In this document: positions 1 through 64,000 of the stretch, in pieces | Layout: every line of letters begins with the position of its first letter | Position numbering within the stretch: position 1 is the stretch's first letter | Assembly: GCF_044324785.1 (NCBI RefSeq) | Contig: NZ_CP172128.1 | Strand: one strand, 5' to 3' | DNA length: 64,000 nt | Origin: Escherichia coli | GTDB lineage: Bacteria; Pseudomonadota; Gammaproteobacteria; Enterobacterales; Enterobacteriaceae | Notes under the pieces: generated by a model | The model's input: the letters and a program-made list of their open reading frames with translations, nothing else | Told to the model about the DNA's origin: nothing | The model's database searches: none | Position numbers and translations under genes: made by a program

Positions 1-78
1 TTTATGAGTACTGACAGTATTCATTATTGTTATCCTCACGGGACTGAGTGCAGGGAGCCGTGACCGGCTCCGGTCCTT

Positions 79-2205
79 TTATGCCAAACGTTCAAGGGCA
101 ATCAGCATGGCGCTTTCCGGATCCAGCACGGGAAGCTGAATACCGGCCTGCGCCAGCCATTCCCCACTGATGTCGGAGGTCTGGTTCATCCAGCCGGGCA
201 GCCTGCGCATGGTATGCCCGCCTTCACCGACCAGCTGAATATCCGGATGGTCAACAACACGAAGCCGGTAACGGGCCTGTGGTGCCAGCCCCGGAAAACG
301 TAGAGCACCCGGCAGGGTGTGATCCGGCATGGCAAGCTGGCTCACCAGGAAGAGCGCCTGCGACTGATCCGGGCTGACCACCCCCTGCACCTGTGTCGCC
401 GCATCCGGCATATCCACCCGCCATAGGGTGCCCGTGTGGATAAGCTGCCGCCATTCTTTGTAGAGCGAGGCATAGCGGCGGTAACCGGCGGATTCCTCTT
501 CTCCGGCCGTTACCGGATCCAGCTCCAGTCCCATATGACCGAACAGGGCCGTCAGACCGCGAAAGGCAATGCTGTGCTGCCGGAAGGTGGCATGGCAGCG
601 ATGATGACCGATGTGTGCCCCCATAACCTCCGGCGGGAAAAAGTAACTCATGCCACGCTGTATGGTGCAGCGCTCCAGGGCGTCATTGTTGTCAGAAGCC
701 CAGAAGCGGTGCGTGCGGGTCAGAACCTCAAAGTCGATACGTCCACCGCCGGAAGCGCAGGACTCAAACTCAACACGGGGAAAACGTTCGCGCAGGAGAT
801 CCAGCAGCCGGTAAAACTGACGGGTCTGCGCGTCCGCCGCCGCCCGACCTTCATGCCCGGCCTGGACCAGCTCGCGGTTCATGTCCCATTTCACATAGTC
901 AACTGGGTGTTCGCCCAGCAGCCATAAACAGCGTTCATAAATGTAAGCAAAGGCCTCAGGAATGTTCAGGTTGAGAACATACTGATGTCTCCCGGTTGGT
1001 TGTGTGTACCCCGGCATTGACAGTACCCAGTCAGGATGGCGGCGAAAGAGGTCAGAGTCCGGGTTAATCATTTCCGGTTCCACCCAGATACCGAACTCCA
1101 TGCCGAGAGATTTCACATGGTTAATCACCGGCATCAGTCCGTCCGGATACTTCTGTTCATCCAGATACCAGTCGCCCAGAGCCGCATGGTCATCATTGCG
1201 CCCCTTAAACCAGCCGTCGTCGATAATGAAACGTTCAACGCCAAGCGCTGCCGCACGTCCGGCCATCTGCATGATGTAGTTCGGGTCGTGGTCAAAATAA
1301 ATACCTTCCCAGGTATTGAGGTGCACCGGACGGGGTTTCTGCTCAGGAAAACGGATGATTTCATCGCGCAGAAAACGGTGGTACTGCTGACTCATACCAT
1401 TGAGCCCCTCCGGGGAATAGCTGGCGTACAGCCACGGCGTGTACACGGTCTCATCCTTCTTCAGGGCTTTTTCTCCGGGCATCCACAGTGCTTCCGCCTG
1501 GAGGTAACGCCGTCCGTCAGTTTTGACCTCACATTTCATGCGATGGTTGCCACTCCAGCCCAGATGTACGGCCCACACCTCGCCCTGCTGTTCTGAGAAA
1601 CCGGGGGCACCGGCAATCAGTGCCGGAAAATGCTCATGGGACGTGCGGCCCCGGCGGTTCTCCAGCACAAAACCGTCATGTGTGAGACGGACCCTGTGCG
1701 GCTGAAACTCACGAGTCCAGCGTCCGTGGAAGGCCATGACTTCCTCTGCCCTTTCAGCCACAGGGAGCGTGATGGCGAAGCGGTTCACCTGCCAGTCCCC
1801 TTCACGGAGGTTCGTCAGGGCATGACGCATCTTCAGCACACCGGACGATGTCAGCACCAGTTCACTGACCATGCGCAGACCCGCCACTGCATCCTCACTG
1901 GTCAGGGTGAGTGATTCTCCGGCCTGTACCACGCTGATGGTACGGAACACAGGGGACGCATCCAGCCCGTTGCGGTGTCCCTCCAGCCCCGGCGAGCCAA
2001 AAAGTCCCGCGCCGTTTTCGGCCATCAGCGTCAGTGGGGTGTCGGTATCCAGACGACCATTCGCAACCGGCCTTTCCAGGCTGATACAGTCATCCGGTGA
2101 AAAGTGTTTCAGGGTGGATCCCCACCAGACAATCTCTGCATACGGGTGGGTTTTAATAATCAGGTCTGAGTGGGGACTGGTCAGCCTGCGGTACATCGGT
2201 TCCAT
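79..2205 (-). CDS. rafA: alpha-galactosidase, GH36 (raffinose operon RafA-like)
   Basis: 708-aa ORF with GH36 melibiase-type blocks (FIIDDGWF, KWDMNRE); lies directly downstream of a LacI-type repressor with operator palindromes, as in plasmid raf operons. Confidence 0.85.
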   Translation of the reverse strand: MEPMYRRLTSPHSDLIIKTHPYAEIVWWGSTLKHFSPDDCISLERPVANGRLDTDTPLTLMAENGAGLFGSPGLEGHRNGLDASPVFRTISVVQAGESLTLTSEDAVAGLRMVSELVLTSSGVLKMRHALTNLREGDWQVNRFAITLPVAERAEEVMAFHGRWTREFQPHRVRLTHDGFVLENRRGRTSHEHFPALIAGAPGFSEQQGEVWAVHLGWSGNHRMKCEVKTDGRRYLQAEALWMPGEKALKKDETVYTPWLYASYSPEGLNGMSQQYHRFLRDEIIRFPEQKPRPVHLNTWEGIYFDHDPNYIMQMAGRAAALGVERFIIDDGWFKGRNDDHAALGDWYLDEQKYPDGLMPVINHVKSLGMEFGIWVEPEMINPDSDLFRRHPDWVLSMPGYTQPTGRHQYVLNLNIPEAFAYIYERCLWLLGEHPVDYVKWDMNRELVQAGHEGRAAADAQTRQFYRLLDLLRERFPRVEFESCASGGGRIDFEVLTRTHRFWASDNNDALERCTIQRGMSYFFPPEVMGAHIGHHRCHATFRQHSIAFRGLTALFGHMGLELDPVTAGEEESAGYRRYASLYKEWRQLIHTGTLWRVDMPDAATQVQGVVSPDQSQALFLVSQLAMPDHTLPGALRFPGLAPQARYRLRVVDHPDIQLVGEGGHTMRRLPGWMNQTSDISGEWLAQAGIQLPVLDPESAMLIALERLA

Positions 2206-2240
2206 AAGACATCTCCGTTTTCGGGTATGCCTTACTGTTG

Positions 2241-2279
2241 ATCCGAATCGTTTCGGATAGCAACCGAAACGATTCGGAT
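2241..2279. promoter_or_regulatory. two operator-like palindromes in rafR-rafA intergenic region
   Basis: ATCCGAATCGTTTCGGAT (2241-2258) and CCGAAACGATTCGG (2263-2279), imperfect palindromes of LacI-family operator type just upstream of rafA start. Confidence 0.5.
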
Positions 2280-2298
2280 TTGTGAGCGGGATTAAAAA

Positions 2299-3309
2299 TC
2301 AGGCGGAGGGAGCAAGCGTTGTCTTGCCAGGATGAAATTCCGGCTGCCAGAGTACTTGTAGCATTTCAGGTGAAACATTCGTGACCAGCTGGCGTATCAT
2401 GTCGGCAACCTGACGACCGACGCGATGTCGTGTTGACTGAAGAACTGCAGCCACATCCTGTTCAATAATACTGTCTTGCGGCAGACCATCATAAACCACA
2501 AGAGAGACGGCATCCTCTCCGGACAGATGACCGGATAACTGCAGCGACATGGCCGCGCCATCACCGATCAGGTCACTGTCGGTAATAATGGCCGTCGGGG
2601 GAAGCGGAAGTGACATTAACTCAGTCACTGCCTGGAAACCTGAGCGTCGGGTGGGAGAGACCCGGCGTAGCCAGGTCTCAGGCAGACCATGTTCACTCAG
2701 GGCATCGCGCCATCCCTGACGTCGTGCAGTGACATAGGTACGGGAGTTGTCCTCACTCAGCAGGGCAATTCGCTGATGGCCCAGGGCAATCAGGTGCTGT
2801 GTGGCCTGCCAGGTTCCTGCATGGTTATCAAAGTCAAACCAGGCACAGGGAAGACCGGACGGCACCTGACCGAGTGCCAGAAACGGAATACCGGCCTCCT
2901 GCAGGTGTGTAAGACGCGGGTCATTATCCAGCGTGTGCGCCACGATAAGGGCATCAACCCGGCGGCTTTCGACCAGACGCATATAGCTGTGGCTGTCAGC
3001 CCGTTCATCATCGGCTATCAGCAGTAAGTCAATATCATGGCGGGCCAGTTCCCGGCTGATACAACTGACCATATCCACAAACACACTACTGCTGAACAGT
3101 ACAGCATGTTCAGGGAAGACCAGGCCGACCGCATCGGTTTTACCGGTTTTGAGACGTCTTGCCAGGGTATTCGGGCGATAACCACGACGCCGAGCTTCCG
3201 CTTCTACACGTGCACGGGTCGAAGCGGAAACGTCCGAAAATCCGCCAAGCGCCCGGCTGACTGTGGTGACAGAGATCCCGAGTTCGGCGGCGATAGCCTT
3301 GAGTGACAT
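2299..3309 (-). CDS. rafR: LacI-family transcriptional repressor (raffinose repressor-like)
   Basis: 336-aa ORF; N-terminal HTH (LKAIAAELGISVTTVSRAL), periplasmic-binding-protein-like C-domain; adjacent to rafA. Confidence 0.75.
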   Translation of the reverse strand: MSLKAIAAELGISVTTVSRALGGFSDVSASTRARVEAEARRRGYRPNTLARRLKTGKTDAVGLVFPEHAVLFSSSVFVDMVSCISRELARHDIDLLLIADDERADSHSYMRLVESRRVDALIVAHTLDNDPRLTHLQEAGIPFLALGQVPSGLPCAWFDFDNHAGTWQATQHLIALGHQRIALLSEDNSRTYVTARRQGWRDALSEHGLPETWLRRVSPTRRSGFQAVTELMSLPLPPTAIITDSDLIGDGAAMSLQLSGHLSGEDAVSLVVYDGLPQDSIIEQDVAAVLQSTRHRVGRQVADMIRQLVTNVSPEMLQVLWQPEFHPGKTTLAPSA

Positions 3310-3643
3310 ATTTTCTCCTGCGGATAACTGAACAGCCCTGTCCCTGATGCGGGTGATCCGGGCAACAAACCTGACAGAGACGCCTGCATAAGTGGTCGCG
3401 CTGTACCAGTATGAGCCTCCATCATCCTGATTTGTGTATTAACTTTCAATACCGGAGGACGATTTGATTACCGGTTGTTAGCAGGAGTGCGAATATTAGA
3501 CCGACGGTGGAGATCTAAGACTCAGTGAGCATAGCGATACACTATATTACTGTAATTAAGCCAGTAAACTTCCTGTTCACTGGCTTAAACGCTAATGATG
3601 TATGCAGTTGAACAAGCTTTTAAACTAATGATTAATTGATATA

Positions 3644-4980
3644 TGAGCTGGCCCCCTGAAACACCAGACAGTAGATGTATCTTAAAATAAGAGGTAGGCT
3701 TGGATATATGTCTAACACTAGTTCTAATTTTGAGATGGCTGGCGTTTTGTTAGGAAAAGAGGTGCGTAAACGTAAAACACCTCAGGAAAAAATCACAATT
3801 ATTCAACAGACTATGGAGCCAGGCATGACGGTGTCTCACGTGGCGCGTTTGCATGGAATTCAGCCCAGCCTGTTGTTTAAGTGGAAAAAACAATACCAGG
3901 AAGGAAGTCTCACTGCTGTGGCTGCGGGTGAAGACGTTGTTCCTGCTTCTGAACTGGCCGCTGCGATAAAGCAGATTAATCAGCTTCAGCGTTTACTGGG
4001 CAAGAAAACAATGGAAGTTGAGCTCCTCAAAGAAGCGGTGGAGTACGCGCAATCGCGAAAATGGATAGCGCATGTGCCCTTGTTACCTTCGGACAAGGAA
4101 TAGCCCCGGTAAGCCGTGTTCTGGGCGTGTCGCGTGCGCAGTTAACATTACGGATGAAGGCATCTGATAACAAGACAGATAAACGGCGTCAGAGACGCGA
4201 TGAGGCTGCGGATGCAGAAGTCTTATCGCGCATCCTGGATATCATTGGCGATATGCCAACATATGGGTATCGCCGTGTCTGGGCGATACCCAGACGGCAG
4301 TCCCGAAATGAAGGCCTGCCGTTCGTGAATGCAAAACGCGTTTACCGGATAATGAGCGAAAACAGCCTGTTGTTGTTGCATGACAAACCATCACGACCTC
4401 AGCGGGCACATAAAGGCCGTGTAGAGGTTAATAAAAGCGACCAGCGTTGGTGTTCCAATGGCTTTGAGTTCGGTTGCGATGATGGCGAAAAAGTCCGGGT
4501 TACGTTCGCCCTGGACTGTTGCGATCGTGAAGCTATCGACTGGGCAGCCAGTACGGGAGGTTACGATAAATCGACAGTGCAGGATGTGATGTTAGGCGCG
4601 ATAGAAAAACGCTTTGGCGATAAAGTGCCGGAACAGTCGATCCAGTGGCTGACAGATAACGATTCAGCGTACAGAGCGCATGAAACACGGCAGTTCGCCA
4701 GAGAGCTGAATCTGGAGCCCTGTACGACGGCAGTCAGCAGTCCTCAGAGTAATGGAATGGCAGAACGGTTCGTGAAAACGATGAAGGAAGACTACATCGC
4801 GTTCATGCCGAAACCGAATGTAAGAACGGCAGTGCATAACCTTGCAGTGGCGATCGAGCATTATAACGAATGGCATCCGCATAGTGCACTGGGTTATCGC
4901 TCGCCACGGGAATATCTGCGGCAGCAGGCCAGTAATGGGTTAAGTGATAACAGGTGTCTGGAAATATAGGGGCAAATCCA
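3644..4980 (+). mobile_element. IS3-family insertion sequence, IS2-like variant (orfA 3675-4103, orfB 4061-4969)
   Basis: overlapping orfA/orfB typical of IS3 family; orfB C-terminus and right end (GGAAATATAGGGGCAAATCCA) identical to IS2; left end TGAGCTGGCCCCCTGAA resembles IS2 IRL; no clear target duplication. Confidence 0.7.
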
Positions 4981-5242
4981 CTGCTGATAATTTAAGTCTG
5001 GCACTAATGATTTTTAGCAATTTTGCGGGTGGGGATGATTTTTTATCCGGAGCAAACCCAATACTTTTCAGATAACAGAGAAGAGCGGCAAAACCAAACC
5101 GGCTGGCAGGTTTACGGTGAACATTGATAATTGCCAGATCCTGTTCACTGAAATACGTCATTCGAGTCAGTGTTAACTCATCGTCTGGTAATGCCAGTAA
5201 TGATTCTTTTTCCGACTGCGAAAGAATCTGCCTCCTTGCCAT
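4981..5242 (-). pseudogene. tnpA: Tn21/Tn3-family transposase TnpA, N-terminal ~87 codons only (truncated by IS2-like element)
   Basis: translation MARRQILSQSEKESLLALPDDEL... matches the conserved N-terminus of Tn21-subfamily TnpA; ORF runs into the IS right end at 4980. Confidence 0.6.
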
Positions 5243-5408
5243 ATAGCCTTCCTTGTAAATTATTTAGTGCGTTATTTTTGATTAAAAAGTTATTGTATAA
5301 GGGTATACCCTGATGCAATAGACAAAACGTGACAGCACTCCAATAATGACATAACCTATATGCGATAGAATAAATGCAATAATCTAAACGCGATAGCGTG
5401 GTAGAAAA
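5243..5408. promoter_or_regulatory. putative res site / divergent promoter region between tnpA and resolvase
   Basis: AT-rich 166-bp divergent intergenic region with repeated GCGATAG motifs; position equivalent to res in Tn3-type modules. Confidence 0.3.
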
Positions 5409-6050
5409 ATGTTCATCAGAGCTTATTTAAGGGCATCGACAGAAGATCAGTTCGCCGATCGGGCAAAAGAGATGCTGGAGCAGTTCGTTCAGGAGCGGGG
5501 GCATAAAATCGCCAGCTACTACCGGGAGAACATCAGCGGCACAAAACTAGACCGCCCGGAACTGGGACGCTTACTGATGGACAGTCATCGCAATGATATC
5601 TTGCTGGTCGAGCAGATAGACCGCCTGACCCGTCTTAGCAACAGTGACTGGATAACGCTGAAAAAGCAGATAGAACAACACGAGTTGCGGATTGTCAGTC
5701 TTGATGTGCCCACATCATGGCAGGCTCTGTCAGATAAAGATCCTTCGCAAGCGGACCCGATCACCCGCACAGTAATAACCGCAATAAATAATATGCTTAT
5801 CGACCTGATGGCTGCAATGTCGCATAAAGACTGGCTGAGTCGTCGTCAACGACAAAAACAGGGAATTGAACGTGCCCATACTTTAGGTAAGTATCGGGGC
5901 AAACAGGCAGATCGGGAACGACATCAGAAAGTAATGTACTACCGGCAGATCAAGAAACTGAGCATCCGTGAAACGGCAGAGGTGACAGGCTATAGTACTT
6001 CCCAAGTTTGTCGCATTCAGGCGCTCTATAAAGAGGTTAAACCTGATTAA
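5409..6050 (+). CDS. serine recombinase (resolvase/invertase family)
   Basis: 213 aa; N-terminal catalytic motif YLRASTEDQ with Ser10; C-terminal HTH region; divergent from tnpA fragment. Confidence 0.7.
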   Translation: MFIRAYLRASTEDQFADRAKEMLEQFVQERGHKIASYYRENISGTKLDRPELGRLLMDSHRNDILLVEQIDRLTRLSNSDWITLKKQIEQHELRIVSLDVPTSWQALSDKDPSQADPITRTVITAINNMLIDLMAAMSHKDWLSRRQRQKQGIERAHTLGKYRGKQADRERHQKVMYYRQIKKLSIRETAEVTGYSTSQVCRIQALYKEVKPD

Positions 6051-6058
6051 AAAATAGC

Positions 6059-6096
6059 CTTAACGTACAATATTTTCCGTTTCCCAAACGGAGCCC
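6059..6096. repeat. Tn21-type 38-bp terminal inverted repeat
   Basis: reverse complement GGGCTCCGTTTGGGAAACGGAAAATATTGTACGTTAAG: GGG outer end, ACGGAAAATA core, TAAG inner end. Confidence 0.55.
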
Positions 6097-6579
6097 AAGA
6101 AGACGGCCGGCGGGCGGAATACGGCACGCTACCTGGGTCGTTATCTGAAGAAGCCACCAATAGCGGCTTCCCGGCTGGCACATTACAACGGAGGGGCGAG
6201 CCTGAGCTTCCGTTACCTGGACCACAAAACGGGAGAGACAGCGACGGAAACGCTGACGCAGCGTGAGCTGGTCGCGAGGATGAAACAGCACATCCCGGAG
6301 AAGTTTTTTAAGATGGTGAGGTACTTCGGGTTCCTTGCCAACCGGGGGTGTGGAGAGAAGCTGCCGCAGGTGTACCGAGCTCTGGGGATGGATAAACCGG
6401 AACCGGTGGCGAAAGTGTGCTATGCACAAATGGTGAAACAGTTCCTGAGTCGTGACCCGTTCGAATGCGTGCTGTGTGGCAGCCGGATGGTATACCGCCG
6501 GGCCCTTGCGGGGCTGAATGTATCAGGGCTGAAGAAAAACGCGCGGGATATCAGTCTGCTGAGGTATGTGCCGGCCTGA
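6097..6579 (+). pseudogene. IS91-family transposase, C-terminal fragment
   Basis: in-frame translation ...YLGRYLKKPPIAASRLAHYNG...VRYFGFLANRG... resembles IS91-family transposase C-termini; 5' part replaced by the Tn21-type IR. Confidence 0.5.
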
Positions 6580-7309
6580 TACAGGGTAAGTGTGTCAGCA
6601 ATCCGGGGAAAGGATAAAAAACCCCATCCGCAGTATAAAAACCGACCACGCAGAGAGAAAAAACACCGGCGTGATGTGAAAAACAGCTTACCGCACGAGG
6701 CATAAGACGCGGACAGTGGTATCGCTTAGTTTTTCAATTTCCTATACGTGAACAGACCAATTTTGCATTCGCCGTCCAGGAGTTTGAGGGGAAAGTAGTC
6801 AGTGTTTTACGCTCAGTCAGGGAAAGTGTGCAATGATAAATGACACGAAAGGAATCGTAGCACATGGGCACCGCGATTCAATATTCAAGGAAAACACAAT
6901 ACAGCAATGTACTTGTTCTGTTTCTATTATTCTAGCGATTTCAATAAAGGCACTTGCTCGCGCTCTGTCATTTTCTGAAACTCTTCATGCTGCATTTCGA
7001 TTTTCCTTCTAAGATCATAACTCGCATACCTGTTCTTTTTATGTATATCCATATCTATTTTTGTGACGAGTTCAAACCACAATGTTCGCACTCCCCATGC
7101 AGCGTTATGAAACATTTCCGCAACGGCTAGTCTGTATTAACTGCTTCGGTCATGTAGTCGCTAATACGTTCAGCGGTAATTTTCGTTATTTCATCGTAAT
7201 TCATTTTATCTCCTACAAGATTATTTAATGGAATGAAAAATATCTGGCCTGATAATAATGTTCCAGAATTAATATCTGCAGGCTATGTTAAGTTGTCCCC
7301 ACACACAAT

Positions 7310-7585
7310 CTACCTGTTTTCTCGTGTGTGCCACAGGCGCAATACATAAATAGTCTGGCCATTAAGTTCGTAACGGATTTCGTACTCGCCAGCAAAAATC
7401 CGTCTGACCTCCCTGGGTTCAAACTGAAACAACTGTTCTCCCATACGTGGATGAGTTAACAGAATGACCGGTGCCTGTGTCAGGGACTGCACCGTTCTGG
7501 CGGCCGCAGGTTTACTGGCCAGCACCAGAAAATCATATAACCGCGCCAAATCAGAAAGCGCCTTACTGGTCCACTTCAGTTCCAT
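7310..7585 (-). CDS. type II toxin, RelE/ParE family
   Basis: 91 aa, RelE/ParE-like size and C-terminal basic residues; start overlaps stop of upstream small RHH-type ORF. Confidence 0.7.
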   Translation of the reverse strand: MELKWTSKALSDLARLYDFLVLASKPAAARTVQSLTQAPVILLTHPRMGEQLFQFEPREVRRIFAGEYEIRYELNGQTIYVLRLWHTRENR

Positions 7586-7869
7586 CAGCGTGGCACCGGT
7601 AACGGATTGTCAGTACTGAGGCTGTCCGCCCAGGCCTGTACAGCCTGATGGTCGATAACCTGTCCGGATTTCACATCGTCCAGGGCTTCCAGCGTCAGGC
7701 GATTACGCTCCTCCTCCTGGGCAAGCCATGCAGAAAGCGCCTGTTTGATAACCCAGCCCCGGGAGCGTTCCAGTCTGGCGGCCATCTGGTCGACTTTATC
7801 AGCCATTGGTAATGGCACATGCGCGGTAATGACTTTTGTTGCCTGTGCGGTATTGTTTTTCATTTGCAT
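7585..7869 (-). CDS. type II antitoxin (ribbon-helix-helix, ParD/CopG-like)
   Basis: 94 aa, directly upstream of and overlapping the toxin gene. Confidence 0.6.
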   Translation of the reverse strand: MQMKNNTAQATKVITAHVPLPMADKVDQMAARLERSRGWVIKQALSAWLAQEEERNRLTLEALDDVKSGQVIDHQAVQAWADSLSTDNPLPVPR

Positions 7870-7925
7870 ACCCGATTAGTTGTTAATCATATTTAATCAT
7901 AGTGATTACTTTCAGACGGAACAAG

Positions 7926-9631
7926 GCAAATAATGCGCGTCAGCGCATGTAAGGCGGCACTCCGTTGTTGCATATGGCACAGGAGTAAAACCGCCGAAGC
8001 CCGGCGTAAGCCGGTACTGACTGATAGATTTCACCTTACCCATCCCCAGCCCTTGTATGTAATAGGACTCGATGGCTAGCTACCATCATATGAAGCAGAG
8101 TGAGCTTGTCCCAGCCCTGAACAGTCAGACTTTGATTAGCAGCAAAAGCCCTCTGCTTCACCTTTCACGCCAGCATTAACATTGAACGGTTGCCAAGAGC
8201 GATGACTCTGCATGTACAAGGGGAATAGGCGTGATGGTTTGGTGAAAGGAGAATATTCATGTTTCAGTTAGGTATTGATGTCAGCAAGAAAACGCTGGAT
8301 TTGTGCCTGCTGCGCGAAGGCGTAAAAGGCAGAGTTAAAACCCGAAAGCTTCAGAATGATATTAATGCTGTCAGCGCGGTAATAGCCTGGCTCAGTAAGC
8401 AACATTGTAAACCTGAAGATGTCCATATCATCATGGAAGCCACTGGTGTTTATCATGAATCACTGGCTTACGGGCTTCACAAAGCCGGGGGCCGGATATC
8501 ACTTGCCAACCCACACAGGGCAAGAGAGTTTGCCCGGGGTATGGGAATGCTGACCAAAAATGACCGGGTTGATGCTTATATGCTGGCTTGCTATGGCGTG
8601 CTTAAAGCACCGGAGCCATGGCTTCCTCCACCGGAAGAAGTCCGCCATCTCAGTGCACTGCTCCGCAGACGTGATGCTCTTGTGGCTGACAGTACTCGCG
8701 AAAAAAACAGGCTGGAAAAATACCTGGCAACAGACACACCTTCTGTTATAGCTGAATCCGTAGAGGCAATGATTGGTCAGTTGAACGCAGAAATTAAACG
8801 TCTGGACAGACTGATCCGTTCACACCTTAACCAGCATCCTGAATTAAAAAAGGATTTTGACCTGCTGACGTCAATAAAATCCGTAGGTTATCAGTTAGGT
8901 CTGAATATGCTTGTCATCCTGCGGAGCCATGATTTCGCCACAGCAGAACAGGTGGCTGCATTTTTAGGTGTCGTTCCCGTTGAAAAATATTCCGGCACCT
9001 CGGTCAGAGGGTGTCCGAAACTGTCAAAAATTGGTCCGCCGGAAATCCGGGCGAAACTGTATCTGGCTTCGTTGTGTGGTCTGAGATTTAACCCATTGAT
9101 GAAAGCGATGTATGAGCGATTATGCCTGAGAGGTAAGGGCAAAATGTGTGCCATTGGTGCGCTGATGAGAAAACTCGTGCACTGGTGCTATGGCGTACTG
9201 AAGACCCAAAAACCGTTTGATGTGGGCTATTTGCCTTCATATGCGCGTAGCGCATGTAAGGCGGCATGATGTAGTTACATATGGTACAGGAGTAAAACCG
9301 CCGAAGCCCGGCGTAAGCCGGTACGTATTGATAGGTTTCACCTATCCCATCCCTGCCCTGCGAGGCCATACGGGCTTTCAGCGATGATGAAGTATAGGTA
9401 AGCCCTTTTAACCCCGTTAGCGCGGCTATGCCGCGCTGTATCGGGGACTTAGTGCTGACAGCTTGCTGGCAGTACTTAGGGGGCTGTACGTCGGAGTTCA
9501 AGCGATTTTTCTTGACAGAACACGGTAGCTGCTAAGCCATACCCGCTTTCAGCCATGAGAGAGCTTCTGTGCGCGGTCGGAGTGGTCCCGACGAGGGTTT
9601 ACCCGAAGTCGGGACGTATCTCCGCGTTAGC
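7926..9631 (+). mobile_element. IS110-family insertion sequence (boundaries uncertain)
   Basis: contains the IS110-type transposase; ~100-bp imperfect direct repeats at 7926-8040 and 9240-9345; highly structured non-coding tail 9270-9631. Confidence 0.4.
8259..9269 (+). CDS. IS110-family transposase (DEDD-type recombinase)
   Basis: 336 aa, N-terminal MFQLGIDVSKKTLDLCLL characteristic of IS110/IS1111 transposases. Confidence 0.8.
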   Translation: MFQLGIDVSKKTLDLCLLREGVKGRVKTRKLQNDINAVSAVIAWLSKQHCKPEDVHIIMEATGVYHESLAYGLHKAGGRISLANPHRAREFARGMGMLTKNDRVDAYMLACYGVLKAPEPWLPPPEEVRHLSALLRRRDALVADSTREKNRLEKYLATDTPSVIAESVEAMIGQLNAEIKRLDRLIRSHLNQHPELKKDFDLLTSIKSVGYQLGLNMLVILRSHDFATAEQVAAFLGVVPVEKYSGTSVRGCPKLSKIGPPEIRAKLYLASLCGLRFNPLMKAMYERLCLRGKGKMCAIGALMRKLVHWCYGVLKTQKPFDVGYLPSYARSACKAA

Positions 9632-9699
9632 GGGGTCAGTTTGGAATTCGGAAAATAAACCATGTTAAGACTATTTTTTAGCCAAAGGGCTTTCAGGAA

Positions 9700-9840
9700 T
9701 CGCCAGAATGGCGGGACAACAGTGGTTTTGGTGTCCGAAATCGACCGGTTTCGGACATTGTTAAACAGATATATCCGAAAGTCAGCGAAATTACTTTCGG
9801 ACATGCATTATAATATGTACACCCATTTCGTACAGAAGAT
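9700..9840. promoter_or_regulatory. res-site-like repeats upstream of tnpR
   Basis: palindromic subsites TGTCCGAAATCGACCGGTTTCGGACA and CCGAAAGTCAGCGAAATTACTTTCGGACA. Confidence 0.45.
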
Positions 9841-9846
9841 CTCACT

Positions 9847-10437
9847 ATGTCTCGAATTTTTGCCTATTGTCGGGTTTCCACTCTGGAACAGACGACCGAA
9901 AATCAACGTCGGGAAATCGAAAGCGCGGGTTTTAACGTCAGACCCCAACGAATAATCGAAGAACAAATTAGTGGATCAGTAGCAGCCAGTGAACGTCCAG
10001 GTTTTAACCGGTTGCTTGATCGTCTGGAAAGTGGCGATGTATTGATAGTCACAAAACTGGATCGCCTCGGTCGTAATGCAATGGATATCAGGAAAACAGT
10101 GGAGCAACTGACCGAATCTGGCATCAGGGTACATTGCCTGGCATTAGGTGGTGTTGATCTGACCAGTCCGGCAGGAAAAATGACAATGCAAGTGATTTCA
10201 GCGGTCGCTGAATTTGAACGAGATCTTTTACTTGAACGAACTTATTCAGGGATAGCAAGAGCACGGGATGCAGGAAAACGTTTTGGTCGCCCACCGGTAT
10301 TAAATGAAGAACAAAAACAGAAGGTACTCGAACACATTAAGTCTGGGGGAAGTATAAGTGCTATTGCCAGGGAATTCCGAACCACACGGCAAACAATTCT
10401 GAGAGTTAGAGCGAAACAGCAAACTGTTACTGTATAG
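9847..10437 (+). CDS. tnpR: serine resolvase TnpR
   Basis: 196 aa; catalytic N-terminus [11 protein letters not shown]; C-terminal HTH; Tn3-family resolvase architecture. Confidence 0.8.
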
Positions 10438-10483
10438 AAAATAGTCTTAGCGTGGGATATTTTCCGTTTTCCAAGCGGACCCC

Positions 10484-10680
10484 AAGGAAGACTACATCGC
10501 GTTCATGCCGAAACCGAATGTAAGAACGGCATTGCATAATCTTGCAGTGGCGATCGAACATTACAATGAAAACCATCCGCACAGTGCGTTGGGTTATCGC
10601 TCTCCGCGAGAATATCGACGTCAGCGGGTAACATTAACTTAAGATACAACCCCTGTCTGGAAATAAGGGGGCAAGAACAC
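10484..10680 (+). pseudogene. 3' fragment of IS2-like orfB transposase with right-end remnant
   Basis: near-identical at nucleotide level to 4785-4980 of the IS2-like element; begins abruptly at the mini-element IR. Confidence 0.55.
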
Positions 10681-10791
10681 ATTGACACTGTAAATATGGC
10701 ATTGTATAAAACCCCGCGATAATAATGAGTTTCATTTGCATTACTCCCATTTGCTGGTCATCCACTCGCCTGTTTACAAGGATAGCGTTTA

Positions 10792-11790
10792 ATGAAGAAG
10801 GTCCTTTGCGCGTTAGGCTTGATGTTCACCGCCGTCAGTTCCGCGCTGGCAACAACCTACCCCCTGACGATTGAAAACTGCGGCTATCAGGAGACCTTCA
10901 CCCGGCCGCCGGAGCGCGTGGTCGCGCTGGGGCAAAATACGGTCGAAATTCTGCTGCTGCTCGGGCTGCAAAAGCAGGTGGTCGCCAGCGCCTTCTGGCC
11001 GACCAGCGTTTTACCGCAGCTGGCTGAGCAAAACGCGAAGATTAAAACCTTGACGGTGGAAATTCCGAGCCTGGAATCGGTGCTGGCGCAAAATCCTGAT
11101 TTCGTTCCCGCCCAGTTGCCGCTGCTGCTGGGGCCGGAAAGCAAAGTCGCCAGGCGTGAAGATCTCGCCACCGTCGGCGTGAACAGCTACGTCTCACCGG
11201 GGGTGTGCGCCACCAAAAAGGCCACCGGCGATATGTACGGCAGCCGGCAAAAGCTGTGGGATATGACCTGGCTGTATCAGGAAATTAGCGATTTTTCCCG
11301 CATTTTCAACGTCGAAGATCGTGGTCAGGCGCTGATTGCCGATTTCAAAAAACGTGAAGCCGACCTGCGCCAGGAGTTTGGTAAAAGCAAAAAGGATCTC
11401 TCCTTCGTCTTCTGGTTCTCCAGCGCCTCACCTTCGGCCGATGCCTATGTCGGCGGCAAAAACAGCGCCTCCGGATTTATCGCCAGCGTGCTGGGCGGAC
11501 ATAATGCGATTACCTCCGAAACCGAGTGGCCCACGGTGAGCTGGGAGAGCATTATTGCCGCCAACCCGGATGTGATCGTGGTCGCCAGCCTGGATCGTAA
11601 CCGCTGGGCGCTGGATAAAGCCGAGGAGAAGATCAAATTCCTCAAAAGCGATCCCGCCGTCAGCCAGCTGGAGGCGGTGAAAAAAGGCCATATCGTGGTC
11701 ATGGACGGTCAGGCGATGAATCCGACCATTCGCACGCTTTACGGAGCGGAGCAGGTGGGCGAGCAGCTGAGAAAAATGGGGCTGAACTGA
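10792..11790 (+). CDS. ABC transporter periplasmic substrate-binding protein (iron/siderophore type)
   Basis: 332 aa with signal peptide; followed by FecCD-type permease and ATPase genes. Confidence 0.7.
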   Translation: MKKVLCALGLMFTAVSSALATTYPLTIENCGYQETFTRPPERVVALGQNTVEILLLLGLQKQVVASAFWPTSVLPQLAEQNAKIKTLTVEIPSLESVLAQNPDFVPAQLPLLLGPESKVARREDLATVGVNSYVSPGVCATKKATGDMYGSRQKLWDMTWLYQEISDFSRIFNVEDRGQALIADFKKREADLRQEFGKSKKDLSFVFWFSSASPSADAYVGGKNSASGFIASVLGGHNAITSETEWPTVSWESIIAANPDVIVVASLDRNRWALDKAEEKIKFLKSDPAVSQLEAVKKGHIVVMDGQAMNPTIRTLYGAEQVGEQLRKMGLN

Positions 11791-12827
11791 TGAGCGTCGG
11801 CGCGATTGAGACGTGCCGCAGCATACTGCTCACCGGCTGGTGTGTACTGGCAGCGATCGTGCTGGCGCTGGTGATCGCTGTGGGCGTCAGCGTTGGCGAG
11901 CTGGCCATCCCGCTGCAGAATGTCTTTTATGCTATCAGCAACAGAACCGGCTTAACCGCTGAGCCGCTCAACCGTATCTATGAGAGCGTTATCTGGGATT
12001 TCCGCCTCAGCCGCGCGCTGGTCGCCGCCTGCTGCGGCGCCGGCCTCGCTATCTGCGGTGTCGTGCTGCAAAGCTTGCTGAAGAATGCCCTCGCCGAACC
12101 CTACGTCCTCGGCGTCTCCGCCGGGGCCTCCACCGGCGCGGTGTCGATCGTGGTGCTGGGCCTTGGCTCTGGCGCAATTTCCCTCTCGGCAGGCGCCTTT
12201 GCCGGGGCCTTCGCCGCCTTCGCCTTTGTCGCCTTGCTGACTAACGGCGCGCGCGGCGGCAATGAGCGTACGATTCTTGCGGGCGTCGCCGCCTCGCAGT
12301 TATTTAACGCCATCACGGCCTATACCATCAGCACCACCGCCAGCGCGCAGCAGGCGCGCGATGTGATGTTCTGGCTGCTGGGCAGCTTCAGCGGCGTCCG
12401 CTGGCCCGAATTCCAGTTGGTCATCGTGGTGGTGCTCGCGGGTCTGGCGGTCTGCCTGTGGTATGCCCGGGCGCTGGACGCGTTCACCTTCGGCGACGAT
12501 GCCGCCGCCTCGCTGGGGATTGCTGTGCCGCGCGTGCGCCTGATCCTCTTCACCACTGCGGCGCTGATCACCGCCACCATCGTCAGCATGGCCGGCTCAA
12601 TCGGCTTTGTTGGCCTGGTGGTGCCGCACGTGATGCGTTTCTTCTTTGGCCCGCTGCACCGAACGTTGCTGATCGCCAGCGCGCTGGCAGGGGCGATATT
12701 GATGGTACTGGCGGACATTGCGTCGCGCCTGCTGATTGCCCCGCAAAGTCTGCCCGTTGGGGTAGTAACCGCCCTGGTTGGGGTGCCTTTCTTTGCCGTG
12801 ATTATCTACCGCTCAAGGAATAAGTGA
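11790..12827 (+). CDS. ABC transporter permease, FecCD family
   Basis: 345 aa, multi-pass hydrophobic, FecCD-like conserved glycine-rich segments; start overlaps upstream stop. Confidence 0.75.
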   Translation: MSVGAIETCRSILLTGWCVLAAIVLALVIAVGVSVGELAIPLQNVFYAISNRTGLTAEPLNRIYESVIWDFRLSRALVAACCGAGLAICGVVLQSLLKNALAEPYVLGVSAGASTGAVSIVVLGLGSGAISLSAGAFAGAFAAFAFVALLTNGARGGNERTILAGVAASQLFNAITAYTISTTASAQQARDVMFWLLGSFSGVRWPEFQLVIVVVLAGLAVCLWYARALDAFTFGDDAAASLGIAVPRVRLILFTTAALITATIVSMAGSIGFVGLVVPHVMRFFFGPLHRTLLIASALAGAILMVLADIASRLLIAPQSLPVGVVTALVGVPFFAVIIYRSRNK

Positions 12828-13588
12828 TGAGTATTTGCGCTGAAAATATCACCTGGAAGGCAGGCAAAAAGGTCATCGTCAATAATGTCTCGCTGCGGGT
12901 GCCGCGCGGAGAAACGGTCGGACTGCTGGGGCCCAACGGCTGCGGCAAATCCTCGCTGCTGCGCGTTCTGGCGGGCCTGCGCCGCCCGGATGCAGGTCGC
13001 GTCACCCTCGACGGCCAGGATATCGCCCGGATGGCGAAAAAGCAGCTCGCCCGCCGCGTGGCTTGCGTCGAGCAACACGGCATGACCGAGGCCAATATGC
13101 GGGTGCGCGACGTCGTGCGCCTGGGACGCATTCCCCACCACTCTCCGTTCTCAAACTGGAGCGCTCAGGATGACGAAGCGATTGCCGCCGCGCTGCAGCG
13201 GGTAGCGATGCTGGAGAAAAGCGAACAGGGATGGTTAAGCCTCTCCGGCGGCGAGCGGCAGCGGGTGCATATCGCCCGCGCGCTGGCGCAGAGCCCGAGC
13301 GAAATCCTGCTGGATGAGCCGACCAACCATCTGGATATACACCATCAGATGCAGTTAATGCAGTTGATCAGCGAGCTGCCGGTAACCAGCATTGTGGCCA
13401 TTCACGATCTTAACCATGCCGCGATGTTCTGCGATTCGCTGATCGTGATGCAGCAGGGGCAGATCCTCGCCAGCGGGACGCCGGAGGAGATTTTGTCCGA
13501 AGCGCTGCTGTGGGACGTTTTCCGGGTGAAAACCAAAATCGAGATCTCCCCTTACCACGGCAAAAAGCACATTCATTTCATCGTTTAG
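12824..13588 (+). CDS. ABC transporter ATP-binding protein
   Basis: Walker A GPNGCGKSS, signature LSGGERQR, Walker B LLDEPT. Confidence 0.85.
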   Translation: MMSICAENITWKAGKKVIVNNVSLRVPRGETVGLLGPNGCGKSSLLRVLAGLRRPDAGRVTLDGQDIARMAKKQLARRVACVEQHGMTEANMRVRDVVRLGRIPHHSPFSNWSAQDDEAIAAALQRVAMLEKSEQGWLSLSGGERQRVHIARALAQSPSEILLDEPTNHLDIHHQMQLMQLISELPVTSIVAIHDLNHAAMFCDSLIVMQQGQILASGTPEEILSEALLWDVFRVKTKIEISPYHGKKHIHFIV

Positions 13589-13599
13589 GTTGGGCGGAT

Positions 13600-14832
13600 A
13601 TGCCTCTTTTCTCCCTGCGCCCTGCGGCAACCCTCTGGCCTCCGGTGTTACTGGGAAGCCAGTTCGTTTTTAATATTGGCTTTTACGCGGTCGTACCTTT
13701 CCTCGCCCTCTTCCTGCGCGACGACATGCTGCTCTCAGGCGGACTTATCGGCCTGATCCTCGGGCTGCGTACCTTCTCCCAACAGGGGATGTTTATCCTC
13801 GGCGGGACGCTGGCCGACCGCTATGGCGCTAAGGCGATCATTCTCGCCGGCTGCGTCGTTCGCGTCGCCGGTTTTCTCCTGCTGGCGTGCGGGGCGTCGC
13901 TGTGGGCCATTATCCTTGGCGCCTGCCTGACCGGCGTCGGCGGCGCCCTGTTCTCCCCGTCGATAGAGGCCCTGCTGGCGCGGGCCGGTACCCACAGCCA
14001 GGCCAACGGGAAACGCAGCCGCGCCGAGTGGTTTGCGCTGTTTGCGGTATGCGGTGAACTGGGAGCGGTGATCGGCCCGGTGGCCGGAGGCGTGCTGAGC
14101 GGGATCGGCTTTCGACATATCGCCCTCGCCGGCGCGGGAATATTTCTTCTGGCGCTGGCGGTGCTCTTTTTCGGTCTGCCCGCCGACGGGCACACGACAA
14201 CAACGCGCAGACGAGTCCCATGGTGGACGCCTTTGCGCCAGCCGCGCTTTGTCGCGTTTATTCTCGCCTACAGCTCATGGCTGTTGAGCTACAACCAACT
14301 CTACCTCGCTCTGCCGGTGGAGATCCAACGTTCCGGCGGCCGCGAGCAGGATCTGGCGCCGCTCTTTATGCTGGCCTCGCTGTTGATTATCACCCTCCAG
14401 CTCCCTCTCGCCCGCTTCGCCCGGCGAATGGGCGCCGTGCGCATCCTGCCGGTGGGCTTTCTGCTGCTGTCGGCTTCCTTTGCCAGCGTGGCGTTATTCG
14501 CCGCCGCCCCACCCGCCGAAAGTTGGCTGCGGTTAATGCCGGCGGCTGGTTTTGTCACGCTGCTCACCCTCGGCCAGATGCTGTTAGTGCCCGCAGCCAA
14601 GGATCTGATCCCGCTGTTCGCCGAGGAGTCGACGCTGGGCGCCCACTACGGAGCGCTCGCCACCGCAGGAGGGTGCGCGGTGTTAGCCGGGAATTTACTG
14701 CTCGGTCATTTACTTGACCAGGCGCTCATTCCGTCGCCGCAGGCGGTTTATCCCTGGCTTCTGCTGGCGCTGTTTCCGCTGTGCAGCGCCGTCGCCCTGC
14801 GGGCGATCTGTCGCCCGCTGGCGGCAACATGA
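13600..14832 (+). CDS. MFS transporter
   Basis: ~410 aa hydrophobic 12-TM-like protein; ATG at 13600 just after ATPase stop preferred over the 13510 ORF-track start, which overlaps the ATPase. Confidence 0.6.
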   Translation: MPLFSLRPAATLWPPVLLGSQFVFNIGFYAVVPFLALFLRDDMLLSGGLIGLILGLRTFSQQGMFILGGTLADRYGAKAIILAGCVVRVAGFLLLACGASLWAIILGACLTGVGGALFSPSIEALLARAGTHSQANGKRSRAEWFALFAVCGELGAVIGPVAGGVLSGIGFRHIALAGAGIFLLALAVLFFGLPADGHTTTTRRRVPWWTPLRQPRFVAFILAYSSWLLSYNQLYLALPVEIQRSGGREQDLAPLFMLASLLIITLQLPLARFARRMGAVRILPVGFLLLSASFASVALFAAAPPAESWLRLMPAAGFVTLLTLGQMLLVPAAKDLIPLFAEESTLGAHYGALATAGGCAVLAGNLLLGHLLDQALIPSPQAVYPWLLLALFPLCSAVALRAICRPLAAT

Positions 14833-14909
14833 CGCAGAGCGGGTAACAGCCCGCTCTGGAAGTGAACAGCTGGTATCCATATTTTCAGCTAATCCTTTAA
14901 CAAAGATCC

Positions 14910-15085
14910 TCAGCCCTGTTTAAACCCCGGCTTGCCGTTTTTGGCTCGCCATTCCTTCACTTCTTTTACGATACCTTCAGGACTGTCCTCACGGTCATCC
15001 CTTGGATAATAAATAAGATCAGAACCATCAGGGTGTTCAGCTAATCGACGAAATTCATCCACTAATTTATCGTCATCAGCCTCAG
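14910..15085 (-). pseudogene. colicin E-type DNase immunity protein (Im family), 3' fragment truncated by IS1
   Basis: minus-strand translation ...[41 protein letters not shown] matches the conserved C-terminus of Im2/Im7/Im9-type proteins; ORF enters IS1 end. Confidence 0.5.
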
Positions 15086-15853
15086 GGTGATGCTGCCAAC
15101 TTACTGATTTAGTATATGATGGTGTTTTTGAGGTGCTCCAGTGGCTTCTGTTTCTATCAGCTGTCCCTCCTGTTCAGCTACTGACGGGGTGGTGCGTAAC
15201 GGCAAAAGCACCGCCGGACATCAGCGCTATCTCTGCTCTCACTGCCGTAAAACATGGCAACTGCAGTTCACTTACACCGCTTCTCAACCCGGTACGCACC
15301 AGAAAATCATTGATATGGCCATGAATGGCGTTGGATGCCGGGCAACAGCCCGCATTATGGGCGTTGTCCTCAACACGATTTTACGTCACTTAAAAAACTC
15401 AGGCCGCAGTCGGTAACCTCGCGCATACAGCCGGGCAGTGACGTCATCGTCTGCGCGGAAATGGACGAACAGTGGGGCTATGTCGGGGCTAAATCGCGCC
15501 AGCGCTGGCTGTTTTACGCGTATGACAGGCTCCGGAAGACGGTTGTTGCGCACGTATTCGGTGAACGCACTATGGCGACGCTGGGGCGTCTTATGAGCCT
15601 GCTGTCACCCTTTGACGTGGTGATATGGATGACGGATGGCTGGCCGCTGTATGAATCCCGCCTGAAGGGAAAGCTGCACGTAATCAGCAAGCGATATACG
15701 CAGCGAATTGAGCGGCATAACCTGAATCTGAGGCAGCACCTGGCACGGCTGGGACGGAAGTCGCTGTCGTTCTCAAAATCGGTGGAGCTGCATGACAAAG
15801 TCATCGGGCATTATCTGAACATAAAACACTATCAATAAGTTGGAGTCATTACC
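15086..15853 (+). mobile_element. insAB: IS1 copy 1 (insA 15141-15416, insB 15335-15838)
   Basis: 768 bp, ends GGTGATGCTGCCAACTTACTG ... GTTGGAGTCATTACC; no flanking 9-bp duplication. Confidence 0.9.
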
Positions 15854-16048
15854 CGAACTAAAGAGGGGATGGCTGTTGCCCGTTCAAAGGGAAAATTGAA
15901 AGGAAAACAGCCTAAATTATCTGAAAAACAACAAAAAGAACTATGCCGTATGCGTGATACTGGCCAGTACTCTATCAGCGATCTAGCGGAACTATTTACC
16001 GTCTCGCGTGCAACGGTTTATCGAACACTTTCACGAGGACAAAAATGA
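15854..16048 (+). pseudogene. serine resolvase, C-terminal HTH fragment
   Basis: in-frame translation ...GKLKGKQPKLSEKQQKELCRMRDTGQYSISDLAELFTVSRATVYRTL... is a resolvase C-terminal domain; begins at IS1 end. Confidence 0.45.
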
Positions 16049-16307
16049 CCGATTTAACTACACAGCAACATCTAGTAAAAATTGTCCATGATTATGCCTG
16101 CCCTCAAAAGGGTCATGGACAGTCCATCAAAGGTTCAAATGGATTACATCTGCATTCAATACCCAGATTACTTCCGCTTTGCTAAATGGATAGAACGGTT
16201 GGCGTAGGGTATTGTTGATGGTGTAATTAAAGTTCCTAAAGATCATTAAAATATCAGATCGGAAATTTAGGCGGTTCCGGCGTAGAACCCAGAACCCCTT
16301 ATCCGAA

Positions 16308-17171
16308 TTATTGTTCAGTTAACTTCATTTCGACAAGTAAAGGTAAATGATCTGAGACAGATGCATATGGCTTACTTTCAGGGGTCGCTCTATCTGACGG
16401 TTTAGGAATATATACATCTTTAATGTCCCATTTTTGAGCATTTGATGTAAGTATATAATCAATTTTCCTGTCTGGATTCCATGATGGTGCCGTGTACTTC
16501 AATTCCTTATCAGTGTCATTGAACCATGCTGTTAAATCCAAGTACTCTGTTGATTGAGGTGGTAAATTAAGATCACCCACTATAATTGGAAGTGCATTTT
16601 TAAACTGCCAAGAAGAGAATTCTGTTTGAAGAGTTCTTACTTGCTCTGCTCGTAATGGCTGCGTAGTGAAGTCCAAATGAGTAGTTACTAACATAACAGG
16701 CGCAGGATAATTAGGGACATCAACTTCTACAGCACAGGCCGCTCTTTGCTCCGCACCTTTGATGTTAGGTAGTTCCATCCTTTTACTCAATTTCAAATCA
16801 TACTTAGACAGTACTGCTGTACCATATTCCCCACCATCATGATCTATAGCCTTGCAGAAGTAATAATTCATTCCCAACTTATTAGCTATATACTCTGCTT
16901 GATTGACTGGGTTAGAACCCTCTTTACTAAAGTTCTTACCAGAACGCCCAGTCATGTTATCAACTTCTTGCAGTCCAATAATATCAACATTCATTTTACG
17001 AATTGCTTCTACAATGGCATCAGTACTCCCCATTCTAGAGGCCATTATGTTATATGACCCAACACGAATACTATCGGTATCTGCTGGACCATCCATGAGG
17101 CGATCAGAAGCTAAAGTTGAAGAGGAAAGAACTATAAACCCTATAACCGCAGCAATGCTTGTTAATTTCAT
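16308..17171 (-). CDS. secreted endonuclease/exonuclease/phosphatase (EEP, DNase I-like fold) family protein
   Basis: 287 aa; N-terminal signal peptide; EEP-type motifs (GLQEV, VGDLN, C-terminal SDHLP); low-GC gene. Confidence 0.6.
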
Positions 17172-17192
17172 TTTTACACCTTGTTATTTTTG

Positions 17193-18523
17193 TAGACTGG
17201 CCCCCTGAATCTCCAGACAACCAATATCACTTAAATAAGTGATAGTCTTAATACTAGTTTTTAGACTAGTCATTGGAGAGCAGATGATTGATGTCTTAGG
17301 ACCGGAGAAACGCAGACGGCGTACTACACAGGAAAAGATCGCTATTGTTCAGCAGAGTTTTGAACCGGGAATGACGGTCTCCCTTGTTGCCCGGCAACAC
17401 GGTGTGGCAGCCAGCCAGTTATTTCTCTGGCGCAAGCAATACCAGGAGGGAAGTCTTACTGCTGTGGCCGCAGGAGAGCAGGTCGTTCCTGCCTCTGAAC
17501 TTGCTGCTGCCATGAAGCAGATTAAAGAACTCCAGCGCCTGCTCGGCAAAAAAACGATGGAAAATGAACTCCTTAAAGAAGCCGTTGAATACGGGCGTGC
17601 AAAAAAGTGGATAGCGCACGCGCCCTTATTGCCCGGGGATGGGGAGTAAGCTTAGTCAGCCGTTGTCTCCGGGTGTCGCGTGCGCAGTTGCACGTAATTC
17701 TCAGACGAACCGATGACTGGAAAGATGGTCGCCGCAGCCGTCACTCAGATGATACGGATGTGCTTCTCCGTATACACCATGTTATCGGAGAGCTGCCCAC
17801 GTATGGTTATCGTCGGGTATGGGCGCTGCTTCGCAGACAGGCCGAACTTGATGGTATGCCTGCGATCAATGCCAAACGTGTTTACCGGATCATGCGCCAG
17901 AATGCGCTGTTGCTTGAGCGAAAAACCGCTGTACCGCCATCGAAACGGGCACATACTGGCAAAGTGGCCGTGAAAGAAAGCAATCAACGATGGTGCTCTG
18001 ACGGGTTCGAGTTCCGCTGTGATAACGGAGAAAAACTGCGAGTCACGTTCGCGCTGGACTGCTGTGACCGTGAGGCACTGCACTGGGCAGTCACTACGGG
18101 CGGCTTCGACAGTGAAACAGTACAGGACGTCATGCTGGGAGCGGTGGAACGCCGCTTCGGCAACGAGCTTCCGGCGTCTCCAGTAGAGTGGCTGACGGAT
18201 AATGGTTCATGCTACCGGGCTAATGAAACACGGCAGTTTGCCCGGATGTTGGGGCTTGAACCGAAGAACACGGCGGTGCGGAGTCCGGAGAGTAACGGCA
18301 TAGCAGAGAGCTTCGTGAAAACGATAAAGCGTGACTACATCAGTATCATGCCTAAACCAGACGGGTTAACGGCAGCAAAGAACCTTGCAGAGGCGTTCGA
18401 GCATTATAACGAATGGCATCCGCATAGTGCACTGGGTTATCGCTCGCCACGGGAATATCTGCGGCAGCAGGCCAGTAATGGGTTAAGTGATAACAGGTGT
18501 CTGGAAATATAGGGGCAAATCCA
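17193..18523 (+). mobile_element. IS2 copy 1 (insC 17284-17649, insD 17607-18512)
   Basis: 1331 bp, IRL TAGACTGGCCCCCTGAATCTCCAGACAACC, right end ...GGGGCAAATCCA; 5-bp target duplication TTTTG on both sides. Confidence 0.9.
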
Positions 18524-18673
18524 TTTTGATAGTAAATTTACATATCAAAATAAATCATAAAATCGCTTTTTTTAGTGATAAAAACCTCAAAAACAAAAAC
18601 AATTAGTGATCAACATCTCATAAGTAGTACATTTATCAACCGTTCCATTAATGTTTCATTCTATCGCGAATTA

Positions 18674-19441
18674 GGTAATGACTCCAACTTATTGATAGTG
18701 TTTTATGTTCAGATAATGCCCGATGACTTTGTCATGCAGCTCCACCGATTTTGAGAACGACAGCGACTTCCGTCCCAGCCGTGCCAGGTGCTGCCTCAGA
18801 TTCAGGTTATGCCGCTCAATTCGCTGCGTATATCGCTTGCTGATTACGTGCAGCTTTCCCTTCAGGCGGGATTCATACAGCGGCCAGCCATCCGTCATCC
18901 ATATCACCACGTCAAAGGGTGACAGCAGGCTCATAAGACGCCCCAGCGTCGCCATAGTGCGTTCACCGAATACGTGCGCAACAACCGTCTTCCGGAGCCT
19001 GTCATACGCGTAAAACAGCCAGCGCTGGCGCGATTTAGCCCCGACATAGCCCCACTGTTCGTCCATTTCCGCGCAGACGATGACGTCACTGCCCGGCTGT
19101 ATGCGCGAGGTTACCGACTGCGGCCTGAGTTTTTTAAGTGACGTAAAATCGTGTTGAGGACAACGCCCATAATGCGGGCTGTTGCCCGGCATCCAACGCC
19201 ATTCATGGCCATATCAATGATTTTCTGGTGCGTACCGGGTTGAGAAGCGGTGTAAGTGAACTGCAGTTGCCATGTTTTACGGCAGTGAGAGCAGAGATAG
19301 CGCTGATGTCCGGCGGTGCTTTTGCCGTTACGCACCACCCCGTCAGTAGCTGAACAGGAGGGACAGCTGATAGAAACAGAAGCCACTGGAGCACCTCAAA
19401 AACACCATCATATACTAAATCAGTAAGTTGGCAGCATCACC
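18674..19441 (-). mobile_element. insAB: IS1 copy 2 (inverted relative to copy 1)
   Basis: 768 bp; insA/insB ORFs identical to copy 1; no flanking duplication. Confidence 0.9.
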
Positions 19442-19616
19442 CAAGGGGCCAGTCTAGCAGATTATGGTGCGCAGTTATACAACAGCAGTAATGAGGAGTC
19501 TACTATTTCTCTTGTTATGCCAGATGCAATTGAATGGAACGGAAAGAATACGCCAAGACGGCAATACATGATAAAATATATTGCCGTATTTAAATATTAA
19601 AATTTATTTTTGTAGA

Positions 19617-20024
19617 TTATCTGAATTTTCGGTGACCTTCAAGTTTTATATCGTTCATTTTATCCAGAGACTCACGTAATGATTCTATATCCCCGTCCTC
19701 AACTTTCTTTTTTGCAATATTGATTTCATGTTGTAGTTTTTTTAACTCTTCCTTATAACTATCTACAGAAACTTTATCATTAACATCTATCTTTTCAGGA
19801 ATAATATTCATAGAAGAATCTACAGATTTATCCATCATTTCAAGAGCATTTAATAGTGATGATTTATCATTGGAAGATTGTAGAATACTCATACTTTTGG
19901 CAAGAGACTGCATGTTTTTATCCAGGCCGGAAGCCAAAGATACGTTGCTGAGAGATAAAAAAATAGCTAGTACAGCACCTGAGAAAAATACCTTTTGTTT
20001 TTTCATTAATATATTCCTGTTCAA
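19617..20024 (-). CDS. cytochrome b562 family protein
   Basis: signal peptide plus four-helix-bundle-sized protein ending ...HRKFR, like the ...HQKYR C-terminus of E. coli cytochrome b562; alternative start at Met7. Confidence 0.55.
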   Translation of the reverse strand: MNRNILMKKQKVFFSGAVLAIFLSLSNVSLASGLDKNMQSLAKSMSILQSSNDKSSLLNALEMMDKSVDSSMNIIPEKIDVNDKVSVDSYKEELKKLQHEINIAKKKVEDGDIESLRESLDKMNDIKLEGHRKFR

Positions 20025-20204
20025 AGTTGATTATAGTTATGTCAATTTAAGTTTATTATTATGATTTTTTATTTTTGTACTATGAATCTCCTGTATGCTT
20101 ATATGTGCAGAAAATCTCATTTTATCAAGAAGAATATCAAATTTTCTCCGATACTTCTACATACTCCATCATTCATGCTCCTTTTATCCGTGCACCGTAA
20201 AACC

Positions 20205-20338
20205 CCGTCCTTCAGCGGGGATATAAGGCGCTGTTTTCCACCTAACCAGGTGTCTGCTGCTATTCAATGTATTGGCGGATGACGGATGCCGCCCGTTGAA
20301 GCAGGAACCCTCGTCCTTAGGGCGTGGAGGATGTCAAA
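20205..20338 (+). repeat. 134-bp direct repeat, copy 1
   Basis: ~97% identical to 28891-29024; contains short hairpins (CCCCG..CGGGG, GGCGG..CCGCC). Confidence 0.7.
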
Positions 20339-20439
20339 ATGAAAACTTGTGGTATGAATCAATCCATTCATCATCCTTTCGGATCATTGCATTCAGTATA
20401 ACGCTGGAAGAGCCTGGCAATATCACTGTATTGATGGTA

Positions 20440-21330
20440 TTACGCCATGAATTGCTTATTTCTTAAATACGACATGCACCACAGACAGGCTTTTCCTATA
20501 CCATCGGAACGAGCGGCAAGAAATAACTTGGTGGCGTGTTTATGTTCGCGCATTGGCTTTTTAAGCAATTTACCTCTGTTCAATAACGGCAATGCCAGAT
20601 GATGTGGAATATAACCAATACCGACGTTTTGTTCTATTAAGCTGATTGCCATGGCGAAGTCAGGAACAAAAATAGGTTTTTGTCCTTCCAACAACCAGGC
20701 TTGCATTGGGGGGAAGTTAACGGAGGTATCCCGGATACAAACCGCAGGATAATGACGCAATTCACTGTTTTCTAATGGATTCCGCTTCACTGCCAGTGGA
20801 TGAAGTGGGCTGACGACAAAATCCCATTCTATTTGTCCGACCGGTTCGCTAATGATGCCTTCACTGCTTGGTACTGCATGAGGAGCACCGTAGACCAGAT
20901 CAGCACGTTTACTGTACAGCGCATCCCAGCAGCCGTTGTATACTTCAATATCTACCGTCAGTGTTGTTGATGTGAATTGCCGTTCAAAATCTTGAATAAA
21001 TGACACCAGAAAATCACCAGGTATAATATTGTTCACCGCAATTGTCAGTTCACGCTCAATACCATCGTGAATCAGCACTGTGTTGCGCTTTAATGCATCC
21101 AGATCGCGGAGAATATTTTTGCTATGTTCGATGAAGTAACTCCCCGCCGGAGATAATTCAATATATCGTCCCTTACGAATGAACAGTTCAACGCCCAGGG
21201 TTTCTTCCGCTTTCTTCAGGGTGTAACTGATAGTAGAAGGGACTTTATTTAACTGTTCGGCTGCGGTGGTGATGTTCTGGTGTCTGGCGACCAGATGAAT
21301 AATTCGAATCGTTTCGTCTGAGATGAACAT
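20440..21330 (-). CDS. LysR-family transcriptional regulator
   Basis: 296 aa; N-terminal HTH (IRIIHLVARHQNITTAAEQLNKVPSTISYTLKKAEE) and LysR substrate-binding domain. Confidence 0.8.
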   Translation of the reverse strand: MFISDETIRIIHLVARHQNITTAAEQLNKVPSTISYTLKKAEETLGVELFIRKGRYIELSPAGSYFIEHSKNILRDLDALKRNTVLIHDGIERELTIAVNNIIPGDFLVSFIQDFERQFTSTTLTVDIEVYNGCWDALYSKRADLVYGAPHAVPSSEGIISEPVGQIEWDFVVSPLHPLAVKRNPLENSELRHYPAVCIRDTSVNFPPMQAWLLEGQKPIFVPDFAMAISLIEQNVGIGYIPHHLALPLLNRGKLLKKPMREHKHATKLFLAARSDGIGKACLWCMSYLRNKQFMA

Positions 21331-21407
21331 AAGGCTCCCTGGTCAGTGGTAAAGTGGCTGAATCTCTCCAGATTCAGCCGTAATCATTGCCTGAGTATAC
21401 CCAGGAA

Positions 21408-22628
21408 TTAGCGGTGTTGACTTGCCCGACTGAGAATCGCATACGCGATACATGCCACCAGAATGGAGTCAACTGAAGGGATCGTCGTCAGGGTGAATAA
21501 GCCTTTTACGGTCATAAAGCCAACCGCTGTGCCTGTGATCCATGCAGCGAATGTCAGTACTTTAACCTGTGACTCCTGAGTTAACACCGACTCTTGATAG
21601 CCATTACGGCGATAAAGGAAAAAGTCAGCGATATAAATTCCGGCAACTGGGGGAGTCGCGATACCCAGGAACAGCAGAAACGGAATAAACCACGCCATAA
21701 TATCCATACTGCCTACGATGGCGGAAAGGATACCCAGCGCAACGGTAATCTGCCATTTGGGAAAGCGGCTAAGCAGTGTGGAAACTACCAACGTCCCCTG
21801 GAACATATTGCCCGCATTACCGGTGACGCAGGCGAATATCAGCAACAGTGCTGCAGGCATAACCGCACCGAATACTGCCATAGCATTCAGTAAAGAGCCC
21901 TGGCCGCTAATGGCACTCGGCGTTGCACCCGCCCAGTATAGCAGAGGGTAGGCAACCAGAAACGTCATACCTGCGGCAATCAGAGCATGTTTTCGGTTAT
22001 GTACAAAACTACCGAAGTCGGGAAGTGTAGCAACCAGAACAATAATAGTGCCAACAACGGTGGAAACGGCGACACCTGTACTCATCTCCGCTATCGCTGC
22101 TGGCGCTGATACTTCGGTATGGGTTGCCACATAGAGTATATAACACAGCACCAGTGCGATAACCGGCACGGCGACCTGGGCAACTTTGCCCAGAATGGAA
22201 AAACCAAAGGCCGTAGAGGCGACAAAAATGACACAACCAGCTGCCACTAACAGTGCCAGTGGCGCTTCAATCCCATTCTGCGCCAGTAAGTCATGCACCG
22301 AATGACCAAACATATTAGCGGTAACGGCAATCCAGCCGAACAGACTTATAGCCATCAAAATATTAATGGCGATGGCCCCTTTTTCGCCAAATGAATATTT
22401 CACAATACCGTATGTTGGCAGGCGGGCTTTTTCTCCCACACTAATGGTGATGGCTGAAAGTAAGGTCAGAATGACGCCGCCTAATAGTACGACGCTAATT
22501 AAACTACCACTGGAAAGTTGATTGCCGAGGCTTGAGGATGACAACAGCACAGGTGTGACGGCAATACCCAGCAAAATCATGGTAATACGCAATCCTGATG
22601 CCGTATTCATATTATCTTCTTTACGCAT
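21408..22628 (-). CDS. NCS1-type (cytosine/purine/allantoin-like) permease, putative
   Basis: 406 aa polytopic membrane protein with a transporter-like profile. Confidence 0.5.
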   Translation of the reverse strand: MRKEDNMNTASGLRITMILLGIAVTPVLLSSSSLGNQLSSGSLISVVLLGGVILTLLSAITISVGEKARLPTYGIVKYSFGEKGAIAINILMAISLFGWIAVTANMFGHSVHDLLAQNGIEAPLALLVAAGCVIFVASTAFGFSILGKVAQVAVPVIALVLCYILYVATHTEVSAPAAIAEMSTGVAVSTVVGTIIVLVATLPDFGSFVHNRKHALIAAGMTFLVAYPLLYWAGATPSAISGQGSLLNAMAVFGAVMPAALLLIFACVTGNAGNMFQGTLVVSTLLSRFPKWQITVALGILSAIVGSMDIMAWFIPFLLFLGIATPPVAGIYIADFFLYRRNGYQESVLTQESQVKVLTFAAWITGTAVGFMTVKGLFTLTTIPSVDSILVACIAYAILSRASQHR

Positions 22629-22653
22629 AATATGTTTCCTTTATAAATGCGCG

Positions 22654-23043
22654 TTACATCGTGTGAAAATTCCCGGTGTATTTGCGCCAGCCCCCCAGTG
22701 CTGTAATCTCCTTCTGGCCTTCAGTCAGCCAGCTTTCTGCCAGTACGCCCAGTACTTCGCTACCATCGGCAAGTTTGATTTTTCCAATGGTCAGGCCTTC
22801 GGGTTCGTTCATTAACAGTTCGGCAAAACTGGCCAGAGGCAGTTGCCAGATTTCTACGTCTACGTGTGCTCCTCCTTCATTCACGCGGATCATTCCGGGA
22901 TGACGATCATTAATACTCCATAACCGGTAATGGGCGTCAGTTCGGTCTTCACGGACAAAAATACCGCCCGCTTTTTGCATATTTGGGTTGAGTTCCAGAC
23001 CGCGCATCAGCGTTCCGTTAACGGCTAAAAGTGTTGTAGTCAT
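22654..23043 (-). CDS. AIG2/gamma-glutamylcyclotransferase-like protein
   Basis: 129 aa with GGCT-like fold signature at the N-terminus; family assignment tentative. Confidence 0.4.
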   Translation of the reverse strand: MTTTLLAVNGTLMRGLELNPNMQKAGGIFVREDRTDAHYRLWSINDRHPGMIRVNEGGAHVDVEIWQLPLASFAELLMNEPEGLTIGKIKLADGSEVLGVLAESWLTEGQKEITALGGWRKYTGNFHTM

Positions 23044-23059
23044 TGTGTTCTCCAGAGAA

Positions 23060-24016
23060 TTAAAGGGTTATCCATGTTCCGCTCTGATGTGCCAGGGCTG
23101 CTTTTATGGTTTGCGGTGAAGTAATCAGTCCGCTGGCCTGTTTGCCTTGTTGCTGGCTGGCATTGATGAAATCAATAATGGCTTCCACTTTGGGTTGCAT
23201 ACTGCCGACACCAAACTGACCTTCCTGCAACAGCGTTTGAGCTTCGTAGACGCTGATAGCGTCGAGCCATTGTTGTTGTGGTGTACCAAAGTTAATCGCC
23301 ACTTTTTCTACACCGGTGGGGATCACCAGCAGATCAGCGCCTAACTGACTGGCGAGCAATGCGGAGGCCAGGTCTTTATCGATCACGGCTTCCACACCTT
23401 TCAGTTGTTGCCCGTCTCGCACCACAGGTATACCGCCGCCGCCGCAGGCTATAACCAGATATCCCTGGCGCACAAGGTGAGCGATGGTGTGGTGCTCAAT
23501 AATTTCCAGTGGCGCAGGAGAGGGAACTGTACGCCGCCAACCACGCCCGGCGTCCTCCATCAGCGTCCAGCCGAGTTGTTGTTGGCATTGTTGTGCTGTT
23601 TCTTCATCAAGAAACGCGCCAATCGGTTTACTGGGGCTGGCGAAAGCATCGTCATATGGGCTGACTCGCGTTTGTGTCACCAGGGTAATTACCGGTTTGT
23701 TTATGCCACGGCGAGCCAATTCGTTATGCAGCGCTTTCTGGAACATGTATCCAATGGCGCCTTGGGTATCACCCACGGCGTAATCCAGAGGAACCGGAGA
23801 AACTTCGTTACTGGCAAGTTCAGAGCGGCGCAGAATAAAGCCTACCTGCGGGCCATTACCGTGGGTTAGCACCAGGTCCCATCCGGCTTCAACCATATCA
23901 ACGATATGCTGCACGCTTTCCATTACTGCAACATATTGATCGGGAATACTATTGCGTTTATCGTCCTGAATGAGCGCATTGCCGCCAACCGCGACGACAG
24001 CCAGTGGCTTAACCAT
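23060..24016 (-). CDS. carbamate kinase-like protein (YahI/YbcF-type)
   Basis: AVVAVGGNAL ... THGNGPQVG amino-acid-kinase motifs; start taken at MVKPLAVVAVGG rather than the upstream ORF-track start. Confidence 0.75.
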   Translation of the reverse strand: MVKPLAVVAVGGNALIQDDKRNSIPDQYVAVMESVQHIVDMVEAGWDLVLTHGNGPQVGFILRRSELASNEVSPVPLDYAVGDTQGAIGYMFQKALHNELARRGINKPVITLVTQTRVSPYDDAFASPSKPIGAFLDEETAQQCQQQLGWTLMEDAGRGWRRTVPSPAPLEIIEHHTIAHLVRQGYLVIACGGGGIPVVRDGQQLKGVEAVIDKDLASALLASQLGADLLVIPTGVEKVAINFGTPQQQWLDAISVYEAQTLLQEGQFGVGSMQPKVEAIIDFINASQQQGKQASGLITSPQTIKAALAHQSGTWITL

Positions 24017-25433
24017 GATGGTTCTCCTTTGCGACGATCTCCGCCAGTTCACGTACAGCAGCGACAAAACAGGCCATCGGTGCAGTGGTGATCCCGGCAC
24101 CAATTTGTCCGACTCCCGCTTGTTTGTGGGCGATACCCGTATTGATGACCGGTAAAATGCCACGATCGGTCACTTTACACGCATCAATACCTGCTGCGGT
24201 GGGGGCAAAATTGAGGGCTGGAAGTGTAAATGCGGGGTTACCGCCGAGGGTGATTGCCTGCATCCGACGGCTGTTATTGGTGGCATCGGCAGGGGTGCCT
24301 CCCACAAATTTAACAATCGCCGGAGATGACGCCATCGCGAAGCCACCCACACCTGCGGTTTCAGTAATTGCGCTATCACCCAGGTCAGCAGCGGCGTCGT
24401 CAACGCCAAATCCGGGGAAGAACAGACCTTCAACTGCATTGGCAGGAGCCTGGAACCAGCGATCGCCAGTACCGGAAAGCCGAATACCAAAATTCACCCC
24501 GTTACGCGCCATCACCGTAACCATTGAACTGAACGGTACATTGGCGGCGGCATCCATCATTGCTTTACAGGCAGCCATCGACAAATTGAGGAAGAAGTGA
24601 TCGTTACCTGTGATAAATGCCACGACGCGCTGGATATGTTCCTGTGGAAGAGAGCAGGCCAGCAATGCCGGGAGCAGGCGCTTAATCAGCAAACCGGTAG
24701 CGGCAGCATTGCGGTTATGAACTTCATCCCCCATATGCAGCGCCTGCGCCATTAATGGCTTGAGTTCCAGCTCGCCGTGTTGTGCGATTGCTGCTTTCAT
24801 GGCCGGCGCCAGTTCATCACGCATCCAGGCCAGACGATTGAGAACTTCATCGTTATTGGCACCAAAACGGAGAACCTTACCCAGACCCTCATTGAAATTG
24901 CTAAAAGTACGATGGCCGTTGGTTTTGTTTTCCACCACCCATAATGGCATAGACGGGCTGATAATGCCTGCCATTGGTCCAACCGCGTGATAATGATGAC
25001 AAGGAGCAAGGTCGATTTCGCCTGCGTTTATCTGGTTTTCTGCGTCTTTCTGGCTTGTAGCCCAGCCTTCGTACAGCATGGCACCAATAATCGCCCCTTT
25101 TACCGGACCACACATATCTTCCCAGGCAATCGGTGGACCAGAGTGTAAAATGCGTTTTTGTTCAGCCATTTCGGGGATGGCTTCTTTAGCGAGCATGACA
25201 TCCACCAACACGGGCTGTGCTTCGAGATAACGTGTCATGGCGATTTGGTTGGCACTTTCTACCAGTGGATGGCGTAGTAATGACGCCAGAACCAAACCGG
25301 TGTCAATATCACCTTGTGCTGGCGGCTGCCAGTTGAGGGATATAGCATGCCCTCCTGCATGTTGAATATTGTCAGCAAAACTGTGTAGTCCCGCGTTCAC
25401 GACCTTCAAAGGCTGATTAAATAAGGTATTCAT
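24009..25433 (-). CDS. DUF1116 protein (YahG/YlbE-like)
   Basis: ~474 aa, conserved partner of FdrA-like and DUF2877 proteins; start taken at MNTLFNQPL. Confidence 0.65.
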   Translation of the reverse strand: MNTLFNQPLKVVNAGLHSFADNIQHAGGHAISLNWQPPAQGDIDTGLVLASLLRHPLVESANQIAMTRYLEAQPVLVDVMLAKEAIPEMAEQKRILHSGPPIAWEDMCGPVKGAIIGAMLYEGWATSQKDAENQINAGEIDLAPCHHYHAVGPMAGIISPSMPLWVVENKTNGHRTFSNFNEGLGKVLRFGANNDEVLNRLAWMRDELAPAMKAAIAQHGELELKPLMAQALHMGDEVHNRNAAATGLLIKRLLPALLACSLPQEHIQRVVAFITGNDHFFLNLSMAACKAMMDAAANVPFSSMVTVMARNGVNFGIRLSGTGDRWFQAPANAVEGLFFPGFGVDDAAADLGDSAITETAGVGGFAMASSPAIVKFVGGTPADATNNSRRMQAITLGGNPAFTLPALNFAPTAAGIDACKVTDRGILPVINTGIAHKQAGVGQIGAGITTAPMACFVAAVRELAEIVAKENHHG

Positions 25434-26989
25434 GCATTTAGCTCCTTTTTCTGCAACTGAGTCTGTGCAACGGTGCTGGCCCATAGCGCCGCCTGTGCAT
25501 TGCTGTTGGCAATGATGACGCCTGCATTTTGTAGTGAGCTTATCTGCTGACTGCGTATTTGCGGATCAGCTTCTGTTCCGCAAACGTGGGCAATCAGCAA
25601 CGGTGCATTATTCATGTCGATGTGTGAAAGTTGGTCCAGTAATTCGCTGACAGGCGTAGCGGAGGTGCCATAACCAAGTACAAGGTCGAATAACACAACG
25701 GCAGTATGTGAGTCGTTGAGTTCGTTGAGCAGACGTTGATTGCGCAGAGTCGGGTCGATCATTGGATGCGGTTTGCCACGGGTGAAATCATCGTCCCCCA
25801 TATCAATCAGTGTATGATCTTCACTTTGCCAGATATTTGCCAGAGCACGATTACCCGCAACTGGCGTATTGGAGGCGGCATGGAATCCCTTTTGTTGGCA
25901 GATAAGCTGAGCTTCGTAACAGAAGGTTCCTCCGGCGAAAACACCGCGTATCGCCTGGCGATGGACTGGCAGACTTTGGCAGGCGTTTTGTAACATTGTG
26001 AGATCGTCGCAGGAAACCTCGTTCTCGACAGCCGGAAGTGGCTGATCATTCAGTAACGCCACAGCGATGTCGGCGGCGCTGGCAAGTGTGGTGGCGGCAG
26101 TGATATTGGGACGTGCCAGATCATGCGGATTCGCCCCGAGGAAATTCACCACCACGGGTTTTCCACAAGCCTCGGCGCGCTCCAGAATAGTCCGGGCAAC
26201 GATCGGTGAAGGCGGTTTTGAAATAAGAACAATCACGTGAGTTTCATCGTCTTGTGCCAGCGCATCTAAAGCAAAGAGCATTGATATTCCACCAATCTCT
26301 TCACTGAGATCATGTCCGCCTGTTCCCAACGCCTGAGAAATACCCGCTCCGAGCTGGTCGATTCGGCAAGTCACTTCCTGTAGCCCGGTGCCTGACGCGC
26401 CAATAACACCAATTGCTCCGCGTTTCACCACATTAGCGAAGCCTAACGGAATGCCGTTAACAATGGCGGTTCCACAGTCAGGTCCCATTACGATACGCTG
26501 ACGTTCTCGGGCAAGCGTTTTGATGTATTTTTCCTGCCCGATACTGACGTTATCGCTGAACATCATCACGTTCATTCCGAGGTTTAACGCTTTAATTGCT
26601 TCGGCGGCGGCGTAGTCTCCCGGTACAGAAATGAGTGCCAGGTTGGCTTCGGGTTCAGCTTCCAGTGCCATTTCCAGGCTGACCTTTTCCGGTGATTTAA
26701 TGCCACAATCCGTTTCATCATCGGGTTTGCTGGTCAGACGTTGCTGGGCCAGTAGCAGTGCTTCATTGCAAATATCTTCTTCACCCATGACTGCAATCAC
26801 TAAATCATTGGGACTGGCGTTGATTTCGTTACCCAGACCCGCATCGCGCAATTGCTCGAGATTATTGGGTGTTCCCATGACGACCGAGGCCTGTTGAATA
26901 CCGGGCAACTTGCTGATTTGCGCGGAAATCTGCATCAGAGAAACTGAGTCCTGATAAAGATTACTGAAAACTTTATATTTAACTTTCAT
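25430..26989 (-). CDS. FdrA-like protein (YahF-type, succinyl-CoA-synthetase-alpha-like fold)
   Basis: ~519 aa, CoA-ligase/NAD-binding Rossmann-like N-domain; start taken at MKVKYKVF. Confidence 0.65.
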   Translation of the reverse strand: MKVKYKVFSNLYQDSVSLMQISAQISKLPGIQQASVVMGTPNNLEQLRDAGLGNEINASPNDLVIAVMGEEDICNEALLLAQQRLTSKPDDETDCGIKSPEKVSLEMALEAEPEANLALISVPGDYAAAEAIKALNLGMNVMMFSDNVSIGQEKYIKTLARERQRIVMGPDCGTAIVNGIPLGFANVVKRGAIGVIGASGTGLQEVTCRIDQLGAGISQALGTGGHDLSEEIGGISMLFALDALAQDDETHVIVLISKPPSPIVARTILERAEACGKPVVVNFLGANPHDLARPNITAATTLASAADIAVALLNDQPLPAVENEVSCDDLTMLQNACQSLPVHRQAIRGVFAGGTFCYEAQLICQQKGFHAASNTPVAGNRALANIWQSEDHTLIDMGDDDFTRGKPHPMIDPTLRNQRLLNELNDSHTAVVLFDLVLGYGTSATPVSELLDQLSHIDMNNAPLLIAHVCGTEADPQIRSQQISSLQNAGVIIANSNAQAALWASTVAQTQLQKKELNA

Positions 26990-27083
26990 GCTGTTACGCC
27001 TGTTCCATTCCGCCCGATAGCAAAATTCGGGCAAAGCATCCCCGTGTAGCCCCATAAACGGGCTACGGGAGAAAAGGTTGAAA

Positions 27084-27944
27084 TCAATTCATGGTGTTCA
27101 GGGTTCGAAATCCATGCAGCATTCCTGCAAGGCAATTTACTCCTGATGTTGCGCCAAATTGCATGATCTGTTCTGTACAGGATGCGATTGTCATTGCCGA
27201 TGCGCTCCCAACCAGTTGTGCGAGTAACCGGCAAATCGGTTCTGAAAAATGTCCCTGAAGCGCACGTTGCAGATAATGACGACTTATATCCGTGGTGTTG
27301 TGTGCATGTTGTTCAATTGCCTTCTGCAACCTGTATTGATGATTGGCAAGTGGTGCAGGGAGTTGCCATAACCAGAGGGCTGCCAGATAGCCCAGCAAAT
27401 AGTCATCTCCATCGGGCGTTAAGCCTTTACCAAAGCCGATCAGTTGGGGTACCTGGCGTTCCAGCGCATCTGGATGTTCCATAATATCTAATCCCTGGTG
27501 CGTGAGACTATCCGGCAGGTGCAATGTGCTTTGAACGTTATGCTCCAGACAAAATAAAAGCCGTTGCGATGCTATCGTGGGGTAGTGCTGGAAAACCAAA
27601 GGCAATGCCTCAAGAGTCAGCATTCCCCCCACAAATGGCGACTGCCAGAGCGTTGCGTTATCGAGCGCCACACAAAATCGAGGTGTCCGCAGTAAGCCTG
27701 GGGTTAACTGAATGGGATCTGAATGGGCAATCTCTCTTCGCCAGTCCCAACATTCAGGTAGCCAGACTCTGGCAGCATCAGGGAGATTCAGATACGTTTG
27801 CGCACACAACAGAGTGATGAATGTTCCCGCGTCTGAATACAGATTTACCGCATGTTTAAAAGCGCTATGTAGACGTAAATCTTGCGTTTCATTCTGCGGG
27901 AAAAGATATCCTAACGACGATGCACAAAGCGTAACCTGTACCAT
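27084..27944 (-). CDS. DUF2877 protein (YahE/YlbF-like)
   Basis: 286 aa; conserved third member of the FdrA/DUF1116/DUF2877 trio. Confidence 0.6.
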   Translation of the reverse strand: MVQVTLCASSLGYLFPQNETQDLRLHSAFKHAVNLYSDAGTFITLLCAQTYLNLPDAARVWLPECWDWRREIAHSDPIQLTPGLLRTPRFCVALDNATLWQSPFVGGMLTLEALPLVFQHYPTIASQRLLFCLEHNVQSTLHLPDSLTHQGLDIMEHPDALERQVPQLIGFGKGLTPDGDDYLLGYLAALWLWQLPAPLANHQYRLQKAIEQHAHNTTDISRHYLQRALQGHFSEPICRLLAQLVGSASAMTIASCTEQIMQFGATSGVNCLAGMLHGFRTLNTMN

Positions 27945-27949
27945 CGGCG

Positions 27950-28618
27950 TTAGCCTTCCAGACCTGCAATAATGGCTTTGGAATCAGTAACCCAACCGAA
28001 AATGGCACCTTGTGCTTTGATCATCTCAAGGGCGTATTTCTGGAATTCCGGGAAATAGGAGCCAACGCAATCTTCCGGTATGATGCATTCATAGCCACGG
28101 TCATTTGCTTCACGCACGGTGGTGGTTACGCAAACTTCGGTAGTCACGCCACAAACAATAAGTGTCTTGATACCACGCTTTTGCAAAATCAGATGTAAGT
28201 CGGTTTGATAAAAAGCGCCTTTACCGGGTTTATCAATCACAGGTTCGCCTGTCACTGGATACAGTTCAGGAATGATGTCATGACCTGCCTCACCCCTGAC
28301 CAGAATGCGTCCCATCGGTCCTGGTTCACCAATAAAGGTTTTTCCGCCGCGCGTCAGTTTGGCTGATGGGCAGTCGCTTAAGTCTTCACGATGGCCTTCA
28401 CGGGTATGAATAACCATAATTCCTTTTTGACGTGCGGCTACCAGAACTTCTTTACATGGTGCGATAGCCGTGCGAACCAGTGAAACATCATTACCCAATG
28501 CTTCTCCAAACCCTCCTGCTTCGACAAAATCACGTTGCATGTCTATCATGATCAGTGCCGTTGTGCACGGATCAAAGGGTAATTCAAAGGGTTGAGCCTG
28601 AAAAATGGATATCGTCAT
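27950..28618 (-). CDS. isochorismatase-family cysteine hydrolase
   Basis: ALIMIDMQRDF ... catalytic-Cys region IVCGVTTEVCV typical of isochorismatase/N-carbamoylsarcosine amidase family; start at MTISIF with GGAG RBS. Confidence 0.75.
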   Translation of the reverse strand: MTISIFQAQPFELPFDPCTTALIMIDMQRDFVEAGGFGEALGNDVSLVRTAIAPCKEVLVAARQKGIMVIHTREGHREDLSDCPSAKLTRGGKTFIGEPGPMGRILVRGEAGHDIIPELYPVTGEPVIDKPGKGAFYQTDLHLILQKRGIKTLIVCGVTTEVCVTTTVREANDRGYECIIPEDCVGSYFPEFQKYALEMIKAQGAIFGWVTDSKAIIAGLEG

Positions 28619-28890
28619 GACAAATCTCCAGTATATATTGTTTACTGGTGACGAGTATTCAATATAAAGGTGACCCACAACAGAAAAAAAAGTTGTTTTA
28701 CAGGAGCGAATATTTTTGAGGTGTCTAAATGTTGTTATGAAAAATGTGATTTATATCAATCTATGACATTCATAAACAACTTTTTTCAAATGTTTATTTG
28801 TTTAATATTAAAAAAATTGTCGATATATTGTGATATTAATCATCCTATTTGGCAGGGATAGTGCTGATTTTTAACAAATACCCCTTACAT

Positions 28891-29024
28891 CCGTCCTTCA
28901 ACGGGGATATAAAGCGCTGTTTTCCACCTAACCAGGTGTCTGCTGCTATTCAATGTATTGGCGGATGACGGATGCCGCCCGTTGAAGCAGGAACCCACGT
29001 CCTTAGGGCGTGGAGGATGTCAAA
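28891..29024 (+). repeat. 134-bp direct repeat, copy 2
   Basis: ~97% identical to 20205-20338, same orientation. Confidence 0.7.
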
Positions 29025-29076
29025 TACCCGCCCTCATTGAGAGAGAAGCTACGAGATTTTCGCTAAGGGACACAGG

Positions 29077-30560
29077 TCATACGGGAGATGGCGGTTCCCA
29101 GCGTTTATCCTGCTCCGGCGGAGGCAGTGATGCGTCATCGTTGCTGTTCGCCGCGATATAATCGCGGTAGTAGCGTTCACTTCCTTCCCGGTGATGATCC
29201 ACATCCGGTCGTGTAATCCTGTAGTCTTCGTGACCGGTACGGCCTGTCACATTATGCCAGGCAACCATTTCAGCAAAGACCTGGTTAAATTGTTTGTCGT
29301 TTCCTTCTGGTTCAAAGCCCATTCTGGGATCACGCTCAAACAATACAGGTGCAATCAAATCCAGTTTATCTGCCAGCGCATTGCGGTCATGGTGATTACG
29401 GAAAACAACCCTGTCACCATAATCCGTACAGACAAACTCTCCCGTCCGACGGTCACGGAAACGAACACTCCCGTTCTTCTGCAAACGGGCCTCGAGATCA
29501 CCGGTATTACCGTATACCGGCGTTCCGCCCGGTTCACAAAGCACGACACAGCGGTCTGTTGTTGTTGTGCGTGACTTGTCTTTACGGCGATCGCGATAAT
29601 CCCAGCCTCTCAACTGCGATACAGCAGCCCTGTCTCCCTGAGCAGCCTGAATTTCGACCCACTGACGGTAAGAGGGTGGATACCACTTCCCGTCAGCAAT
29701 AAGTTTCTGTCGCTCATCCCTGATGTCTTCTTTCAGCCTGATCAACGCCTGCATTCGCTGAACTTCTGCAATGTGATAATGCAGCTTACGTAATGCCGGA
29801 TCATCGTACTGCGCACGAATGTGTGACTTCCGCAGACGGCATGCCTGATGAATTTCCCGACAACGTTCCCCATTACGCAGATCTGGTTTACGCCATTGTT
29901 CACGCCATGCCAGATAGCGGGCACGCAGGTCAGCACGGGCCTCAGCTCTGGCTTCACGTCGCTGCCGGCGCAGCATTGGGTCACGTTTACTGCTGACCCC
30001 GTACCTGTCACTGACAGCCAGCTCCGGGTTATAGCGACTTTCAGGTTGCACCCTGTCAAACAAATCTGCTGGGGCACTCACAAAAGGTCCGGCCTGTGGC
30101 TCTGCACGCCCCAGAGTCAGATCAGGATGAATGCTGCTGGCCTTCACCGGCGTTTGCTCATGATTAAAGGCATCAACGACAACAAGCCCGTGATGTTGTT
30201 TCTGTAGCATCAGTCCCTGTTGTGCAAACAGCTCATGACAACGCTGCCAGGTAAACTCACCCTGTGTGATCATTTCTTCAATCTGAGGGCTACAATGGCT
30301 GATGCTGTATCCCCACAGACTTTCTTTATCAGAAAACAGTTCGCGTTTGATAGCCCCCTGCGGCCCCGTGCCTGTACGCATACGGTGCCATTCTTTATCG
30401 GTCGCAGGACAGCTCTCCATACGACGACCACGGAAGCGTTCTGTTGGCGTAACCTGGCGGAAAATATCTGTTGGTACAGGCTGCCAGCCACCATCGAGTT
30501 GATTCACATTGTCGAGCGTCAGCAGTGACCATACGCTGTCAGCACGAACGGGAGTCTGGT
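29077..30560 (-). pseudogene. NikB-like MOBP relaxase, C-terminal ~490 codons only
   Basis: N-terminal part of the translation (..TPVRADSVWSL..QPVPTDIF..) aligns with the C-terminal region of the nikB at the window end; relaxase catalytic domain absent. Confidence 0.55.
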
Positions 30561-30613
30561 TATGATATTTTTCGGATCCCGGTGAAAAAAGAGAGAAACA
30601 TGCAGATACCATG

Positions 30614-30732
30614 CATATCCATATGTTTGGCATCTGCATATGACAGGCATACGCATATCTCACACATCTGCATATCTATAACATATACATATGTATCACA
30701 TCTGCATATACTAAACATATATAAAAGCCGTC
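30614..30732. repeat. seven tandem 17-bp direct repeats, core CAT(C/A)NNCATAT
   Basis: core motif starts at 30614, 30631, 30648, 30665, 30682, 30699, 30716: exact 17-bp period; directly upstream of vagC. Confidence 0.7.
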
Positions 30733-30748
30733 TTGCCAGGAGGAAGAC

Positions 30749-30979
30749 ATGAGAACCGTATCTATTTTCAAAAATGGCAATAACCGCGCGATCCGTCTGC
30801 CCCGCGATCTGGATTTTGAGGGGGTGAGTGAGCTGGAGATTGTACGGGAAGGGGACAGAATCATTCTGCGTCCCCTCCGCCCGAGCTGGAGCTCATTCCT
30901 GGAGCTAGAAAAGGCCGATCCGGGCTTTATGACGGAACGCGAGGACGTTGTCTGCGACGAAGGACGATTTAACCTGTGA
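30749..30979 (+). CDS. vagC: VagC/VapB antitoxin (AbrB/SpoVT domain)
   Basis: 76 aa, MRTVSIFKNGNNRAIRLPRDL.. swapped-hairpin antitoxin; start/stop overlap with PIN toxin. Confidence 0.85.
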   Translation: MRTVSIFKNGNNRAIRLPRDLDFEGVSELEIVREGDRIILRPLRPSWSSFLELEKADPGFMTEREDVVCDEGRFNL

Positions 30980-31392
30980 ACAAGATCTATATGCTCGACA
31001 CGAACATCTGCTCGTTCATCATGCGCGAGCAGCCTGAAGCAGTGCTTAAGAATCTGGAGCAGGCGGTGCTGCGCGGTCACCGTATAGTGGTCTCGGCCAT
31101 CACCTACTCCGAGATGCGCTTCGGCGCCACCGGTCCAAAGGCATCGCCACGCCACGTGCAGCTGGTTGACGCGTTCTGCGCCCGTCTCGATGCCATCCTG
31201 CCCTGGGATCGCGCTGCGGTGGATGCAACCACGGAGGTTAAGGTGGCGCTGCGCCTCGCCGGCACGCCGATCGGTCCGAACGACACGGCGATCGCCGGGC
31301 ACGCCATCGCCACCGGGGCAATACTGGTGACGAATAATGTGAGAGAGTTTGAGCGGGTGCCTGGACTGGTACTGGAAGACTGGGCAGGATAA
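30976..31392 (+). CDS. vagD: VagD/VapC PIN-domain toxin
   Basis: 138 aa, PIN-domain acidic residues (MLDTNICSF.., ..VTNN..). Confidence 0.85.
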   Translation: MNKIYMLDTNICSFIMREQPEAVLKNLEQAVLRGHRIVVSAITYSEMRFGATGPKASPRHVQLVDAFCARLDAILPWDRAAVDATTEVKVALRLAGTPIGPNDTAIAGHAIATGAILVTNNVREFERVPGLVLEDWAG

Positions 31393-31395
31393 AGG

Positions 31396-31430
31396 AGTAA
31401 GGCCGCCCCCGACGGCCTTACCACTATTTT
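31396..31430 (+). terminator. rho-independent terminator-like hairpin after vagD
   Basis: GTAAGGCCG-CCCCCGAC-GGCCTTAC followed by T-rich tract. Confidence 0.5.
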
Positions 31431-31899
31431 GCGATGTCAGTCGTATTCATTTTCAGCGTTAAAAAAGGGCTCTATACGAATACGTGTATCAGCGTGAGTA
31501 AGTTTCGGCGGCCTGATAAATCCACTATTTCCCAGCTGGACAGCCAGTTGCCACATGGCATCACTACGGGGAATGCTACGATAATTCCTCTCTGTGAGGA
31601 AAGCGGCATAATCCTGATGCCCGAACGTCATGAGCACCTGTCTGATGAACTTGTGTGACCCACCGTCATTTTTAAGACATTGCATCAGCAGTGCCTGCTT
31701 CTGCCGGTCATCGGTTATTTTGGTGGAGAACCTTATCAGGGCTTGCTGGCTGAGAAGTGGTGCCTCAGAGAGCAGGGCTTCATCTTTTTCCCAGAGCCAG
31801 TTCAGGATACTGATACAGACTTCATCTGCAATCTTATCGCCATTCAGAATTAAACGAGTAATCCCCAGGTCAAACTGGTCATCAGCAAATAAAACAAGC

Positions 31900-33208
31900 T
31901 GAACCGCCCCGGGAATCCTGGAGACTAAACTCCCTGAGAAAGAGGTAAACAGAATGACTAAAAATACTCGTTTTTCCCCCGAAGTCCGTCAGAGGGCGAT
32001 TCGTATGGTTCTGGAAAGTCAGGGCGAATATGACTCACAGTGGGCGGCAATTTGTTCCATTGCCCCAAAGATTGGCTGTACACCGGAGACTCTGCGTGTC
32101 TGGGTACGCCAGCATGAGCGGGATACCGGAGGCGGTGATGGCGGGCTCACCACCGCTGAACGTCAGCGTCTGAAAGAGCTGGAACGTGAAAATCGTGAAC
32201 GCGCCGCAGTAACGATATCCTTCGCCAGGCTTCCGCTTATTTTGCGAAGGCGGAGTTCGACCGCCTCTGGAAAAAGTGATGCCACTGCTGGATAAGCTGC
32301 GTAAGCTGTACGGGGTCGGACGGGTATGCAGTGAACTACATATTGCCCCGTCAACGTATTACCACTGTCAGCAACAGCGACATCATCCTGATAAACGCAG
32401 TGCCCGTGCGCAGCGCGATGACTGGCTGAAGAAAGAGATACTGCGCGTATACGATGGGAATCATCAGGTATATGGTGTGCGTAAAGTCTGGCGTCAGTTG
32501 TTACGGGAAGGAATCAGGGTAGCCAGATGTACAGTGGCGCGCCTCATGGCGGTTATGGGACTTGCCGGTGTTCTCCGGGGTAAAAAGGTCCGCACTACCG
32601 TCAGCCGGAAAGCCGTTGCCGCAGGCGACCGCGTAAACCGTCAGTTTGTGGCAGAACGTCCTGACCAGTTGTGGGTGGCTGATTTTACTTACGTCAGCAC
32701 ATGGCAGGGGGTCGTCTATGTGGCGTTCATCATTGATGTGTTTGCCGGATACATCGTGGGGTGGCGGGTCTCATCGTCTATGGAAACGACATTCGTGCTG
32801 GATGCTCTGGAGCAGGCGTTATGGGCCCGTCGACCGTCCGGCACAGTCCATCACAGTGATAAAGGTTCTCAGTATGTATCGCTGGCCTACACACAGCGGC
32901 TTAAGGAAGCCGGATTACTGGCATCAACAGGAAGTACTGGTGACTCGTATGACAACGCGATGGCGGAGAGCATCAATGGCCTTTACAAAGCGGAGGTAAT
33001 ACACCGTAAGAGCTGGAAAAACCGGACAGAAGTGGAGCTGGCCACACTCACGTGGGTGGACTGGTATAACAATCGACGATTGCTGGAAAGGCTGGGCCAT
33101 ATCCCACCGGCAGAAGCAGAAAAAGCTTATTATGCTTCCATCGGAAACGATGATCTGGCAGCCTGAGTTCACAGATAAAACACTCTCCAGGAAACCCGGG
33201 GCGGTTCA
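31900..33208 (+). mobile_element. IS3-family insertion sequence (orfA 31954-32295, orfB 32276-33166)
   Basis: terminal inverted repeats TGAACCGCCCCGGGAATCCTGG / CCAGGAAACCCGGGGCGGTTCA; orfB with DDE-type transposase hallmarks; orfA/orfB overlap. Confidence 0.8.
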
Positions 33209-33556
33209 AACACCCTTTCTTCATCCATCCTGCGCGCTCCATCTGATAATGTTCTGACAGGTAAAAATCAAATTCTGTATGATTTTTGTGTTATCGATTT
33301 ATGATAATATCAGATATTTTTTCATTACTTATGATTAAAATCATATCTAATATGAATTTATGTGTATTGCTTAATTATCATATCACCTGCCCGTTTCCCG
33401 CCGCGCAGATCCGGTTTCCGGCTGAAGTGGATCCAGACCTGATTTGTTGCTGAGTATCGGTAAAAGTGCGGCTTATAAGCTATTCTGAAACATGGCAACT
33501 GAATCTGGGCTGTATAATTCCGGCAAGTGTCATCTGTATTTAAAGGACGTGTGAGT

Positions 33557-34009
33557 ATGAAATTTATGGAATGTGCTGTCCGGGATGTGATTTATGGGAC
33601 CAATGTCCGTCTTGTCAAACCGGTCAACATTTATGAATGTGAACTCGGGGACAATGTGTTTGTCGGCCCCTTCGTTGAGATACAGAAAGGCTGTGTCATT
33701 GGTAGTGGAAGTCGGATACAGTCGCACACGTTTATTTGTGAGAACGTAACACTGGGGGAGAAGTGCTTCATTGGTCATAACGTGACGTTCGCCAACGATC
33801 TGTTTCGTTCAGGAGCACCAGATCCGTCACCGGATAACTGGATCAGCATTACCCTGGGGGATTCGGTTACTGTTGGCAGTGGAGCCATTATTCTGTCTCC
33901 GTATATATGCAGCGGAGCTGTTATTGGTGCGGGTTCAGTTGTGGTAAAACCGATTGAGAACAAAGGCATTTATGCAGGAAACCCGGCAAGACTGCTCAGA
34001 ATATTATGA
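33557..34009 (+). CDS. hexapeptide-repeat (left-handed beta-helix) acetyltransferase
   Basis: repeated [LIV]G-x4 hexapeptides (IGSGSRIQ, IGHNVTFAND, VGSGAIILSP, IGAGSVVVKP). Confidence 0.65.
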   Translation: MKFMECAVRDVIYGTNVRLVKPVNIYECELGDNVFVGPFVEIQKGCVIGSGSRIQSHTFICENVTLGEKCFIGHNVTFANDLFRSGAPDPSPDNWISITLGDSVTVGSGAIILSPYICSGAVIGAGSVVVKPIENKGIYAGNPARLLRIL

Positions 34010-34013
34010 AAAA

Positions 34014-34042
34014 GAAAAGGGCCGTTACTGGCCCTTTTTATC
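34014..34042 (+). terminator. rho-independent terminator
   Basis: AAAAGGGCCGTTACTGGCCCTTTTTATC. Confidence 0.6.
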
Positions 34043-34277
34043 AGAGGTAGGTCTGTGAATACGGCAGGTGTACAGAAATCGACTGCCGGGGATCGATTTC
34101 CAGGGCCGCCCGGTATTCTGCGTCAGTGATATCACCTTTTTTCGGTAAATAACCGAGAGCATCGTTTCCCAGCCCTGACAGTATGCGTATTCTGGCGATC
34201 CGGAAATCAAACAGGCTGTCCATCATACCATGCTCCGGAAATGCGGGAGGAGTGGCCAGATAGGCAGGTTTGACCAT

Positions 34278-34405
34278 TGTCCTAAAGTGCCTTCAGGAAG
34301 AGATAATCGGGAAGCGCCTTCACTGATCGAAAGTTGATTTTCAAGAACCGTTCTGACAGCTTCGGCTTTGAACTCTTTAGAGTAACGTTGGGTTTTTCTG
34401 CTCAT
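34278..34405 (-). pseudogene. IS3-family orfA-like N-terminal remnant
   Basis: MSRKTQRYSKEFKAEAVRTVLENQLSISEGASRL.. fits the IS3-family orfA N-terminal pattern; no intact downstream transposase. Confidence 0.3.
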
Positions 34406-34763
34406 TATTAGCTCCTTCTGATGCCATTCTATTTCAGGAAGGAGTGTCCGTTAAACCCAGGCTACCTCATAGTTCATTTTCTGTTGATGCGCTGAAGATC
34501 ATTTCATTCAAAATACTGACATCTTTCATAAAGACCTCCATTTTATGTCGGGGAAAAATAAAGCACAGATAAACTATATTTTCACATTTAATTTACAAAT
34601 TGGTGGTATCAGTCACAAATAACTTACAGGTCCGGTAATATCGGTCTGTTAGTGATATTTACTGAAAATGATGGAAAGATATTGATAACGTGGTTGCCAT
34701 AACCAATGCTTCAGGGAAGCCGATATGGTTAATGTCATTACAATCGTCGCCACAGTTGCCTGT

Positions 34764-36094
34764 TAGACTGGCCCCCTGAATCTCCAGACAACCAATATCA
34801 CTTAAATAAGTGATAGTCTTAATACTAGTTTTTAGACTAGTCATTGGAGAGCAGATGATTGATGTCTTAGGACCGGAGAAACGCAGACGGCGTACTACAC
34901 AGGAAAAGATCGCTATTGTTCAGCAGAGTTTTGAACCGGGAATGACGGTCTCCCTTGTTGCCCGGCAACACGGTGTGGCAGCCAGCCAGTTATTTCTCTG
35001 GCGCAAGCAATACCAGGAGGGAAGTCTTACTGCTGTGGCCGCAGGAGAGCAGGTCGTTCCTGCCTCTGAACTTGCTGCTGCCATGAAGCAGATTAAAGAA
35101 CTCCAGCGCCTGCTCGGCAAAAAAACGATGGAAAATGAACTCCTTAAAGAAGCCGTTGAATACGGGCGTGCAAAAAAGTGGATAGCGCACGCGCCCTTAT
35201 TGCCCGGGGATGGGGAGTAAGCTTAGTCAGCCGTTGTCTCCGGGTGTCGCGTGCGCAGTTGCACGTAATTCTCAGACGAACCGATGACTGGAAAGATGGT
35301 CGCCGCAGCCGTCACTCAGATGATACGGATGTGCTTCTCCGTATACACCATGTTATCGGAGAGCTGCCCACGTATGGTTATCGTCGGGTATGGGCGCTGC
35401 TTCGCAGACAGGCCGAACTTGATGGTATGCCTGCGATCAATGCCAAACGTGTTTACCGGATCATGCGCCAGAATGCGCTGTTGCTTGAGCGAAAAACCGC
35501 TGTACCGCCATCGAAACGGGCACATACTGGCAAAGTGGCCGTGAAAGAAAGCAATCAACGATGGTGCTCTGACGGGTTCGAGTTCCGCTGTGATAACGGA
35601 GAAAAACTGCGAGTCACGTTCGCGCTGGACTGCTGTGACCGTGAGGCACTGCACTGGGCAGTCACTACGGGCGGCTTCGACAGTGAAACAGTACAGGACG
35701 TCATGCTGGGAGCGGTGGAACGCCGCTTCGGCAACGAGCTTCCGGCGTCTCCAGTAGAGTGGCTGACGGATAATGGTTCATGCTACCGGGCTAATGAAAC
35801 ACGGCAGTTTGCCCGGATGTTGGGGCTTGAACCGAAGAACACGGCGGTGCGGAGTCCGGAGAGTAACGGCATAGCAGAGAGCTTCGTGAAAACGATAAAG
35901 CGTGACTACATCAGTATCATGCCTAAACCAGACGGGTTAACGGCAGCAAAGAACCTTGCAGAGGCGTTCGAGCATTATAACGAATGGCATCCGCATAGTG
36001 CACTGGGTTATCGCTCGCCACGGGAATATCTGCGGCAGCAGGCCAGTAATGGGTTAAGTGATAACAGGTGTCTGGAAATATAGGGGCAAATCCA
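34764..36094 (+). mobile_element. IS2 copy 2
   Basis: ORFs identical to copy 1; 5-bp target duplication CCTGT on both sides. Confidence 0.9.
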
Positions 36095-36722
36095 CCTGTG
36101 TATCCGGATATTTGAAATGGATCTTCCAGAAGCGGACTCGGGTAGTATCTTCATGGTTTGGCTTTCAGCAGATCTGTGACTCTGCTATTTATTGATGAAT
36201 ATGACCTTTACAATTCCAGTTATTGTTCTGATTGCAATAATCACTTCATCACAATAATCCACCATTTTTTGTGATTATCTGGCAATAATTTTCTTTTCTG
36301 CTCCAGAGATCCGAAAACTCCTGGTTCCGGATCCGCGGATCCTTCGCTGCCGCCCGCTGGTCCGCTTTCACAGGATGTGGTGTCCCGCTCCGCTGACATG
36401 ACACTGTATGTTGTGTTTCTTCCCGTGTTCCCGAGCCAGTCATCAGCGGCAGAAAAGATCGCTTCGCTTATTCACTGATCCTGATTCACTTCCGGAAAAT
36501 CCTGAATCCGATAAAAATCGGATCATAGAAAAACAGTCATCCTGTAATTTATCATAGTTACTACATTGCAGGTTATTATTGTCATGATTACTTTTCAGGT
36601 CAGTTATTGATGGTGGTGTTAATAATAGCTGGATAACAATATTCCGTTGCCGGAGGCATGTTATAGCGTAATACTGGTGTATACTTAATGGTGTACAGAG
36701 AGTATGTAAGATGAGGTGCATT

Positions 36723-37248
<526 letters not shown>

Positions 37249-38058
37249 ATGTCAGGCTCCGTTATACACAGCCAGTCTGCAGCCATGGTACCGGCAGTGT
37301 ATTCTGCCGGACAGTCTGCACAACTTCCTGTTGCCATTGATTATCCGGCAGCTCTGGCACTCCGCCAGATGTCGATGGTTCATGATGAACTGCCGAAATA
37401 TCTGCTGGCTCCCGAGGTGAGTGCCCTGCTTCATTATGTCCCGGATCTGCGCCGCAAGATGCTGCTGGCCACTCTGTGGAACACCGGCGCGCGTATTAAT
37501 GAAGCACTAGCGCTGACGCGGGGGGATTTTTCGCTCACGCCTCCGTATCCGTTTGTGCAGCTGGCCACTCTGAAGCAGCGGACAGAAAAAGCCGCCAGGA
37601 GGGCAGGAAGGATGCCCGCCGGTCAGCAGACTCACCGTCTGGTTCCGCTCTCCGACGCCTGGTACGTCAGCCAGCTGCAGACGATGGTGGCCACACTGAA
37701 AATCCCCATGGAACGGCGTAATAAACGAACAGGCAGGACAGAGAAAGCGCGGATCTGGGAAGTGACGGACAGAACGGTCAGGACCTGGATTGGGGAGGCG
37801 GTTGCCGCCGCTGCTGCTGACGGTGTGACGTTCTCTGTTCCGGTCACACCACATACGTTCCGCCATTCCTATGCGATGCACATGCTGTATGCCGGTATAC
37901 CGCTGAAAGTTCTGCAAAGCCTGATGGGACATAAGTCCATCAGTTCAACGGAAGTCTACACGAAGGTTTTTGCGCTGGATGTGGCTGCCCGGCACCGGGT
38001 GCAGTTTGCGATGCCTGAGTCCGATGCGGTCACAATGCTGAAAAACAGACATGTATAA
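37249..38058 (+). CDS. resD: ResD tyrosine site-specific recombinase (F-plasmid D protein type)
   Basis: 269 aa; tyrosine recombinase C-terminal motifs (HTFRHSYAMHML, GHKSISSTEVYTKV); immediately downstream of ccdB as in F. Confidence 0.8.
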   Translation: MSGSVIHSQSAAMVPAVYSAGQSAQLPVAIDYPAALALRQMSMVHDELPKYLLAPEVSALLHYVPDLRRKMLLATLWNTGARINEALALTRGDFSLTPPYPFVQLATLKQRTEKAARRAGRMPAGQQTHRLVPLSDAWYVSQLQTMVATLKIPMERRNKRTGRTEKARIWEVTDRTVRTWIGEAVAAAAADGVTFSVPVTPHTFRHSYAMHMLYAGIPLKVLQSLMGHKSISSTEVYTKVFALDVAARHRVQFAMPESDAVTMLKNRHV

Positions 38059-38230
38059 TAAGTCACAATTATGAATTGTGATTTCTTCTATAAAAAAGAG
38101 ACCACTGCAATATGTGATCTCTTGTATTATTTCATAATTGTTAAAGCCACTTCACATTATGCTCACATTGTACGGATATATTCGTAATGTTTTTTTATAT
38201 CGAATGAACGACAGAAGTTGTGGAGATTTT

Positions 38231-38584
38231 ATGAAAGTAATTAGCATGAAATTTATTTTTATTTTAACGATTATTGCTCTTGCTGCTGTTTTTTTCTGGT
38301 CTGAAGATAAAGGTCCGGCATGCTATCAGGTCAGCGATGAACAGGCCAGAACGTTTGTAAAAAATGATTACCTGCAAAGAATGAAACGCTGGGACAACGA
38401 TGTACAACTTCTTGGTACAGAAATCCCGAAAATTACATGGGAAAAGATTGAGAGAAGTTTAACAGATGTTGAAGATGAAAAAACACTTCTTGTCCCATTT
38501 AAAGCTGAAGGCCCGGAGGGTAAGAGAATGTATTATGGCATGTACCATTGTGAGGAGGGATATGTTGAATATGCGAATGACTAA
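38231..38584 (+). CDS. cmi: colicin M immunity protein
   Basis: 117 aa with N-terminal membrane anchor; convergent with and adjacent to cma. Confidence 0.7.
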   Translation: MKVISMKFIFILTIIALAAVFFWSEDKGPACYQVSDEQARTFVKNDYLQRMKRWDNDVQLLGTEIPKITWEKIERSLTDVEDEKTLLVPFKAEGPEGKRMYYGMYHCEEGYVEYAND

Positions 38585-38633
38585 TACACTGTTATAAAGG
38601 CTGCATAAAAATGCCGGAACCCCGGCCCTTATA

Positions 38634-39449
38634 TTATCGCTTACCACTTTCTTTAATGTGAATTTCACCAGGAAGCAGTATCTGGTACTCTTTACCAGAA
38701 AACATCGCCCCGAGCCTTGTGAGCGACTCTCCGATAATGCCACGGTGAGTGCTGGCGTTAAAATCATATTTATCATCATATGAACGAACAACGCCATTGT
38801 AAATCCAGGAGCCATTGGCAGAGATAGTTAAAGTACCTTCTGTTTTCAGTGTGATATTACCAAGATATGCACCGGTAATAACATTATAATCACCAGTGGC
38901 ATGTGTGAACTTTGTAGAAACAGGGAATGTACCTACTACACCAGATTTTATAATGTCTTTTATCTGATTAATTTTCATAGGGGAAATTTTAAGACCAATG
39001 TTGGCGATATTAACGCTCCTTTCAGCGCCATTACCCCATAAATAGTGAGCAAGCGCCACAATTGGTGTAGTGACATTACCGCTCATTTGTTTCATATTCA
39101 TTGAGCGATAGTCATATTGACTTGGCGCTGGTTTTGCGAAGTGGTAAGCGTCATAAACGCTTATTCCAGGGTGAAGAACCAGATTTCGGTCGGCGTTACA
39201 GAAGTAACCAATATTTGTCGATATGATCTGCAATGTGAGAGGGTTGCTGGCCCCATGTTTTTTGATGTAATCCTCAAGTTGAGTTAAAGCCTGAAGACAC
39301 ATGTTTGGACTCTGGAAAAAACTATAAACAACCTGGACTAAAAGAGGGCCAGCACCAGGCACATGTGGTGCTGAAAGAGAAAATGCACCATTGCCATAAC
39401 TTGGTAAGTTAGTTGATGGTGATGGTGCATGAACAGTTAAGGTTTCCAT
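38634..39449 (-). CDS. cma: colicin M (lipid II-cleaving bacteriocin)
   Basis: 271 aa from METLTVHAPSPSTNLPSYGNGAFSL.. to ..EIHIKESGKR matches colicin M. Confidence 0.85.
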   Translation of the reverse strand: METLTVHAPSPSTNLPSYGNGAFSLSAPHVPGAGPLLVQVVYSFFQSPNMCLQALTQLEDYIKKHGASNPLTLQIISTNIGYFCNADRNLVLHPGISVYDAYHFAKPAPSQYDYRSMNMKQMSGNVTTPIVALAHYLWGNGAERSVNIANIGLKISPMKINQIKDIIKSGVVGTFPVSTKFTHATGDYNVITGAYLGNITLKTEGTLTISANGSWIYNGVVRSYDDKYDFNASTHRGIIGESLTRLGAMFSGKEYQILLPGEIHIKESGKR

Positions 39450-39690
39450 ACATAACTCCTTATAAGTTAACAAGATAACAGAGTTCGCCGCTGGCTAACG
39501 CCTCCGCCGGCGAACAAACCCCATGAGAGAGGCTCCCCATAACATTGTTTGCCTGATATGCCGTTAAAAATGGTAGGGCAGCTCCTGAACTACCATATAT
39601 AAGATATATATCTGTACACTCCATTAAATACTGGAAATATATTGAGAACTCTGATATATAATCTATATATAAAATACAAAAGGTATATAT

Positions 39691-40218
39691 ATGACCAGCA
39701 ATAAAGATAAGAACAAGAAAGCAAACGAAATATTATATGCATTTTTCATAATCGGGATTATTCCATTAATGGCTATATTAATACTTCGAATAAATGATCC
39801 ATATTCTCAAGTACTGTACTACTTATATAATAAGGTGGCATTTCTCCCTTCTATTACATCATTGCATGATCCCGTCATGACAACACTTATGTCAAACTAC
39901 AACAAGACAGCACCAGTTATGGGTATTCTCGTTTTTCTTTGCACATATAAGACAAGAGAAATCATAAAGCCAGTAACAAGAAAACTTGTTGTGCAATCCT
40001 GTTTCTGGGGGCCCGTTTTTTATGCCATTCTGATTTATATCACACTGTTCTATAATCTGGAACTAACAACAGCAGGTGGTTTTTTTAAATTATTATCTCA
40101 TAATGTCATCACTCTGTTTATTTTATATTGCTCCATTTACTTTACTGTTTTAACCATGACATATGCGATTTTACTGATGCCATTGCTTGTCATTAAATAT
40201 TTTAAAGGGAGGCAGTAA
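39691..40218 (+). CDS. cbi: colicin B immunity protein
   Basis: 175-aa polytopic membrane protein located between cba and cma on the opposite strand. Confidence 0.7.
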   Translation: MTSNKDKNKKANEILYAFFIIGIIPLMAILILRINDPYSQVLYYLYNKVAFLPSITSLHDPVMTTLMSNYNKTAPVMGILVFLCTYKTREIIKPVTRKLVVQSCFWGPVFYAILIYITLFYNLELTTAGGFFKLLSHNVITLFILYCSIYFTVLTMTYAILLMPLLVIKYFKGRQ

Positions 40219-40235
40219 CACTGCCTTCCTTTTAA

Positions 40236-40891
40236 TTATTTTATGATCTTGTGATTCAGCTCATCAACAAATTTATCATCGATAAATGCACCAATAGCAC
40301 CTGCAATAACTACGCCAACAAAACCAACAACTGTGGCCGAAAGACCAAAGGCTATAAGGGCCGAGCCTAATGTCAAAGAAAACAAACTAAGAGCTACAGC
40401 AGATGCCATCCCACTGATAACCCAGGACTCGACTTCCAGCATTAATGGCCCCCAGTTACCAGTCTGGTAACCCTCAATACTCTTCTCCCTGATGTTGTTT
40501 GCCTTTATTGCATAATCTGCTGCTTTGAACGTTTTACCCAACGCAGCAAATTTATTCCCCATATCCTCAGCATTAAATGCTTTCCACGCATTCACAATGG
40601 CTTCTTTGTCCGTTGCATTTATTTTAAGGCTGGGGTTAGCCATTAACTTATTAATGGAAGACATTGCATCATCATAACTACGAATCGTTTTTCCCTGAAA
40701 ATTATTTATATTCTCTGCAATTTCACGGGAAAGCGCCTTGTATTTATCTCCAAGATATTCCCCGACTTTGTCACCGACACTAATGATGACCTCGCTGGTT
40801 TTTGTCAGGACCGTCTTCTCGTCATTTTCTTGTTCTTTCTTGACTCTGAAGTCATCCTTTGCGTTATTTTCGGCTTCCTGGCGCTGGCTTA
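40236..40891 (-). pseudogene. cba: colicin B, C-terminal pore-forming part (gene split by IS1)
   Basis: hydrophobic helical hairpin of pore-forming colicins; reading frame continues upstream to the IS1 end. Confidence 0.8.
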
Positions 40892-40900
40892 AACTATTAC

Positions 40901-41668
40901 GGTGATGCTGCCAACTTACTGATTTAGTGTATGATGGTGTTTTTGAGGTGCTCCAGTGGCTTCTGTTTCTATCAGCTGTCCCTCCTGTTCAGCTACTGAC
41001 GGGGTGGTGCGTAACGGCAAAAGCACCGCCGGACATCAGCGCTATCTCTGCTCTCACTGCCGTAAAACATGGCAACTGCAGTTCACTTACACCGCTTCTC
41101 AACCCGGTACGCACCAGAAAATCATTGATATGGCCATGAATGGCGTTGGATGCCGGGCAACAGCCCGCATTATGGGCGTTGGCCTCAACACGATTTTACG
41201 TCACTTAAAAAACTCAGGCCGCAGTCGGTAACCTCGCGCATACAGCCGGGCAGTGACGTCATCGTCTGCGCGGAAATGGACGAACAGTGGGGCTATGTCG
41301 GGGCTAAATCGCGCCAGCGCTGGCTGTTTTACGCGTATGACAGGCTCCGGAAGACGGTTGTTGCGCACGTATTCGGTGAACGCACTATGGCGACGCTGGG
41401 GCGTCTTATGAGCCTGCTGTCACCCTTTGACGTGGTGATATGGATGACGGATGGCTGGCCGCTGTATGAATCCCGCCTGAAGGGAAAGCTGCACGTAATC
41501 AGCAAGCGATATACGCAGCGAATTGAGCGGCATAACCTGAATCTGAGGCAGCACCTGGCACGGCTGGGACGGAAGTCGCTGTCGTTCTCAAAATCGGTGG
41601 AGCTGCATGACAAAGTCATCGGGCATTATCTGAACATAAAACACTATCAATAAGTTGGAGTCATTACC
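40901..41668 (+). mobile_element. insAB: IS1 copy 3, inserted in cba
   Basis: 768 bp; 9-bp target duplication AACTATTAC (40892-40900 and 41669-41677); minor aa differences from copies 1/2. Confidence 0.9.
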
Positions 41669-42548
41669 AACTATTACTGTCCAGAATCTCCACGGCTGAA
41701 ATATATAGCGGAGAAACTCCACTGCCTTCAGGAAAACGGACAATGACATCATGATTATTACTGGACATCGTATAACCAGCCTCAACATAATTCCCTGTCT
41801 CAGAAATAACGCCATCTTCCTGGATTTCGGGATTAGACCGAACTGGAGTATTCATCTGACCCACACTTAATACCAGGTCCGGTAGATTTGGTGATACAGG
41901 GGCACTGTAAACATCTTTAATATTGGTTCCCGGACGACTCCGGTCCGGAACTGGAACGGCATCCACTACTGGCACTGTCATCGGAATACCTCCGATAATA
42001 GCCATATATTGTGTACCATTCTGCATAAGGTCCGTCAGACGATATTTTACCGGTACATTATTACCCGCTGCTGGTAACTGGCTGGCAGGGATATCCGTTA
42101 CCTGCTCCAGTTGCTGTGTAACCATAAGACGAATAATTTTTTGCTCATTTCCGGAAGCAGGCTCCAGACGGGCAAAAGAAACAGCAGCCGGGCGAGACGG
42201 TTCTGGCAAACCACCACGTAAACCATTTTCAAGAACTGTTCGTGCAGCGGAAACTTTCTCGTTTCCCCAGGGGCTATGCACACTGACAGACCATCCCGAC
42301 CAGTCTCCCTCTTCAAGTTCCTTATCAAGAATAATCCGGCGAATAATTCCAGGAAAAAGAACACTTTGTACAAGTGCGATACCTTGTGGGCTGTAATCCC
42401 CCCATCCCGGAGGCATGGATGGAGCGAGACCTGATGAGCCTCCGGGTTTCACATCACCGCCCGGAATTCGTCCTGTTGACGGCCACACAACCATTGTGTC
42501 CCCGTAATCAATACCTTCTGTCGGTACACTACCTTCATTATCACTCAT
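41669..42548 (-). pseudogene. cba: colicin B, N-terminal translocation/receptor part (gene split by IS1)
   Basis: MSDNEGSVPTEGIDYGDTMVVWPSTGRIPGG..; the two parts minus one duplication copy sum to 1536 bp (511 codons + stop). Confidence 0.8.
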
Positions 42549-42592
42549 AGAAAACCTCTTTGACTTTAAAAACAATCAATTAAAATTAAATA

Positions 42593-42622
42593 CTGTACAT
42601 ATAACCACTGGTTTTATGTACA
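42593..42622. promoter_or_regulatory. overlapping dual LexA (SOS) operator of colicin promoter
   Basis: CTGTACATATAACCACTGGTTTTATGTACAG, the tandem-overlapping SOS-box architecture of colicin promoters, ~45-75 bp upstream of cba start. Confidence 0.7.
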
Positions 42623-42759
42623 GATCAAAAATTACGCCGCTGTGTTTTCTCTGTCAAGACTGTGGATTTCAATTTTTGTGAAAACGATCAAAAAACAGGC
42701 ACTCACACCACGTGCTATTCTCGCCTGATACCACAAAAAACTGCACAAGCATTACTGGT

Positions 42760-43222
42760 CAGGACGGCAGGAAGAATGCCCGCCGGCCAGCAGACTCACC
42801 GGCTGGTTCCGCTCTCGGACTCCTGGTACGTCAGCCAGCTGCAGACGATAGTGGCCACACTGAAAATCCCCATGGAACGGCGTAATAAACGAACAGGCAG
42901 GACAGAGAAAGCGCGGATCTGGGAAGTGACGGACAGAACGGTCAGTACCTGGATTGGGGAAGCGGTTGCCGCCGCTGCCGCTGATGGTGTGACGTTCTCT
43001 GCCCCGGTCACGCCACATACGTTCCGCCATTCCTATACGATGCACATGCTGTATGCCGGTATACCGCTGAAGGTCCTGCAGAGCCTGATGGGGCATAAGT
43101 CCATCAGCTCAACGGAAGTCTACACGAAGGTGTTTGCGCTGGATGTGGCTGCCCGGCACCGGGTGCAGTTTTCGATGCCTGAGTCCGATGCGGTCACAAT
43201 GCTGAAAAACAGACACGCATAA
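42760..43222 (+). pseudogene. resD paralog, 3' fragment (~155 codons)
   Basis: ~90% identical to 37590-38058 including downstream 70 bp; 5' part absent. Confidence 0.65.
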
Positions 43223-43358
43223 TTCATAAATCATAATTATGAATTGTGATTTATTCTGTAAAAAAGAGACCACTGCAATATGTGATCTCTTGTATGCAAG
43301 GGGGCTTAAACAGTATGAATTCACAAGTGTGATTTCATAAGTAATAACTTTTTGATTA

Positions 43359-43634
43359 TTATGTTAGTGTTTTTAAGTATTGCTCAAGGGCTACTCTGAC
43401 GATGGCACTTACATTTTTTGGATCTTTACCATTGCGTTTATTCCTCAATGCCAGATCTTCTATTGTGACAAGCATGCTTTCACCAAGAGAGATTGTCGTC
43501 CGACATTGTTTTTCTGGTTCGGTTTTTTCCGGCGCGCCGTATGGTTTATCCGCAAGGCGCTGAGCCAGAGCCTCTGCTTGTTCTACCGTAACTGCAGCTC
43601 TGTTTAATGCTTGCTGGCTGGGTTTCTTCACCAT
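43359..43634 (-). CDS. ParG-like RHH partition/centromere-binding protein
   Basis: 91 aa with C-terminal ribbon-helix-helix-like segment; immediately downstream of ParA-type ATPase. Confidence 0.5.
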   Translation of the reverse strand: MVKKPSQQALNRAAVTVEQAEALAQRLADKPYGAPEKTEPEKQCRTTISLGESMLVTIEDLALRNKRNGKDPKNVSAIVRVALEQYLKTLT

Positions 43635-44272
43635 GGGCCAAATACCTCATTCATTAAATGTTCAATTTCTGCTTTGGCTGCTGTATTGTTCGTTTCTACT
43701 ACACCGGTGCCGTTGCTCATGCAATCGCGATAGACTTTTCTGAAACAAATAACTGAATCCAGAACTTGAATTGTTGGGAATTCTTCAAGATATTCAAGGA
43801 ATTCTTTTCTCTCATTTCCCCTCAAAACCGGATTGGTTGTTGCCATACTTTGTAAACAATAAACCTTAAGTTCCGGGTTAAGGTTACGCATTGCGTCTAT
43901 CTGTTGTTCTAGTTCTGTAAGAGTATCCAGGTCTGGTTGAGAACACTGTAGTGGCGCAATTATTTGATGTGCGACAACTCCACTCGTTATGAATTCCTTT
44001 GAGTTTCTTCCTGCGACATCCACTATTACATCATCGAACTTTTCATTCAGAGCCTGTAGTGTTTGTGTCAGATTATCAAATTTCTCAACAAGAGTTATTG
44101 CTGGTAAAAGTCCTGCAGCTTCTCGTTCCGCATGATGTTTTGCGGCTGTTCGTTGTAGATCTCCGTTTAACAGGCAGACTTCCCTTCCTTTATTTGCGAG
44201 AGCAATAGCCAGGTTTGATGCAATGGTAGTTTTCCCTGAACCACCTTTGTTCCCACCAACTACAGTAATCAT
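43628..44272 (-). CDS. small ParA/ParF-type partition ATPase
   Basis: 214 aa, deviant Walker A GGNKGGSGKTT; type Ib size. Confidence 0.7.
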   Translation of the reverse strand: MITVVGGNKGGSGKTTIASNLAIALANKGREVCLLNGDLQRTAAKHHAEREAAGLLPAITLVEKFDNLTQTLQALNEKFDDVIVDVAGRNSKEFITSGVVAHQIIAPLQCSQPDLDTLTELEQQIDAMRNLNPELKVYCLQSMATTNPVLRGNERKEFLEYLEEFPTIQVLDSVICFRKVYRDCMSNGTGVVETNNTAAKAEIEHLMNEVFGPW

Positions 44273-44500
44273 TGCAACCTCATAAATGTGATGTGTGAAG
44301 TATGATGATATTTTGACACGGTAACCTGAGGTGTCAATATGCGTTCATATTTATGAAGTATGAAACATGAAGTGTTTCATATGATGTAATAAATAATACT
44401 TGTGTTTTGTGATTTCATAACTATGATAGTACTCAAATTGAGTATTACCTTGCAACCAGAAACAGTGATTTACTCAGATTGAGTATTTAAGGGGCTATAG
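44273..44500. promoter_or_regulatory. shared divergent promoter / candidate centromere region
   Basis: AT-rich; direct repeats ACTCA(A/G)ATTGAGTATT x2 and TGAAGTATGA-type repeats between the two divergent partition operons. Confidence 0.45.
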
Positions 44501-45472
44501 ATGAACGTATACTGCGATGATGGTTCAACAACAATCAAGTTGGCATGGAATGACAATGGGAAAATCAGTAAGTCGTTGTCGCAAAACTCATTTCGTCATG
44601 GATGGAAGGTTGACGGGTTAGGGATTCGCCAGACATTTAACTATGAACTGGATGGTAAAAAATACACGTATGATGAAGTTAGCAACCAATCTATTCTTAC
44701 GACTCATATTGAGTATCAATATACGGATGTTAACCTGTTAGCTGTGCATCACGCTTTACTGAATAGTGGATTAGTGCCTCAGCCTGTATCATTGACTGTG
44801 ACTTTGCCTATCAGTGAGTTCTACACGAAAGAGTGTCAAAAAAATGAACTCAACATTCAGCGTAAAATTGAGAATTTAATGAGGCCGATTCGTCTTAATA
44901 AAGGCGATGTTTTCACCATTGAACACGTTGATGTGATGCCTGAATCATTGCCAGCTGTGTTTTCTCGTCTGGTCATGGATAAAGTTGGTCAGTTCGAAAA
45001 ATCGCTGGTAGTTGATATTGGCGGCACTACGCTTGATGTTGGTGTTATCGTTGGTCAATTTGACTCTGTAAGTGCCATTCATGGTAATTCTGGCATTGGT
45101 GTGTCTTCAGTTACGAAAGCTGCAATGAGTGCATTGCGCATGGCATCCAGTGATACCAGTTTCCTCGTTGCAGATGAATTGATTAAACGTCGTAATGACC
45201 CGGACTTTGTTCGGCAGGTTATAAATGACGAAACAAAAACTGATCTGGTCCTTAATACCATTGAGGGGGCTATTGCCAGTCTGGGGGAGCAAGTAGTCAA
45301 TGAGCTCGGTGATTTTCATCATGTGAATCGTGTTTATGTTGTCGGTGGTGGGGCACCGTTGATCTATGATTCGATAAAAACGGCATGGCACCATCTTGGG
45401 CAAAAAGTAGTGATGATGGAGTCGCCACAGACAGCACTGGTTGAAGCTATCGCGGCTTTCAAAGAGGAGTAA
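44501..45472 (+). CDS. stbA: StbA/ParM actin-like partition ATPase
   Basis: 323 aa, ParM-like N-terminus (VYCDDGSTTIKLAW) and actin-fold phosphate motifs (DIGGTTLD). Confidence 0.8.
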   Translation: MNVYCDDGSTTIKLAWNDNGKISKSLSQNSFRHGWKVDGLGIRQTFNYELDGKKYTYDEVSNQSILTTHIEYQYTDVNLLAVHHALLNSGLVPQPVSLTVTLPISEFYTKECQKNELNIQRKIENLMRPIRLNKGDVFTIEHVDVMPESLPAVFSRLVMDKVGQFEKSLVVDIGGTTLDVGVIVGQFDSVSAIHGNSGIGVSSVTKAAMSALRMASSDTSFLVADELIKRRNDPDFVRQVINDETKTDLVLNTIEGAIASLGEQVVNELGDFHHVNRVYVVGGGAPLIYDSIKTAWHHLGQKVVMMESPQTALVEAIAAFKEE

Positions 45473-45476
45473 TATT

Positions 45477-45869
45477 GTGGACGATGAACGGAAAAGGAAA
45501 AAATTCACACTTTATCTGCATCCGGAAAAAGCTGCAGACTTTCAAACTTTGGAAGCGATAGAGTCCGTTCCGCGTTCTGAGCGTGGTGAGCTGTTCCGGA
45601 ATGCATTTATTTCTGGAATGGCGTTACACCAACTTGATCCTCGCCTGCCTGTATTGCTGACTGCCATTTTGAGCGAGGAGTTTTCAGCAGATCAGGTTGT
45701 AACCTTACTCAGTCAGACGACTGGATGGAAGCCTTCTCAGGCCGATATCAGAGCTGTGTTGACTGAACTCGGTGCTTCGCAATCTGCTGAAAAAATGCCT
45801 CCTTCTGCTACTGATTCGGTGCAGGAGGCAATGAATGATGTGCGCCTTAAAATGCAAAAATTATTCTGA
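45477..45869 (+). CDS. stbB: StbB/ParR-like partition adaptor
   Basis: small ORF after stbA; GTG start at 45477 proposed (ORF-track ATG at 45441 overlaps stbA). Confidence 0.55.
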   Translation: MDDERKRKKFTLYLHPEKAADFQTLEAIESVPRSERGELFRNAFISGMALHQLDPRLPVLLTAILSEEFSADQVVTLLSQTTGWKPSQADIRAVLTELGASQSAEKMPPSATDSVQEAMNDVRLKMQKLF

Positions 45870-45873
45870 TATA

Positions 45874-47145
45874 TCAGAATGAAGCAATGGGGATCTCAGT
45901 CCATTGTGTTGTATACGAAGGCGAGAGCATTTCCCGTTTCATTTGCCATTCAGGGGCGGTTCCTCGCCCCGCAAACCACACTTTCCCTTTTCCCGACTGG
46001 TTCAGTTCATCGAGTGTTTTCATTAACTTTTCACTGTTTTTACGGGGCTGGATTTCATCAAATAATCCCGGCTGCGCTATACCCGATGGTGTGAAATCAG
46101 CCAGCATGACTCCTGCCTTCATATAGCGGTACCCTTCACGCCAGACATGGTTTAAGGCTCTGCATGCGGCGGCAATAATGTCCCGGCTGTCCTGTGTGGG
46201 CAATGGAAGCTTTTCCACAGCGGCATTGCTGTAACAGGGTTCTTTTACTGCAAAGGGGGATGTCCGTACAAATGTCGTCACCTGCCGGCAATACTGACGC
46301 TCCCCACGTAGTTTCTCTGCGGCCCGCTCTGCATACTGAACAACAGCCTGGTGCATGGCATCTTTGTCTGTGATTCGTTCACCAAAACTGCGACTACAGA
46401 CAATCTGCTGTTTTGCCGGTGGTGCTTCTTCCAGGGATATGCAGGACTCGCCGTTGAGTTCGCGTACCGTACGCTCAAGAATGACGCTGAAGTTTTTCCG
46501 GATGAATGCCGTGTTAGCCTGCGCCAGCTGCAGTGCTGTGTTAATACCCAGCGCATTCAGCTTTTCCGTCAGTCTGCGTCCTACTCCCCAGACCTCACCA
46601 ACTGGCTGCAGTCCCAGTAGCTTCAAGATCCGATTACGGTTTTCTGCCGTCAGCGCGACCACACCGGAAAACTGTGGCCATTGCTTTGTTGCCCACTGTG
46701 CACTTTTAGCCAGCGTTTTTGTAGGCGCAATGCCCACCCCCATGGTGAGTCCTGTCCAGCTCTTTACCTGTTCCCTGAGCTGATGACCAAAAAACTCCGG
46801 AGAGATGCAATGATTTATCCCCCGCAAATCAATAAACATTTCATCAATTGAGTAGGGCTCAACTGCGGGAGAAAGCGACTCCAGAACAGCCATGACCCGT
46901 TGGCTCATGCTGTGGTACAGCGCATAATTGCTGGAAAATACATGTATTTTCTTCTCCAGGCGCATCTGTCTCACCTGAAACCAGGGCTGCCCCATTCTGA
47001 TGCCAAGGGCTTTTGCCTCCGGGCTGCGCGCGATCACACAGCCATCGTTATTGCTGAGTACGATGACCGGTTCGTTGCGAAGGTCCGGGCGGAAAACTTT
47101 TTCACATGAGGCGTAGAAACTGTTGATATCAGCCAGTGCAAACAT
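45874..47145 (-). CDS. impB: translesion DNA polymerase V catalytic subunit (UmuC/ImpB family)
   Basis: 423 aa Y-family polymerase (MFALADINSFYASCE..., SIDEMF). Confidence 0.85.
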   Translation of the reverse strand: MFALADINSFYASCEKVFRPDLRNEPVIVLSNNDGCVIARSPEAKALGIRMGQPWFQVRQMRLEKKIHVFSSNYALYHSMSQRVMAVLESLSPAVEPYSIDEMFIDLRGINHCISPEFFGHQLREQVKSWTGLTMGVGIAPTKTLAKSAQWATKQWPQFSGVVALTAENRNRILKLLGLQPVGEVWGVGRRLTEKLNALGINTALQLAQANTAFIRKNFSVILERTVRELNGESCISLEEAPPAKQQIVCSRSFGERITDKDAMHQAVVQYAERAAEKLRGERQYCRQVTTFVRTSPFAVKEPCYSNAAVEKLPLPTQDSRDIIAAACRALNHVWREGYRYMKAGVMLADFTPSGIAQPGLFDEIQPRKNSEKLMKTLDELNQSGKGKVWFAGRGTAPEWQMKREMLSPSYTTQWTEIPIASF

Positions 47146-47582
47146 CAGCGTAACTCCCGCGTCCTGTGTATCACGTGAGTGACAACACCAAAAATACAGA
47201 TGTTTTCCGGATACAGTGTGCGGAACTCCGGGCTGTCTGAAACCGGCTCCAGTGCCGGGCGTGGGCGCAACAGCAGTCGTTTGACGGTGAACTCACCGTC
47301 GATCTCAGCGATAACGATGTCCCCGTGTTGTGGTTTTTCGGCCCTGTCCACTACCAGCAGATCACCATTCTGCACGCCAGCCTGGTTCATCGATTCACCG
47401 CTGGCGCGCAGAAAGAAGGTGGCTGCAGGTCTGCTGATGCAATAGCTGTTCAGATCCAGTTCCTGCTCAGCATAATCAGTGGCAGGCGAAGGAAAACCGG
47501 CCTGGCAACGATCGGCAAACAACGGTCGCACGTAACTGTCATCGCCTGAAGGGTCAGCCGGACGGTGATAAACGGTACTCAT
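47145..47582 (-). CDS. impA: UmuD/ImpA-like self-cleaving SOS protein
   Basis: 145 aa, S24 peptidase (LexA-like) domain with Ser/Lys dyad region (ASGESM ... FTVKRL). Confidence 0.8.
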   Translation of the reverse strand: MSTVYHRPADPSGDDSYVRPLFADRCQAGFPSPATDYAEQELDLNSYCISRPAATFFLRASGESMNQAGVQNGDLLVVDRAEKPQHGDIVIAEIDGEFTVKRLLLRPRPALEPVSDSPEFRTLYPENICIFGVVTHVIHRTRELR

Positions 47583-47826
47583 GCTGCAGGCAGCCAGCTG
47601 TCGTCCTGCCAGATTTCTTCCAGCAGAGACAGGATACGTTCTTTATCCTTGTCGTTGCGGGCTCCTGTGACAGATACAGACGGGGCGCTGCCCTGGTCTA
47701 TACGCAGCCAGATTTCCGGGTAGTGTGGTTTCAGACGTTGTTCGATTTCATTCTGTAGCGCCTGAAGTGTGCCTGATTTGAGGTTTTTGTGCTCTGGCGG
47801 TCGAAAAGAATTTCAATGCGGATCAT
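47579..47826 (-). pseudogene. impC: impC-like small ORF with apparent frameshift
   Basis: ATG at 47826 encodes MIRIEILFDRQSTK then stops; a second frame continues to a stop overlapping impA start; frames join at an A/T5 homopolymer near 47783-47787. Confidence 0.45.
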
Positions 47827-47848
47827 GTTCTCATCTCCCTTTTCTATT

Positions 47849-47866
47849 GCTGTATGTATATACAGT
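47849..47866. promoter_or_regulatory. LexA (SOS) box upstream of impCAB
   Basis: GCTGTATGTATATACAGTA, perfect CTGT-N8-ACAG. Confidence 0.75.
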
Positions 47867-48219
47867 ATTCTAATAACTGAATCCACACACAGTCAAATGT
47901 CATTATTGTGACTAAAAAACGCTCAATTCTCTGAGGGTGTGGCTGTATGCCTGCTGTGGAGTGCTGTGTCCAGCTTATCCACAGCATTTTGTGCACGGTT
48001 CTGTGGACAAAATACCTGGTTACCCAGGCCGTGCCGGCACGTTAACCGGGCTGCATCCGATGCAAGTATGTCGCTGTCGCCGGCCTCCTCACCCGGTCAC
48101 GTTTCGTCGTTCCTCCTCCACGCGCTGCGGCTTCGGGGCCGCACCTGCATTCGTATGCGGTCGCCCGGTAACAGGTGCGGCACGGCCTGATGGAGGCCGC
48201 ATGTGAGAGGAGAATTCCC

Positions 48220-49146
48220 ATGCCAAACTGGTGCTCGAATCGTATGTATTTTTCTGGTGAACCGGCACAGATCGCTGAGATTAAACGACTGGCCAGTGGT
48301 GCAGTCACACCGCTTTATCGCCGCGCCACAAATGAAGGTATTCAGCTGTTTCTGGCCGGAAGTGCCGGACTTCTGCAGACCACTGAAGATGTGCGGTTTG
48401 AACCATGCCCCGGACTGACGGCTGCCGGACGTGGTGTTGTATCTCCGGAGAATATAGCGTTCACCCGCTGGCTGACACACCTGCAGAACGGTGTACTGCT
48501 GGATGAGCAAAACTGCCTGATGCTGCATGAACTCTGGCTGCAGAGCGGTACTGGACAGCGTCGCTGGGAAGGATTACCGGACGATGTCAGGGATACCATC
48601 ACCGCACTTTTCACCGCAAAAAGAGGTGACTGGTGTGGCTTCTGGAGTAACGAGGATGTATCGGTGTGGTGGAACCGTCTGTGTGACAATGTACTGCCGG
48701 AAAAAACCATGCCGTTTGACCTGCTGACGGTTCTGCCGACCCGCCTTGATGTTGAAGTGAATGGCTTCAACGGTGGTGTTCTGAACGGTGTTCCTTCTGC
48801 ATATCACTGGTATACAGAACTGTATGGTGTGAAGTGGCCTTGTGGGTATGACCTGAATATCAGCAGTCAGGGGGAAAACTTCATTCAGGTGGATTTCGAC
48901 ACGCCGTGGTGTCAGCCGGAAAGCGACGTTATTGCAGCATTAAGCCGCCGTTTCAGCTGCACGCTGGAGCACTGGTATGCCGAACAGGGCTGTGATTTCT
49001 GTGGCTGGCAGTTGTATGAGCGCGGAGAGCTTGTTGATGTGCTGTGGGGGGAACTGGAATGGTCTTCCCCGACAGATGACGATGAGCTGCCGGAAGTCAC
49101 CGGACCTGCGTGGATAGTCGACAATGTGGCGCATTATGGCGGATGA
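48220..49146 (+). CDS. hypothetical leading-region protein (Cys/Trp-rich, ~308 aa)
   Basis: long ORF with GAGGAG RBS before ATG at 48220; not recognised. Confidence 0.5.
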   Translation: MPNWCSNRMYFSGEPAQIAEIKRLASGAVTPLYRRATNEGIQLFLAGSAGLLQTTEDVRFEPCPGLTAAGRGVVSPENIAFTRWLTHLQNGVLLDEQNCLMLHELWLQSGTGQRRWEGLPDDVRDTITALFTAKRGDWCGFWSNEDVSVWWNRLCDNVLPEKTMPFDLLTVLPTRLDVEVNGFNGGVLNGVPSAYHWYTELYGVKWPCGYDLNISSQGENFIQVDFDTPWCQPESDVIAALSRRFSCTLEHWYAEQGCDFCGWQLYERGELVDVLWGELEWSSPTDDDELPEVTGPAWIVDNVAHYGG

Positions 49147-49194
49147 AGTATGACGGAGACGGGCGGGAAACCGCCCGTTTCTTTTCCGACAAAG

Positions 49195-49551
49195 GATGTC
49201 GCCGGCGGCTCCGCTTTACCCGGCCATGCGGGGCATGGCCTTGTGGGTTTTCAACTCTGTAGCCTCAGCGTCGTGTGCGGGCTGTGCCGTGCCTCCATCG
49301 TAGCCGGGCTTCTGCGGGCGGGTTGCAAGGTAAGGTGAACCGCTGCGGTCACCCGGTCCCTCCTTCCCGTCTGCCGTGATTTTCCGGTCGTTCACCCGCT
49401 CAGATTTCGCGGTCTCACCCTCCAACTCCCGTCAGCCGTGTGCGTCAGGCTGCGGCTTCCCTTGCGCCCTTGCAACCCTGCAGGCCCGGCAAAGATGGAG
49501 GCACGGCACCGCCCGGTGTCGCGGAATATGTGAACAACGGAGGAAAACATC
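49195..49551 (+). repeat. GC-rich structured leading-region repeat, type B copy 1 (Frpo/ssi-like)
   Basis: ~360 bp nearly identical to 56148-56507; ends at klcA start. Confidence 0.6.
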
Positions 49552-49977
49552 ATGCAATATGCGAAACCTGTCACTCTGAATGTTGAAGAGTGCGACCGTC
49601 TCTCCTTTCTGCCTTACCTGTTTGGCAACGATTTTCTGTATGCCGAGGCGTATGTGTACGCGCTGGCGCAAAAAATGATGCCGGAATATCAGGGAGGCTT
49701 CTGGCACTTCATCCGCCTGCCGGACGGTGGCGGTTACATGATGCCGGATGGCGACCGTTTCCACATGGTGAACGGTGCAAACTGGTTTGACCGTACCGTG
49801 AGTGCTGATGCCTGCGGCATCATTCTGACTTCCCTTGTGATTAACCGCCAGTTGTGGCTGTACCACGACAGCGGGGATGCGGGACTGACACACCTTTACC
49901 GGATGCGCGATGCGCAGTTGTGGAGCCACATCGAATTTCACCCCGAATGCAATGCGATTTACGCGGCACTGGACTGA
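49552..49977 (+). CDS. klcA: KlcA/ArdB-family antirestriction protein
   Basis: 141 aa, size and sequence character of KlcA/ArdB. Confidence 0.65.
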
Positions 49978-50023
49978 TTAACGGACGGGGCGGCGATGCC
50001 GCCCCTGTAAAGGAGACGAGAAC

Positions 50024-50443
50024 ATGTACTGTACTGTTAAAGAAATTATCCGCGAAGTGCTGGATACAGACGTGCCGGACAGTGAATGCGTTTTTGCTGT
50101 GGTGCTGACCCGTGGGGATGTACGTCACATAGCCCGGGACTGGAACCTGACAGACGATGAGCTGGAAACCGTCATGCAGCGGCTGGACGATGCCTTTGAG
50201 CATGGTGCTGATGTCAGCATTGTTCACGACGTTGTTCGTGAACTGATGGAGGAAAAGCGCGTAAACCGTCTTGTAACAGTCCCTGCGGTGCTGCTGGAAA
50301 AAGTGATGGTGATGGCTGGTAGTGAAATTTATCGCCTCCATGCTGTAGGGAGCGAGAACGGGGGCGACGGTGACGCATTTGTCAGGGAAGAACGTGAGAT
50401 TATGCGGTTGATGCGTCAGGCGCTGGACGGGGAGAACGGGTAA
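50024..50443 (+). CDS. hypothetical leading-region protein
   Basis: 139-aa ORF, acidic; not recognised. Confidence 0.45.
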   Translation: MYCTVKEIIREVLDTDVPDSECVFAVVLTRGDVRHIARDWNLTDDELETVMQRLDDAFEHGADVSIVHDVVRELMEEKRVNRLVTVPAVLLEKVMVMAGSEIYRLHAVGSENGGDGDAFVREEREIMRLMRQALDGENG

Positions 50444-50634
50444 TGAATATCAGCACAGAAACCCGCGAAATTCTGCGCAATTACAAAGCCGTGATTAATG
50501 CACGACGTCGTGAGATGGGGCAGAAACCGCTCACCACCGCGCAGATTGTTGATGAAATCTGCGATTTTGTGGCAAATCAGCAGGCTGTTTTCCTCGGCGG
50601 TCACTACATCCTTCAGGGCAGCAGAAACAGGTGA
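50443..50634 (+). CDS. hypothetical small protein
   Basis: 63-aa ORF with start overlapping upstream stop. Confidence 0.35.
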   Translation: MNISTETREILRNYKAVINARRREMGQKPLTTAQIVDEICDFVANQQAVFLGGHYILQGSRNR

Positions 50635-50835
50635 TACAGGGCAGGCGGTGGAGGCCGCCTGTCAGCCCGCGCGAAAACCCCTGGCAGGCTGACGCCTGCC
50701 GGAAATGCGGGGTGCAGCGCCTGCGGCGCTGCCGGCCCGGCTTTCCGGTCAGAAGATAGTGTATGGCTGTATGCCAGGAACAGGTGCGATATTCCGTGAC
50801 ACTGTCACTGTTTCTGGCTGTCTTTTATTGCGCCC

Positions 50836-51403
50836 ACTTCGGCTCCCGGCTGCCTGGCGGCATCCGGTCGTCAGGCCCGACTACGACAGGCAGCTGCTTG
50901 CGCACCCGCCAGTCTCCGCCGAACCCGCTGGCGCGGTTTCGGGCTGTCGCTACGGTCCGATGCGTGAAAAACCGGGCTTGCAGCGACCGTTCCGGTCGCG
51001 CCGCCTCTGTCGCGCCGTGACCTGCGCTCCCTGCACACCTGACGGTGTGTGAGGAAACTGCGCCTGATGGCGCAGCAGTCTTCCCTCCTGCCGCCACCTC
51101 TGCGGCCTGTTTCCCGCTGTGGACTTTCCGGGGGGCAGACGTAACCCCCTCCCGTTCCATCTGTCCAGGGTGAGATGCACCGGCCACAAAATTTTTAGCC
51201 ATGAACCCGGCTAAAAATTTTGCGTCCGCCCCCGGACAGCTGTCCCGTGAGGCGGTAAACGGGCCCCCATCGGAAAGGTCCACTGCGGGGAGAAACCCCT
51301 GTGAAGTGGACGGCAGGAGGAGCTTTCGCTCCTCTGAAGGGGCACATGAACGTCCCGTCGCCGGTATCCGGTTTATCTCACATCTTTCAGTCAGGAGGTT
51401 CTT
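50836..51403 (+). repeat. GC-rich structured leading-region repeat, type A copy 1 (Frpo/ssi-like)
   Basis: homologous to 57192-57739 and 60527-60897; ends at ssb start. Confidence 0.6.
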
Positions 51404-51931
51404 ATGAGTGCACGTGGTATCAACAAGGTCATCCTCGTCGGGCGTCTGGGCAATGATCCGGAAGTCCGTTACATCCCCAACGGGGGCGCAGTGGCAAACC
51501 TGCAGGTGGCCACGTCAGAAAGCTGGCGCGACAAACAGACGGGGGAGATGCGGGAGCAGACGGAATGGCACCGCGTGGTGCTGTTCGGCAAGCTCGCGGA
51601 AGTGGCAGGTGAATATCTGCGCAAGGGCGCGCAGGTCTACATCGAGGGGCAACTCCGTACCCGTAGCTGGGAAGATAACGGTATCACCCGTTACGTCACT
51701 GAAATTCTTGTTAAGACCACGGGCACCATGCAGATGCTGGGGAGTGCACCACAGCAGAACGCTCAGGCGCAACCGAAGCCTCAGCAGAATGGGCAGCCAC
51801 AGAGTGCTGACGCGACGAAAAAAGGTGGCGCGAAAACGAAAGGCCGTGGACGTAAGGCCGCGCAGCCCGAGTCTCAGCCGCAACCGCCGGAGGGGGAGGA
51901 TTACGGGTTTTCAGACGATATCCCGTTCTGA
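51404..51931 (+). CDS. ssb: plasmid single-stranded DNA-binding protein
   Basis: OB-fold N-terminus [23 protein letters not shown].., Gly/Gln-rich linker, acidic tail DDIPF. Confidence 0.9.
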
Positions 51932-51949
51932 CTGGCCTGACTGTGATAA

Positions 51950-52222
<273 letters not shown>

Positions 52223-52285
52223 GAGAGGTGCCGGACGGGAACGCGTCCGGCAGACATACAACCATCCCGGTCAAAGGAGAAATAT

Positions 52286-54244
52286 ATGTCAGTTACAGAG
52301 TCTAAGACAAAAACGGAGCGTAAATCCAGCCGTAAACCTGCAAAAACGCAGGAAACTGCACTGTCTGCCCTGCTGGCGCAGACGGAGGAAGTGAGCGTGC
52401 CGCTGGATTCACTGATTAAATCACCGCTGAATGTGCGCACGGTGCCGTATTCTGCGGAGTCCGTCAGTGAACTGGCTGATTCCATTAAGGGAGTCGGCCT
52501 GCTGCAGAATCTGGTTGTTCATGCCCTGCCAGGTGACCGTTACGGTGTCGCCGCAGGTGGTCGCCGACTGGCAGCACTCAACATGCTGGCAGAGCGTGAC
52601 ATCATTCAGGCTGACTGGCCTGTCCGCGTGAAAATTATTCCGCAGGAGCTGGCGACGGCTGCATCGATGACCGAGAACGGTCATCGTCGGGATATGCACC
52701 CTGCCGAACAGATTGCCGGATTCCGCGCAATGGCGCAGGAAGGCAAAACACCTGCGCAAATCGGTGATTTGCTGGGCTATTCACCCCGCCATGTCCAGCG
52801 AATGCTGAAACTGGCTGACCTTGCGCCTGTCATCCTCGATGCGCTGGCAGAAGACCGCATCACCACCGAACACTGTCAGGCGCTGGCGCTGGAGAACGAC
52901 ACCGCGCGTCAGGTGCAGGTGTTTGAAGCCGCCTGCCAGTCAGGATGGGGTGGAAAACCGGATGTGCGGGTTATCCGCAACCTGATTACGGAAAGTGAAG
53001 TGGCGGTGAAGGACAACACTAAATTTCGCTTTGTGGGGGCTGATGCTTTCTCGCCTGACGAACTGCGCACCGATTTGTTCAGCGATGACGGGGACGGTTA
53101 TGTCGACCGCGTGGCGCTCGATGCCGCCCTGCTGGAAAAACTCCAGGTTGTTGCAGAGTCCCTTCGGGAAGCAGAAGGCTGGGAATGGTGCGCCGGGCGC
53201 ATGGAGCCAGTCGGTGAGTGCCGTGAGGATGCCGGAACATACCGCTGTCTGCCGGAGCCGGAAGCGGTGCTGACGGAGGCGGAAGAAGAACGCCTGAACG
53301 AACTGATGACGCGTTACGACGCGCTGGAAAACCAGTGTGAGGAATCCGACCTGCTGGAAGCAGAAATGAAGCTGATGCGCTGCATGGCGAAGGTCAGAGC
53401 GTGGACGCCGGAGATACGTGCCGGAAGCGGTGTGGTGGTGTCCTGGCGTTATGGCAACGTATGTGTCCAGCGTGGTGTGCAGTTGCGCAGTGAAGATGAC
53501 GCGACTGACGACGCTGACCGCACGGAACAGGTGCAGGAGAAAGCGTCAGTGGAGGAAATCAGTCTGCCACTGCTGACGAAAATGTCTTCCGAACGCACGC
53601 TGGCAGTCCAGGCGGCACTGATGCAGCAACCGGACAAATCCCTGACACTGCTGGCATGGACGCTCTGCCTGAATGTGTTTGGCAGCGGAGCGTACAGTAA
53701 ACCAGCACAAATCAGCCTGGAATGTAAACATTATTCGCTGACCAGCGATGCGCCGTCAGGGAAGGAAGGTGCCGCATTCATGGCGCTGATGGCAGAAAAA
53801 GCCCGTCTTGCGGCCCTGTTACCGGAGGGATGGTCACGGGACATGACGACATTCCTTTCACTCAGTCAGGAGGTGCTGTTATCCCTGCTCAGTTTCTGCA
53901 CCGCGTGCAGCATCCACGGCGTTCAGACCCGCGAGTGTGGTCACACGTCACGCAGCCCGCTGGACACGCTGGAGAGCGCCATCGGTTTTCACATGCGCGA
54001 CTGGTGGCAGCCGACAAAAGCAAACTTCTTCGGACACCTGAAAAAGCCGCAGATTATCGCAGCCCTGAATGAGGCAGGACTGTCCGGTGCCGCACGGGAC
54101 GCGGAGAAGATGAAGAAAGGCGATGCGGCTGAACATGCAGAGTTCCATATGAAAGACAACCGCTGGGTGCCTGGCTGGATGTGTGCACCACGTCCACAGA
54201 CGGATACCACTGAACGCACTGATAACCTGGCTGATGCCGCCTGA
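52286..54244 (+). CDS. ParB-like nuclease domain protein
   Basis: 652 aa; N-terminal ParB/Srx-like segment (..LLQNLVVHALPGDRYGVAAGGRRLAAL..). Confidence 0.7.
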   Translation: MSVTESKTKTERKSSRKPAKTQETALSALLAQTEEVSVPLDSLIKSPLNVRTVPYSAESVSELADSIKGVGLLQNLVVHALPGDRYGVAAGGRRLAALNMLAERDIIQADWPVRVKIIPQELATAASMTENGHRRDMHPAEQIAGFRAMAQEGKTPAQIGDLLGYSPRHVQRMLKLADLAPVILDALAEDRITTEHCQALALENDTARQVQVFEAACQSGWGGKPDVRVIRNLITESEVAVKDNTKFRFVGADAFSPDELRTDLFSDDGDGYVDRVALDAALLEKLQVVAESLREAEGWEWCAGRMEPVGECREDAGTYRCLPEPEAVLTEAEEERLNELMTRYDALENQCEESDLLEAEMKLMRCMAKVRAWTPEIRAGSGVVVSWRYGNVCVQRGVQLRSEDDATDDADRTEQVQEKASVEEISLPLLTKMSSERTLAVQAALMQQPDKSLTLLAWTLCLNVFGSGAYSKPAQISLECKHYSLTSDAPSGKEGAAFMALMAEKARLAALLPEGWSRDMTTFLSLSQEVLLSLLSFCTACSIHGVQTRECGHTSRSPLDTLESAIGFHMRDWWQPTKANFFGHLKKPQIIAALNEAGLSGAARDAEKMKKGDAAEHAEFHMKDNRWVPGWMCAPRPQTDTTERTDNLADAA

Positions 54245-54298
54245 TGAACAACCACACCGCCCCGCCGGAGACGGGGCGGCAGCAAGGGAGATACCGTG

Positions 54299-54733
54299 AT
54301 GAAAACTGAACTGACCCTGAATGTCCTGCAGACCATGAACGCACAGGAATATGAAGATATCCGTGCTGCGGGAAGCGATATGCGCCGTAATCTCACTCAC
54401 GAGGTGATGCGTAAAGTGGACGCACCGGCTAACTGGATGATGAATGGCGAGTATGGCAGTGAGTTCGGGGGCTTTTTCCCCGTCCAGGTTCGTTTCACGC
54501 CAGCCCACGAACGTTTCCACCTGGCATTATGTTCGCCGGGAGACGTCTCTCAACTCTGGATGCTGGTTCTGGTGAATGGTGGTGGACAGCCTTTCGCCGT
54601 CGTTCAGGTGCAACATATCTTCACGCCTGTCGCGATCAGTCACACGCTGGCGCTCGCCGCGACACTTGATGCGCAGGGATACAGTGTTAACGACATCATT
54701 CATATTTTGATGGCAGAAGGAGGTCAGGCATGA
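54299..54733 (+). CDS. psiB: PsiB, plasmid SOS-inhibition protein B
   Basis: [27 protein letters not shown].. matches PsiB. Confidence 0.85.
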
Positions 54734-55449
54734 GCGCACGTTCACGGGCACTGATCCCCCTCAGCGCAGAACAACAGGCCGCCATGCAGGCTGTGGCTGT
54801 CACCGAACAACGTCGTCGTCAGGGACGCACACTTTCAGCATGGCCTTATGCCAGCGCTTTCTTTCGCTGCCTGAATGGCAGTCGCCGGATTTCGCTGACC
54901 GATCTCCGCTTTTTTGCCCCTGCGCTGACGAAGGAGGAATTTCATGGCAACCGTCTCCTGTGGCTGGCTGCCGTGGATAAACTGATTGAAAGTTTTGGTG
55001 AAGTCTGTGTTCTTCCCCTGCCATCCGATGCGGGGCATCGTCTGTTCCCGTCTGTTCCTTTTCGTGAAGGTGAGCGTCGTCGTCAGAAAACCACGCTGAC
55101 AGAGCAGAAATACAGCCGCCAGCGGGAACGTGAGGCAGAACGACGGGAACTGGAATACCAGACATGTTTTGCTCAGGCGCAGATTGACCTTGCGTTTCAT
55201 ACTCCCGCCACGGTCGGAAGCTGGTTGTCCCGCTGGTCTGGTGTTGTTGAGGAGCATGATCTGGAAACGATTTTCTGGGGGTGGTGCGGGCGTTTTCCGT
55301 CACTGTCATCATTTGACCGGTTTTTCTGGCAGGAGGGACCACTCTGGCGGCTGATTTTTGAAGCCGGTGAGGCCGGTCGTGGTGCACCGGTACAGGTACG
55401 TGCACTTGAGCAGTGGATGATCCCGAACAAGCTGGAGAACGTAATATGA
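54730..55449 (+). CDS. psiA: PsiA
   Basis: 239-aa ORF overlapping psiB stop, PsiA-like. Confidence 0.75.
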
Positions 55450-56042
55450 TGAAATCAGACGAAAAATATCAGGTTCCCGTGTGGATGCGACCTCTGTTGC
55501 CGTTGCTCTGCAACACCGGGGGGAACGATCCGGAAGAACTGCTGAATGATACAGCAACCACTGTCAGTGCGAATGTTGTCCGTTATGTACTGATAGTTGC
55601 TGTGCGGTCGCAGGTTGATCTGCTGCAGATTCTGTACAGGAAAGGGCTGTTGCGCACAGAGATACCAGGTGGCTTTTCACCGGAAGAAGCGCAGGCACTC
55701 CTGGATAATCTGGTGCGCAGCCATATCAGCAGGGCGCTGTCGGGTGAGCGAATGGCAGCCCGTGACAGAAATGCCGATCTGGCCTGGATTCGACAGCAAC
55801 TGGTCGATGCCGCCTGGTTTGTCCGTGCCACACTGGAGGCGCATGGGATGGGCGTCGGAAATGAGAGTCCCCCTGCTCAGCCGGAGACAATGCCGGACAT
55901 ACAGACACGGGAACTGGTGATGTTGATCAAGCGACTGGCATCATCGCTGAAAGCGGTGAAACCGGACAGTTGTGTGGTGCGTGAAGCGCAGGACTGGCTG
56001 CGCGACAGAAAACTTGTGAGCATCACGGATGTTCTTCGGTGA
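55446..56042 (+). CDS. hypothetical leading-region protein
   Basis: ~198-aa ORF overlapping psiA stop. Confidence 0.45.
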   Translation: MMKSDEKYQVPVWMRPLLPLLCNTGGNDPEELLNDTATTVSANVVRYVLIVAVRSQVDLLQILYRKGLLRTEIPGGFSPEEAQALLDNLVRSHISRALSGERMAARDRNADLAWIRQQLVDAAWFVRATLEAHGMGVGNESPPAQPETMPDIQTRELVMLIKRLASSLKAVKPDSCVVREAQDWLRDRKLVSITDVLR

Positions 56043-56147
56043 ACCAGTGGAGGTATGCTTGAGGGGCAGGGACATGCCGGTCATGATCGTTTCGTTCCAG
56101 GGGTGGTCTGGAGATCATGCGGTGTGCTCCCTGCTCTCGCCGGAATA

Positions 56148-56507
56148 AGGACGTCGCCGGCGGCTCCGCTTTTACCCGGCCATGCGGGGCATGGCCTTGT
56201 GGGTTTTCAGGTATGAAGCCATCGTGTCGTGTGCGGGCTGTGCCGTGCCTCCATCGTAGCCGGGCTTCTGCGGGCGGGATGCAAAGGTACGCTTCGCCGC
56301 TGCGGTCACCCGGTCCCTCCTTCCCGTCTGCCGTGATTTTCCGGTCGTTCACCCGCTCAGATTTCGCGGTCTCACCCTCCAACTCCCGTCAGCCGTGCGC
56401 GTCGGGCTGCGGCTTTCCTTGCGCCCTTGCATCCCTGCAGGCCCGGCAAGGATGGAGGCACGGCACCGCCCGGTGCCGCAGAACATGTGACTATGGAGGA
56501 TTCGGGA
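56148..56507 (+). repeat. GC-rich structured leading-region repeat, type B copy 2 (Frpo/ssi-like)
   Basis: nearly identical to 49195-49551; ends at ardA start. Confidence 0.6.
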
Positions 56508-57008
56508 ATGTCTGTTGTTGCACCTGCTGTATACGTTGGAACCTGGCACAAATACAACTGCGGAAGCATCGCCGGACGCTGGTTTGACCTGACCACGTTT
56601 GATGATGAACGCGATTTTTTCGCCGCCTGCCGTGCCCTTCACCAGGATGAAACCGATCCGGAACTGATGTTTCAGGATTATGAGGGATTCCCGGGGAATA
56701 TGGCCTCTGAATGTCATATCAACTGGGCCTGGGTTGAAGGCTTCCGCCGGGCGCGGGATGAAGGCTGCGAAGAGGCTTATCGTCTCTGGGTGGATGATAC
56801 CGGTGAGACGGATTTTGACACCTTCCGCGATGCCTGGTGGGGCGAGGCTGACAGTGAGGAGGCTTTTGCGGTTGAGTTCGCCAGTGATACCGGCCTGCTG
56901 GCTGGCGTGCCGGAGACGGTGGCGCTCTATTTTGACTATGAGGCGTATGCGCGGGATTTATTCCTGGACTCCTTCACCTTTATTGACGGTCATGTGTTCC
57001 GTCGGTGA
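56508..57008 (+). CDS. ardA: ArdA antirestriction protein (DNA mimic)
   Basis: 166 aa from MSVVAPAVYVGTWHKYNCGSIAGRWFDL.., highly acidic. Confidence 0.85.
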   Translation: MSVVAPAVYVGTWHKYNCGSIAGRWFDLTTFDDERDFFAACRALHQDETDPELMFQDYEGFPGNMASECHINWAWVEGFRRARDEGCEEAYRLWVDDTGETDFDTFRDAWWGEADSEEAFAVEFASDTGLLAGVPETVALYFDYEAYARDLFLDSFTFIDGHVFRR

Positions 57009-57191
57009 TTTACTCCCCCGCTCCGGCGGGGGTATGGCCTGCCGGGCCGCCGGAAAACCCTGGCAGGCTTACGCCTGCCTGAAATGCAGGAGGGCCGCGC
57101 CTGCGGCGCTGCCCTTCCTGCCCGTCATGGTGTGAGGCATTTTTCTGTTATGTCGTTTCTGTTGTTCTGATTTCCGGAGGCGGGGACACCC

Positions 57192-57739
57192 TTCGGCTCC
57201 CGGCTGCCTGGCGGCATCCGGTCGTCAGGCCCGACTCCGACAGGCAGCTGCTGGCGCACCCGCCAGTCTCCGCCGAACCCGCTGGCGCGGTTTCGGGCTG
57301 CCGCTACGGTCCGATGTCTGAAAAACCAGGCCTGCAGCGACCGTTCCGGTCGCGCCGCCCCTGTCGCGCCGGAAACGGCGCTCCCTGCACACCTGACGGT
57401 GTGTAAGGCCACTGCGCCTGATGGCGCAGTTGTCTGCCCTTCCGCCGCCACCCCTGCGGCCTGTTTCCCGCTGTGGACTTTCCGGGGGCTGAAGCGGCCA
57501 CAACACGTTTCAGCCGTCCAGGGGAGAGATGTACCAGCCACAAAACTTTTTGCCGCAGGCGTCAAAAACTTTTGCGTCTGCCCCCGGACAACTGCCCCGT
57601 GCCGTGGCAGTCGCTGCCCCATCGGAAAGGTCCACTGCGGGGAGAAACCCCGAAGAAGTGGACGGCAGAAGGGGCTTTCGCCCCTCCGGGGAATAACCGG
57701 TCGGCCCGGCGACCTGATTCAGCAGAAGGAGACTTTTTC
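57192..57739 (+). repeat. GC-rich structured leading-region repeat, type A copy 2 (Frpo/ssi-like)
   Basis: homologous to 50836-51403 and 60527-60897. Confidence 0.6.
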
Positions 57740-58174
57740 ATGACAGTCAGCAGCACGATTTCCGTTTTTTGCCGCGACGGGGTGTTCCGTACCGTTTACT
57801 GCCACCTGCACGGTGAGCCGGCCCGGAACGGTCGCATCCTGCATACCCACTATGCCACCGGTCAGCAGGCCGAAGCCCTAGTTGAACACGGTGATATCCG
57901 TTGCCTCGGTCCCCGTTGCGACAAACCCGCCGGGCATACGCTTCAGAACCCGGTGGACGGTGTGACGGCTTATTACGGACGTGACAGTGGTTTCCGGATG
58001 GACAGTGAAGCGCGTGAGTACCGCTCTTTCAGGGAGGCTATTGCCACTGAAAGCACAGAAGAGGTGCGCTTCCATTATGTGTTCATCGACGGCTACTGGA
58101 AGGTGATGTACCGCACGCCGGAAGGCTGGAAGATGAAAGCGCTCGCGCTGGCACTGCGTCGCTGTCCGGAATGA
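57740..58174 (+). CDS. hypothetical leading-region protein (144 aa)
   Basis: AAGGAG RBS 8 bp before ATG at 57740; Cys/His-containing; not recognised. Confidence 0.5.
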   Translation: MTVSSTISVFCRDGVFRTVYCHLHGEPARNGRILHTHYATGQQAEALVEHGDIRCLGPRCDKPAGHTLQNPVDGVTAYYGRDSGFRMDSEAREYRSFREAIATESTEEVRFHYVFIDGYWKVMYRTPEGWKMKALALALRRCPE

Positions 58175-58266
58175 AAAAAAGCAGGGCGATAACCCCTGCC
58201 TTTCTCCGCCGGCGCTTCCCCGTACGGAAGTCCGGCATCTCATTCACTAACTATGGAGATTATGCC

Positions 58267-58533
58267 ATGAGACCATCAATTATCTTCGCAACCGCCGAGT
58301 ATGTAAAGCGTCTGCGTGAAGAGTGCCGGCGGGAGAACAAACCCCTGCACCGCCATACCCGCTTCAGACGCCAGGAACTGGCACCGGATGAGATTAACCC
58401 GGACGTCCTGGCGATGGGCGGTCATATCGCCAGACGCTGCAGTGAGCGGAAGCGGGTGCGTATCCCCGCCATGAAAGTCAGCGAATGGGGCCACCTGCTC
58501 CGCGCGCTTGAAATTGAACGGGTCTGCCACTGA
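58267..58533 (+). CDS. hypothetical small basic protein
   Basis: 88-aa ORF; weak support. Confidence 0.3.
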   Translation: MRPSIIFATAEYVKRLREECRRENKPLHRHTRFRRQELAPDEINPDVLAMGGHIARRCSERKRVRIPAMKVSEWGHLLRALEIERVCH

Positions 58534-58597
58534 TTACCCCTTGCCGTCTGCCTGTGCAGGCGGCAGGATACGTTCAGACATCTCACCAGGAGGAACC

Positions 58598-59560
58598 GTG
58601 AGTAAGAAGAAAAACACCACAACGCCCACGCCGCATGATGCTGCGTTCCGGTCGTTCCTGGCGAATCCCGACGTCGCCAGAGATTTTCTGGAACTGCATC
58701 TTCCGGCGGAGTACCGGCAGTTGTGCGACCTGTCCACGCTGAAGCTGGAACCCGCCACCTTTGTTGAGCCGGACCTGCATCAGTACGCCAGCGATATCCT
58801 CTGGAGTGTGAAAACCACCGGGGGTGAAGACGGCTATGTTTATACGCTCATCGAGCACCAGAGCACCGAAAATCTGTACATGCCTTTCCGCATGATACGT
58901 TACAGTGTGGCGGCGATGCAGAGACATCTGGAGCAGCACAAAACATTGCCACTGGTGATTCCGGTGCTGTTCTATCATGGTGAGCGCAGCCCGTACCCGT
59001 ACAGCATGAACTGGCTGGACTGTTTTGAGGATCCGGCGCTTGCGGCTAAAATATACACAAAGCCGTTTCCGCTGGTTGATATCACTGTCGTTGATGACAA
59101 TGAAATCATGAACCATCGCCGGATGGCCGCACTGACGCTGCTGATGAAGCATATCCGCCATCGTGACATGATGGAGCTGCTGGACAAACTCCCGCAGGTC
59201 ATGGTGGAAATTTCAGACGAGCAGGTGCGTGTTCTGATTCATTACATCGTTAACGCAGGGGACTCTGTATCACCGGAATTTATGCGGGCGCTGGCTGAGC
59301 GTCTGCCGCAGCATGAGGATAAACTGATGACTATTGCCGAACGTCTTGAGCAGCAAGGAATACAGAAAGGAATACAGCAGGGAATACAGCAGGGAATACA
59401 GCAGGGAATACAGCAGGGAATACAGCAGGGAATACAGAAAGGCCGCATGGAGGAGAAGCAGGATATTGCGCGTCAGCTTCAGAAAACGGGAATGCCATCT
59501 GCACAAATCTGTCAGATCACCGGACTTTCCGAAGCTGAACTGAAGAACATCACTCACTGA
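58598..59560 (+). CDS. Rpn-family (YhgA-like) recombination-promoting nuclease / putative transposase
   Basis: GTG start after AGGAGG RBS; N-terminus ..TPHDAAFRSFLANPDVARDFLELHLP.. and ..YTLIEHQS.. typical of Rpn/YhgA PD-(D/E)XK proteins; C-terminal (GIQQ)x7 repeat. Confidence 0.7.
   Translation: MSKKKNTTTPTPHDAAFRSFLANPDVARDFLELHLPAEYRQLCDLSTLKLEPATFVEPDLHQYASDILWSVKTTGGEDGYVYTLIEHQSTENLYMPFRMIRYSVAAMQRHLEQHKTLPLVIPVLFYHGERSPYPYSMNWLDCFEDPALAAKIYTKPFPLVDITVVDDNEIMNHRRMAALTLLMKHIRHRDMMELLDKLPQVMVEISDEQVRVLIHYIVNAGDSVSPEFMRALAERLPQHEDKLMTIAERLEQQGIQKGIQQGIQQGIQQGIQQGIQQGIQKGRMEEKQDIARQLQKTGMPSAQICQITGLSEAELKNITH
59357..59440 (+). repeat. in-frame 12-bp tandem repeat x7 (GGAATACAGCAG) encoding (GIQQ)n inside rpn-like gene
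   Basis: perfect tandem copies visible directly. Confidence 0.85.
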
Positions 59561-59571
59561 TGAGAACCACA

Positions 59572-59598
59572 AAGCCCGGCAAAATGCCGGGTTTTTTT
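59572..59598 (+). terminator. rho-independent terminator-like hairpin
   Basis: AAAGCCCGGCAAAATGCCGGGTTTTTTTG. Confidence 0.6.
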
Positions 59599-59622
59599 GT
59601 CAGCAGGAGCAGAGCAAACAGC

Positions 59623-59784
59623 ATGACGATTGCAGAACGTCTTGAGCAAAAAGGTCGCCAGGAAGGAGCGCTTGAAAAAGCCCTGGCCATTGCGTGCCAG
59701 CTTCAGAAAATGGGGATGACGCCGGAGCAGATTAAGCAGGCTACCGGACTGTCCGAAGCTGAACTGAAAAAAATCATTCACTGA
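59623..59784 (+). CDS. stand-alone Rpn C-terminal-domain paralog (53 aa)
   Basis: MTIAERLEQKG..GLSEAELKKIIH parallels the C-terminus of the upstream Rpn-like protein. Confidence 0.45.
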   Translation: MTIAERLEQKGRQEGALEKALAIACQLQKMGMTPEQIKQATGLSEAELKKIIH

Positions 59785-59794
59785 TGAGAGCATC

Positions 59795-59822
59795 ACAGCC
59801 CGGCAGAATGCCGGGCTTTTTT
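59795..59822 (+). terminator. rho-independent terminator-like hairpin
   Basis: CAGCCCGGCAGAATGCCGGGCTTTTTTG. Confidence 0.6.
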
Positions 59823-59842
59823 GCCAGCAGGGGCAGAGCAGT

Positions 59843-60037
59843 ATGACTATTGCAGAACGTCTTATACAGAAAGGTTTCGACGAGGGTTTTAAACAAGGTT
59901 TTAAACAAGGGGCTCTTGAAGTGGCGCGGGAAATAGCCTGCCGGCTGCGGGATATAGGCTGGCCGCCGGAACGGATTCAGGAGGTCACGGGACTTTCCGG
60001 TGAAGAACTGAAAAAGCTGTTTCCTGATGAGCAGTAG
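59843..60037 (+). CDS. stand-alone Rpn C-terminal-domain paralog (64 aa)
   Basis: MTIAERLIQKG..GLSGEELKKLF parallels the same domain. Confidence 0.45.
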   Translation: MTIAERLIQKGFDEGFKQGFKQGALEVAREIACRLRDIGWPPERIQEVTGLSGEELKKLFPDEQ

Positions 60038-60068
60038 CCTGGCATTCAGCCAGGCTGTGAATCACCGC

Positions 60069-60320
60069 TCACACATCCTCTGCCGTTTCCCCCAGTTCAT
60101 TTTCCAGTCGCCTGATGATATCTGCCTTACGCATCCCCTGCATGTGAGGCAGCAGGTCACGGACTGAAAGAGCCTGGGTGGTCCTCCAGACGGTGACGTC
60201 CACCTGTTCCGCATTTTCCCAGGCGTGCCATGTTCTCTGCGTCACGCCAAATTCTCTGGCCGCTTTTTCGCGTGACCAGAGCATGCTTTTTCGCCAGATT
60301 CGCAGTTCCCAGCCGGTCAT
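60069..60320 (-). CDS. small HTH-type DNA-binding protein, putative
   Basis: 83-aa ORF; inverted repeat AAAGTGAAAAAACTTCACTTT just upstream of its start. Confidence 0.4.
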   Translation of the reverse strand: MTGWELRIWRKSMLWSREKAAREFGVTQRTWHAWENAEQVDVTVWRTTQALSVRDLLPHMQGMRKADIIRRLENELGETAEDV

Positions 60321-60526
60321 AAAACACCTTTGAAAAAGTGAAAAAACTTCACTTTATTTTATCATCATAATCATCAAATCAGCGCGATAAATAAGTGTAA
60401 AAAAATGAAGAAATTTCACTTTTTTTTGCTTGTAAATGTCGTGCGGTTTTCTCTGTTTTCACCTGTGCGGGAGTGGTGTGCCAGTGACCACCACATGCCA
60501 TTGTTGTGCCGTCGTTTTTCTTCAGT

Positions 60527-60897
60527 CGCGCCGTATGCGGCGCTCCCTGCACACCTTACGGTGTGTAAGGCCACTGCGCCTGATGGCGCAGCTGTCTCTG
60601 CCTGTCTGCCGCCGCACTGCGGCCTGTTCTCCGCAGACGGACTTTCCGGGGGTACATACATGACCACATCCCGTTTCAGTCGTCCAGGGGAGAGATGTAC
60701 CAGCCACAAAACTTTTTGCCGCAGGCGTCAAAAACTTTTGCGTCTGCCCCCGGACAACTGCCCCGTGACGTGGTGAGCGTCCCCCGTCGGAAAGGTCCAC
60801 TGCGGGGAAATCCCCGAAGACCCGGACGGCAGAAGGAGCTTCGCTCCTCCGGGAAATGACCTGGCTGACCCGGCAGTCGTGACGATGAGGAGACAAT
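60527..60897 (+). repeat. GC-rich structured leading-region repeat, type A copy 3 (Frpo/ssi-like)
   Basis: homologous to the 3' ~370 bp of the other type A copies. Confidence 0.6.
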
Positions 60898-60900
60898 GTG

Positions 60901-61749
60901 ATGAATCAGACTTTACCCACTGCTGACCTGAATACTGCCGGCACGACAGATGTTATTCCGTCTGTGGCTATCGACCGCATCATCGCGCAGCGTAACGAAG
61001 GTATTGCACTGTTCATGCAGGCGATGGAATGCCTGGCGACAGCGCGCAAGATTCTGCTCGATGCGTCAGGTGATATTTTTCTTTACGGGTTTGAAGACTG
61101 CGTGACTGATTCCGTTCGTCGCATAGATAAACCGGAAGAAGCGAAAAGGAATATCACCCGTCTTGCCGACCGGAAAATCTGGGAGCGCCTGATGACAGAT
61201 ACGGGCATGTACACCTTCATGAGTTCATGCCAGCGTGATGAGTGGAACAGCCAGCTGATGAGCGACACCTGTCCTGAAATCACCCTGGACAATGTACTGG
61301 CAACATTCCGCCATCTGAATGCCTGCAAGATGCAGACATTTGAACAGGGACTGATTGATGTCTACCGGAAATTGTCATGGGATTACAGAACCAATAATCC
61401 CTGCCGTCTGGGTAAGAAAATCATTATTGAAAACCTGCTGTACCGCTGGAGTAACGGGCGTGTGACGCTGGACTGCAGCGGACGGGAGGCACTGGATGAC
61501 CTGGTACGTCCGTTTTATCTGCTGGAGGGGCGCAACGTTCCTGACTTCAGGAACAGCATCGGGGCGCAGTATGGTGAATTTCTCGGGAACGGCGACAATG
61601 TCGGTAAGCTGTTAGAAGGGGAATATTTTACGGTGCGTGGCTACCAGAAAGGGACCGTACACATTGTCTTTAATCGTTCTGACCTTGTTGAAAAACTGAA
61701 TGATATTATTGCACGGCATTATCCAGGTGTATTGCCGCCACGAGTCTGA
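60901..61749 (+). CDS. hypothetical leading-region protein (282 aa)
   Basis: GAGGAG RBS; long ORF ending at a strong terminator; not recognised. Confidence 0.5.
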   Translation: MNQTLPTADLNTAGTTDVIPSVAIDRIIAQRNEGIALFMQAMECLATARKILLDASGDIFLYGFEDCVTDSVRRIDKPEEAKRNITRLADRKIWERLMTDTGMYTFMSSCQRDEWNSQLMSDTCPEITLDNVLATFRHLNACKMQTFEQGLIDVYRKLSWDYRTNNPCRLGKKIIIENLLYRWSNGRVTLDCSGREALDDLVRPFYLLEGRNVPDFRNSIGAQYGEFLGNGDNVGKLLEGEYFTVRGYQKGTVHIVFNRSDLVEKLNDIIARHYPGVLPPRV

Positions 61750-61758
61750 TTAAACAGA

Positions 61759-61790
61759 AAAGCCCTGGTATTTATGCCGGGGCTTTTTTT
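61759..61790 (+). terminator. rho-independent terminator
   Basis: AAAAGCCCTGGTATTTATGCCGGGGCTTTTTTTTC. Confidence 0.65.
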
Positions 61791-61834
61791 TCTGTAATCA
61801 TCATAATCTCAGAACACGATGTGACATTGTCACA

Positions 61835-62176
61835 TCAATTGTTGTTCATATCGATGCCATCTTTCCTGCCTGAATCTGTCTTTTTAGGTGCTGTTTTAGA
61901 GGAAGAACGGCGGGATGGTTTTTTCGATTCTGCTTCCCGAATAATGTCACGAAGTGCCTTCTCTCCTACTTCATACCCTGCATTTTTGAGCGTGTCACGA
62001 ACATCTGCCAGTGTATAACCCTTTGTCCTTATCAGGACAATAATGTCATCACGAATGGCATCAAGAAAATCACGCAATGTTTTCCGTTGAGCGGTGAGAT
62101 CTGGCAATTCCGATAAAGCAGCTTTTGCCAGCTGGATGTCATCATCTGAGTAAAATTTTTTAGAAGCCATTGGCAC
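61835..62176 (-). CDS. hypothetical protein, divergent from nikA
   Basis: 113-aa ORF with Lys/Ser-rich basic tail. Confidence 0.4.
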   Translation of the reverse strand: MPMASKKFYSDDDIQLAKAALSELPDLTAQRKTLRDFLDAIRDDIIVLIRTKGYTLADVRDTLKNAGYEVGEKALRDIIREAESKKPSRRSSSKTAPKKTDSGRKDGIDMNNN

Positions 62177-62289
62177 TTTCTCTCCGTTTCATGTTGAAGT
62201 CTGATTTTATCATCAAAAACTGACTCCTGGCAGGGCTGCGCCCTGCCTCTGCCGTCTGCATAAGACTATGATGCACAAAAATAACAGGC

Positions 62290-62390
62290 TATAATGGCCT
62301 GAAAAACGGGACAGGATGTGTAATCGTATAACCGCGCACACACGGCTATACGATTACCACCTGGTCAGGGCTTAGCCCCGACACCCCGGT
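62290..62390 (+). promoter_or_regulatory. oriT region (putative nic site and NikA binding repeats) with nikA promoter
   Basis: inverted repeats CGTATAACC..GGCTATACG and GGGCTTAGCCC directly upstream of nikA, the expected oriT position in IncI-type transfer modules. Confidence 0.5.
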
Positions 62391-62402
62391 AAGGAGCAGA
62401 CC

Positions 62403-62735
62403 ATGAGTGAGAAGAAAACCCGAAGTGGCAGTGAGAAACGGCAAAAGAATGTCCTCATTGCTGTTCGTTTTTCACCAGAAGAGGCTGAGATTGTTAAAGA
62501 AAAGGCAGAAAAAAACGGACTGACAGTTTCAACTCTGATAAGAAAAACTGTGCTGGGAAAACAGATAAATGCCCGCATTGATGAAGATTTTTTGAAAGAG
62601 CTGATGCGTCTTGGTCGCCTGCAGAAGCATCTGTTTGTGGAAGGAAAACGCACGGGAGATAAAGAGTATGCAGAGGTTCTCGTTGCTATTACAGAGCTTG
62701 CTAATACTCTGCGAAGAGATTTAATGGGACGCTGA
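62403..62735 (+). CDS. nikA: NikA relaxosome accessory protein (RHH)
   Basis: 110-aa ORF (size of IncI1 NikA) immediately upstream of the relaxase. Confidence 0.75.
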   Translation: MSEKKTRSGSEKRQKNVLIAVRFSPEEAEIVKEKAEKNGLTVSTLIRKTVLGKQINARIDEDFLKELMRLGRLQKHLFVEGKRTGDKEYAEVLVAITELANTLRRDLMGR

Positions 62736-62746
62736 GATAATCGCTG

Positions 62747-64000
62747 ATGAATGCCATCATTCCGAAAAAAAGACGCGACGGAAAGTCTTCTTTTGAAGAC
62801 CTGATTGCGTACACCTCAGTGCGGGATGATGTGCCGGAAGATGAACTCAGGCCAGACACGGAAATGAAAGCTGAGATTCCGCACCGGAACCGCTTCAGAC
62901 GTCTTGTTGATTATGCAACACGTCTGCGTAATGAAAAATTTGTTTCCCTGATTGATGTGATGAAAGACGGCAGTCAGTGGGTGAATTTCTATGGTGTGAC
63001 CTGCTTTCATAACTGTTTGTCTCTTGAATCTGCGGCTGAAGAAATGCAGAAAGCAGCAGACCTTGCTCATTTTTCCAAAGATGATACAGATCCTGTTTTT
63101 CACTATATTCTCTCCTGGCCTGCGCACGAAAGTCCGCGTTCTGAGCAGCTTTTTGACTGTGTGCGTCACACCCTGAAATCCCTTGAGCTGTCAAAACATC
63201 AGTATGTGGCAGCCGTTCATACAGACACGGATAACCTGCATGTACATGTTGCAGTGAATCGTGTCCACCCTGAAACCGGCTATATCAATTGCCTTCCGTG
63301 GAGCCAGGAAAAACTCAGCCGTGCATGTCGTGAACTTGAACTTAAGCACGGATTCGCGCCTGATAATGGCTGCTTTGTGCATGCACCCGGCAACCGTATT
63401 GTGCGCAAAACAGCGCTGGTACGTGAGCGCCGTAATGCCTGGCGACGCGGGAAAAAGCAGACGTTCAGGGAATATATTGCGCAGATGTCGATTGCCGGTC
63501 TGCGTGAAGAGCCCGCACAGGACTGGTTATCTTTGCATAAACGGCTGGCCAGTGATGGTCTGTATATCACGATGCAGGAAGGGGAACTGGTGGTGAAGGA
63601 TGGCTGGGACAGAGCGCGGGAAGGTGTTGCACTCAGTTCGTTCGGACCGTCATGGACAGCTGAAAAACTGGGGCGGAAACTGGGGGAATATCAGCCTGTA
63701 CCGACAGATATTTTCAGTCAGGTGGGGGCACCCGGTCGTTATGATCCGGAAGCCATTAACGTGGATATCCGGCCGGAAAAAGTGGCAGAAACGGAGAGTC
63801 TGAAACAGTACGCCTGTCGTCACTTTGCTGAACGCTTACCGAAAATGGCGCGAAATGGTGAACTGAAAAGTTGCCTGGCTGTACACCGTACTCTGGCAGA
63901 GGCGGGATTATGGATGGGGATTCAGCACGGGCATCTGGTACTGCATGATGGATTTGAACCACAGCAGACGCCGGTTCGTGCAGACAGTATATGGCCGTTG
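62747..64000 (+). CDS. nikB: NikB MOBP relaxase, 5' part (runs off window end)
   Basis: open frame from ATG 62747 to window end; relaxase motifs VFHYILSW and HTDTDNLHVHVAVNRV. Confidence 0.8.
   Translation, partial: MNAIIPKKRRDGKSSFEDLIAYTSVRDDVPEDELRPDTEMKAEIPHRNRFRRLVDYATRLRNEKFVSLIDVMKDGSQWVNFYGVTCFHNCLSLESAAEEMQKAADLAHFSKDDTDPVFHYILSWPAHESPRSEQLFDCVRHTLKSLELSKHQYVAAVHTDTDNLHVHVAVNRVHPETGYINCLPWSQEKLSRACRELELKHGFAPDNGCFVHAPGNRIVRKTALVRERRNAWRRGKKQTFREYIAQMSIAGLREEPAQDWLSLHKRLASDGLYITMQEGELVVKDGWDRAREGVALSSFGPSWTAEKLGRKLGEYQPVPTDIFSQVGAPGRYDPEAINVDIRPEKVAETESLKQYACRHFAERLPKMARNGELKSCLAVHRTLAEAGLWMGIQHGHLVLHDGFEPQQTPVRADSIWPL

Follow-up and report, generated by a model that had tools for sequence, protein, structure and literature searches.

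A stretch of 1,490 nt on the minus strand of the Escherichia coli contig NZ_CP172128.1, which was analysed within a window of 64,000 nt, is very probably the 3' remnant (pseudogene) of an IncI1-type nikB gene, namely a recombination scar without function (hereafter referred to as the relic). The initial annotation had placed a nikB-like fragment at 29077-30560, and both its existence and its place were confirmed by tblastn and blastn. Residues 405-898 of the IncI1-type NikB of pZPK-H5 (899 aa) aligned to window positions 30564-29083 with 99.4% amino acid identity in tblastn, and the nikB gene of the same plasmid matched the relic over 1483 nt with 17 mismatches and 0 gaps (98.9%) in blastn, a colinear and near-identical nucleotide match by which this DNA is assigned to IncI1-type nikB. 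IncI1 nikB alleles showed gapless matches at 98-98.9% nucleotide identity, and approximately 1,500 nikB-bearing records of PLSDB matched the relic at 95-99%. With regard to the limits, the position 29077 (the end of the stop codon) was correct, whereas the right edge had been set 6 nt short of the true limit at 30566. The share of the gene that is preserved had also been overestimated, as the fragment described as the C-terminal two thirds corresponds to 495 of 899 codons (55%). Codons 1-404 are absent, and both breakpoints could be mapped, one at the motif TATGAT on the 5' side and the other at the last codon on the 3' side (Table 1). The mechanically called open reading frame (ORF) that spans the relic is 29077..30663 on the minus strand (528 aa, GTG start), and its NikB-like translation begins at residue 35.

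The pseudogene status of this region is already known from public annotation, since PGAP/RefSeq labels it as a pseudogene ('IncI1-type relaxase NikB; incomplete; missing N-terminus'). The annotated nikB pseudogene of plasmid NZ_CP100531.1 (locus NLZ08_RS24455) and of sibling plasmids is 100% identical in sequence to the relic, but its annotation is silent on origin, junction, and distribution. Some other database records call the region 'hypothetical protein', and we found nothing specific in the literature on a nikB remnant in ColV/ColBM or IncK2 plasmids.

Table 1. Positions of the nikB relic, its junctions, and related features in the window.
Feature	Position	Strand	Remarks
134-bp repeat	28891..29024	plus	Second direct copy at 20205-20338; the pair brackets an 8.5-kb metabolic cluster
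3' junction region	29025..29084		About 60 bp of unique DNA by the nikB end; gives the last codon (Val) and the TGA stop
nikB relic	29077..30566	minus	IncI1-type codons 405-899 and stop; 1,490 nt; without its own start codon
5' junction, 6-bp microhomology TATGAT	30561..30566		From a three-way comparison of window, IncF parent, and IncI1 parent
Spurious 5' extension of the mechanical ORF	30567..30663	minus	34 codons, GTG start; DNA upstream of vapBC, not nikB
IncF-derived fragment, 1,340 bp	30561..31900	plus	99.6% identical to pAPEC-O2-211A-ColV (L006 4001-5340); ends at the IS left end
17-bp repeat array, about 7 copies, core CATCTGCATAT	30597..30725		Part of the IncF vapBC upstream region
vapB	30749-30979	plus	Within the IncF-derived fragment
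vapC	30976-31392	plus	Within the IncF-derived fragment
IS3-family insertion sequence	31899..33208	plus	ALIL frameshift pseudoknot at 32234-32350 (Rfam)
nikA of the resident backbone	62403-62735		Upstream of resident nikB
Resident nikB of the IncK2/Z backbone	62747..64000	plus	First 418 codons in the window, runs off the end; presumably functional

On the 5' side of the relic, nikB DNA is fused at codon 404/405 to sequence from upstream of an IncF-type vapBC. The window reads ...GGAGTCTGGT[TATGAT]ATTTTTCGG... at this junction, the IncI1 parent reads ...GGAGTCTGGT[TATGAT]CATAACCG..., and the IncF parent (pAPEC-O2-211A-ColV) reads ...TTTCCTAC[TATGAT]ATTTTTCGG.... Homology to nikB stops at 30566 and homology to other vapBC plasmids starts at 30561. 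Both parents could thus be identified, the six bases TATGAT are common to them at the crossover, and neither an IS end nor a recombinase site was found there. Microhomology of a few bp at a junction is the usual signature of illegitimate recombination, and by our own arithmetic a random junction would show an overlap of six or more bases with a probability of about 7/4096. Besides vapB and vapC, the IncF-derived fragment holds the 3' end of a truncated gene; in pAPEC-O2-211A-ColV and pU302L, vapBC comes after a HEPN-nuclease gene. The region 30561-30790, including an array of 17-bp repeats, is approximately 99% conserved in about 395 plasmids, most of which are of IncF type. The initial annotation had the nikB-like ORF ending in this array; the first 34 codons of the ORF are read-through into the DNA upstream of vapBC. 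The array is contained in the IncF piece (30561-31900) and is thus assigned to the vapBC control region and not to nikB. A consensus scan detected a plus-strand promoter-like site at 30684-30712 that overlaps the array. Given as it is directly in front of vapB, the array could serve as operator of vapBC.

At the 3' side, the relic and the IncI1 alleles diverge just after ...CC(A/T)TCTCC, within the last one to three codons, and the flank beyond consists of 60 bp of unique sequence followed by a 134-bp repeat. IncI1-type nikB alleles also diverge among themselves a few nucleotides after ...CCTTCTCC (window approximately 29077-29090; alleles L005, L012, L013, and L014), and their last residues differ by allele (PSPG, PSPMR, PSPVLSR, or PSPV, each followed by the stop). 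The nikB and trbC genes of IncI1 plasmids converge on a 36-bp spacer (PMC4288162; also observed in sequence), and therefore viable accessory insertions must land in that spacer. The recurrent breakpoint lies in it and may result from nothing more than selection that keeps the two flanking genes intact. The position of the 3' junction suggests that it was formed while nikB still worked. An intact nikB with the 3' junction of the relic (flank TCTCCCGTATGACCTGTG) was found neither in PLSDB nor in complete E. coli genomes nor in a metagenome scan, and the ranked matches from PLSDB and complete E. coli genomes passed directly from 11 full-context hits to hits on plain nikB.

The two copies of the 134-bp repeat next to this junction are 97.8% identical and contain several short hairpins. 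The 8.5-kb cluster that they bracket includes genes for LysR, cytosine permease, carbamate kinase, DUF1116, fdrA, DUF2877, and cysteine hydrolase. In pE16-3, pTB-nb2 (both plasmids), and the metagenome contig L024, the repeat occurs once and the cluster is missing, implying that the cluster has been gained or lost through the repeats. About 85 nt of the repeat are 87-91% similar to sequence that thousands of E. coli chromosomes carry at loci annotated as IS200/IS605-family tnpA. An Rfam scan of positions 18000-34000, carried out to explain this structured repeat, found the IS3 ALIL pseudoknot alone.

The long relic joined to vapBC was found in 11 PLSDB plasmids. Among the seven that were checked, six have IncK2/Z backbones and one has an IncI-gamma/K1 backbone, all seven are of the I-complex with MPF_I, and the source is poultry in each of the five cases for which it is recorded; a country is given for all seven, and these are Switzerland, China, Laos, France, and Japan. 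A sibling of the window is plasmid pLH10-b-1-A (NZ_CP100531.1, 169 kb, IncK2/Z, MPF_I) from chicken faeces, compared with which the window has two extra 1.33-kb IS copies. The sites of these IS3-family copies (17195-18524 and 34763-36095) are empty in NZ_CP100531.1, which is otherwise 99.9-100% identical, and the copies are recent insertions.

Shorter versions of the relic are widespread. Its last 434 nt alone (window 29077-29510), with an identical 3' flank, occur in approximately 74 further plasmids, in which the IS3-family element known from the window cuts the relic, with the IS end that is also involved here abutting nikB position 29510. One of the carriers is an IncK2/Z plasmid, and others include IncFIB/IncFIC, MOBF/MPF_F ColV plasmids without I-type transfer genes, such as pAPEC-O2-211A-ColV and pACN001-B. 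The short remnant of these ColV plasmids has the same 3' junction, the same metabolic cluster, and identical last 434 nt as the relic, but differs in being cut by the IS3-family element and in that vapBC is located elsewhere, in its usual IncF context. When metagenomes were scanned with a 28-mer spanning the 3' junction, five contigs were returned, all with shorter relics: four hold the 434-nt form, in one case adjoining a complete IS copy, and the fifth (L024) holds a 602-nt form joined to one of the leading-region repeats. The forms of 1,490, 602, and 434 nt are nested, with one end common and the other variable, a pattern that fits a progressive erosion of a dispensable remnant. The window arrangement is the most complete form seen.

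Compared with IncI1-type NikB, a relaxase of the MOBP family (R64/ColIb-P9 type), the relic keeps the TraI_middle and C-terminal region but lacks residues 1-404, nikA and oriT, and the convergent trbC after the gene. The earlier proposal that the catalytic domain is missing was borne out by Pfam: PF03432 (Relaxase) was detected at residues 85-203 of full IncI1 NikB (E 5.6e-31) and was absent from the relic, in which PF22863 (TraI_middle) is retained as the sole Pfam match. For the NCBIfam model NF041893 (TraI/MobA(P) conjugative relaxase), the score was 172 bits for the relic, which is below the curated cutoff of 250 bits, and 416 bits for full NikB. Neither nikA nor oriT was found beside the relic in the window, as tblastn places nikA at 62403-62726 only, near the resident gene. 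The relic thus fails as a MOBP relaxase in domain content (PF03432), in model score (NF041893 cutoff), and in operon context (nikA/oriT upstream), and without the nuclease domain PF03432 it would not be expected to have nicking or transfer activity. A consensus scan revealed no minus-strand promoter-like site 5' of the relic, although such scans are weak evidence, and no convincing ribosome-binding site was seen ahead of the in-frame ATG codons when the sequence was read. The open frame is intact across all 495 codons, as is expected for a young remnant at such divergence, and the occurrence of the 434-nt and 602-nt versions with a common 3' junction marks the relic as dispensable. Judged from its sequence, nothing points to a function of the relic, and it would best be described as a decaying scar with no evident function.

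The substitution pattern was examined before and after truncation. Relative to four IncI1 alleles, 13 changes are unique to the relic (not counting the stop and the two codons before it, situated at the 3' junction), including 11 synonymous and 2 non-synonymous ones (Y635N and R734K). This 11:2 excess of synonymous changes is the divergence pattern of a working gene, and the source of the relic was therefore a nikB lineage to which no PLSDB record comes closer than 98.9%. When the long-relic copies were compared with one another, all three changes inside the relic were non-synonymous (S414T, A475D, and R634S); in comparison with 2 of 13, this gives a one-sided Fisher probability of about 0.018 (our own arithmetic on small counts), which is suggestive of relaxed constraint after truncation as far as such small counts go. 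The near-identity of the 11 long copies is equally strong in their flanks and thus reflects recent spread rather than selection.

The IncK2/Z backbone has a nikB gene of its own, and we examined whether the relic could have been derived from it. The full resident gene (900 codons) was taken from the sibling plasmid NZ_CP100531.1 (L002 10658-13360). The relic is colinear with residues 407-898 of full resident NikB at 67% amino acid and approximately 71% nucleotide identity, and hence the similarity is not confined to low-complexity segments. The two share the same architecture and the same internal repeats of about 100 aa, but the resident gene is full length and has nikA upstream. NikB comprises approximately three such tandem units (...HGxLVxxDxFxxxQTPVxAxSI...QxVPxDIFxxVxPxxRY...) that match the TraI_middle region, and because of these repeats off-register matches between the relic and the resident protein occur. 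Since just 418 resident codons are present in the window, the C-terminal parts of the two cannot be aligned within it. Of the two shared blocks cited in the initial annotation, QTPVRADS(V/I)W is orthologous (resident residues 407-418) and is the only orthologous overlap of relic and resident gene inside the window, whereas QPVPTDIF is off-register and matches different copies of the internal repeat (resident residue ~318 versus relic equivalent ~430). The presence of two nikB-like sequences on one plasmid and the scattered matches that the NikB repeats give to the visible resident part might be taken to mean that the plasmid duplicated its own nikB internally and then lost the 5' part of one copy, an origin that had been suggested previously. 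We rejected this origin, which has practically no chance of being correct: identity is about 71% (nucleotide) and 67% (amino acid) to resident nikB versus 98-98.9%, i.e., up to 99%, to the IncI1 alleles, so that the relic is foreign DNA and not a duplicate, and the same relic occurs in IncF plasmids without any resident nikB.

The second origin suggested previously, a fusion of two IncI-type transfer regions, is right with regard to recombination between plasmids but not with regard to the partners, as the 5' partner is an IncF vapBC and the 3' flank is accessory DNA. A related scenario is that an IncI1 plasmid cointegrated directly with the IncK2/Z backbone and the rest of the IncI1 partner was lost. 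All seven checked long-relic plasmids have I-complex backbones and, in structure, the short form looks derived from the long one, which would be consistent with such an event. However, we consider it improbable: both flanks of the relic are non-I-complex, a tblastn search of the window for further IncI1 pieces (trbC, nikA, or the missing 5' portion of nikB) detected none, and the relic is located tens of kilobases from the backbone transfer genes, in an IS-rich accessory region. Furthermore, the identical 3' junction is present in IncFIB/IncFIC ColV plasmids (MOBF/MPF_F, no I-type transfer genes), implying that the relic travels with a ColV/ColBM-type accessory module and is no remainder of another transfer region in this backbone. 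Still less credible is that the relic is expressed as an N-terminally truncated NikB with its own role, either as a dead competitor of IncI1 conjugation or as a coupling-protein partner. Its ORF of 528 codons is uninterrupted, the TraI_middle and C-terminal region is kept, and it is divergent to the vapBC control region, which could drive divergent transcription. Nevertheless, the lack of a detected minus-strand promoter-like site and of a convincing ribosome-binding site, the presence of the dispensable 434- and 602-nt versions in many plasmids, the exclusively non-synonymous changes (3/3) after truncation, and the extension of the identity of the 11 long copies into their flanks, which indicates recent spread, all speak against such a role. 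It would be a similarly long shot that a catalytically inactive C-terminal half of NikB, made from an internal start near vapBC, acts as an IncI1 fertility inhibitor, or that the relic is a homology patch kept for cointegration with IncI1 plasmids.

If the relic is a functionless scar of an IncI1-type nikB, as we favor, its history could be reconstructed as follows, although the order of events is inferred. Accessory DNA might have been acquired first in the nikB-trbC spacer of an IncI1-type plasmid whose nikB was working. Illegitimate recombination with IncF DNA would then have truncated nikB; the crossover at TATGAT removed the relaxase domain, nikA, and oriT. The resulting mosaic may have joined a ColV/ColBM-type accessory module that is now found on both IncK2/Z and IncF plasmids. 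Finally, rearrangements next to an IS3-family element or other elements might have shortened the relic of 1,490 nt in some lineages, so that 602 or 434 nt were left. By itself the relic would do nothing; apart from an effect on plasmid typing, its only likely effect is that its 1.5 kb of near-identical DNA could serve for RecA-dependent recombination with an IncI1 plasmid in the same cell.

The relic lies inside a very large IS-rich accessory region in the IncK2/Z backbone (window approximately 1-43600). This region contains genes for raffinose and sucrose utilisation, an iron ABC transporter, cytochrome b562, the metabolic cluster, and vapBC, and further holds ccdAB with a site-specific integrase as well as colicin M/B genes; several of its blocks are shared with IncF plasmids of the ColV/ColBM kind from avian pathogenic E. 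coli. Repeats of 83-96% identity were observed in the leading region (ssb, psiB, and ardA side) of the I-complex backbone, at 50837-51334, 57191-57686, and 60664-60773 and also at 49215-49533 and 56171-56490, and they may be the single-strand promoter/initiation repeats for which leading regions are known. In addition, an Rpn-family ORF (recombination-promoting nuclease/putative transposase) at 58508-59560 has tandem QQGI(Q) repeats near its C-terminus (GIQQGIQQGIQQ...).

In terms of biology, the relic carries little weight, as it merely adds to the scars of a highly mosaic plasmid. For automated plasmid typing, it may produce extra relaxase hits and thus inflate relaxase counts; MOB-suite gave two to four MOBP hits in long-relic plasmids and one in the short-relic IncK2/Z plasmid. 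The relic is also the trace of an earlier exchange in which IncI1 and IncF plasmids recombined at a microhomology. With nested deletions (1,490, 602, and 434 nt) that suggest an order of events, it is a clean marker of ancestry by which a poultry-associated lineage of IncK2/Z plasmids with virulence genes of ColBM type is linked to ColV plasmids from avian pathogenic E. coli.

Follow-up and report, generated by a model that had tools for sequence, protein, structure and literature searches.

The 64-kb stretch of Escherichia coli DNA analysed here (hereafter, the window) carries a vagCD toxin-antitoxin (TA) operon preceded by an array of short tandem repeats. The first gene, vagC (vapB; 30749-30979, + strand), is an ORF for a 76-aa antitoxin of the AbrB/SpoVT type, as judged from the Pfam PF04014 domain of its homologues and from the NCBIfam model NF040493 (TA_anti_VapB), which VagC matches with 88 bits against a cutoff of 60; its Shine-Dalgarno sequence, AGGAGG, can be read at 30738-30743 (+). 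The second gene, vagD (vapC; 30976-31392, +), overlaps vagC by 4 bp and encodes an intact 138-aa PIN-domain toxin, a VapC relative whose matches to the NCBIfam VapC models (E = 1e-35 and 4e-31) fall below the equivalog cutoffs. Both genes belong to a vagCD module (30561-31900, +) sharing 99.6% identity over its 1340 bp with the Klebsiella pneumoniae plasmid NZ_OM975893 (L001), and likewise with metagenome contigs; IS3-family ORFs follow from 31954. A 601-bp query (30400-31000) has a 100% match in the E. coli IncK2/Z plasmid NZ_CP029742 (L003), and identity to this plasmid also outlines the mosaic setting, with genes for a cytosine permease, carbamate kinase, FdrA and a cysteine hydrolase upstream (~22400-28700), and IS3- and IS91-family elements and astA (EAST1 enterotoxin) downstream (32000-38000).

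On its left side the module adjoins a relic of nikB, which retains 1483 bp from the 3' end of this IncI1-type relaxase gene (29084-30566, - strand) and is 98% identical to nikB of CP088403.1 (L084; match 2185-3667, full gene 2178-4877) and devoid of approximately the first 403 codons, nikA and oriT. The nikB matches stop at 30566 and the matches to the Klebsiella vagCD module start at 30561, so that the junction (30561-30566) consists of 6 bp, TATGAT, common to both parents, which suggests illegitimate recombination at microhomology. Only the segment 29084-30566 of the listed 528-aa ORF (29077-30663, - strand) is nikB, the first ~32 codons being module and array DNA read from the opposite strand, and this ORF is therefore chimeric. 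The repeat array had been taken to mark the truncation point of nikB; the junction actually lies ~50 bp upstream of it (48 bp before the first unit) and falls within a separate conserved element of the vagCD module.

This upstream element is represented in the window only by its right arm, CGGATC followed by the A-rich tract GAAAAAAGAGAGAAA (30573-30598, +), the left arm having been lost at the nikB junction. When intact, as in about two thirds of the vagCD loci, it forms an inverted repeat that includes a pair of GATC (Dam) sites, AGATCCGG-N~13-(T-run)CGGATCT, followed by GAAAAAGAGAGAA some 25-45 bp before the first box of the array. The inverted repeat forms the left edge of homology between vagCD loci, and the element was found in ~90 distinct loci with differing flanks. 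In a MAFFT alignment of 20 diverged relatives from Klebsiella, Enterobacter, Citrobacter, Phytobacter, Pantoea, Mixta, Brenneria, Buttiauxella and other genera (alignment A2), its GATC and A-run are invariant or nearly so. The intact form (L002, 4984-5030) folds into a hairpin with an 11-bp stem (-17 kcal/mol, z = -1.9); a role as terminator was dismissed, as the hairpin has no U-run on either strand. Insulation of vagCD from read-through was considered as well, but the upstream genes run in the same direction as vagCD in 44 context clusters and diverge from it in 36 (P = 0.43), and in the absence of an orientation bias the idea has no support. An Rfam scan of 30400-31500 returned only two miRNA families at E = 0.56, far below the gathering scores, and thus provided no RNA-family explanation for the region.

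The array itself spans 30614-30721 and comprises six full 17-bp units and one half unit. The pattern CATMNNCATAT occurs exactly at 30614, 30631, 30648, 30665, 30682 and 30699, these six copies being recovered as a single repeat family (D1) with spacings of 17, 17, 17, 17 and 17 bp; the whole window contains 8 matches, compared with an expectation of 1.05 +/- 0.96, a total not attained in any of 100 shuffles. Read in steps of 17 bp across 30614-30732, the units are catatccatatgtttgg, catctgcatatgacagg, catacgcatatctcaca, catctgcatatctataa, catatacatatgtatca, catctgcatatactaaa and catatataaaagccgtc. The preliminary description had counted seven tandem copies, of which the first six indeed stand in perfect 17-bp register, whereas at 30716 just half a unit is present, CATATA followed by TAAAAG, with CATATGC at this place in the relatives; it was right in placing the end of this series 17 bp before the vagC start codon, the ATG being at 30749. 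Tandem Repeats Finder reported period 17 but gave a higher score (101) to period 34, because CATCTGCATAT units alternate with CATAYNCATAT units.

Each unit is made of a 12-bp double box and a 5-bp spacer. The four distal units (30614-30681, +) have the double boxes CATATCCATATG, CATCTGCATATG, CATACGCATATC and CATCTGCATATC, and the promoter-proximal part (30682-30721, +) contains two more, CATATACATATG (30682-30693) and CATCTGCATATA (30699-30710), followed by the single box CATATA (30716-30721). One further, degenerate box, CAGATA, is located 11 bp upstream of the first unit (30603-30608, +); it reads CATAGG in most relatives, its A/T/A/G/G columns being 80-100% conserved in alignment A2. The only sigma-70-like site predicted within 30450-30850 is embedded in the array: the putative vagCD promoter (30684-30712, +) has a -35 hexamer TATACA (30684-30689), a 17-nt spacer and a -10 hexamer TATACT (30707-30712), 37 bp ahead of the vagC start codon. 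In 17-20 relatives, conservation of these hexamers is 88-100%, and this holds also for the 'CT' of TATACT, which occupies a spacer position of the repeat. As this conserved promoter lies inside units 5 and 6, units 5-7 cover the -35 and -10 hexamers and the probable transcription start, expected at about 30719-30721, and units 1-4 lie upstream. Like operators of the VapB/AbrB type, the array is thus placed directly upstream of the antitoxin gene and overlaps its predicted promoter.

To place this arrangement in the context of the family, we used a set of 80 loci from one-genome-per-species contigs, fetched with the VagC alignment. With up to one mismatch to the palindrome CATATG allowed, each locus has between 2 and 19 boxes in the 240 bp upstream of vagC, compared with ~1.2 in shuffled sequences; the window locus has 14, 13 of them inside the array. 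The distances between boxes peak at 6, 11, 17, 23, 28, 34, 40, 45 and 51 bp, with 142, 185, 257, 100, 112 and 187 box pairs at 6, 11, 17, 23, 28 and 34 bp, respectively, against ~0.5 expected at each distance. From this accumulation it follows that the unit consists of two abutting 6-bp boxes and a 5-bp spacer or, in an equivalent description, that 17-bp elements of the form CATATG-N5-CATMTG follow each other head to tail. A matrix built from 158 distinct 11-bp-spaced pairs gives the box consensus R-C-A-T-A-T-G-Y and contains almost no information in the spacer. The palindromic site R-CATATG-Y, with boxes in both orientations, is what would be expected of an operator of the VapB/AbrB type. In one locus (L038), some boxes are flipped (CAGATG) while the register is kept, which suggests symmetric recognition of the element and not simply duplication.

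At the lower end of the range, a minimal form, CATATG-N4-6-CATATG, stands alone in Xenorhabdus, Photorhabdus and betaproteobacterial relatives, over or beside TTGACA...TATACT-like promoters. It reads GCATATGC-TAT-ACATATGT in Xenorhabdus and TTGACA-N17-overlapping GCATATGC-TGAA-ACATATGC in betaproteobacterial MAGs, and Photorhabdus has two box pairs placed around TTGACA and TATACT. One subfamily (L001 9960-10000, L006, L018, L021 and L026) has a longer leader between the array and the Shine-Dalgarno sequence, in which a further pair, GGATATGC-N5-CATATCCACA, follows the -10 hexamer; this pair, absent from the window, resembles a DnaA box in its last 8 bp (TATCCACA). The Klebsiella plasmid L001 contains two vagCD modules 4.8 kb apart (5189-5832 and 10018-10440), which encode VagC proteins with 91% identity and have the same CATATG-type boxes, so that the two antitoxins could regulate each other's operon.

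The repeats are widespread and are tightly linked to vagC. The 188 bp upstream of vagC matched 4339 plasmid records, mostly at 60-80% identity, and 2348 of these cover at least 80% of the query. The module made up of the array and vagCD is also present in many chromosomes, and arrays were found on contigs of 1-5 Mb, that is, of chromosomal size. A metagenome scan with a pattern derived from the array alone, CATATG-N5-CATCTGCATAT-N6-CAT, yielded 80 contigs. In 76 of these, a vagC homologue begins 61-171 bp downstream in the same orientation; of the remaining four, two are cut by the contig end and two (L148 and L159) are chance or low-complexity matches, so that all 76 evaluable arrays are upstream of vagC. 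The latter two were rejected as arrays, one being a simple-sequence tract and the other a single match inside a coding region. The same pattern had no match in viral contigs. Among the 148 loci with enough flanking sequence, 96 distinct upstream contexts were distinguished, which is the co-inheritance expected of a type II TA operator: vagCD is the only constant partner of the array, on plasmids and chromosomes, from Enterobacterales to betaproteobacterial MAGs. The other neighbours of vagCD vary: L001 has a HEPN nuclease gene or a 3.8-kb gene there, L002 an integrase and hypothetical genes, and the window the nikB relic.

These data bear directly on the earlier suggestion of iterons or a partition site, whose remnant would adjoin vagCD by chance. 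Regular but degenerate tandem repeats of ~17-22 bp are typical of iterons and of some centromeres, and vagCD does reside on plasmids. However, neither a rep gene, which would adjoin iterons, usually along with DnaA boxes and an AT-rich unwinding element, nor a parA/parB or parM/parR pair, which would adjoin a centromere and be inherited with it, flanks the array in the window or in L001-L003, and none is a constant neighbour elsewhere. The repeats occur in many different upstream contexts and on chromosome-sized contigs, were never seen without vagC and overlap the vagC promoter in a fixed register. We therefore consider an origin as a replication or partition site extremely unlikely.

Units 1-4 can be aligned one to one across the 20 relatives in alignment A2, which makes it possible to compare boxes and spacers position by position. 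The majority fraction averages 0.94 over the 48 box columns (1.77 bits) and 0.57 over the 20 spacer columns (0.64 bits; Mann-Whitney P = 2e-10, a value that overstates independence because the sequences are related); the contrast between adjacent columns is plain. The number of units changes in steps of 34 bp, as indicated by gaps of exactly 34 columns in L001b, L033 and L046 and by a recent 34-bp amplification in L038 (93% matches). The latter locus (2290-2460) represents an extreme allele with ~9-10 units (19 boxes), which arose by amplification of a double unit of 34 bp, alternate double boxes being inverted (CAGATGCATA). The suggestion that the array is a minisatellite is therefore borne out as far as copy number is concerned and fails for the sequence, given that a neutral minisatellite would be free of position-specific constraint and the boxes are clearly under it. 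Box number also varies with genomic setting, the medians being 4 on contigs of at least 400 kb, which are probably chromosomal, and 6 on smaller ones; when only VagC proteins with at least 80% identity are considered, the medians are 6 and 9, respectively (P about 0.01), a trend only, as the data are non-independent. Loci with the upstream CGGATC motif have a median of 13 boxes, compared with 4 in those without it.

Variation in exact 34-bp steps, seen as gaps in L001b, L033 and L046 and as amplification in L038, would also be expected if only the promoter-proximal boxes were functional, the distal units being passengers of slippage or unequal recombination in 34-bp units. Many members of the family manage with 2-5 boxes, and two operators suffice in the known VapBC promoters (PMC3378870). 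Nevertheless, the distal boxes are as conserved as the proximal ones across genera while the intervening spacers have diverged, unlike neutral repeats, and the four distal units still align one to one in Klebsiella, Enterobacter, Citrobacter, Pantoea, Mixta and Phytobacter. On balance, it seems unlikely that the distal units are mere passengers.

The most likely candidate for the protein that recognizes the boxes is VagC itself. In a search of PDB sequences, VagC retrieved 6IFM as the top match (E = 3.5e-7), followed by Rickettsia felis VapB2 (3ZVK; E = 7.5e-7). In the structure of R. felis VapBC2 on a 27-bp operator, the VapB dimer reads the pseudo-palindrome A-R-T-A-T|A-T-A-Y-T: Asn9, backed by Arg16, makes contact with the central thymines and Gln11 with the purine at +/-4, Lys19 touches the backbone, and two boxes constitute one octamer site (PMC3326315). 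Two candidate promoter sequences had been tested in that study, of which the 27-bp one, with the higher affinity, was crystallised (PMC3326315). In the HMMER alignment, N9, N11, R16 and R19 of VagC correspond to N9, Q11, R16 and K19 of the DNA-bound R. felis protein; thus, in addition to the PF04014 domain and the NF040493 match, VagC has the aligned base-contact residues expected of a DNA-binding antitoxin. The sites are alike as well, the VagC box R-C-A-T|A-T-G-Y having the same T|A centre and the same R/Y flanks at +/-4, and Asn9, Arg16 and a basic residue at position 19 are conserved in VagC. The differences are that VagC has Asn rather than Gln at position 11 and its box C/G rather than T/A at +/-3, and that the R. 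felis boxes are 10 bp long (ARTAT|ATAYT), lie 14 bp apart and were crystallised as a single pair of sites, not as a long array.

Residues 1-18 of VagC are nearly invariant in the family, and so are the boxes; covariation between protein and DNA is uninformative because the DNA-binding residues hardly vary. Three Photorhabdus loci that lack boxes (L068, L074 and L077) encode VagC with R19H, accompanied in two of them by R16C, and in L169 (1300-1960) a VagC with R16Y/R19H occurs together with a decayed array, a mutated -10 hexamer and a truncated vagD. This joint decay of the operator and the DNA-binding residues, reflecting one or two events, is suggestive only. L045, in which the boxes are kept despite the substitution N9I in VagC, counts against binding by VagC.

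A host regulator, a nucleoid protein or a second plasmid factor could in principle occupy the boxes in place of VagC, CATATG being a simple AT-rich palindrome that other proteins might recognize. Such a protein would have to account for vagCD being the sole constant genetic partner of the array across ~96 contexts and for the resemblance of the box to the site of a structurally characterised VapB relative. Moreover, the 64-kb window has no other operator-like pair apart from one chance match at 16136, and hence shows no sign of a wider VagC regulon there. Recognition by a protein other than VagC is, in our assessment, very unlikely.

An antitoxin-bound promoter-operator is of a well-known kind. 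Close parallels are vapO1/vapO2 (OS1/OS2) of the Salmonella LT2 vapBC and the Shigella/E. coli mvpAT system, which likewise pair an AbrB-type VapB with a PIN-domain VapC and in which paired short ATAT-centred boxes overlap the -10 and -35 hexamers. Enteric VapBC binds two inverted-repeat operators over these hexamers, with VapC acting as both co-repressor and de-repressor of vapBC (PMC3378870, PMC11796401), and in the Shigella system DNA-bound VapB is protected from Lon (PMC11796401). The enteric toxin co-represses within a hetero-octamer, and by analogy an equivalent role is proposed for VagD. A Shigella-type promoter on the E. coli IncF plasmid NZ_CP141865 (L168, 520-590) has four boxes, GTATATCC/ACATATCC around TTGACA and GGATATAC/ACATATCC, which are spaced by 13 bp within a pair and by 39 bp from pair to pair and presumably correspond to OS1/OS2; this vapBC lies between traI and traD. 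The pSLT vapBC2 pair was considered as a characterised vagCD homologue and set aside as irrelevant, since it is of the mvpAT type.

The differences from the enteric systems are nonetheless substantial. VagC is only distantly related to enteric VapB (E about 1e-3 to the S. sonnei chain 6SD6), its box is RCATATGY rather than NNATATCC, and the spacing within pairs is 11 bp instead of 13. Where enteric VapBC has two operators 39 bp apart, vagCD has ~7 abutting ones (13-14 boxes in ~120 bp) in a strict 17-bp register, and, unlike in the enteric case, four of the units are placed upstream of the promoter. In the open-access literature we searched, we found no description of the vagCD operator or of these repeats, and no binding, footprint or reporter data for the VapB subfamily of VagC. 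As far as that literature goes, a row of ~seven abutting operators in strict 17-bp register, with a variable copy number and with the majority of its units preceding the promoter, is undescribed for VapBC.

Long operators with many sites are known from unrelated TA modules. The ccdAB operator of plasmid F extends over 113 bp and includes eight weak, equally spaced CcdA sites, and the multivalency (avidity) of binding produces a digital, ratio-dependent switch, with the repressing complex spiralling around the DNA (PMC5389731). This makes ccdAB, another TA system with a long many-site operator, the best functional analogue for why the vagCD array could matter. The proteins are nevertheless unrelated to VagCD, with a ribbon-helix-helix (RHH) CcdA and the gyrase poison CcdB forming open alternating chains, unlike the closed octamers of VapBC, and the ccd sites are GTATAC-like and poorly conserved, whereas the vagCD boxes are CATATG-like. 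Another parallel is provided by the omega repressor arrays of the epsilon-zeta TA/par region of pSM19035, where seven to ten close-packed repeats, direct or inverted, are bound by successive omega dimers that wind around the DNA; omega is an RHH repressor encoded apart from the TA pair, binds 7-bp heptads and has no sequence or fold relation to VagC.

Taken together, the position, periodicity and conservation of the array and its linkage to vagC lead us to regard it as the probable promoter-operator of the vagCD (VapBC-family) operon, expanded to ~14 antitoxin-binding boxes. The multi-site VagC operator that had been among the three candidates from the outset, when a functional binding array was preferred, thus appears the best founded of them, with comparative sequence evidence from four sides: linkage to vagC, conserved boxes next to diverged spacers, promoter overlap and likeness to the site of a characterised relative. 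We infer binding by VagC or VagCD, the pairing of the boxes and the stoichiometry from this evidence as follows. The elementary site would be the 8-bp pseudo-palindrome R-CATATG-Y, each box accommodating one AbrB-type N-terminal dimer of VagC. As the comparison of loci shows, the putative elementary operator comprises two boxes 11 bp apart centre to centre (CATATG-N5-CATMTG), or roughly one turn of the helix, and on about the same face of it, an arrangement that would suit a single VagC4-VagD4 hetero-octamer with two DNA-binding heads. About seven such pairs follow head to tail every 17 bp (30603/30614 through 30705/30716), with the boxes abutting pairwise; since successive pairs are rotated by ~223 degrees per 17 bp, the bound complexes would wind around the DNA.

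Repression would then follow from the location of the proximal units. Because these three units cover the -35 and -10 hexamers and the likely start, bound complexes would exclude RNA polymerase and could thereby repress vagCD. The four distal units may add multivalency, with avidity making repression tighter, more switch-like and dependent on the toxin:antitoxin ratio, as in ccdAB. Boxes only 6 bp apart would require two AbrB dimers on opposite faces of the helix, and octamers at a 17-bp spacing may clash, leaving full occupancy uncertain. Since the known VapBC systems need one or two operators, the distal units could also be dispensable.

A further use of the distal units beyond added repression, which we regard as rather unlikely, would be that of a docking site on the DNA, where each plasmid copy keeps a store of several VagCD complexes and VagC is sheltered from Lon. 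Docking would couple the half-life of the antitoxin to the presence and copy number of the plasmid, so that plasmid loss would free and expose the stored antitoxin and sharpen post-segregational killing, and the number of units could be tuned by 34-bp slippage. Relevant here is the trend toward more boxes on contigs below 400 kb than on the larger, probably chromosomal ones.

The vagCD system is among the commonest addiction modules on resistance and virulence plasmids of Klebsiella, E. coli, Salmonella and Enterobacter. For annotation, the operator interpretation would explain a conspicuous repeat and remove the spurious ORFs called across the array. If the array is indeed the operator, this VapBC system would be controlled by ~seven tandem operators, in contrast to the one or two studied so far, and would provide a natural test case of how multivalency shapes a toxin:antitoxin ratio switch, a question worked out only for the unrelated ccdAB. 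The natural alleles, with 2 to 19 boxes, would constitute a graded experimental series for this purpose.

Follow-up and report, generated by a model that had tools for sequence, protein, structure and literature searches.

On the F plasmid, rfsF lies upstream of oriV-1 and ccdAB (PMC4398462), and in IncI1 and IncR plasmids rfsF has been described as the swap point for accessory regions (PMC8004404, PMC9412624). A trend by which cba is inactivated, whilst cma and both immunity genes are left intact, is ascribed to Christenson and Gordon (2009; Microbiology 155:1645), as cited in PMC6795089 and PMC8469651. Among the papers searched, none tied resD to colicin B/M.

The locus described here is contained in a 64,000-nucleotide stretch of Escherichia coli contig NZ_CP172128.1 (hereafter the window), which carries a ccdA-ccdB-resD operon with an upstream rfsF site (Table 1). 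The toxin-antitoxin genes ccdA and ccdB (36723-37248) open this operon, and a region at approximately 36290-36500 is homologous to the 45.9-kb rfsF/oriV-1 region of the F plasmid. The full-length ResD has the catalytic domain of a ResD-type tyrosine recombinase spanning the protein (Pfam Phage_integrase, residues 51-240, E 2.6e-17). Also present is a ColBM module comprising cba-cbi-cma-cmi, with an SOS-box promoter upstream of an IS1-interrupted cba.

Table 1. Coordinates of features at the ccdAB-resD-colicin BM locus, numbered from the first nucleotide of the window
Feature	Position	Strand	Basis and remarks
rfsF-like site (GAGATCCGAAAACTCCTGGTTCCGGATC) upstream of ccdA	36306-36333	+	Sole motif match in the window; 0 expected by chance
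ccdA	36723-36941	+	ORF; annotation of 100%-identical record NZ_CP100531
ccdB	36943-37248	+	ORF; annotation of 100%-identical record NZ_CP100531
resD, full-length, allele A (269-aa tyrosine recombinase)	37249-38058	+	ORF, Pfam PF00589; annotated site-specific integrase
Repeat copy A (resD nt 348-810 and 69-nt tail)	37596-38127	+	Repeat search, alignments
Hairpin and U-run in copy A tail, predicted intrinsic terminator	38096-38123	-	Terminator scan; -20.6 kcal/mol, z -3.8
cmi, colicin M immunity	38231-38584	+	ORF, annotation
cma, colicin M, intact	38634-39449	-	ORF, annotation
cbi, colicin B immunity	39691-40218	+	ORF, annotation
cba 3' part (pore-forming domain), severed by IS1	40236-40900	-	ORF 40236-40664; colinear with intact pEC14III cba
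IS1 (768 bp) inside cba	40901-41668	+	9-bp target duplication AACTATTAC at 40892-40900 and 41669-41677
cba 5' part	41669-42548	-	ORF; comparison with pEC14III
Overlapping LexA (SOS) boxes of cba promoter, TACTGTACATATAACCACTGGTTTTATGTACAG	42591-42623		Conserved in ColE1-type and klebicin promoters
Illegitimate junction: colicin-upstream DNA (...CATTACTG), GT, resD codon 116 (CAGGACGG...)	42757-42759		Sequence comparison
Repeat copy B: 5'-truncated resD allele B (42760-43222) and tail	42760-43295	+	Repeat search, alignments; continuous with copG-parA backbone
Same terminator-like hairpin in copy B tail, predicted	43264-43291	-	-19 kcal/mol, z -3.1; 68-95 nt downstream of copG-like stop codon
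copG-like gene (43359-43634) and parA-like ATPase gene (43628-44272)	43359-44272	-	ORFs, annotation; native right neighbours of resD allele B

An earlier note on this DNA had reported that the 3' end of resD and adjoining downstream sequence recur in direct orientation either side of the colicin B/M genes, and local alignment bore this out to within 6 nt of the coordinates then proposed (37590-38130 and 42760-43300). Copies A (532 nt) and B (536 nt) were identical at 504 of 532 positions (94.7%) and differed by 28 mismatches and a 4-nt indel that closely follows the resD stop codon, hence the identity of about 90% given in that note was too low; the poor nucleotide alignment that would speak against a repeat was not observed. 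A repeat search returned two direct blocks, 37596-37895 with 42760-43059 (300 nt, 95%) and 38045-38127 with 43213-43295 (83 nt, 88%), which the local alignment merges into a single repeat, and the longest identical stretch between the copies was 95 bp. A MAFFT alignment showed the homology to end abruptly on either side. The match, which comprises the last 463 nt of resD and 69 nt downstream, far exceeds chance expectation for 532 nt at 95% identity within 64 kb, and an assembly artefact is excluded, since other, independently determined complete plasmids show the two-copy structure as well. The cmi, cma, cbi and interrupted cba genes all lie between the copies.

As had also been claimed, the second copy is without the 5' half of resD, the first 347 nt (43%) being missing. 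The predicted product would thus begin at codon 116 and be without the N-terminal 115 residues, including the NTGARINE segment (approximately residues 78-85, the region of the first catalytic arginine), so that the catalytic set is incomplete; the HTFRHSY and EVYTKV motifs are kept. In the pKP1814-3/Shigella lineage, copy B is additionally frameshifted. Copy B is a pseudogene remnant of resD, of which no function is required.

The two copies are not products of the same allele. Over the last ~80 nt of the resD repeat, one tail type was found in all cmi-linked copies and another in copG-linked copies and uninterrupted backbones; the two types differ by eight substitutions and a 4-nt indel, and tail type tracked the flanking DNA in every plasmid examined. 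The repeats are therefore two different resD alleles, and no in-place duplication took place. The copy B allele belongs to a common backbone, ccdAB-resD-copG-parA-parM, with 967 PLSDB records covering at least 80% of copy B together with copG-parA. A comparison with related ccd-resD plasmids free of colicin genes, as the earlier note had proposed, was informative: pSaT040 carries ccdAB, an uninterrupted full resD and then copG-parA, and was 98.5% identical to window positions 42760-47861 but only 94.4% identical to positions 36701-38127. No allele identical to copy B was found, the nearest (CP113093) differing at 13 sites. The resD alleles are strongly mosaic, in that copy A of the window has an F-like patch at approximately 37725-38040 and RCS51_p is an A/T0 hybrid, and because of this the original divergence of copies A and B is beyond reconstruction.

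At the left edge of copy B, DNA immediately upstream of the colicin B SOS promoter is joined to codon 116 of the second resD allele, with 0-2 nt of microhomology, i.e. non-homologously. The same junction was found in all four loci examined, namely those of the window, pCFSAN004176G_02, pKP1814-3 and a Shigella plasmid, and this identity points to a single origin of the join in one event. Window-type (Type-1) junctions were present in 61 PLSDB records, and colBM without a second resD copy (the pEC14III-type junction) in 119. The pEC14III plasmid has the same ccdAB-resD-colBM block and no copy B, its homology with the window stopping at 42760. Beyond this break point it aligns with a ColE1-type plasmid (~150 nt) and with the klebicin plasmid pAAC154 (~45 nt), and the window departs into resD at a point where both of these still match pEC14III. 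As the pEC14III-type DNA past the break point, i.e. native colicin-upstream DNA, is homologous to that of ColE1-type plasmids, the join in the window is the derived state. The junction is accordingly a unique, low-homology one shared by the carriers examined, each flank of which matches a different intact parental arrangement. Only the ~150 nt of promoter-adjacent DNA is shared there between pEC14III and the ColE1-type plasmid; the hypothetical gene right of cba in pEC14III was considered as a homologue of its ColE1 counterpart (exc1 in some records), and was dismissed as the proteins have no similarity (E 2.4). A precise empty site for the pEC14III-type arrangement, with the resD tail joined straight to the pEC14III right flank, was found in none of the records.

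We consider it probable that copy B is the scar of a fusion between segments of two related F-like plasmids, both parents being modelled on present-day relatives. One parent would have been pEC14III-like, with the order rfsF-ccdAB-resD(A)-tail-cmi-cma-cbi-cba followed by ColE1-type colicin-upstream DNA, and the other a very common backbone with the order rfsF-ccdAB-resD(B)-tail-copG-parA-parM-parR-umuCD. A single non-homologous join would have brought codon 116 of resD(B) next to a point that lies ~135 nt from the cba SOS boxes on their upstream side, with loss of the DNA between the two joined points. The product would be ccdAB-resD(A)-colBM-'resD(B)-copG, in which the 463 nt of the resD 3' end and the 69-nt tail are doubled in direct orientation. 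A likely route may have been a cointegrate of both plasmids, arising either by action of ResD at rfsF or by homologous recombination, followed by one illegitimate deletion; homology-anchored illegitimate recombination would be an equivalent route. The earlier suggestion that the module was captured or duplicated by recombination within resD thus holds insofar as one boundary is a breakpoint inside resD that left direct repeats, whilst its duplication in place is contradicted by the two alleles. Capture through resD homology at the copy B edge is likewise at odds with the non-homologous join, and with the presence of the same block in pEC14III types that have no second copy.

An insertion of the colicin module by ResD itself, acting at sites in the repeat ends such as the palindromic 69-nt tail, would accord with the published swapping of accessory regions at rfsF in IncI1 and IncR plasmids (PMC8004404, PMC9412624), with the 8-bp perfect inverted repeat of the tail (TCACAATT-ATG-AATTGTGA) and with the fact that both repeat copies stop at the same base. 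This is nonetheless highly improbable, as the only rfsF-like motif in the window is that upstream of ccdA, the same side on which rfsF lies in F, and none occurs at either end of the repeat. On its left, copy B begins within the coding sequence of resD, where there is no such motif, hence the insert is not flanked at both ends by a recombinase core site as an att-flanked island would be. Core sites of tyrosine recombinases have spacers of 6-8 nt, whereas that of the tail palindrome is 3 nt, and the hairpin in the tail has the form of a terminator on the minus strand. When the ColIb-P9 resD-parA intergenic region and the rfsF/oriV-1 region of F were compared with the tails in the window, homology was confined to the DNA upstream of ccdA. 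To the left of the rfsF-like motif the flanks are unrelated among lineages and to its right they are homologous, so that the site marks where, on the left, the plasmid lineages cease to be homologous; because the repeat ends are without an rfsF site, rfsF exchange accounts only for this left limit of the shared block. Insertion of an IS or transposon with target duplication, or an assembly artefact, is more improbable still. IS1 and IS2 copies are nearby, but each has its own target duplication (9 bp for the IS1 in cba, 5 bp for IS2), no IS termini are present at 38128 or 42757, and no inverted repeats were found in 35000-46000. Moreover, repeats of 532 nt with 5% divergence are unlike short identical target duplications, and 61 complete plasmids recorded independently have the same structure.

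A Campbell-type integration deserves closer consideration, although we regard it as unlikely. Here, a non-replicating 5.16-kb circle ('resD 3' part-tail-cmi-cma-cbi-cba), closed at 42757/42760, would have recombined homologously into the resD of a ccdAB-resD-copG plasmid. This predicts the exact structure, including the A-type tail with cmi and the B-type tail with copG, and a homologous resD that could serve as target is present in approximately 970 PLSDB plasmids. Several backbones (IncFIA/FIB/FIC/FII, and one plasmid typed as IncK2/Z) carry the structure, and copy A has different left flanks in the window and in pKP1814-3. However, making the circle needs the same single illegitimate join, and integration is therefore an added step as opposed to an alternative origin. 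Exchange at rfsF, the point from which the lineages are homologous, accounts for the differing left flanks, and the window has a ccdAB-resD 5' part of the pEC14III (donor) type and not of the recipient type. The excision product was not found in PLSDB or E. coli genomes, the circle junction itself being of a kind not observable in assemblies. By extension, the 5.16-kb unit could be a homology-driven cassette, released by RecA as a circle and re-integrating into resD, though this is more doubtful than the integration alone. If it were so, any of ~1,000 known ccdAB-resD backbone plasmids could receive the cassette, and a plasmid-maintenance gene would be a general landing pad spreading colicin BM and its immunity between replicons.

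Loss of the module by homologous recombination between the repeats had also been anticipated, and RecA-dependent deletion of the ~5.2-kb segment between repeats of 95% identity is plausible given their 95-bp identical run; the deletion product of the window lineage was, however, found in none of 72,556 PLSDB plasmids and 5,426 complete E. coli genomes. The best match in PLSDB to the predicted A x B deletion product was RCS51_p (98.2%), and matches in the E. coli genomes were at most 96.8% identical at full length. RCS51_p was rejected as an excision product, since by its SNP pattern the crossover (37538-37583) falls just short of the repeat, and since it has a 3' part of pSaT040 type, not of copy-B type. 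IS1-linked deletions have taken out the colicin genes of the pKP1814-3/Shigella lineage, which still has both repeats.

The practical value of the finding is in annotation and the bookkeeping of plasmid evolution. Positions 42760-43222 should be annotated as a resD pseudogene remnant and not as a second integrase, and the unique junction is a handy clonal marker by which a single lineage of ColBM-derived segments can be recognised. This lineage has spread over IncF-type plasmids of E. coli, Klebsiella, Shigella and Salmonella, in many cases once the colicin genes had decayed. The case illustrates the mosaicism mediated by the ccdAB-resD region, one side of which undergoes site-specific exchange at rfsF, and the other, within resD, recombination that is either homologous or illegitimate.

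As described for rfsF exchanges of IncI1 and IncR plasmids (Delta/Col gene sets and IncR inserts; PMC8004404, PMC9412624), homology between the lineages compared here begins exactly at the rfsF-like motif left of ccdA, yet the repeat ends in the window are a non-homologous join and a tail, neither of which is an rfsF site. Compared with ColBM plasmids (pColBM-Cl139, pAPEC-O1-ColBM and relatives), the window has the same cmi-cma-cbi-cba order, orientation and SOS promoter upstream of cba, and it follows their trend in that cba is inactive and cma and both immunity genes are intact; its cba is broken by IS1, as against truncation beside a microcin V remnant in those plasmids. The first 50 kb of pAPEC-O1-ColBM is without the colicin region. 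With the ccdAB-resD/rfsF multimer-resolution module of F (D protein), the locus shares operon order, a PF00589 recombinase and an rfsF/oriV-1-like region upstream of ccdA. Shortly ahead of its stop codon (at about 38043), the F resD departs from the two copies in the window, and it is followed by repE, not by the 69-nt tail, and the second window copy is, unlike F resD, a 3' fragment only. The structure is a real but ordinary recombination scar, and neither a novel mechanism nor a novel type of mobile element is revealed by it. Homology-facilitated illegitimate recombination, or deletion within plasmid cointegrates, is a general mechanism; the present case, which by comparison is read from one historical junction, resembles it in having one side in homologous DNA and the other in a join of minimal microhomology, and in the partial duplicate of the anchor gene left behind.

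A repeat scan revealed two colinear direct-repeat blocks that were merged by local alignment into a single repeat, 37596-38127 (copy A) versus 42760-43295 (copy B), bearing out the claim of the earlier note that two direct repeats of the resD 3' end surround the colicin genes. The two copies were identical at 504 of 532 positions (94.7%), with 28 substitutions, identical runs of 95, 43, 39 and 37 bp, and one 4-nt indel directly 3' of the stop codon; a MAFFT alignment demonstrated that the homology ends abruptly at both sides. The repeated sequence corresponds to resD nt 348-810 and 69 nt downstream, copy B being devoid of resD nt 1-347, and the product of full-length resD matched the Pfam Phage_integrase domain over residues 51-240 (E 2.6e-17). 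A perfect 8-bp palindrome with a 3-nt spacer was also present just past the stop codon in both copies, at 38060-38078 (TCACAATT-ATG-AATTGTGA) and 43228-43246 (TCATAATT-ATG-AATTGTGA), and looks like a putative operator or small hairpin.

Coordinates of resD and of the features located between the repeat copies
Feature	Coordinates	Strand	Description
resD	37249-38058		ORF, 269 aa; 3' of ccdA and ccdB
cmi	38231-38584	+	between repeat copies
cma	38634-39449	-	between repeat copies
cbi	39691-40218	+	between repeat copies
cba		-	split by IS1; between repeat copies
IS1 in cba	40901-41668		768 bp; own 9-bp target duplication AACTATTAC

The IS1 insertion has inactivated colicin B, with cbi, cma and cmi remaining intact. 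Misassembly of the repeat region was excluded, since 36500-44500 was found in independent complete plasmids, at 100% identity in pLH10-b-1-A (NZ_CP100531) from a chicken E. coli and at no less than 99.5% identity in seven others. An IS-mediated origin of the repeats was likewise excluded, as both IS1 and IS2 are flanked, at other places, by short target duplications of their own. The IS2 copy (34764-36094; 5-bp target duplication CCTGT) lies approximately 210 bp left of an rfsF-like site, and is missing from the otherwise identical NZ_CP100531 and from pEC14III, a plasmid that carries the colicin B/M genes. Two more IS1 copies, at 15086-15860 and 18674-19441, are in inverted orientation around a gene of the endonuclease/exonuclease/phosphatase family (NZ_CP100531 annotation), and may represent a composite-transposon-like arrangement.

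The sequence across the left boundary of copy B is ...CATTACTG-GT-CAGGACGG..., where pEC14III matches up to ...ACTG and uninterrupted resD matches from CAGGACGG onward; this boundary is a non-homologous join with an ambiguity of at most 1-2 nt. The SOS-box promoter region is common to cba, a ColE1-type plasmid and the Klebsiella klebicin plasmid pAAC154. Past the join, pEC14III can still be aligned with the ColE1-type plasmid for about 150 nt and with pAAC154 for about 45 nt, whilst the window turns into resD. Alignment across the break point thus identifies the pEC14III flank as native colicin-upstream DNA, and hence the join in the window as derived. Exactly the same junction sequence is carried by the window, pCFSAN004176G_02, pKP1814-3 and a Shigella flexneri plasmid, which indicates one historical event, later inherited and spread. 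Over 42560-42757, which holds the cba promoter with its double LexA box and roughly 150 nt upstream, identity to the promoter regions of colicin E1 and klebicin in small ColE1-type plasmids (comparison records L011 and L012, the latter pAAC154) was 82-88%, and the expression region of colicin B therefore shares ancestry with small colicin plasmids.

Three plasmid arrangements were distinguished in PLSDB. An uninterrupted ccdAB-resD-copG-parA-parM-parR-umuCD backbone, as in pSaT040, was represented by 967 records in which copy B plus copG-parA was covered to 80% or more. The arrangement of the window, with truncated resD fused to the promoter region of cba, had its junction in 61 records. The third, typified by pEC14III and with its junction in 119 records, shares the ccdAB-resD-cmi-cma-cbi-cba block with the window as far as 42760, where homology ends; beyond lie a hypothetical gene and then a different parMR pair, with no second resD copy. 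The identity of pSaT040 was 98.5% to 42760-47861 but only 94.4% to 36701-38127, and it follows that copy B is the 3' part of the resD allele of the copG-parA backbone, whereas copy A goes together with the colicin block. A variable-site table of 13 resD copies further revealed that the last ~80 nt were of a single type in all cmi-linked copies and of another type, 8 substitutions and the 4-nt indel apart, in all copG-linked copies, truncated or full length. Two alleles have therefore been brought together, and in-place duplication of the resD end was ruled out. The alleles were otherwise strongly mosaic: at approximately 37725-38040 the full-length resD of the window is F-type at all variable sites, unlike the colBM-linked copies of pEC14III, pKP1814-3 and CP027556, which suggests a later gene conversion; this patch raises the divergence between copies A and B in this plasmid.

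On their right, copy A (at 38127) and copy B (at 43295) both terminate at the base of a hairpin that precedes a minus-strand U-run. The uninterrupted backbone has this hairpin 68-95 nt past the stop codon of the copG-like gene, and it is hence the predicted terminator of a copG-parA operon; its position beside cmi suggests that the colicin block may originally have replaced copG-parA in a similar backbone.

The earlier reading of these repeats as products of recombination held in part, in that the breakpoint does lie within resD and the repeats are a potential substrate for deletion, but homologous capture or duplication gave way to an illegitimate fusion of two alleles, the repeat being an ordinary recombination scar in a mosaic plasmid. 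In the simplest pathway, a cointegrate of a pEC14III-like plasmid and an empty-site plasmid would have formed at rfsF or via homologous recombination, and a single illegitimate deletion, starting immediately upstream of the cba promoter and ending within the resD of the empty-site partner, would have followed; the outcome would be no different with homology-anchored illegitimate recombination. An excised circle that re-integrated in the Campbell manner would likewise yield this structure, but would still need the same original join. Site-specific insertion of the colicin module by ResD at the repeat ends is unlikely, given that the rfsF sites of F are situated upstream of oriV-1 and ccdAB (PMC4398462), that the homologue of the F rfsF/oriV-1 region is at about 36290-36500, and that the conserved motif GAGATCCGAAAACTCCTGGTTCCGGATC was found in the window at 36306-36333 only. 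The components involved (the ColBM cluster, ccdAB-resD/rfsF and an F-like leading-region backbone) are well known; our literature search, which did not reach key ColBM papers, found no description of a resD remnant beside colBM, and an earlier description is possible.

The N-terminal 115 residues, and with them the NTGARINE segment with the first catalytic arginine, are missing from copy B. Its reading frame stays open in the window (truncated ORF at 42662-43222) and in pCFSAN004176G_02 but is frameshifted in the pKP1814-3/Shigella lineage; copy B is a decaying pseudogene. Loss of the colicin module via the repeats would be possible: the identical runs shared by the two copies (up to 95 bp) suffice for deletion by RecA-dependent recombination, at a rate that 5% divergence should lower. 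The predicted deletion product was absent from PLSDB, where RCS51_p (NZ_LT985252) was the sole near match (98.2%), and in 5,426 complete E. coli genomes no full-length match exceeded 96.8%. RCS51_p switches from A-type to pSaT040-type SNPs at 37538-37583, outside the repeat, and its 3' region has the pSaT040 rather than the copy-B type, so it was rejected as an excision product and is instead an inter-plasmid recombinant. Its ccdAB-resD region (5751-7183) is a clean two-parent mosaic, with 0 differences in 884 nt from the copy A sequence over 36700-37583 and 1 difference from pSaT040 beyond. The crossover falls only 13-58 nt from where the truncated copy is broken, a nearness for which coincidence is the sole explanation we can offer.

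Approximately 40 IncF plasmids of E. coli, Klebsiella, Shigella and Salmonella have retained both repeats and lost 38426-41956, comprising most of the colicin genes, by IS1-linked deletions; this extent follows from pKP1814-3 and the Shigella plasmid, in which IS1 at its left-hand position (40897-40901) abuts 41957 on its right. With both repeats kept in these plasmids and no deletion product detected, decay of the module is documented by a route other than loss via the repeats. A cell that lost the module would forfeit both immunity genes whilst neighbours still make colicin M, and such loss should be selected against.

Upstream of ccdA, an rfsF-like inverted-repeat motif, GAGATCCGAAAAC...CGGATC (36306-36333), marks the exact start of inter-lineage homology. 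When its flanks were compared between the window and six comparison records (L002, L004, L005, L007, L014 and L015), the DNA to the left was unrelated among window/pEC14III, pKP1814-3/ColIb-P9, pSaT040, CP027556 and F, whereas the right side was homologous; in pKP1814-3, the left flank is that of ColIb-P9 and the right side is window-like, the two being joined within the motif. ResD-mediated flank exchange would be expected to leave such a pattern. In IncI1 and IncR plasmids rfsF is a published swap point (PMC8004404, PMC9412624), and the start of inter-lineage homology at the rfsF-like motif of the window matches those reports.

Follow-up and report, generated by a model that had tools for sequence, protein, structure and literature searches.

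What becomes of a two-colicin module when an insertion sequence enters one of its toxin genes? The question is raised by a colicin B/M (ColBM) locus in a 64,000-nucleotide stretch of Escherichia coli DNA (RefSeq assembly GCF_044324785.1, contig NZ_CP172128.1), hereafter the window, in which the colicin B gene, cba, is split by IS1. As we show below, cba::IS1 is very probably a loss-of-function allele that arose by a single IS1 transposition in a standard ColBM module on a conjugative IncK2/Z plasmid lineage. Its consequences for the colicin M gene, cma, are less straightforward and are considered separately.

Organization of the ColBM locus

The features of the locus are listed in Table 1. cba and cma occupy one strand and the immunity genes cbi and cmi the other, each convergent with its toxin gene, and a lysis gene is absent, as in the ColBM arrangement described previously (PMC8469651, PMC6723558). 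cma is placed downstream of cba only via a path running antisense through cbi. The two copies of the direct repeat bracketing the module share ~94% identity (local blast).

Table 1. Coordinates of features of the ColBM locus in the window
Feature	Position	Strand	Remarks
Left copy of ~530-bp direct repeat	37596-38127	+	3' end of resD-like recombinase gene and downstream site; brackets ColBM module
cmi, colicin M immunity	38231-38584	+	117 aa, intact; annotated cmi in RefSeq
cma, colicin M	38634-39449	-	271 aa, intact
GC-rich hairpin	39484-39516	-	35 nt upstream of cma start codon; predicted fold
Degenerate LexA-box-like site TACTGGAAATATATTGAGAA	39629-39648		cma-cbi divergent spacer; 15/20 consensus matches
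cbi, colicin B immunity	39691-40218	+	175 aa, intact; S19F private to lineage
Strong hairpin	40204-40232	both	between convergent cbi and cba stop codons; 13-bp stem (+)
cba 3' fragment	40236-40900	-	pore-forming domain (codons ~291-511); pseudogene fragment lacking a promoter
Target-site duplication copy 1, AACTATTAC	40892-40900		adjoins IS1 end
IS1 (IS1A type)	40901-41668	+	768 bp, both terminal inverted repeats; orientation opposite to cba
insA	40956-41231	+	ORF inside IS1
insB'	41150-41653	+	ORF inside IS1
cba 5' fragment ORF	41664-42548	-	293 colicin B residues, W and stop inside IS1
Target-site duplication copy 2, AACTATTAC	41669-41677		adjoins other IS1 end
cba SOS promoter	42593-42657	-	-35 TTGACA 42652-42657; -10 TAATTT 42629-42634; two overlapping LexA boxes 42593-42623
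Right copy of bracketing repeat	42760-43295	+	truncated resD-like gene

cma, cmi and cbi are all full length, in agreement with the sequence-only reading of this DNA, which had described them as intact. The ColBM proteins of the window are 99-100% identical to the crystallised ones. Residues 20-117 of Cmi match PDB 4AEQ save for one D>E change, and colicin M matches PDB 2XMX at 270 of 271 positions. The sole difference, T216I, was seen in the window, in pLH10-b-1-A and in pE16-3 and nowhere else, and lies outside the DDKYD motif; the catalytic-domain motif (…YDDKYDF…) is present, and the product is predicted to be lipid II-degrading colicin M.

Modules of the pColBM type (pColBM-Cl139; intact locus NZ_CP025329.1) contain these four genes in identical order and orientation. 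They share the SOS promoter with its pair of overlapping LexA boxes and the flanking resD-like recombinase sequence, and likewise lack a lysis gene. The window differs from them in its split cba and in its backbone, which is IncK2/Z and not IncF. The operator upstream of cba had been called intact, and indeed promoter and operator are base-for-base identical to those of L004, a locus with intact cba. On the minus strand, the sigma-70 element TTGACA is followed after 17 nt by TAATTT and then by CTGTACATAAAACCAGTGGTTATATGTACAG; the LexA sites are predicted.

Searches against Rfam, covering the whole window at gathering thresholds and positions 38100-42750 at E<=1, returned no match in the ColBM locus. 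The single Rfam match in the window is an ALIL pseudoknot inside an IS3-family element.

Structure of the IS1 insertion

The element in cba begins and ends with the IS1 termini GGTGATGCTGCCAACTTACTGAT... and ...GGTAATGACTCCAACTTATTGAT (reverse complement) and carries the A6C frameshift motif TTAAAAAACTC at about 41206-41216. RefSeq annotates it as 'IS1-like element IS1A family transposase, programmed frameshift'. The 9-bp duplication reported earlier is real: AACTATTAC directly abuts both ends of IS1 inside cba, the probability of a chance match being about 4^-9. A natural empty site with a single AACTATTAC is found in CP027674.1 (L011; 9-bp overlap).

Since the window contains three IS1 copies, the one in cba being 99.7% identical to the two others, one may ask whether IS1 was misplaced during assembly of a repeat-rich plasmid and cba is not truly split. 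We regard the chance of such an artefact as negligible. The duplication is exact at both junctions, and the same junctions recur in 14-16 complete genomes that were assembled independently and come from several countries.

IS1 entered cba at codons 291-294. When the two parts of cba (the cba-proper part of the 5' fragment being 41669-42548) are joined and 9 bp subtracted, they amount to 1536 bp, i.e. 511 codons and a stop, just as had been calculated before. Removal of IS1 and one duplicate in silico gives a product identical at 511 of 511 residues to crystallised colicin B (PDB 1RH1). Only this excised gene specifies colicin B of full length (511 aa). In the gene as encoded, the 5' ORF runs just one codon into IS1 before stopping (...DSNSW*, 294 aa), and because it stops after 293 colicin B residues and a tryptophan, the cba locus is a colicin B pseudogene. 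The 3' fragment is annotated in RefSeq as an incomplete 'colicin-like pore-forming protein'.

Loss of colicin B killing, which the sequence-only reading had also proposed, is predicted by this structure. Upon SOS induction, the cba promoter would give only the 294-aa non-toxic N-terminal fragment. Both immunities, Cmi and Cbi, would be expected to remain. Christenson and Gordon reportedly observed non-functional B immunity in strains without cba; because of this, and because Cbi carries S19F, retention of both immunities is not certain.

Distribution and decay of the cba::IS1 allele

We searched 5426 complete E. coli genomes for the two junctions. The left one was found in 15 records (14 genomes), the right one in 17 records (16 genomes). 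Where replicon typing was seen, all plasmids with cba::IS1 (7 of 7) proved to be conjugative IncK2/Z; they originate from Switzerland, China, Pakistan, Japan and Laos, one having no recorded origin. The lineage comes mostly from poultry. Our literature search found no papers on cba::IS1 in IncK2/Z plasmids. The allele is not new, being already in public databases, and both cba halves are annotated as pseudogenes in RefSeq. The window itself matches pLH10-b-1-A save for two additional IS2 copies and a few SNPs; the IS2 junction at 34764, when tested, was absent from all complete E. coli genomes.

Comparison of the relatives revealed four independent IS1-adjacent deletions, which in window coordinates correspond to 39797-40900, 38141-40900, ~38011-40900 and 41669-41872. 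pTB-nb2 and pF1022-2 have kept the cba 5' fragment and lost the rest of the module. pNDM_M25631H has lost 204 bp of that fragment. Point lesions were detected as well: pPK8275 has a +1 frameshift in cma together with E327* in the 3' half of cba, and p135-1 has G>T in the LexA box and A>G in the -10 element.

The insertion had been described as precisely reversible. Formally this is true, as it is of nearly every IS insertion that is flanked by a target duplication. As a description of this allele it is overstated: no precise-excision revertant was found among the relatives, which carry irreversible deletions and point lesions. One could go further and picture a reversible switch, in which precise excision between the 9-bp repeats restores colicin B in a subpopulation immune via Cbi. 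The mutation-free halves, which rejoin to the wild-type gene, together with the retained cbi and promoter, would suit such a switch. Precise excision of IS1 happens rarely, by slippage that does not need the transposase. The best plasmid matches include no close relative that has an intact cba in this context, the only same-context match being a 98%-identical IncF plasmid, and the right junction is unchanged in 16 genomes. Moreover, excision cannot restore cba in the four deletion relatives or in pPK8275 with its E327*. A switch is thus extremely improbable. cba::IS1 is not one; it persists and then decays via IS1-adjacent deletions and point mutations.

Another idea concerns the SOS-driven 294-aa N-terminal fragment, which might be useful itself as a FepA/TonB-binding decoy, secreted or cell-bound, against competitors' colicin B or D or enterobactin uptake. 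The fragment spans the translocation/receptor-binding region, the domain boundary of colicin B lying at about 290 aa (PMC6723558), and is encoded by an open reading frame behind an intact SOS promoter. It was also retained in the two plasmids that lost the remainder of the module, a survival for which such a use would account. Against this, three of the four deletions lying on the other side of IS1 is not a statistically meaningful excess, pNDM_M25631H has lost part of the fragment, and the operator and -10 of p135-1 are mutated. Truncated proteins are usually degraded, and we know of no release mechanism for the colicin B N-terminal fragment. If the idea were true, cba::IS1 would represent neofunctionalisation rather than a simple knockout; we consider it very unlikely and retain the loss-of-function interpretation.

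Transcription of cma

The sequence-only reading further suggested that expression of cma, with no obvious SOS box of its own, may rely on transcripts reading through from the cba promoter (Pcba) and that IS1 should lower this read-through. The dependence is a textbook assumption, not a new idea: placing cma under the cba SOS promoter is the standard published view (PMC8469651, PMC2994835). Our results indicate that it is true only in part.

The statement about the SOS box stands. In the cma-cbi spacer (39450-39690) there is no exact match to the LexA box CTG-N10-CAG. The best LexA-like site there, TACTGGAAATATATTGAGAA, has GAG instead of CAG as its right triplet; it is invariant in three locus types and similar to a portion of the cba operator (repeat D13). 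Judged by its sequence, it is probably non-functional as a LexA site. No promoter on the cma strand of the spacer reaches at least 9 of 12 consensus matches, nor is an independent SOS promoter for cma recognisable in the spacer. Similarly, no outward hybrid promoter with at least 8 of 12 matches was found at the left end of IS1 toward the cba 3' half and cma.

Several observations, on the other hand, speak against strict dependence on Pcba. A cma-gfp fusion showed uniform weak expression without SOS motifs (PMC2994835), and colicin M is reported to be secreted without an SOS box (Christenson & Gordon 2009, as cited in PMC7772137). cma with its upstream region is complete in 434 genomes, whereas Pcba is present at at least 95% identity in only about 156 records. 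Pcba is thus missing from about two thirds of cma-bearing genomes, so that the effect of IS1 on colicin M output may be very small.

How, then, would IS1 act on the remaining read-through? Along the path from Pcba to cma, a sustained stretch of C>G (rut-like) composition occurs only in the antisense-IS1 RNA, which fits a polar effect on cma. IS1 is classically polar in both orientations. Translation stopping one codon into IS1 would leave a long untranslated C-rich antisense-IS1 RNA favouring Rho-dependent termination, so that the SOS-inducible Pcba input to cma would be largely lost. Weak production of colicin M, independent of SOS and driven by the cma-cbi spacer, would continue. We found nothing directly usable in the literature on IS1 polarity or precise-excision frequencies.

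Classical polar IS1 mutations of the gal and lac operons offer the closest parallel. There too, the same 768-bp IS1 with a 9-bp duplication sits in a promoter-proximal gene, with the distal gene on the same strand, and by analogy the Rho-dependent polarity known from them would be expected for cba::IS1. Frequent adjacent deletions keeping one IS1 end, another classical property, are seen in the four cba::IS1 relatives. Unlike the distal genes in gal and lac, cma is 2.2 kb distant, with an antisense gene in between, and seems to possess some weak promoter activity itself (PMC2994835).

Two hairpins lie on the path to cma. The one between cbi and cba is by far the stronger, with -21.1 kcal/mol and z -5.8 on the plus strand and -16.4 kcal/mol and z -4.9 on the minus strand. 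For cbi it makes a canonical terminator; its U tract is poorer on the cba strand. This hairpin may already stop many cba transcripts.

The second hairpin had been proposed, at 39482-39516, to modulate read-through into cma. A hairpin does exist at 39484-39516 (stem of 8-9 bp; -18.9 kcal/mol alone, -20.7 in context), and the modulating role is weakly supported. Against shuffled sequences its z score on the cma-sense strand is a modest -1.7 to -2.0; its tail, UCUGUUAUCUUGUU, is interrupted, and a terminator scan gave no call there. As a terminator it is not clean. It is kept in both haplotypes, one stem pair being broken or re-registered in pSMS35_130, and no compensatory change was found, two haplotypes only being available for covariation. 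In AR_0085, IS1414 sits inside the hairpin (at ~39490-39500).

Taken to its extreme, the evidence for SOS-independent expression would make IS1 neutral for colicin M: cma would be served by its own weak constitutive spacer promoter, Pcba read-through would be negligible even in intact loci, and only colicin B would be hit. The weak cma-gfp signal, the SOS-box-free secretion as related in PMC7772137 and the surplus of cma over Pcba among genomes all point this way, as do the strong hairpin after the cba stop codon and p135-1, in which operator and -10 are mutated and cma is intact. Conversely, reviews place cma under the cba SOS promoter (PMC8469651), the spacer holds no cma-strand promoter of 9/12 quality, and the strong hairpin lacks a good U tract on the cba strand, making read-through plausible. 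We consider full neutrality possible, though on balance doubtful, and prefer partial dependence of cma on Pcba.

Discussion

A pattern in which colicin B is lost and colicin M kept was reported by Christenson and Gordon in 2009. Among E. coli genomes with cma, the most frequent state is the truncated cba of ColBM/ColV plasmids (e.g. pSMS35_130), and its outcome is the same as here: cba activity is lost, cma and cmi are kept, cbi at least partly. The way to this outcome differs. Truncated-cba plasmids have lost the SOS promoter and keep a short 3' piece of cba beside microcin V genes; the window still has the complete 1536 bp of cba as well as the promoter, with only IS1 between the halves, which places it outside the truncated type. 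cba::IS1 is an independent route to colicin B loss.

In itself, cba::IS1 is an ordinary knockout of a well-known toxin gene, already deposited and annotated, and it mostly changes nothing. In the portions of the literature available to us, dependence of cma on the cba SOS promoter is asserted by reviews on thin support. Colicin B is lost recurrently with colicin M retained, and the modest value of the locus lies in documenting a further independent route to that loss. It also provides a natural time series, for the same insertion, followed through about 19 related plasmid records, leads to deletions and point lesions, not to reversion.

Structure of the colicin B/M locus

A complete colicin B/M module occupies positions 38231-42657 of the window (see the table). 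The element inside cba has the two terminal inverted repeats, insA, insB' and the A6C frameshift motif of IS1, and the 9-bp target duplication AACTATTAC directly adjoins both its left and right ends. When the two cba pieces are joined minus one copy of AACTATTAC, a gene of 1536 bp is obtained, whose 511-aa product matches crystallised colicin B (PDB 1RH1) at every residue. Intact loci occur in nature (NZ_CP025329.1, CP027674.1), and at the empty site of CP027674.1 the overlap shows one copy of the 9-mer. Colicin M is identical to its crystallised counterpart (PDB 2XMX) in 270 of 271 residues, the sole change, T216I (window 38803), being otherwise present only in pLH10-b-1-A and pE16-3. Its immunity protein Cmi differs from PDB 4AEQ by one conservative change, and cbi is full length. 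The cba SOS promoter (Pcba) comprises a -35 hexamer TTGACA, 17 nt, a -10 hexamer TAATTT and then two overlapping LexA boxes, none of which differs in any base from the intact locus. The structural part of the sequence-only reading is therefore confirmed in full: IS1, the duplication, the 1536-bp cba, intact cma, cmi and cbi, and the intact SOS operator.

The whole module is bracketed by direct repeats of ~530 bp, ~94% identical, each consisting of the 3' end of a resD-like tyrosine recombinase gene and a palindrome-containing site downstream. This arrangement suggests capture or movement of the module through site-specific or homologous recombination. On the IncF plasmid CP027674.1, the same block of 7 kb is present as well.

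Features of the window and deletions in related plasmids (window positions)
Feature	Position	Strand	Remark
cmi	38231-38584	+	
cma	38634-39449	-	
cbi	39691-40218	+	
cba, two pieces	40236-40900 and 41669-42548	-	
IS1 in cba	40901-41668	opposite to cba	768 bp
cba SOS promoter (Pcba)	42593-42657	-	
Bracketing direct repeats	37596-38127 and 42760-43295		
Hairpin between cba and cbi stop codons	40204-40232		
Hairpin upstream of cma	39484-39516		
Perfect LexA box	47850-47865		CTGTATGTATATACAG
dinI-like/umuD/Y-family polymerase operon	45874-47746	-	
E-type colicin immunity remnant	14910-15062	-	
Further IS1 copies	15086-15853 and 18674-19441	+ and -	99.7% identical to cba copy
IS2 copies	17193-18523 and 34764-36094		100% identical; 5-bp target duplications TTTTG and CCTGT
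ALIL pseudoknot	32234-32350		Rfam RF01497, 107.8 bits
Deletion in pEF5-18-41_2	39797-40900		most of cbi and pore-domain half gone
Deletion in pTB-nb2	38141-40900		cmi, cma, cbi and cba 3' half gone
Deletion in pF1022-2	about 38011-40900		
Deletion in pNDM_M25631H	41669-41872		

Reversibility and decay

The insertion had been described as precisely reversible, which is formally true: neither cba half is damaged and both Cbi and the promoter remain, so that a precise excisant would be viable, immune and able to produce colicin B. The same could be said of nearly every IS insertion that has a target duplication; the state of related plasmids points the other way, and the description was overstated. 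None of the best plasmid matches is a close relative that carries an undisrupted cba in this context; the sole same-context match is an IncF plasmid, 98% identical. Among members of the IS1 lineage, four independent IS1-adjacent deletions were identified, each leaving one IS1 end exact. Point lesions have accumulated as well. Plasmid pPK8275 carries a +1 frameshift in cma and E327* in the 3' half of cba; p135-1 (NZ_CP080261.1) has lost the CAG of its promoter-proximal LexA box to a G>T change at window-equivalent 42623, and the -10 hexamer of its Pcba has changed from A to G at 42631. In AR_0085, an IS1414 has landed ahead of cma. The promoter changes in p135-1 would fit relaxed selection once cba is dead. 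The insertion behaves as a one-way route into degradation, not as a switch.

A substitution private to this lineage affects the colicin B immunity protein. S19F in Cbi (window 39746) is carried by all plasmids of the IS1 lineage and by no other compared locus, and in PLSDB a Cbi with 100% identity is found only in this lineage. Christenson & Gordon reportedly found B immunity to be non-functional in strains that had lost cba. With these two caveats, it is not certain that both immunities are kept.

Expression of colicins B and M

The insertion interrupts cba after codon 293, and the remaining reading frame enters IS1 by one codon and stops (…DSNSW*, 294 aa). Pore-forming colicin B should thus not be made, and on SOS induction the intact Pcba would give the N-terminal translocation/receptor region alone (boundary at about 290 aa, PMC6723558).

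The consequences for colicin M depend on how cma is transcribed. Reviews place cma under the cba SOS promoter (PMC8469651), and the read-through from Pcba proposed in the sequence-only reading corresponds to this textbook model and holds only in part. Our scans of the 241-bp cma-cbi spacer agree with the work of Kamensek et al. (PMC2994835), in which neither an SOS motif nor a consensus promoter was detected upstream of cma and yet cma-gfp was expressed at a low, uniform level. The motif scan detected no CTG-N10-CAG in the spacer, and the promoter scan detected on the cma strand no promoter with at least 9/12 consensus matches. The best LexA-like spacer site, TACTGGAAATATATTGAGAA at 39629-39648, is isolated and has 15/20 matches, with GAG replacing the conserved CAG. 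It is similar to a stretch of the cba operator (repeat D13) and is unchanged across three locus types; the site could be vestigial, and we do not call it functional.

Over the whole window, 43 CTG-N10-CAG sites were counted, where dinucleotide shuffles predict 17 +/- 4; the excess likely stems from abundant CTG and CAG codons and not from LexA sites. A perfect LexA box lies just upstream of the dinI-like/umuD/Y-family polymerase operon, which is a plasmid SOS mutagenesis operon.

Two features of the path from Pcba to cma had been omitted from the sequence-only reading. First, cma is downstream of cba on the same strand only by way of a transcript running antisense through all of cbi. Second, where cba and cbi converge, the strongest hairpin of the locus separates their stop codons. 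Its stem is 13 bp long, with folding energies of -21.1 kcal/mol (z -5.8) for the + strand and -16.4 kcal/mol (z -4.9) for the - strand, and the hairpin is a textbook terminator for cbi. Its tail on the cba strand is UUUAAAAUAUUU, which would make partial read-through on this strand plausible. The hairpin upstream of cma, which had been proposed to modulate read-through, does exist (-18.9 to -20.7 kcal/mol). On the cma-sense strand it barely beats shuffled sequence (z -1.7 to -2.0), and the terminator scan did not call it. Its modulating role is unsupported. In the common truncated-cba haplotype, exemplified by pSMS35_130, one of its stem pairs is broken or re-registered without compensation, and in plasmid AR_0085 it contains IS1414.

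The untranslated RNA between the premature stop and cma would be about 2.2 kb long, compared with about 0.8 kb in the intact locus. The antisense-IS1 segment of this RNA (about 41640-41300) forms the sole sustained C>G stretch along the whole path from Pcba to cma, a composition that would favour Rho loading. Polarity in both orientations is a classical property of IS1 insertions. Given the longer untranslated RNA, the Rho-favouring stretch and IS1 polarity, the SOS-inducible share of cma transcription contributed by Pcba should be largely lost, and basal, SOS-independent colicin M should persist.

Strict dependence of cma on Pcba is weakened by published and genomic evidence. Christenson & Gordon 2009 is cited, in a passage of PMC7772137, for colicin M secretion without an SOS box. 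Among 5426 complete E. coli genomes, the collection used for junction and promoter counts, full cma with its upstream region is present in 434, whereas the uninterrupted cba junction is present in only 127 and Pcba at 95% identity or more in only about 156 records. These counts indicate that cma is usually maintained without Pcba; how much a lost Pcba contribution matters for colicin M is uncertain.

Other elements of the plasmid

Just beside an IS1 end, the DNA encodes the C-terminal 50 residues of an immunity protein against E-type (DNase) colicins, in RefSeq a partial pseudogene without N-terminus. It is a second bacteriocin-related remnant adjoining IS1 on the same plasmid. Matching 9-bp duplications are absent at the ends of both further IS1 copies, which points to a probable role of these copies in rearrangements. 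Because the copy at 15086 and the one in cba face the same way, recombination between the two could remove about 25 kb, cma included. Both IS2 copies are missing from the close relative pLH10-b-1-A, from which the window otherwise differs by a few SNPs, and the IS2 junction at 34764 was found in no complete E. coli genome of the collection. The ALIL pseudoknot belongs, as frameshift element, to an IS3-family transposase that is marked frameshifted by RefSeq.

Distribution and significance of the cba::IS1 allele

The left junction recurs identically in 15 records from 14 genomes, the right one in 17 records from 16 genomes. The seven replicon-typed plasmids are all conjugative IncK2/Z; five come from chickens in Switzerland, China, Pakistan and Laos, and of the other two, for which no host is recorded, one is Japanese and one of unrecorded origin. 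Black kite, human and food-animal sources are also included in the junction match lists. RefSeq already marks the cba halves as incomplete pseudogenes on either side of an IS1A transposase. Our literature search found no paper discussing this particular allele. That colicin B activity is lost while colicin M is kept is a recurrent, published pattern (Christenson & Gordon 2009, quoted in PMC6795089, PMC7772137 and PMC2994835). The cba::IS1 allele is ordinary, already known and nothing new in kind; beyond this, it would serve only as a convenient isogenic system for measuring the dependence of colicin M on the cba SOS promoter.

Follow-up and report, generated by a model that had tools for sequence, protein, structure and literature searches.

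The double par locus, first found on the Escherichia coli plasmid pB171, combines two plasmid-segregation machines which are transcribed outward from a common, repeat-filled control region, and the pB171 locus is reportedly the subject of papers by Ebersbach and Gerdes (PNAS, 2001) and Ringgaard et al. (JBC, 2007). Its par1 system comprises ParMR and its par2 system ParAB, with the parC1 region common to both. ParM filament formation and ParR/parC-dependent plasmid pushing are established for R1 and pB171-family proteins, while pB171 par2 underlies much of what is known on ParA-driven plasmid positioning. In the account given in PMC11950199, par1 and par2 of pB171 are divergently transcribed and influence each other's expression, and PMC6519299 refers to a single regulatory region common to adjacent par loci. 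PMC4270457 describes site-specific binding of parC by ParB, and positioning of plasmids over the nucleoid by par2.

Here we describe a region within a 64 kb stretch of E. coli DNA (64,000 nt, hereafter the window), in which the pB171-type double partition locus is, with a probability of about 0.93, present as an intact copy, located on an IncK2/Z-like conjugative plasmid that also has ccd, vapBC and relE systems. It resembles the pB171 locus in its four proteins, with an identical ParA and a 98% identical ParR, in its divergent layout around a shared region of ~200–230 bp, in the two ParR repeats 5′ of parM, and in the ParB repeat arrays on either side of parAB, whereas the host replicon of pB171 is an F-like EPEC virulence plasmid and the present one belongs to the I-complex. 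The DNA match to pB171 was read indirectly, via the proteins and the related EPEC plasmid pMAR2 (98.7%), from which the present locus differs by few point differences (~1.3%); in parC1, 7/228 positions differ, one of them in ParR box 1 (44431). The double par locus is already known and very common, and an earlier sequence-only reading of this region as two divergent partition systems is therefore supported but not new.

Gene content and protein identities

Four intact genes flank an intergenic region of exactly 228 bp, as that reading had proposed, and the open reading frames and Pfam searches with all four proteins bear this out:

parA (par2), 43628-44272, minus strand: 214-aa deviant Walker-A ATPase, with NKGGSGKT at residues 8-15
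parB (par2), 43359-43634, minus strand: 91-aa protein with a Pfam RHH_1 domain, predicted ribbon-helix-helix (RHH) centromere-binding protein
parC1, 44273-44500, unstranded: 228-bp shared parA-parM region with both predicted promoters, ParB heptads and ParR boxes
parM (par1), 44501-45472, plus strand: 323-aa actin-like ATPase with Pfam StbA_N and ParM C-terminal domains
parR/stbB (par1), 45477-45869, plus strand: 130-aa protein with a Pfam Plasmid_stab_B domain (1e-29), predicted RHH centromere-binding adaptor

The ParA protein has AAA_31/MipZ/CbiA Pfam domains and, like the ATPases of type Ib systems, is small and lacks an N-terminal HTH domain. Its sequence is 100% identical to UniRef100 Q0H055, named 'pB171 ParA' in PMC13245405, and the same accession (WP_000633911.1) is also encoded by pMAR2. 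The stop codon of parA and the start codon of parB overlap by 7 nt, and a small RHH protein encoded directly 3′ of parA in one operon is again characteristic of type Ib; the RHH_1 score was 21.7 bits (cut-off 20.5), with 98.9% identity to the common plasmid variant of ParB. The ParB of pB171 is listed as an RHH ParB in PMC2441792.

The par1 proteins have the properties of a type II system, with an actin-fold ATPase (StbA_N 9e-65, ParM C-terminal domain 4e-44; 260 bits and E=2e-76 against R1 ParM structures, 1MWK) and an adaptor with an N-terminal RHH domain encoded 3′ of parM. This adaptor is identical at 127/130 positions (98%) to PDB 2JD3, given as the pB171 ParR structure in PMC3074162. A TTG at 45441 was rejected as parR start, as the ATG at 45477 (130 aa) matches both RefSeq and 2JD3. 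The identity of ParA to Q0H055 and the match of ParR to 2JD3 confirm that both pairs are true partition systems, of type Ib and type II, respectively. An Rfam scan did not detect any RNA family within the locus.

The shared region parC1 contains two unrelated repeat sets

The intergenic region had been called repeat-rich, and this was confirmed by comparison with the rest of the window and with randomised sequences. The motif TRTGAW is present 11 times (either strand) in 44273-44500, whereas 228 nt of the 64 kb contain 0.59 on average, and together with 43223-43358 this region forms the two TRTGAW-richest 228-nt windows of the 64 kb; the counts of parC1 and of the second site (parC2, see below) were reached by 0/2000 first-order Markov simulations. 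The other repeat set consists of 17-nt palindromic boxes positioned 41 bp apart, with the sequence TACTCA(A/G)ATTGAGTATT, which agree at 16/17 positions (44430-44446 and 44471-44487), a level equalled by 0/500 dinucleotide shuffles. The elements are arranged as follows:

ParB heptad cluster A, 44280-44307, unstranded: TCATAAA TGTGATG TGTGAAG TATGATG in a 7-nt register
P2 (predicted parAB promoter), 44310-44337, minus strand: -35 TTGACA (44337-44332), 16-nt spacer, TG-extended -10 CAAAAT (44315-44310)
ParB heptad cluster B, 44344-44428, unstranded: ~12 7-bp units (8 strict matches), oriented both ways
P1 candidate (parMR promoter), 44400-44427, plus strand: TTGTGT, 16 nt, TATGAT, within heptad cluster B
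ParR box 1 (predicted), 44430-44446, unstranded: TACTCAAATTGAGTATT, a 15-nt palindrome containing the 10-bp repeat ATTGAGTATT
ParR box 2 (predicted), 44471-44487, unstranded: TACTCAGATTGAGTATT, 41 bp from box 1 and 14 nt 5′ of the parM ATG

Since two unrelated repeat sets coexist in 44273-44500, the correct one of the two alternatives raised earlier is that this short region accommodates both centromeres. Heptad cluster A is almost invariant among four diverged loci and spans the predicted parA transcript start. The length of heptad cluster B differs among relatives by exactly 7 or 14 nt, which corresponds to whole units.

P2 matches the consensus at 10/12 positions, and its -35 TTGAC and the -10 pattern xAxAAT, in contrast to the spacer sequence, are retained in the compared loci L002-L004. 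The P1 candidate ends 2 nt before ParR box 1, and its hexamers and spacing are invariant among the four diverged loci; the hexamers are weak (TTGTGT) and the match falls under the threshold of the scan tool, so that the position of P1, like the start sites of P1 and P2, is a prediction from sequence features. Two other possible parM promoters were considered. A plus-strand TTGACA at 44314-44319 (the left arm of TTGACAC/GTGTCAA) was rejected as -35 sequence because it is not conserved in L002-L004, while its complement forms the conserved P2 -10. Serratia and Klebsiella relatives have a promoter in the interval separating the ParR boxes, but in the pB171-type loci no acceptable hexamers were found there. 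Repeated ParR sites 5′ of parM are a feature of type II systems, and their overlap with the promoter is probable from the location of the P1 candidate.

Distribution and conservation of the paired systems

The full locus is present in 734/5426 complete E. coli genomes (13.5%) and in 982 PLSDB plasmids, the latter in agreement with the figure of 971 that PMC13245405 gives for 'RHH-ParB + type II' plasmids. The same divergent locus, including boxes, heptads and promoter hexamers, was found in Enterobacter, Citrobacter, Leclercia, Hafnia and Photorhabdus, in relatives with 71–85% ParB or 75–80% ParM identity. The pairing of the two systems is thus kept through 20–30% protein divergence in several genera, the two ParR boxes are kept in all relatives examined, and the four genes of the present locus are all intact and visibly under purifying selection. 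This argues against an alternative which we consider unlikely, namely that a single system serves inheritance while the other, most likely par1/ParMR, persists through linkage as a redundant passenger whose boxes function mainly as operators. Such an arrangement would be in line with the hierarchy of co-resident systems that PMC13245405 and PMC6519299 report for plasmids such as SCP1 and pINV, with the occurrence of the ParAB module alone in Yersinia and Pseudomonas plasmids, and with one Leclercia plasmid without an annotated parM CDS, where parR and parA are separated by an IS3-family element and parAB is intact. We favour two contributing systems, and plasmids with this locus should be counted as carrying two partition systems.

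A second par2 site downstream of parB

The sequence-only reading missed the second par2 centromere, parC2, which lies outside its coordinates:

parC2, 43223-43358, unstranded: second par2 cis site, bounded by the stop codons of a truncated integrase ORF and of parB
terminator-like hairpin with U-run, 43258-43291, minus strand: in the middle of parC2, putatively ending the parAB transcript
IHF consensus match WATCAANNNNTTR (AATCAAAAAGTTA), 43345-43357, minus strand: exact match, possible IHF site

The 9 TRTGAW/WTCAYA matches of parC2, the second-richest 228-nt window of the 64 kb, form heptads in a distal (43223-43257) and a proximal cluster (43314-43348), and the proximal cluster is retained 3′ of parB in Enterobacter, Citrobacter, Leclercia and Yersinia loci. 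Short-repeat arrays both upstream and downstream of parAB are a property of type Ib loci, and the heptads flanking parAB on both sides match the published parC1/parC2 layout, as the par2 constructs of PMC4270457 are given as parC1+ parA parB parC2+. The hairpin between the clusters has a 10-bp stem (-13.7 kcal/mol, z = -3.3 compared with shuffles) followed by UUUUUU, and relatives have other G+C-rich hairpins at the equivalent position, while the IHF match is the sole exact one within 43200-44520.

It is very unlikely that these repeats are not centromeres but iterons of an origin, or recombination sites used by the adjacent tyrosine recombinase. The distal part of parC2 (43223-43295), in which a 13-nt inverted repeat is interrupted by 3 nt, occurs together with the integrase 3′ end in ~580 E. 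coli genomes without par genes. Against this reading, no rep gene is adjacent, the hexamer recurs in its 7-bp register on either side of parAB and in loci without an integrase nearby, and three clusters, the two of parC1 and the proximal one of parC2, track parAB and not the integrase. The alternative concerns at most the distal 40 nt of parC2. Both parC1 and parC2 should be considered incompatibility determinants. Elsewhere in the window, positions 38015-38242 contain a partial duplicate of parC2 (the orphan copy at about 38060-38127), a possible further ParB site, and the TRTGAW-rich windows 33151-33378 and 38754-38981 lack the 7-bp register and were taken as AT-rich chance occurrences.

Proposed functioning of the two systems

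For par2, ParB dimers would bind the 7-bp-spaced TRTGAW units cooperatively via their RHH domains, both at the two parC1 clusters flanking P2 and at parC2 3′ of parB. ParA-ATP is expected to bind the nucleoid non-specifically, and stimulation of its ATPase by ParB/parC complexes would generate ParA gradients that space plasmid copies evenly over the nucleoid. The repeat binding by ParB, stimulation of ParA and plasmid stabilisation are known for identical or near-identical pB171 proteins (PMC4270457), and would by analogy apply here. For par1, ParR may bind the two boxes directly 5′ of parM, with the ParR/DNA complex capping actin-like ParM-ATP filaments, which, elongating between sister plasmids, would drive these apart; for the present copy, filaments and pushing are extrapolated from the R1 and pB171-family literature.

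Both ParB and ParR probably repress their own promoter, as the start site of P2, predicted at about 44303 on the minus strand, would be overlaid by ParB heptads, and that of P1, predicted at about 44434 on the plus strand, lies at ParR box 1. Both hexamers of the P1 candidate, -35 and -10, lie within ParB heptad cluster B, and ParB should therefore repress parMR too; such an effect of ParB on parMR corresponds to what has been published as 'regulatory cross-talk'. Cross-regulation had been raised as a possibility from the arrangement of the genes, and is supported by the mutual expression effects of par1 and par2 given in PMC11950199. Binding, partition activity and cross-repression are here all transferred from the literature on the same proteins.

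A ParR-box-like palindrome inside parM

A further palindrome was detected within the parM coding sequence, matching 9/10 positions of the 10-bp repeat:

candidate third ParR box, 44702-44718, unstranded: ACTCATATTGAGTATCA, palindrome within parM

In a comparison of 12 parM genes (67–98% aa identity), the longest stretch of unchanged nucleotides in the whole gene falls within this segment; of 159 synonymous codons just 7 are fully invariant, and 4 of these lie here. We tentatively suggest, at somewhat less than even odds, that the par1 centromere/operator is tripartite, consisting of the two upstream repeats and a box 230 bp downstream inside parM, with selection at the DNA level throughout the plasmid ParMR clade with ACTCA-N3-TGAGT boxes. 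The internal box could nucleate or close the ParR ring or helix via looping, or alternatively tune parMR expression. If bound by ParR, it would revise the minimal par1 centromere and make it easier to understand the assembly of a ParR ring or helix where there are only two repeats upstream. The literature searched, with the primary pB171 papers outside its scope, contained nothing relevant on an internal ParR site, which may already have been described; the candidate box is the one side observation here that may be new. A ParR-like box overlapping the parR stop, as seen in L002-L004, has no counterpart in the window.

Annotation of the par2 genes

Recognition of the locus is of practical use for annotation. 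In RefSeq, ParA appears under the labels 'AAA family ATPase' and 'division plane positioning ATPase MipZ', and ParB under 'hypothetical protein' and 'CopG family transcriptional regulator', although the locus is present in 13.5% of complete E. coli genomes. These labels would suit a ParA-like regulatory or positioning system without a centromere and without a function in partition, a reading effectively refuted already by the identity of the ATPase to pB171 ParA, among the best-studied type Ib partition ATPases, and by the specific repeat arrays on both sides of the operon, as in published type Ib loci.

Comparison with other partition systems

The par2 system resembles TP228 ParF/ParG/parH and pSM19035 delta/omega in its small Walker ATPase, which lacks an N-terminal DNA-binding domain, in an RHH centromere-binding protein that is likewise small and doubles as repressor, and in short degenerate repeats; the omega sites of pSM19035, too, consist of 7-bp units, arranged both as direct and as inverted repeats. 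Sequence similarity to these systems is only distant and the repeat sequence is different, with ParA matching ParF (4DZZ) at 34.6 bits (E=1e-7), and ParB matching neither ParG nor any other RHH structure in the PDB at E<=1. The earlier description as 'ParF/ParG-like' thus holds at the level of class but not by sequence, and par2, which shares the class and presumably the working of ParFG, does not belong to the ParF/ParG family.

The type II prototype, R1 parMRC, shares with par1 the actin-like ParM, the downstream RHH ParR and a promoter-overlapping centromere 5′ of parM, but has no divergent type I partner. According to PMC9426499, R1 requires arrays of 11-bp iterons, whereas par1 here has only two upstream boxes of a different palindromic sequence, plus possibly a third inside parM.

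Plasmids of the IncI1 pESBL type have a type Ib system and the same ParM/ParR clade at the same backbone position (integrase ... parMR), with a downstream octamer parS array sharing one intergenic region with the ParR boxes. Their ParAB is unrelated to par2, with GCAATCTTGC/TGCAGCAA-type repeats, and the two pairs are in tandem on the same strand and not divergent; the pESBL par locus (PMC7602700) was therefore rejected as the present system, being a different type Ib system. On pINV the two systems are ~90 kb apart, with no common control region in the description given by PMC6519299. Like the present plasmid, both R27 (IncHI1) and Shigella pINV combine one type I with one type II system, although these belong to other subfamilies.

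Two divergent partition systems of the pB171 type

Four intact genes were recovered by the ORF list and a Pfam scan in the two divergent pairs, and at the coordinates, that the sequence-only reading had proposed: par1 (parM and parR, type II) and par2 (parA and parB, type Ib).

Genes of the locus
43359-43634, minus strand: parB, 91-aa ribbon-helix-helix protein (Pfam RHH_1, score barely over the gathering cut-off)
43628-44272, minus strand: parA, 214-aa deviant Walker-A ATPase (AAA_31/MipZ/CbiA; NKGGSGKT at residues 8-15)
44501-45472, plus strand: parM/StbA, 323 aa (StbA_N, 9e-65, and ParM C-terminal domain)
45477-45869, plus strand: parR/StbB, 130 aa (Plasmid_stab_B, 1e-29)

The ParR start was placed at the ATG at 45477 (130 aa), and an upstream TTG was rejected, since both the RefSeq and the crystallised protein begin at this ATG. 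The divergent parA and parM ATG codons are exactly 228 bp apart (44273-44500, the shared intergenic region parC1), and both gene identity and cis-architecture can be read directly from the locus.

ParR is identical to PDB 2JD3, the ParR of pB171 (PMC3074162), at 127 of 130 positions over its full length, ParA exactly matches UniRef100 entry Q0H055, listed as 'pB171 ParA' (PMC13245405), and the EPEC plasmid pMAR2 shares the ParA accession WP_000633911.1 with this locus and is 98.7% identical to it across the entire 2.8-kb module. Because of these three matches, the locus is, by sequence, the 'double par locus' of pB171. In the literature, pB171 ParB belongs to the RHH proteins and has two parC sites (PMC2441792), and par2 test plasmids carry parC1+ parA parB parC2+, with site-specific parC binding by ParB (PMC4270457). 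The interpretation of two partition systems with one shared region is supported, and the finding as first written is a rediscovery of a classic, widespread locus, with nothing new in the locus itself; the sole element possibly worth an experiment is a box inside parM, described below.

Anatomy of parC1 and parC2

Two mutually unrelated repeat sets are present, both real and both above chance in simulations or shuffles. The first is the hexamer TRTGAW, in both orientations and in a 7-bp register (heptads, assigned to ParB), with 11 strict copies in 44273-44500 and nine in the 136 bp downstream of parB (43223-43358, the second par2 cis site, parC2), against a mean across the window of 0.59 per 228 nt. 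These are the top two 228-nt windows of the 64 kb, and either count was reached in 0 of 2000 Markov simulations. Intergenic lengths of diverged homologous loci differ by exactly 7 or 14 nt, inside the TRTGAW array, a difference of whole units. The second set comprises two near-palindromic 17-nt ParR boxes, TACTCA(A/G)ATTGAGTATT, at 44430 and 44471 (spacing 41 bp), which are identical at 16/17 positions, a value reached in 0 of 500 dinucleotide shuffles.

Cis elements of the locus
43223-43358: parC2, heptad clusters at 43223-43257 and 43314-43348
43264-43291 and U-run, minus (parAB) strand: terminator-like hairpin between the parC2 clusters (-13.7 kcal/mol, z = -3.3)
43345-43357: exact IHF-consensus match
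44280-44307: parC1 heptad cluster A
44337-44310, minus strand: predicted parAB promoter P2, -35 TTGACA (44337-44332), 16-nt spacer, TG-extended -10 CAAAAT (44315-44310), 10/12 consensus match
44344-44428: parC1 heptad cluster B
44400-44427, plus strand: best candidate for the parMR promoter P1, TTGTGT (44400-44405), 16 nt, TATGAT (44422-44427)
44430-44446 and 44471-44487: ParR boxes, with the parM Shine-Dalgarno sequence and ATG next downstream

The hairpin and the IHF match would serve as terminator and IHF site, respectively. The P2 hexamers are conserved in relatives and the spacer sequence is not. Candidate P1 matches the consensus weakly, yet both hexamers and the distance between them are unchanged across four diverged loci, and we infer that P1 lies at 44400-44427.

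The distal part of parC2 (43223-43295) contains ParB heptads and may also be a recombinase site; it includes an inverted repeat (13 nt, 3-nt gap) and matches ~580 complete E. coli genomes without par genes, always adjoining the integrase. The integrase 3′ end and the distal half of parC2 are directly duplicated at 94% identity (37596-38127 and 42760-43295), and between the two copies lie a colicin B/M immunity-and-toxin island, an IS1 copy and a fragment of a colicin gene. The duplication has left orphan ParB-type heptads at ~38060-38127, at a distance of 5 kb from the par locus, and the copy adjoining parB is part of a truncated integrase ORF (42662-43222).

Proposed mechanism and regulation

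Binding, partition and cross-repression are taken from the literature on the same proteins, according to which par2 would position plasmids via turnover of nucleoid-bound ParA-ATP, stimulated by ParB/parC, and par1 would push sister plasmids apart on ParM filaments, with ParR/parC complexes as caps. Both centromere-binding proteins would double as repressors of the back-to-back promoters, of which the predicted -35 hexamers are ~63 bp apart, and ParB would also act on P1. Ringgaard et al. 2007 reportedly described cooperative binding of ParR and ParB to unrelated parC1 repeat sets, repression of the non-cognate par1 promoter by ParB, mutual interference between the two promoters, and a part for IHF in par2 function. 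If P1 is correctly placed, its putative transcription start would lie inside ParR box 1, allowing autorepression by ParR, and its -35/-10 hexamers would lie inside cluster B, which would readily explain in structural terms why ParB represses par1, as published. Cluster A lies over the predicted P2 start, which would allow ParB autorepression.

A candidate third ParR box inside parM

A palindrome resembling the ParR box, GACTCATATTGAGTATC, is located inside parM (44701-44718) and matches 9/10 of the 10-bp repeat. A scan of one-genome-per-species contigs for every DNA sequence able to encode the peptide TTHIEYQY gave 23 loci, and codon use was compared among 12 parM genes of the plasmid type, whose pairwise aa identities are 0.67–0.98. 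Among 159 degenerate codon columns with an invariant residue, seven use a single codon in all 12 genes, and four of these seven are inside the box; the chance of such clustering anywhere in parM is ~1e-3 (hand estimate). The longest invariant nucleotide run in these genes, ATTGAGTATCA (44708-44718), adjoins ACTCA (44702-44706), and the sole variable base between them is the palindrome centre, where the upstream boxes vary too. In Aeromonas and some other genera, ParM homologues (52–56% identical), most of them on large contigs, have the same residues with varied codons, and no boxes were found in the upstream regions examined. The comparison indicates that selection acts on the DNA sequence itself, and the internal box is most simply a candidate additional ParR site.

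A further ParR-like box, TACTCAAATTGAGGC, overlaps the parR stop and extends into the umuC 3′ end in the Enterobacter, Citrobacter and Leclercia loci (L002-L004; e.g. L002 1746-1760), with no counterpart in the window.

Distribution and related double par loci

At ≥98.6% identity, 982 PLSDB plasmids contain the entire module, a count separate from ~2800 other PLSDB matches that cover just the flanking umuC and integrase. Among 5426 complete E. coli genomes, 734 have the module; these counts agree with the 971 'RHH-ParB + type II' plasmids reported (PMC13245405). Enterobacter, Citrobacter and Leclercia plasmids share the divergent layout and the flanking integrase and umuDC (ParB 85, 80 and 71% identical), and diverged versions occur on Hafnia and Photorhabdus contigs (ParM 75–76% identical). 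More distant ParAB homologues stand alone, without ParMR, in Yersinia and Pseudomonas plasmids, and the ParAB-ParMR pairing is, on this distribution, old but secondary. The Yersinia frederiksenii plasmid NZ_MT039225.1 (L005) has such a lone pair (ParB/ParA 58% identical), preceded at 3170-3290 by another heptad, TACTTAA, repeated perfectly in tandem ~18 times, with TATGAA-type heptads downstream of parB; in this array the 7-bp unit length was kept and the unit sequence changed.

In IncI1-type plasmids, ParMR of the same clade is preceded in tandem by an unrelated type Ib system, the pESBL ParAB (PMC7602700), whose repeats are of the GCAATCTTGC type, whereas the pairs diverge here. This was seen in L009 (IncI1/B/O plasmid NZ_CP035469.1, 1255-3871) and in L014, L022, L023, L025 and L031, with pESBL-type ParAB directly upstream of parMR and GCAATCTTGC/TGCAGCAA repeats. 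As in the window, one shared intergenic region (~240 bp) holds both the downstream parS array and the ParR boxes, and the arrangement represents a second type of fused double par locus.

Other features of the window

The near-identical plasmid pLH10-b-1-A (IncK2/Z; 99.98% outside the insertions) lacks two ~1.3-kb insertions of the window (17196-18523 and 34764-36094), both matching an IS3-family element at 73% identity, and an ALIL frameshift pseudoknot is located at 32234-32350 (Rfam RF01497, 108 bits). Region 1-41000 carries cargo characteristic of virulence plasmids from avian and extraintestinal E. coli, with raffinose-type sugar genes, an iron ABC transporter, an arcC/fdrA cluster and colicin M/B genes; since it also includes relE/parE, vapBC and ccdAB toxin-antitoxin pairs, plasmid maintenance is highly redundant.
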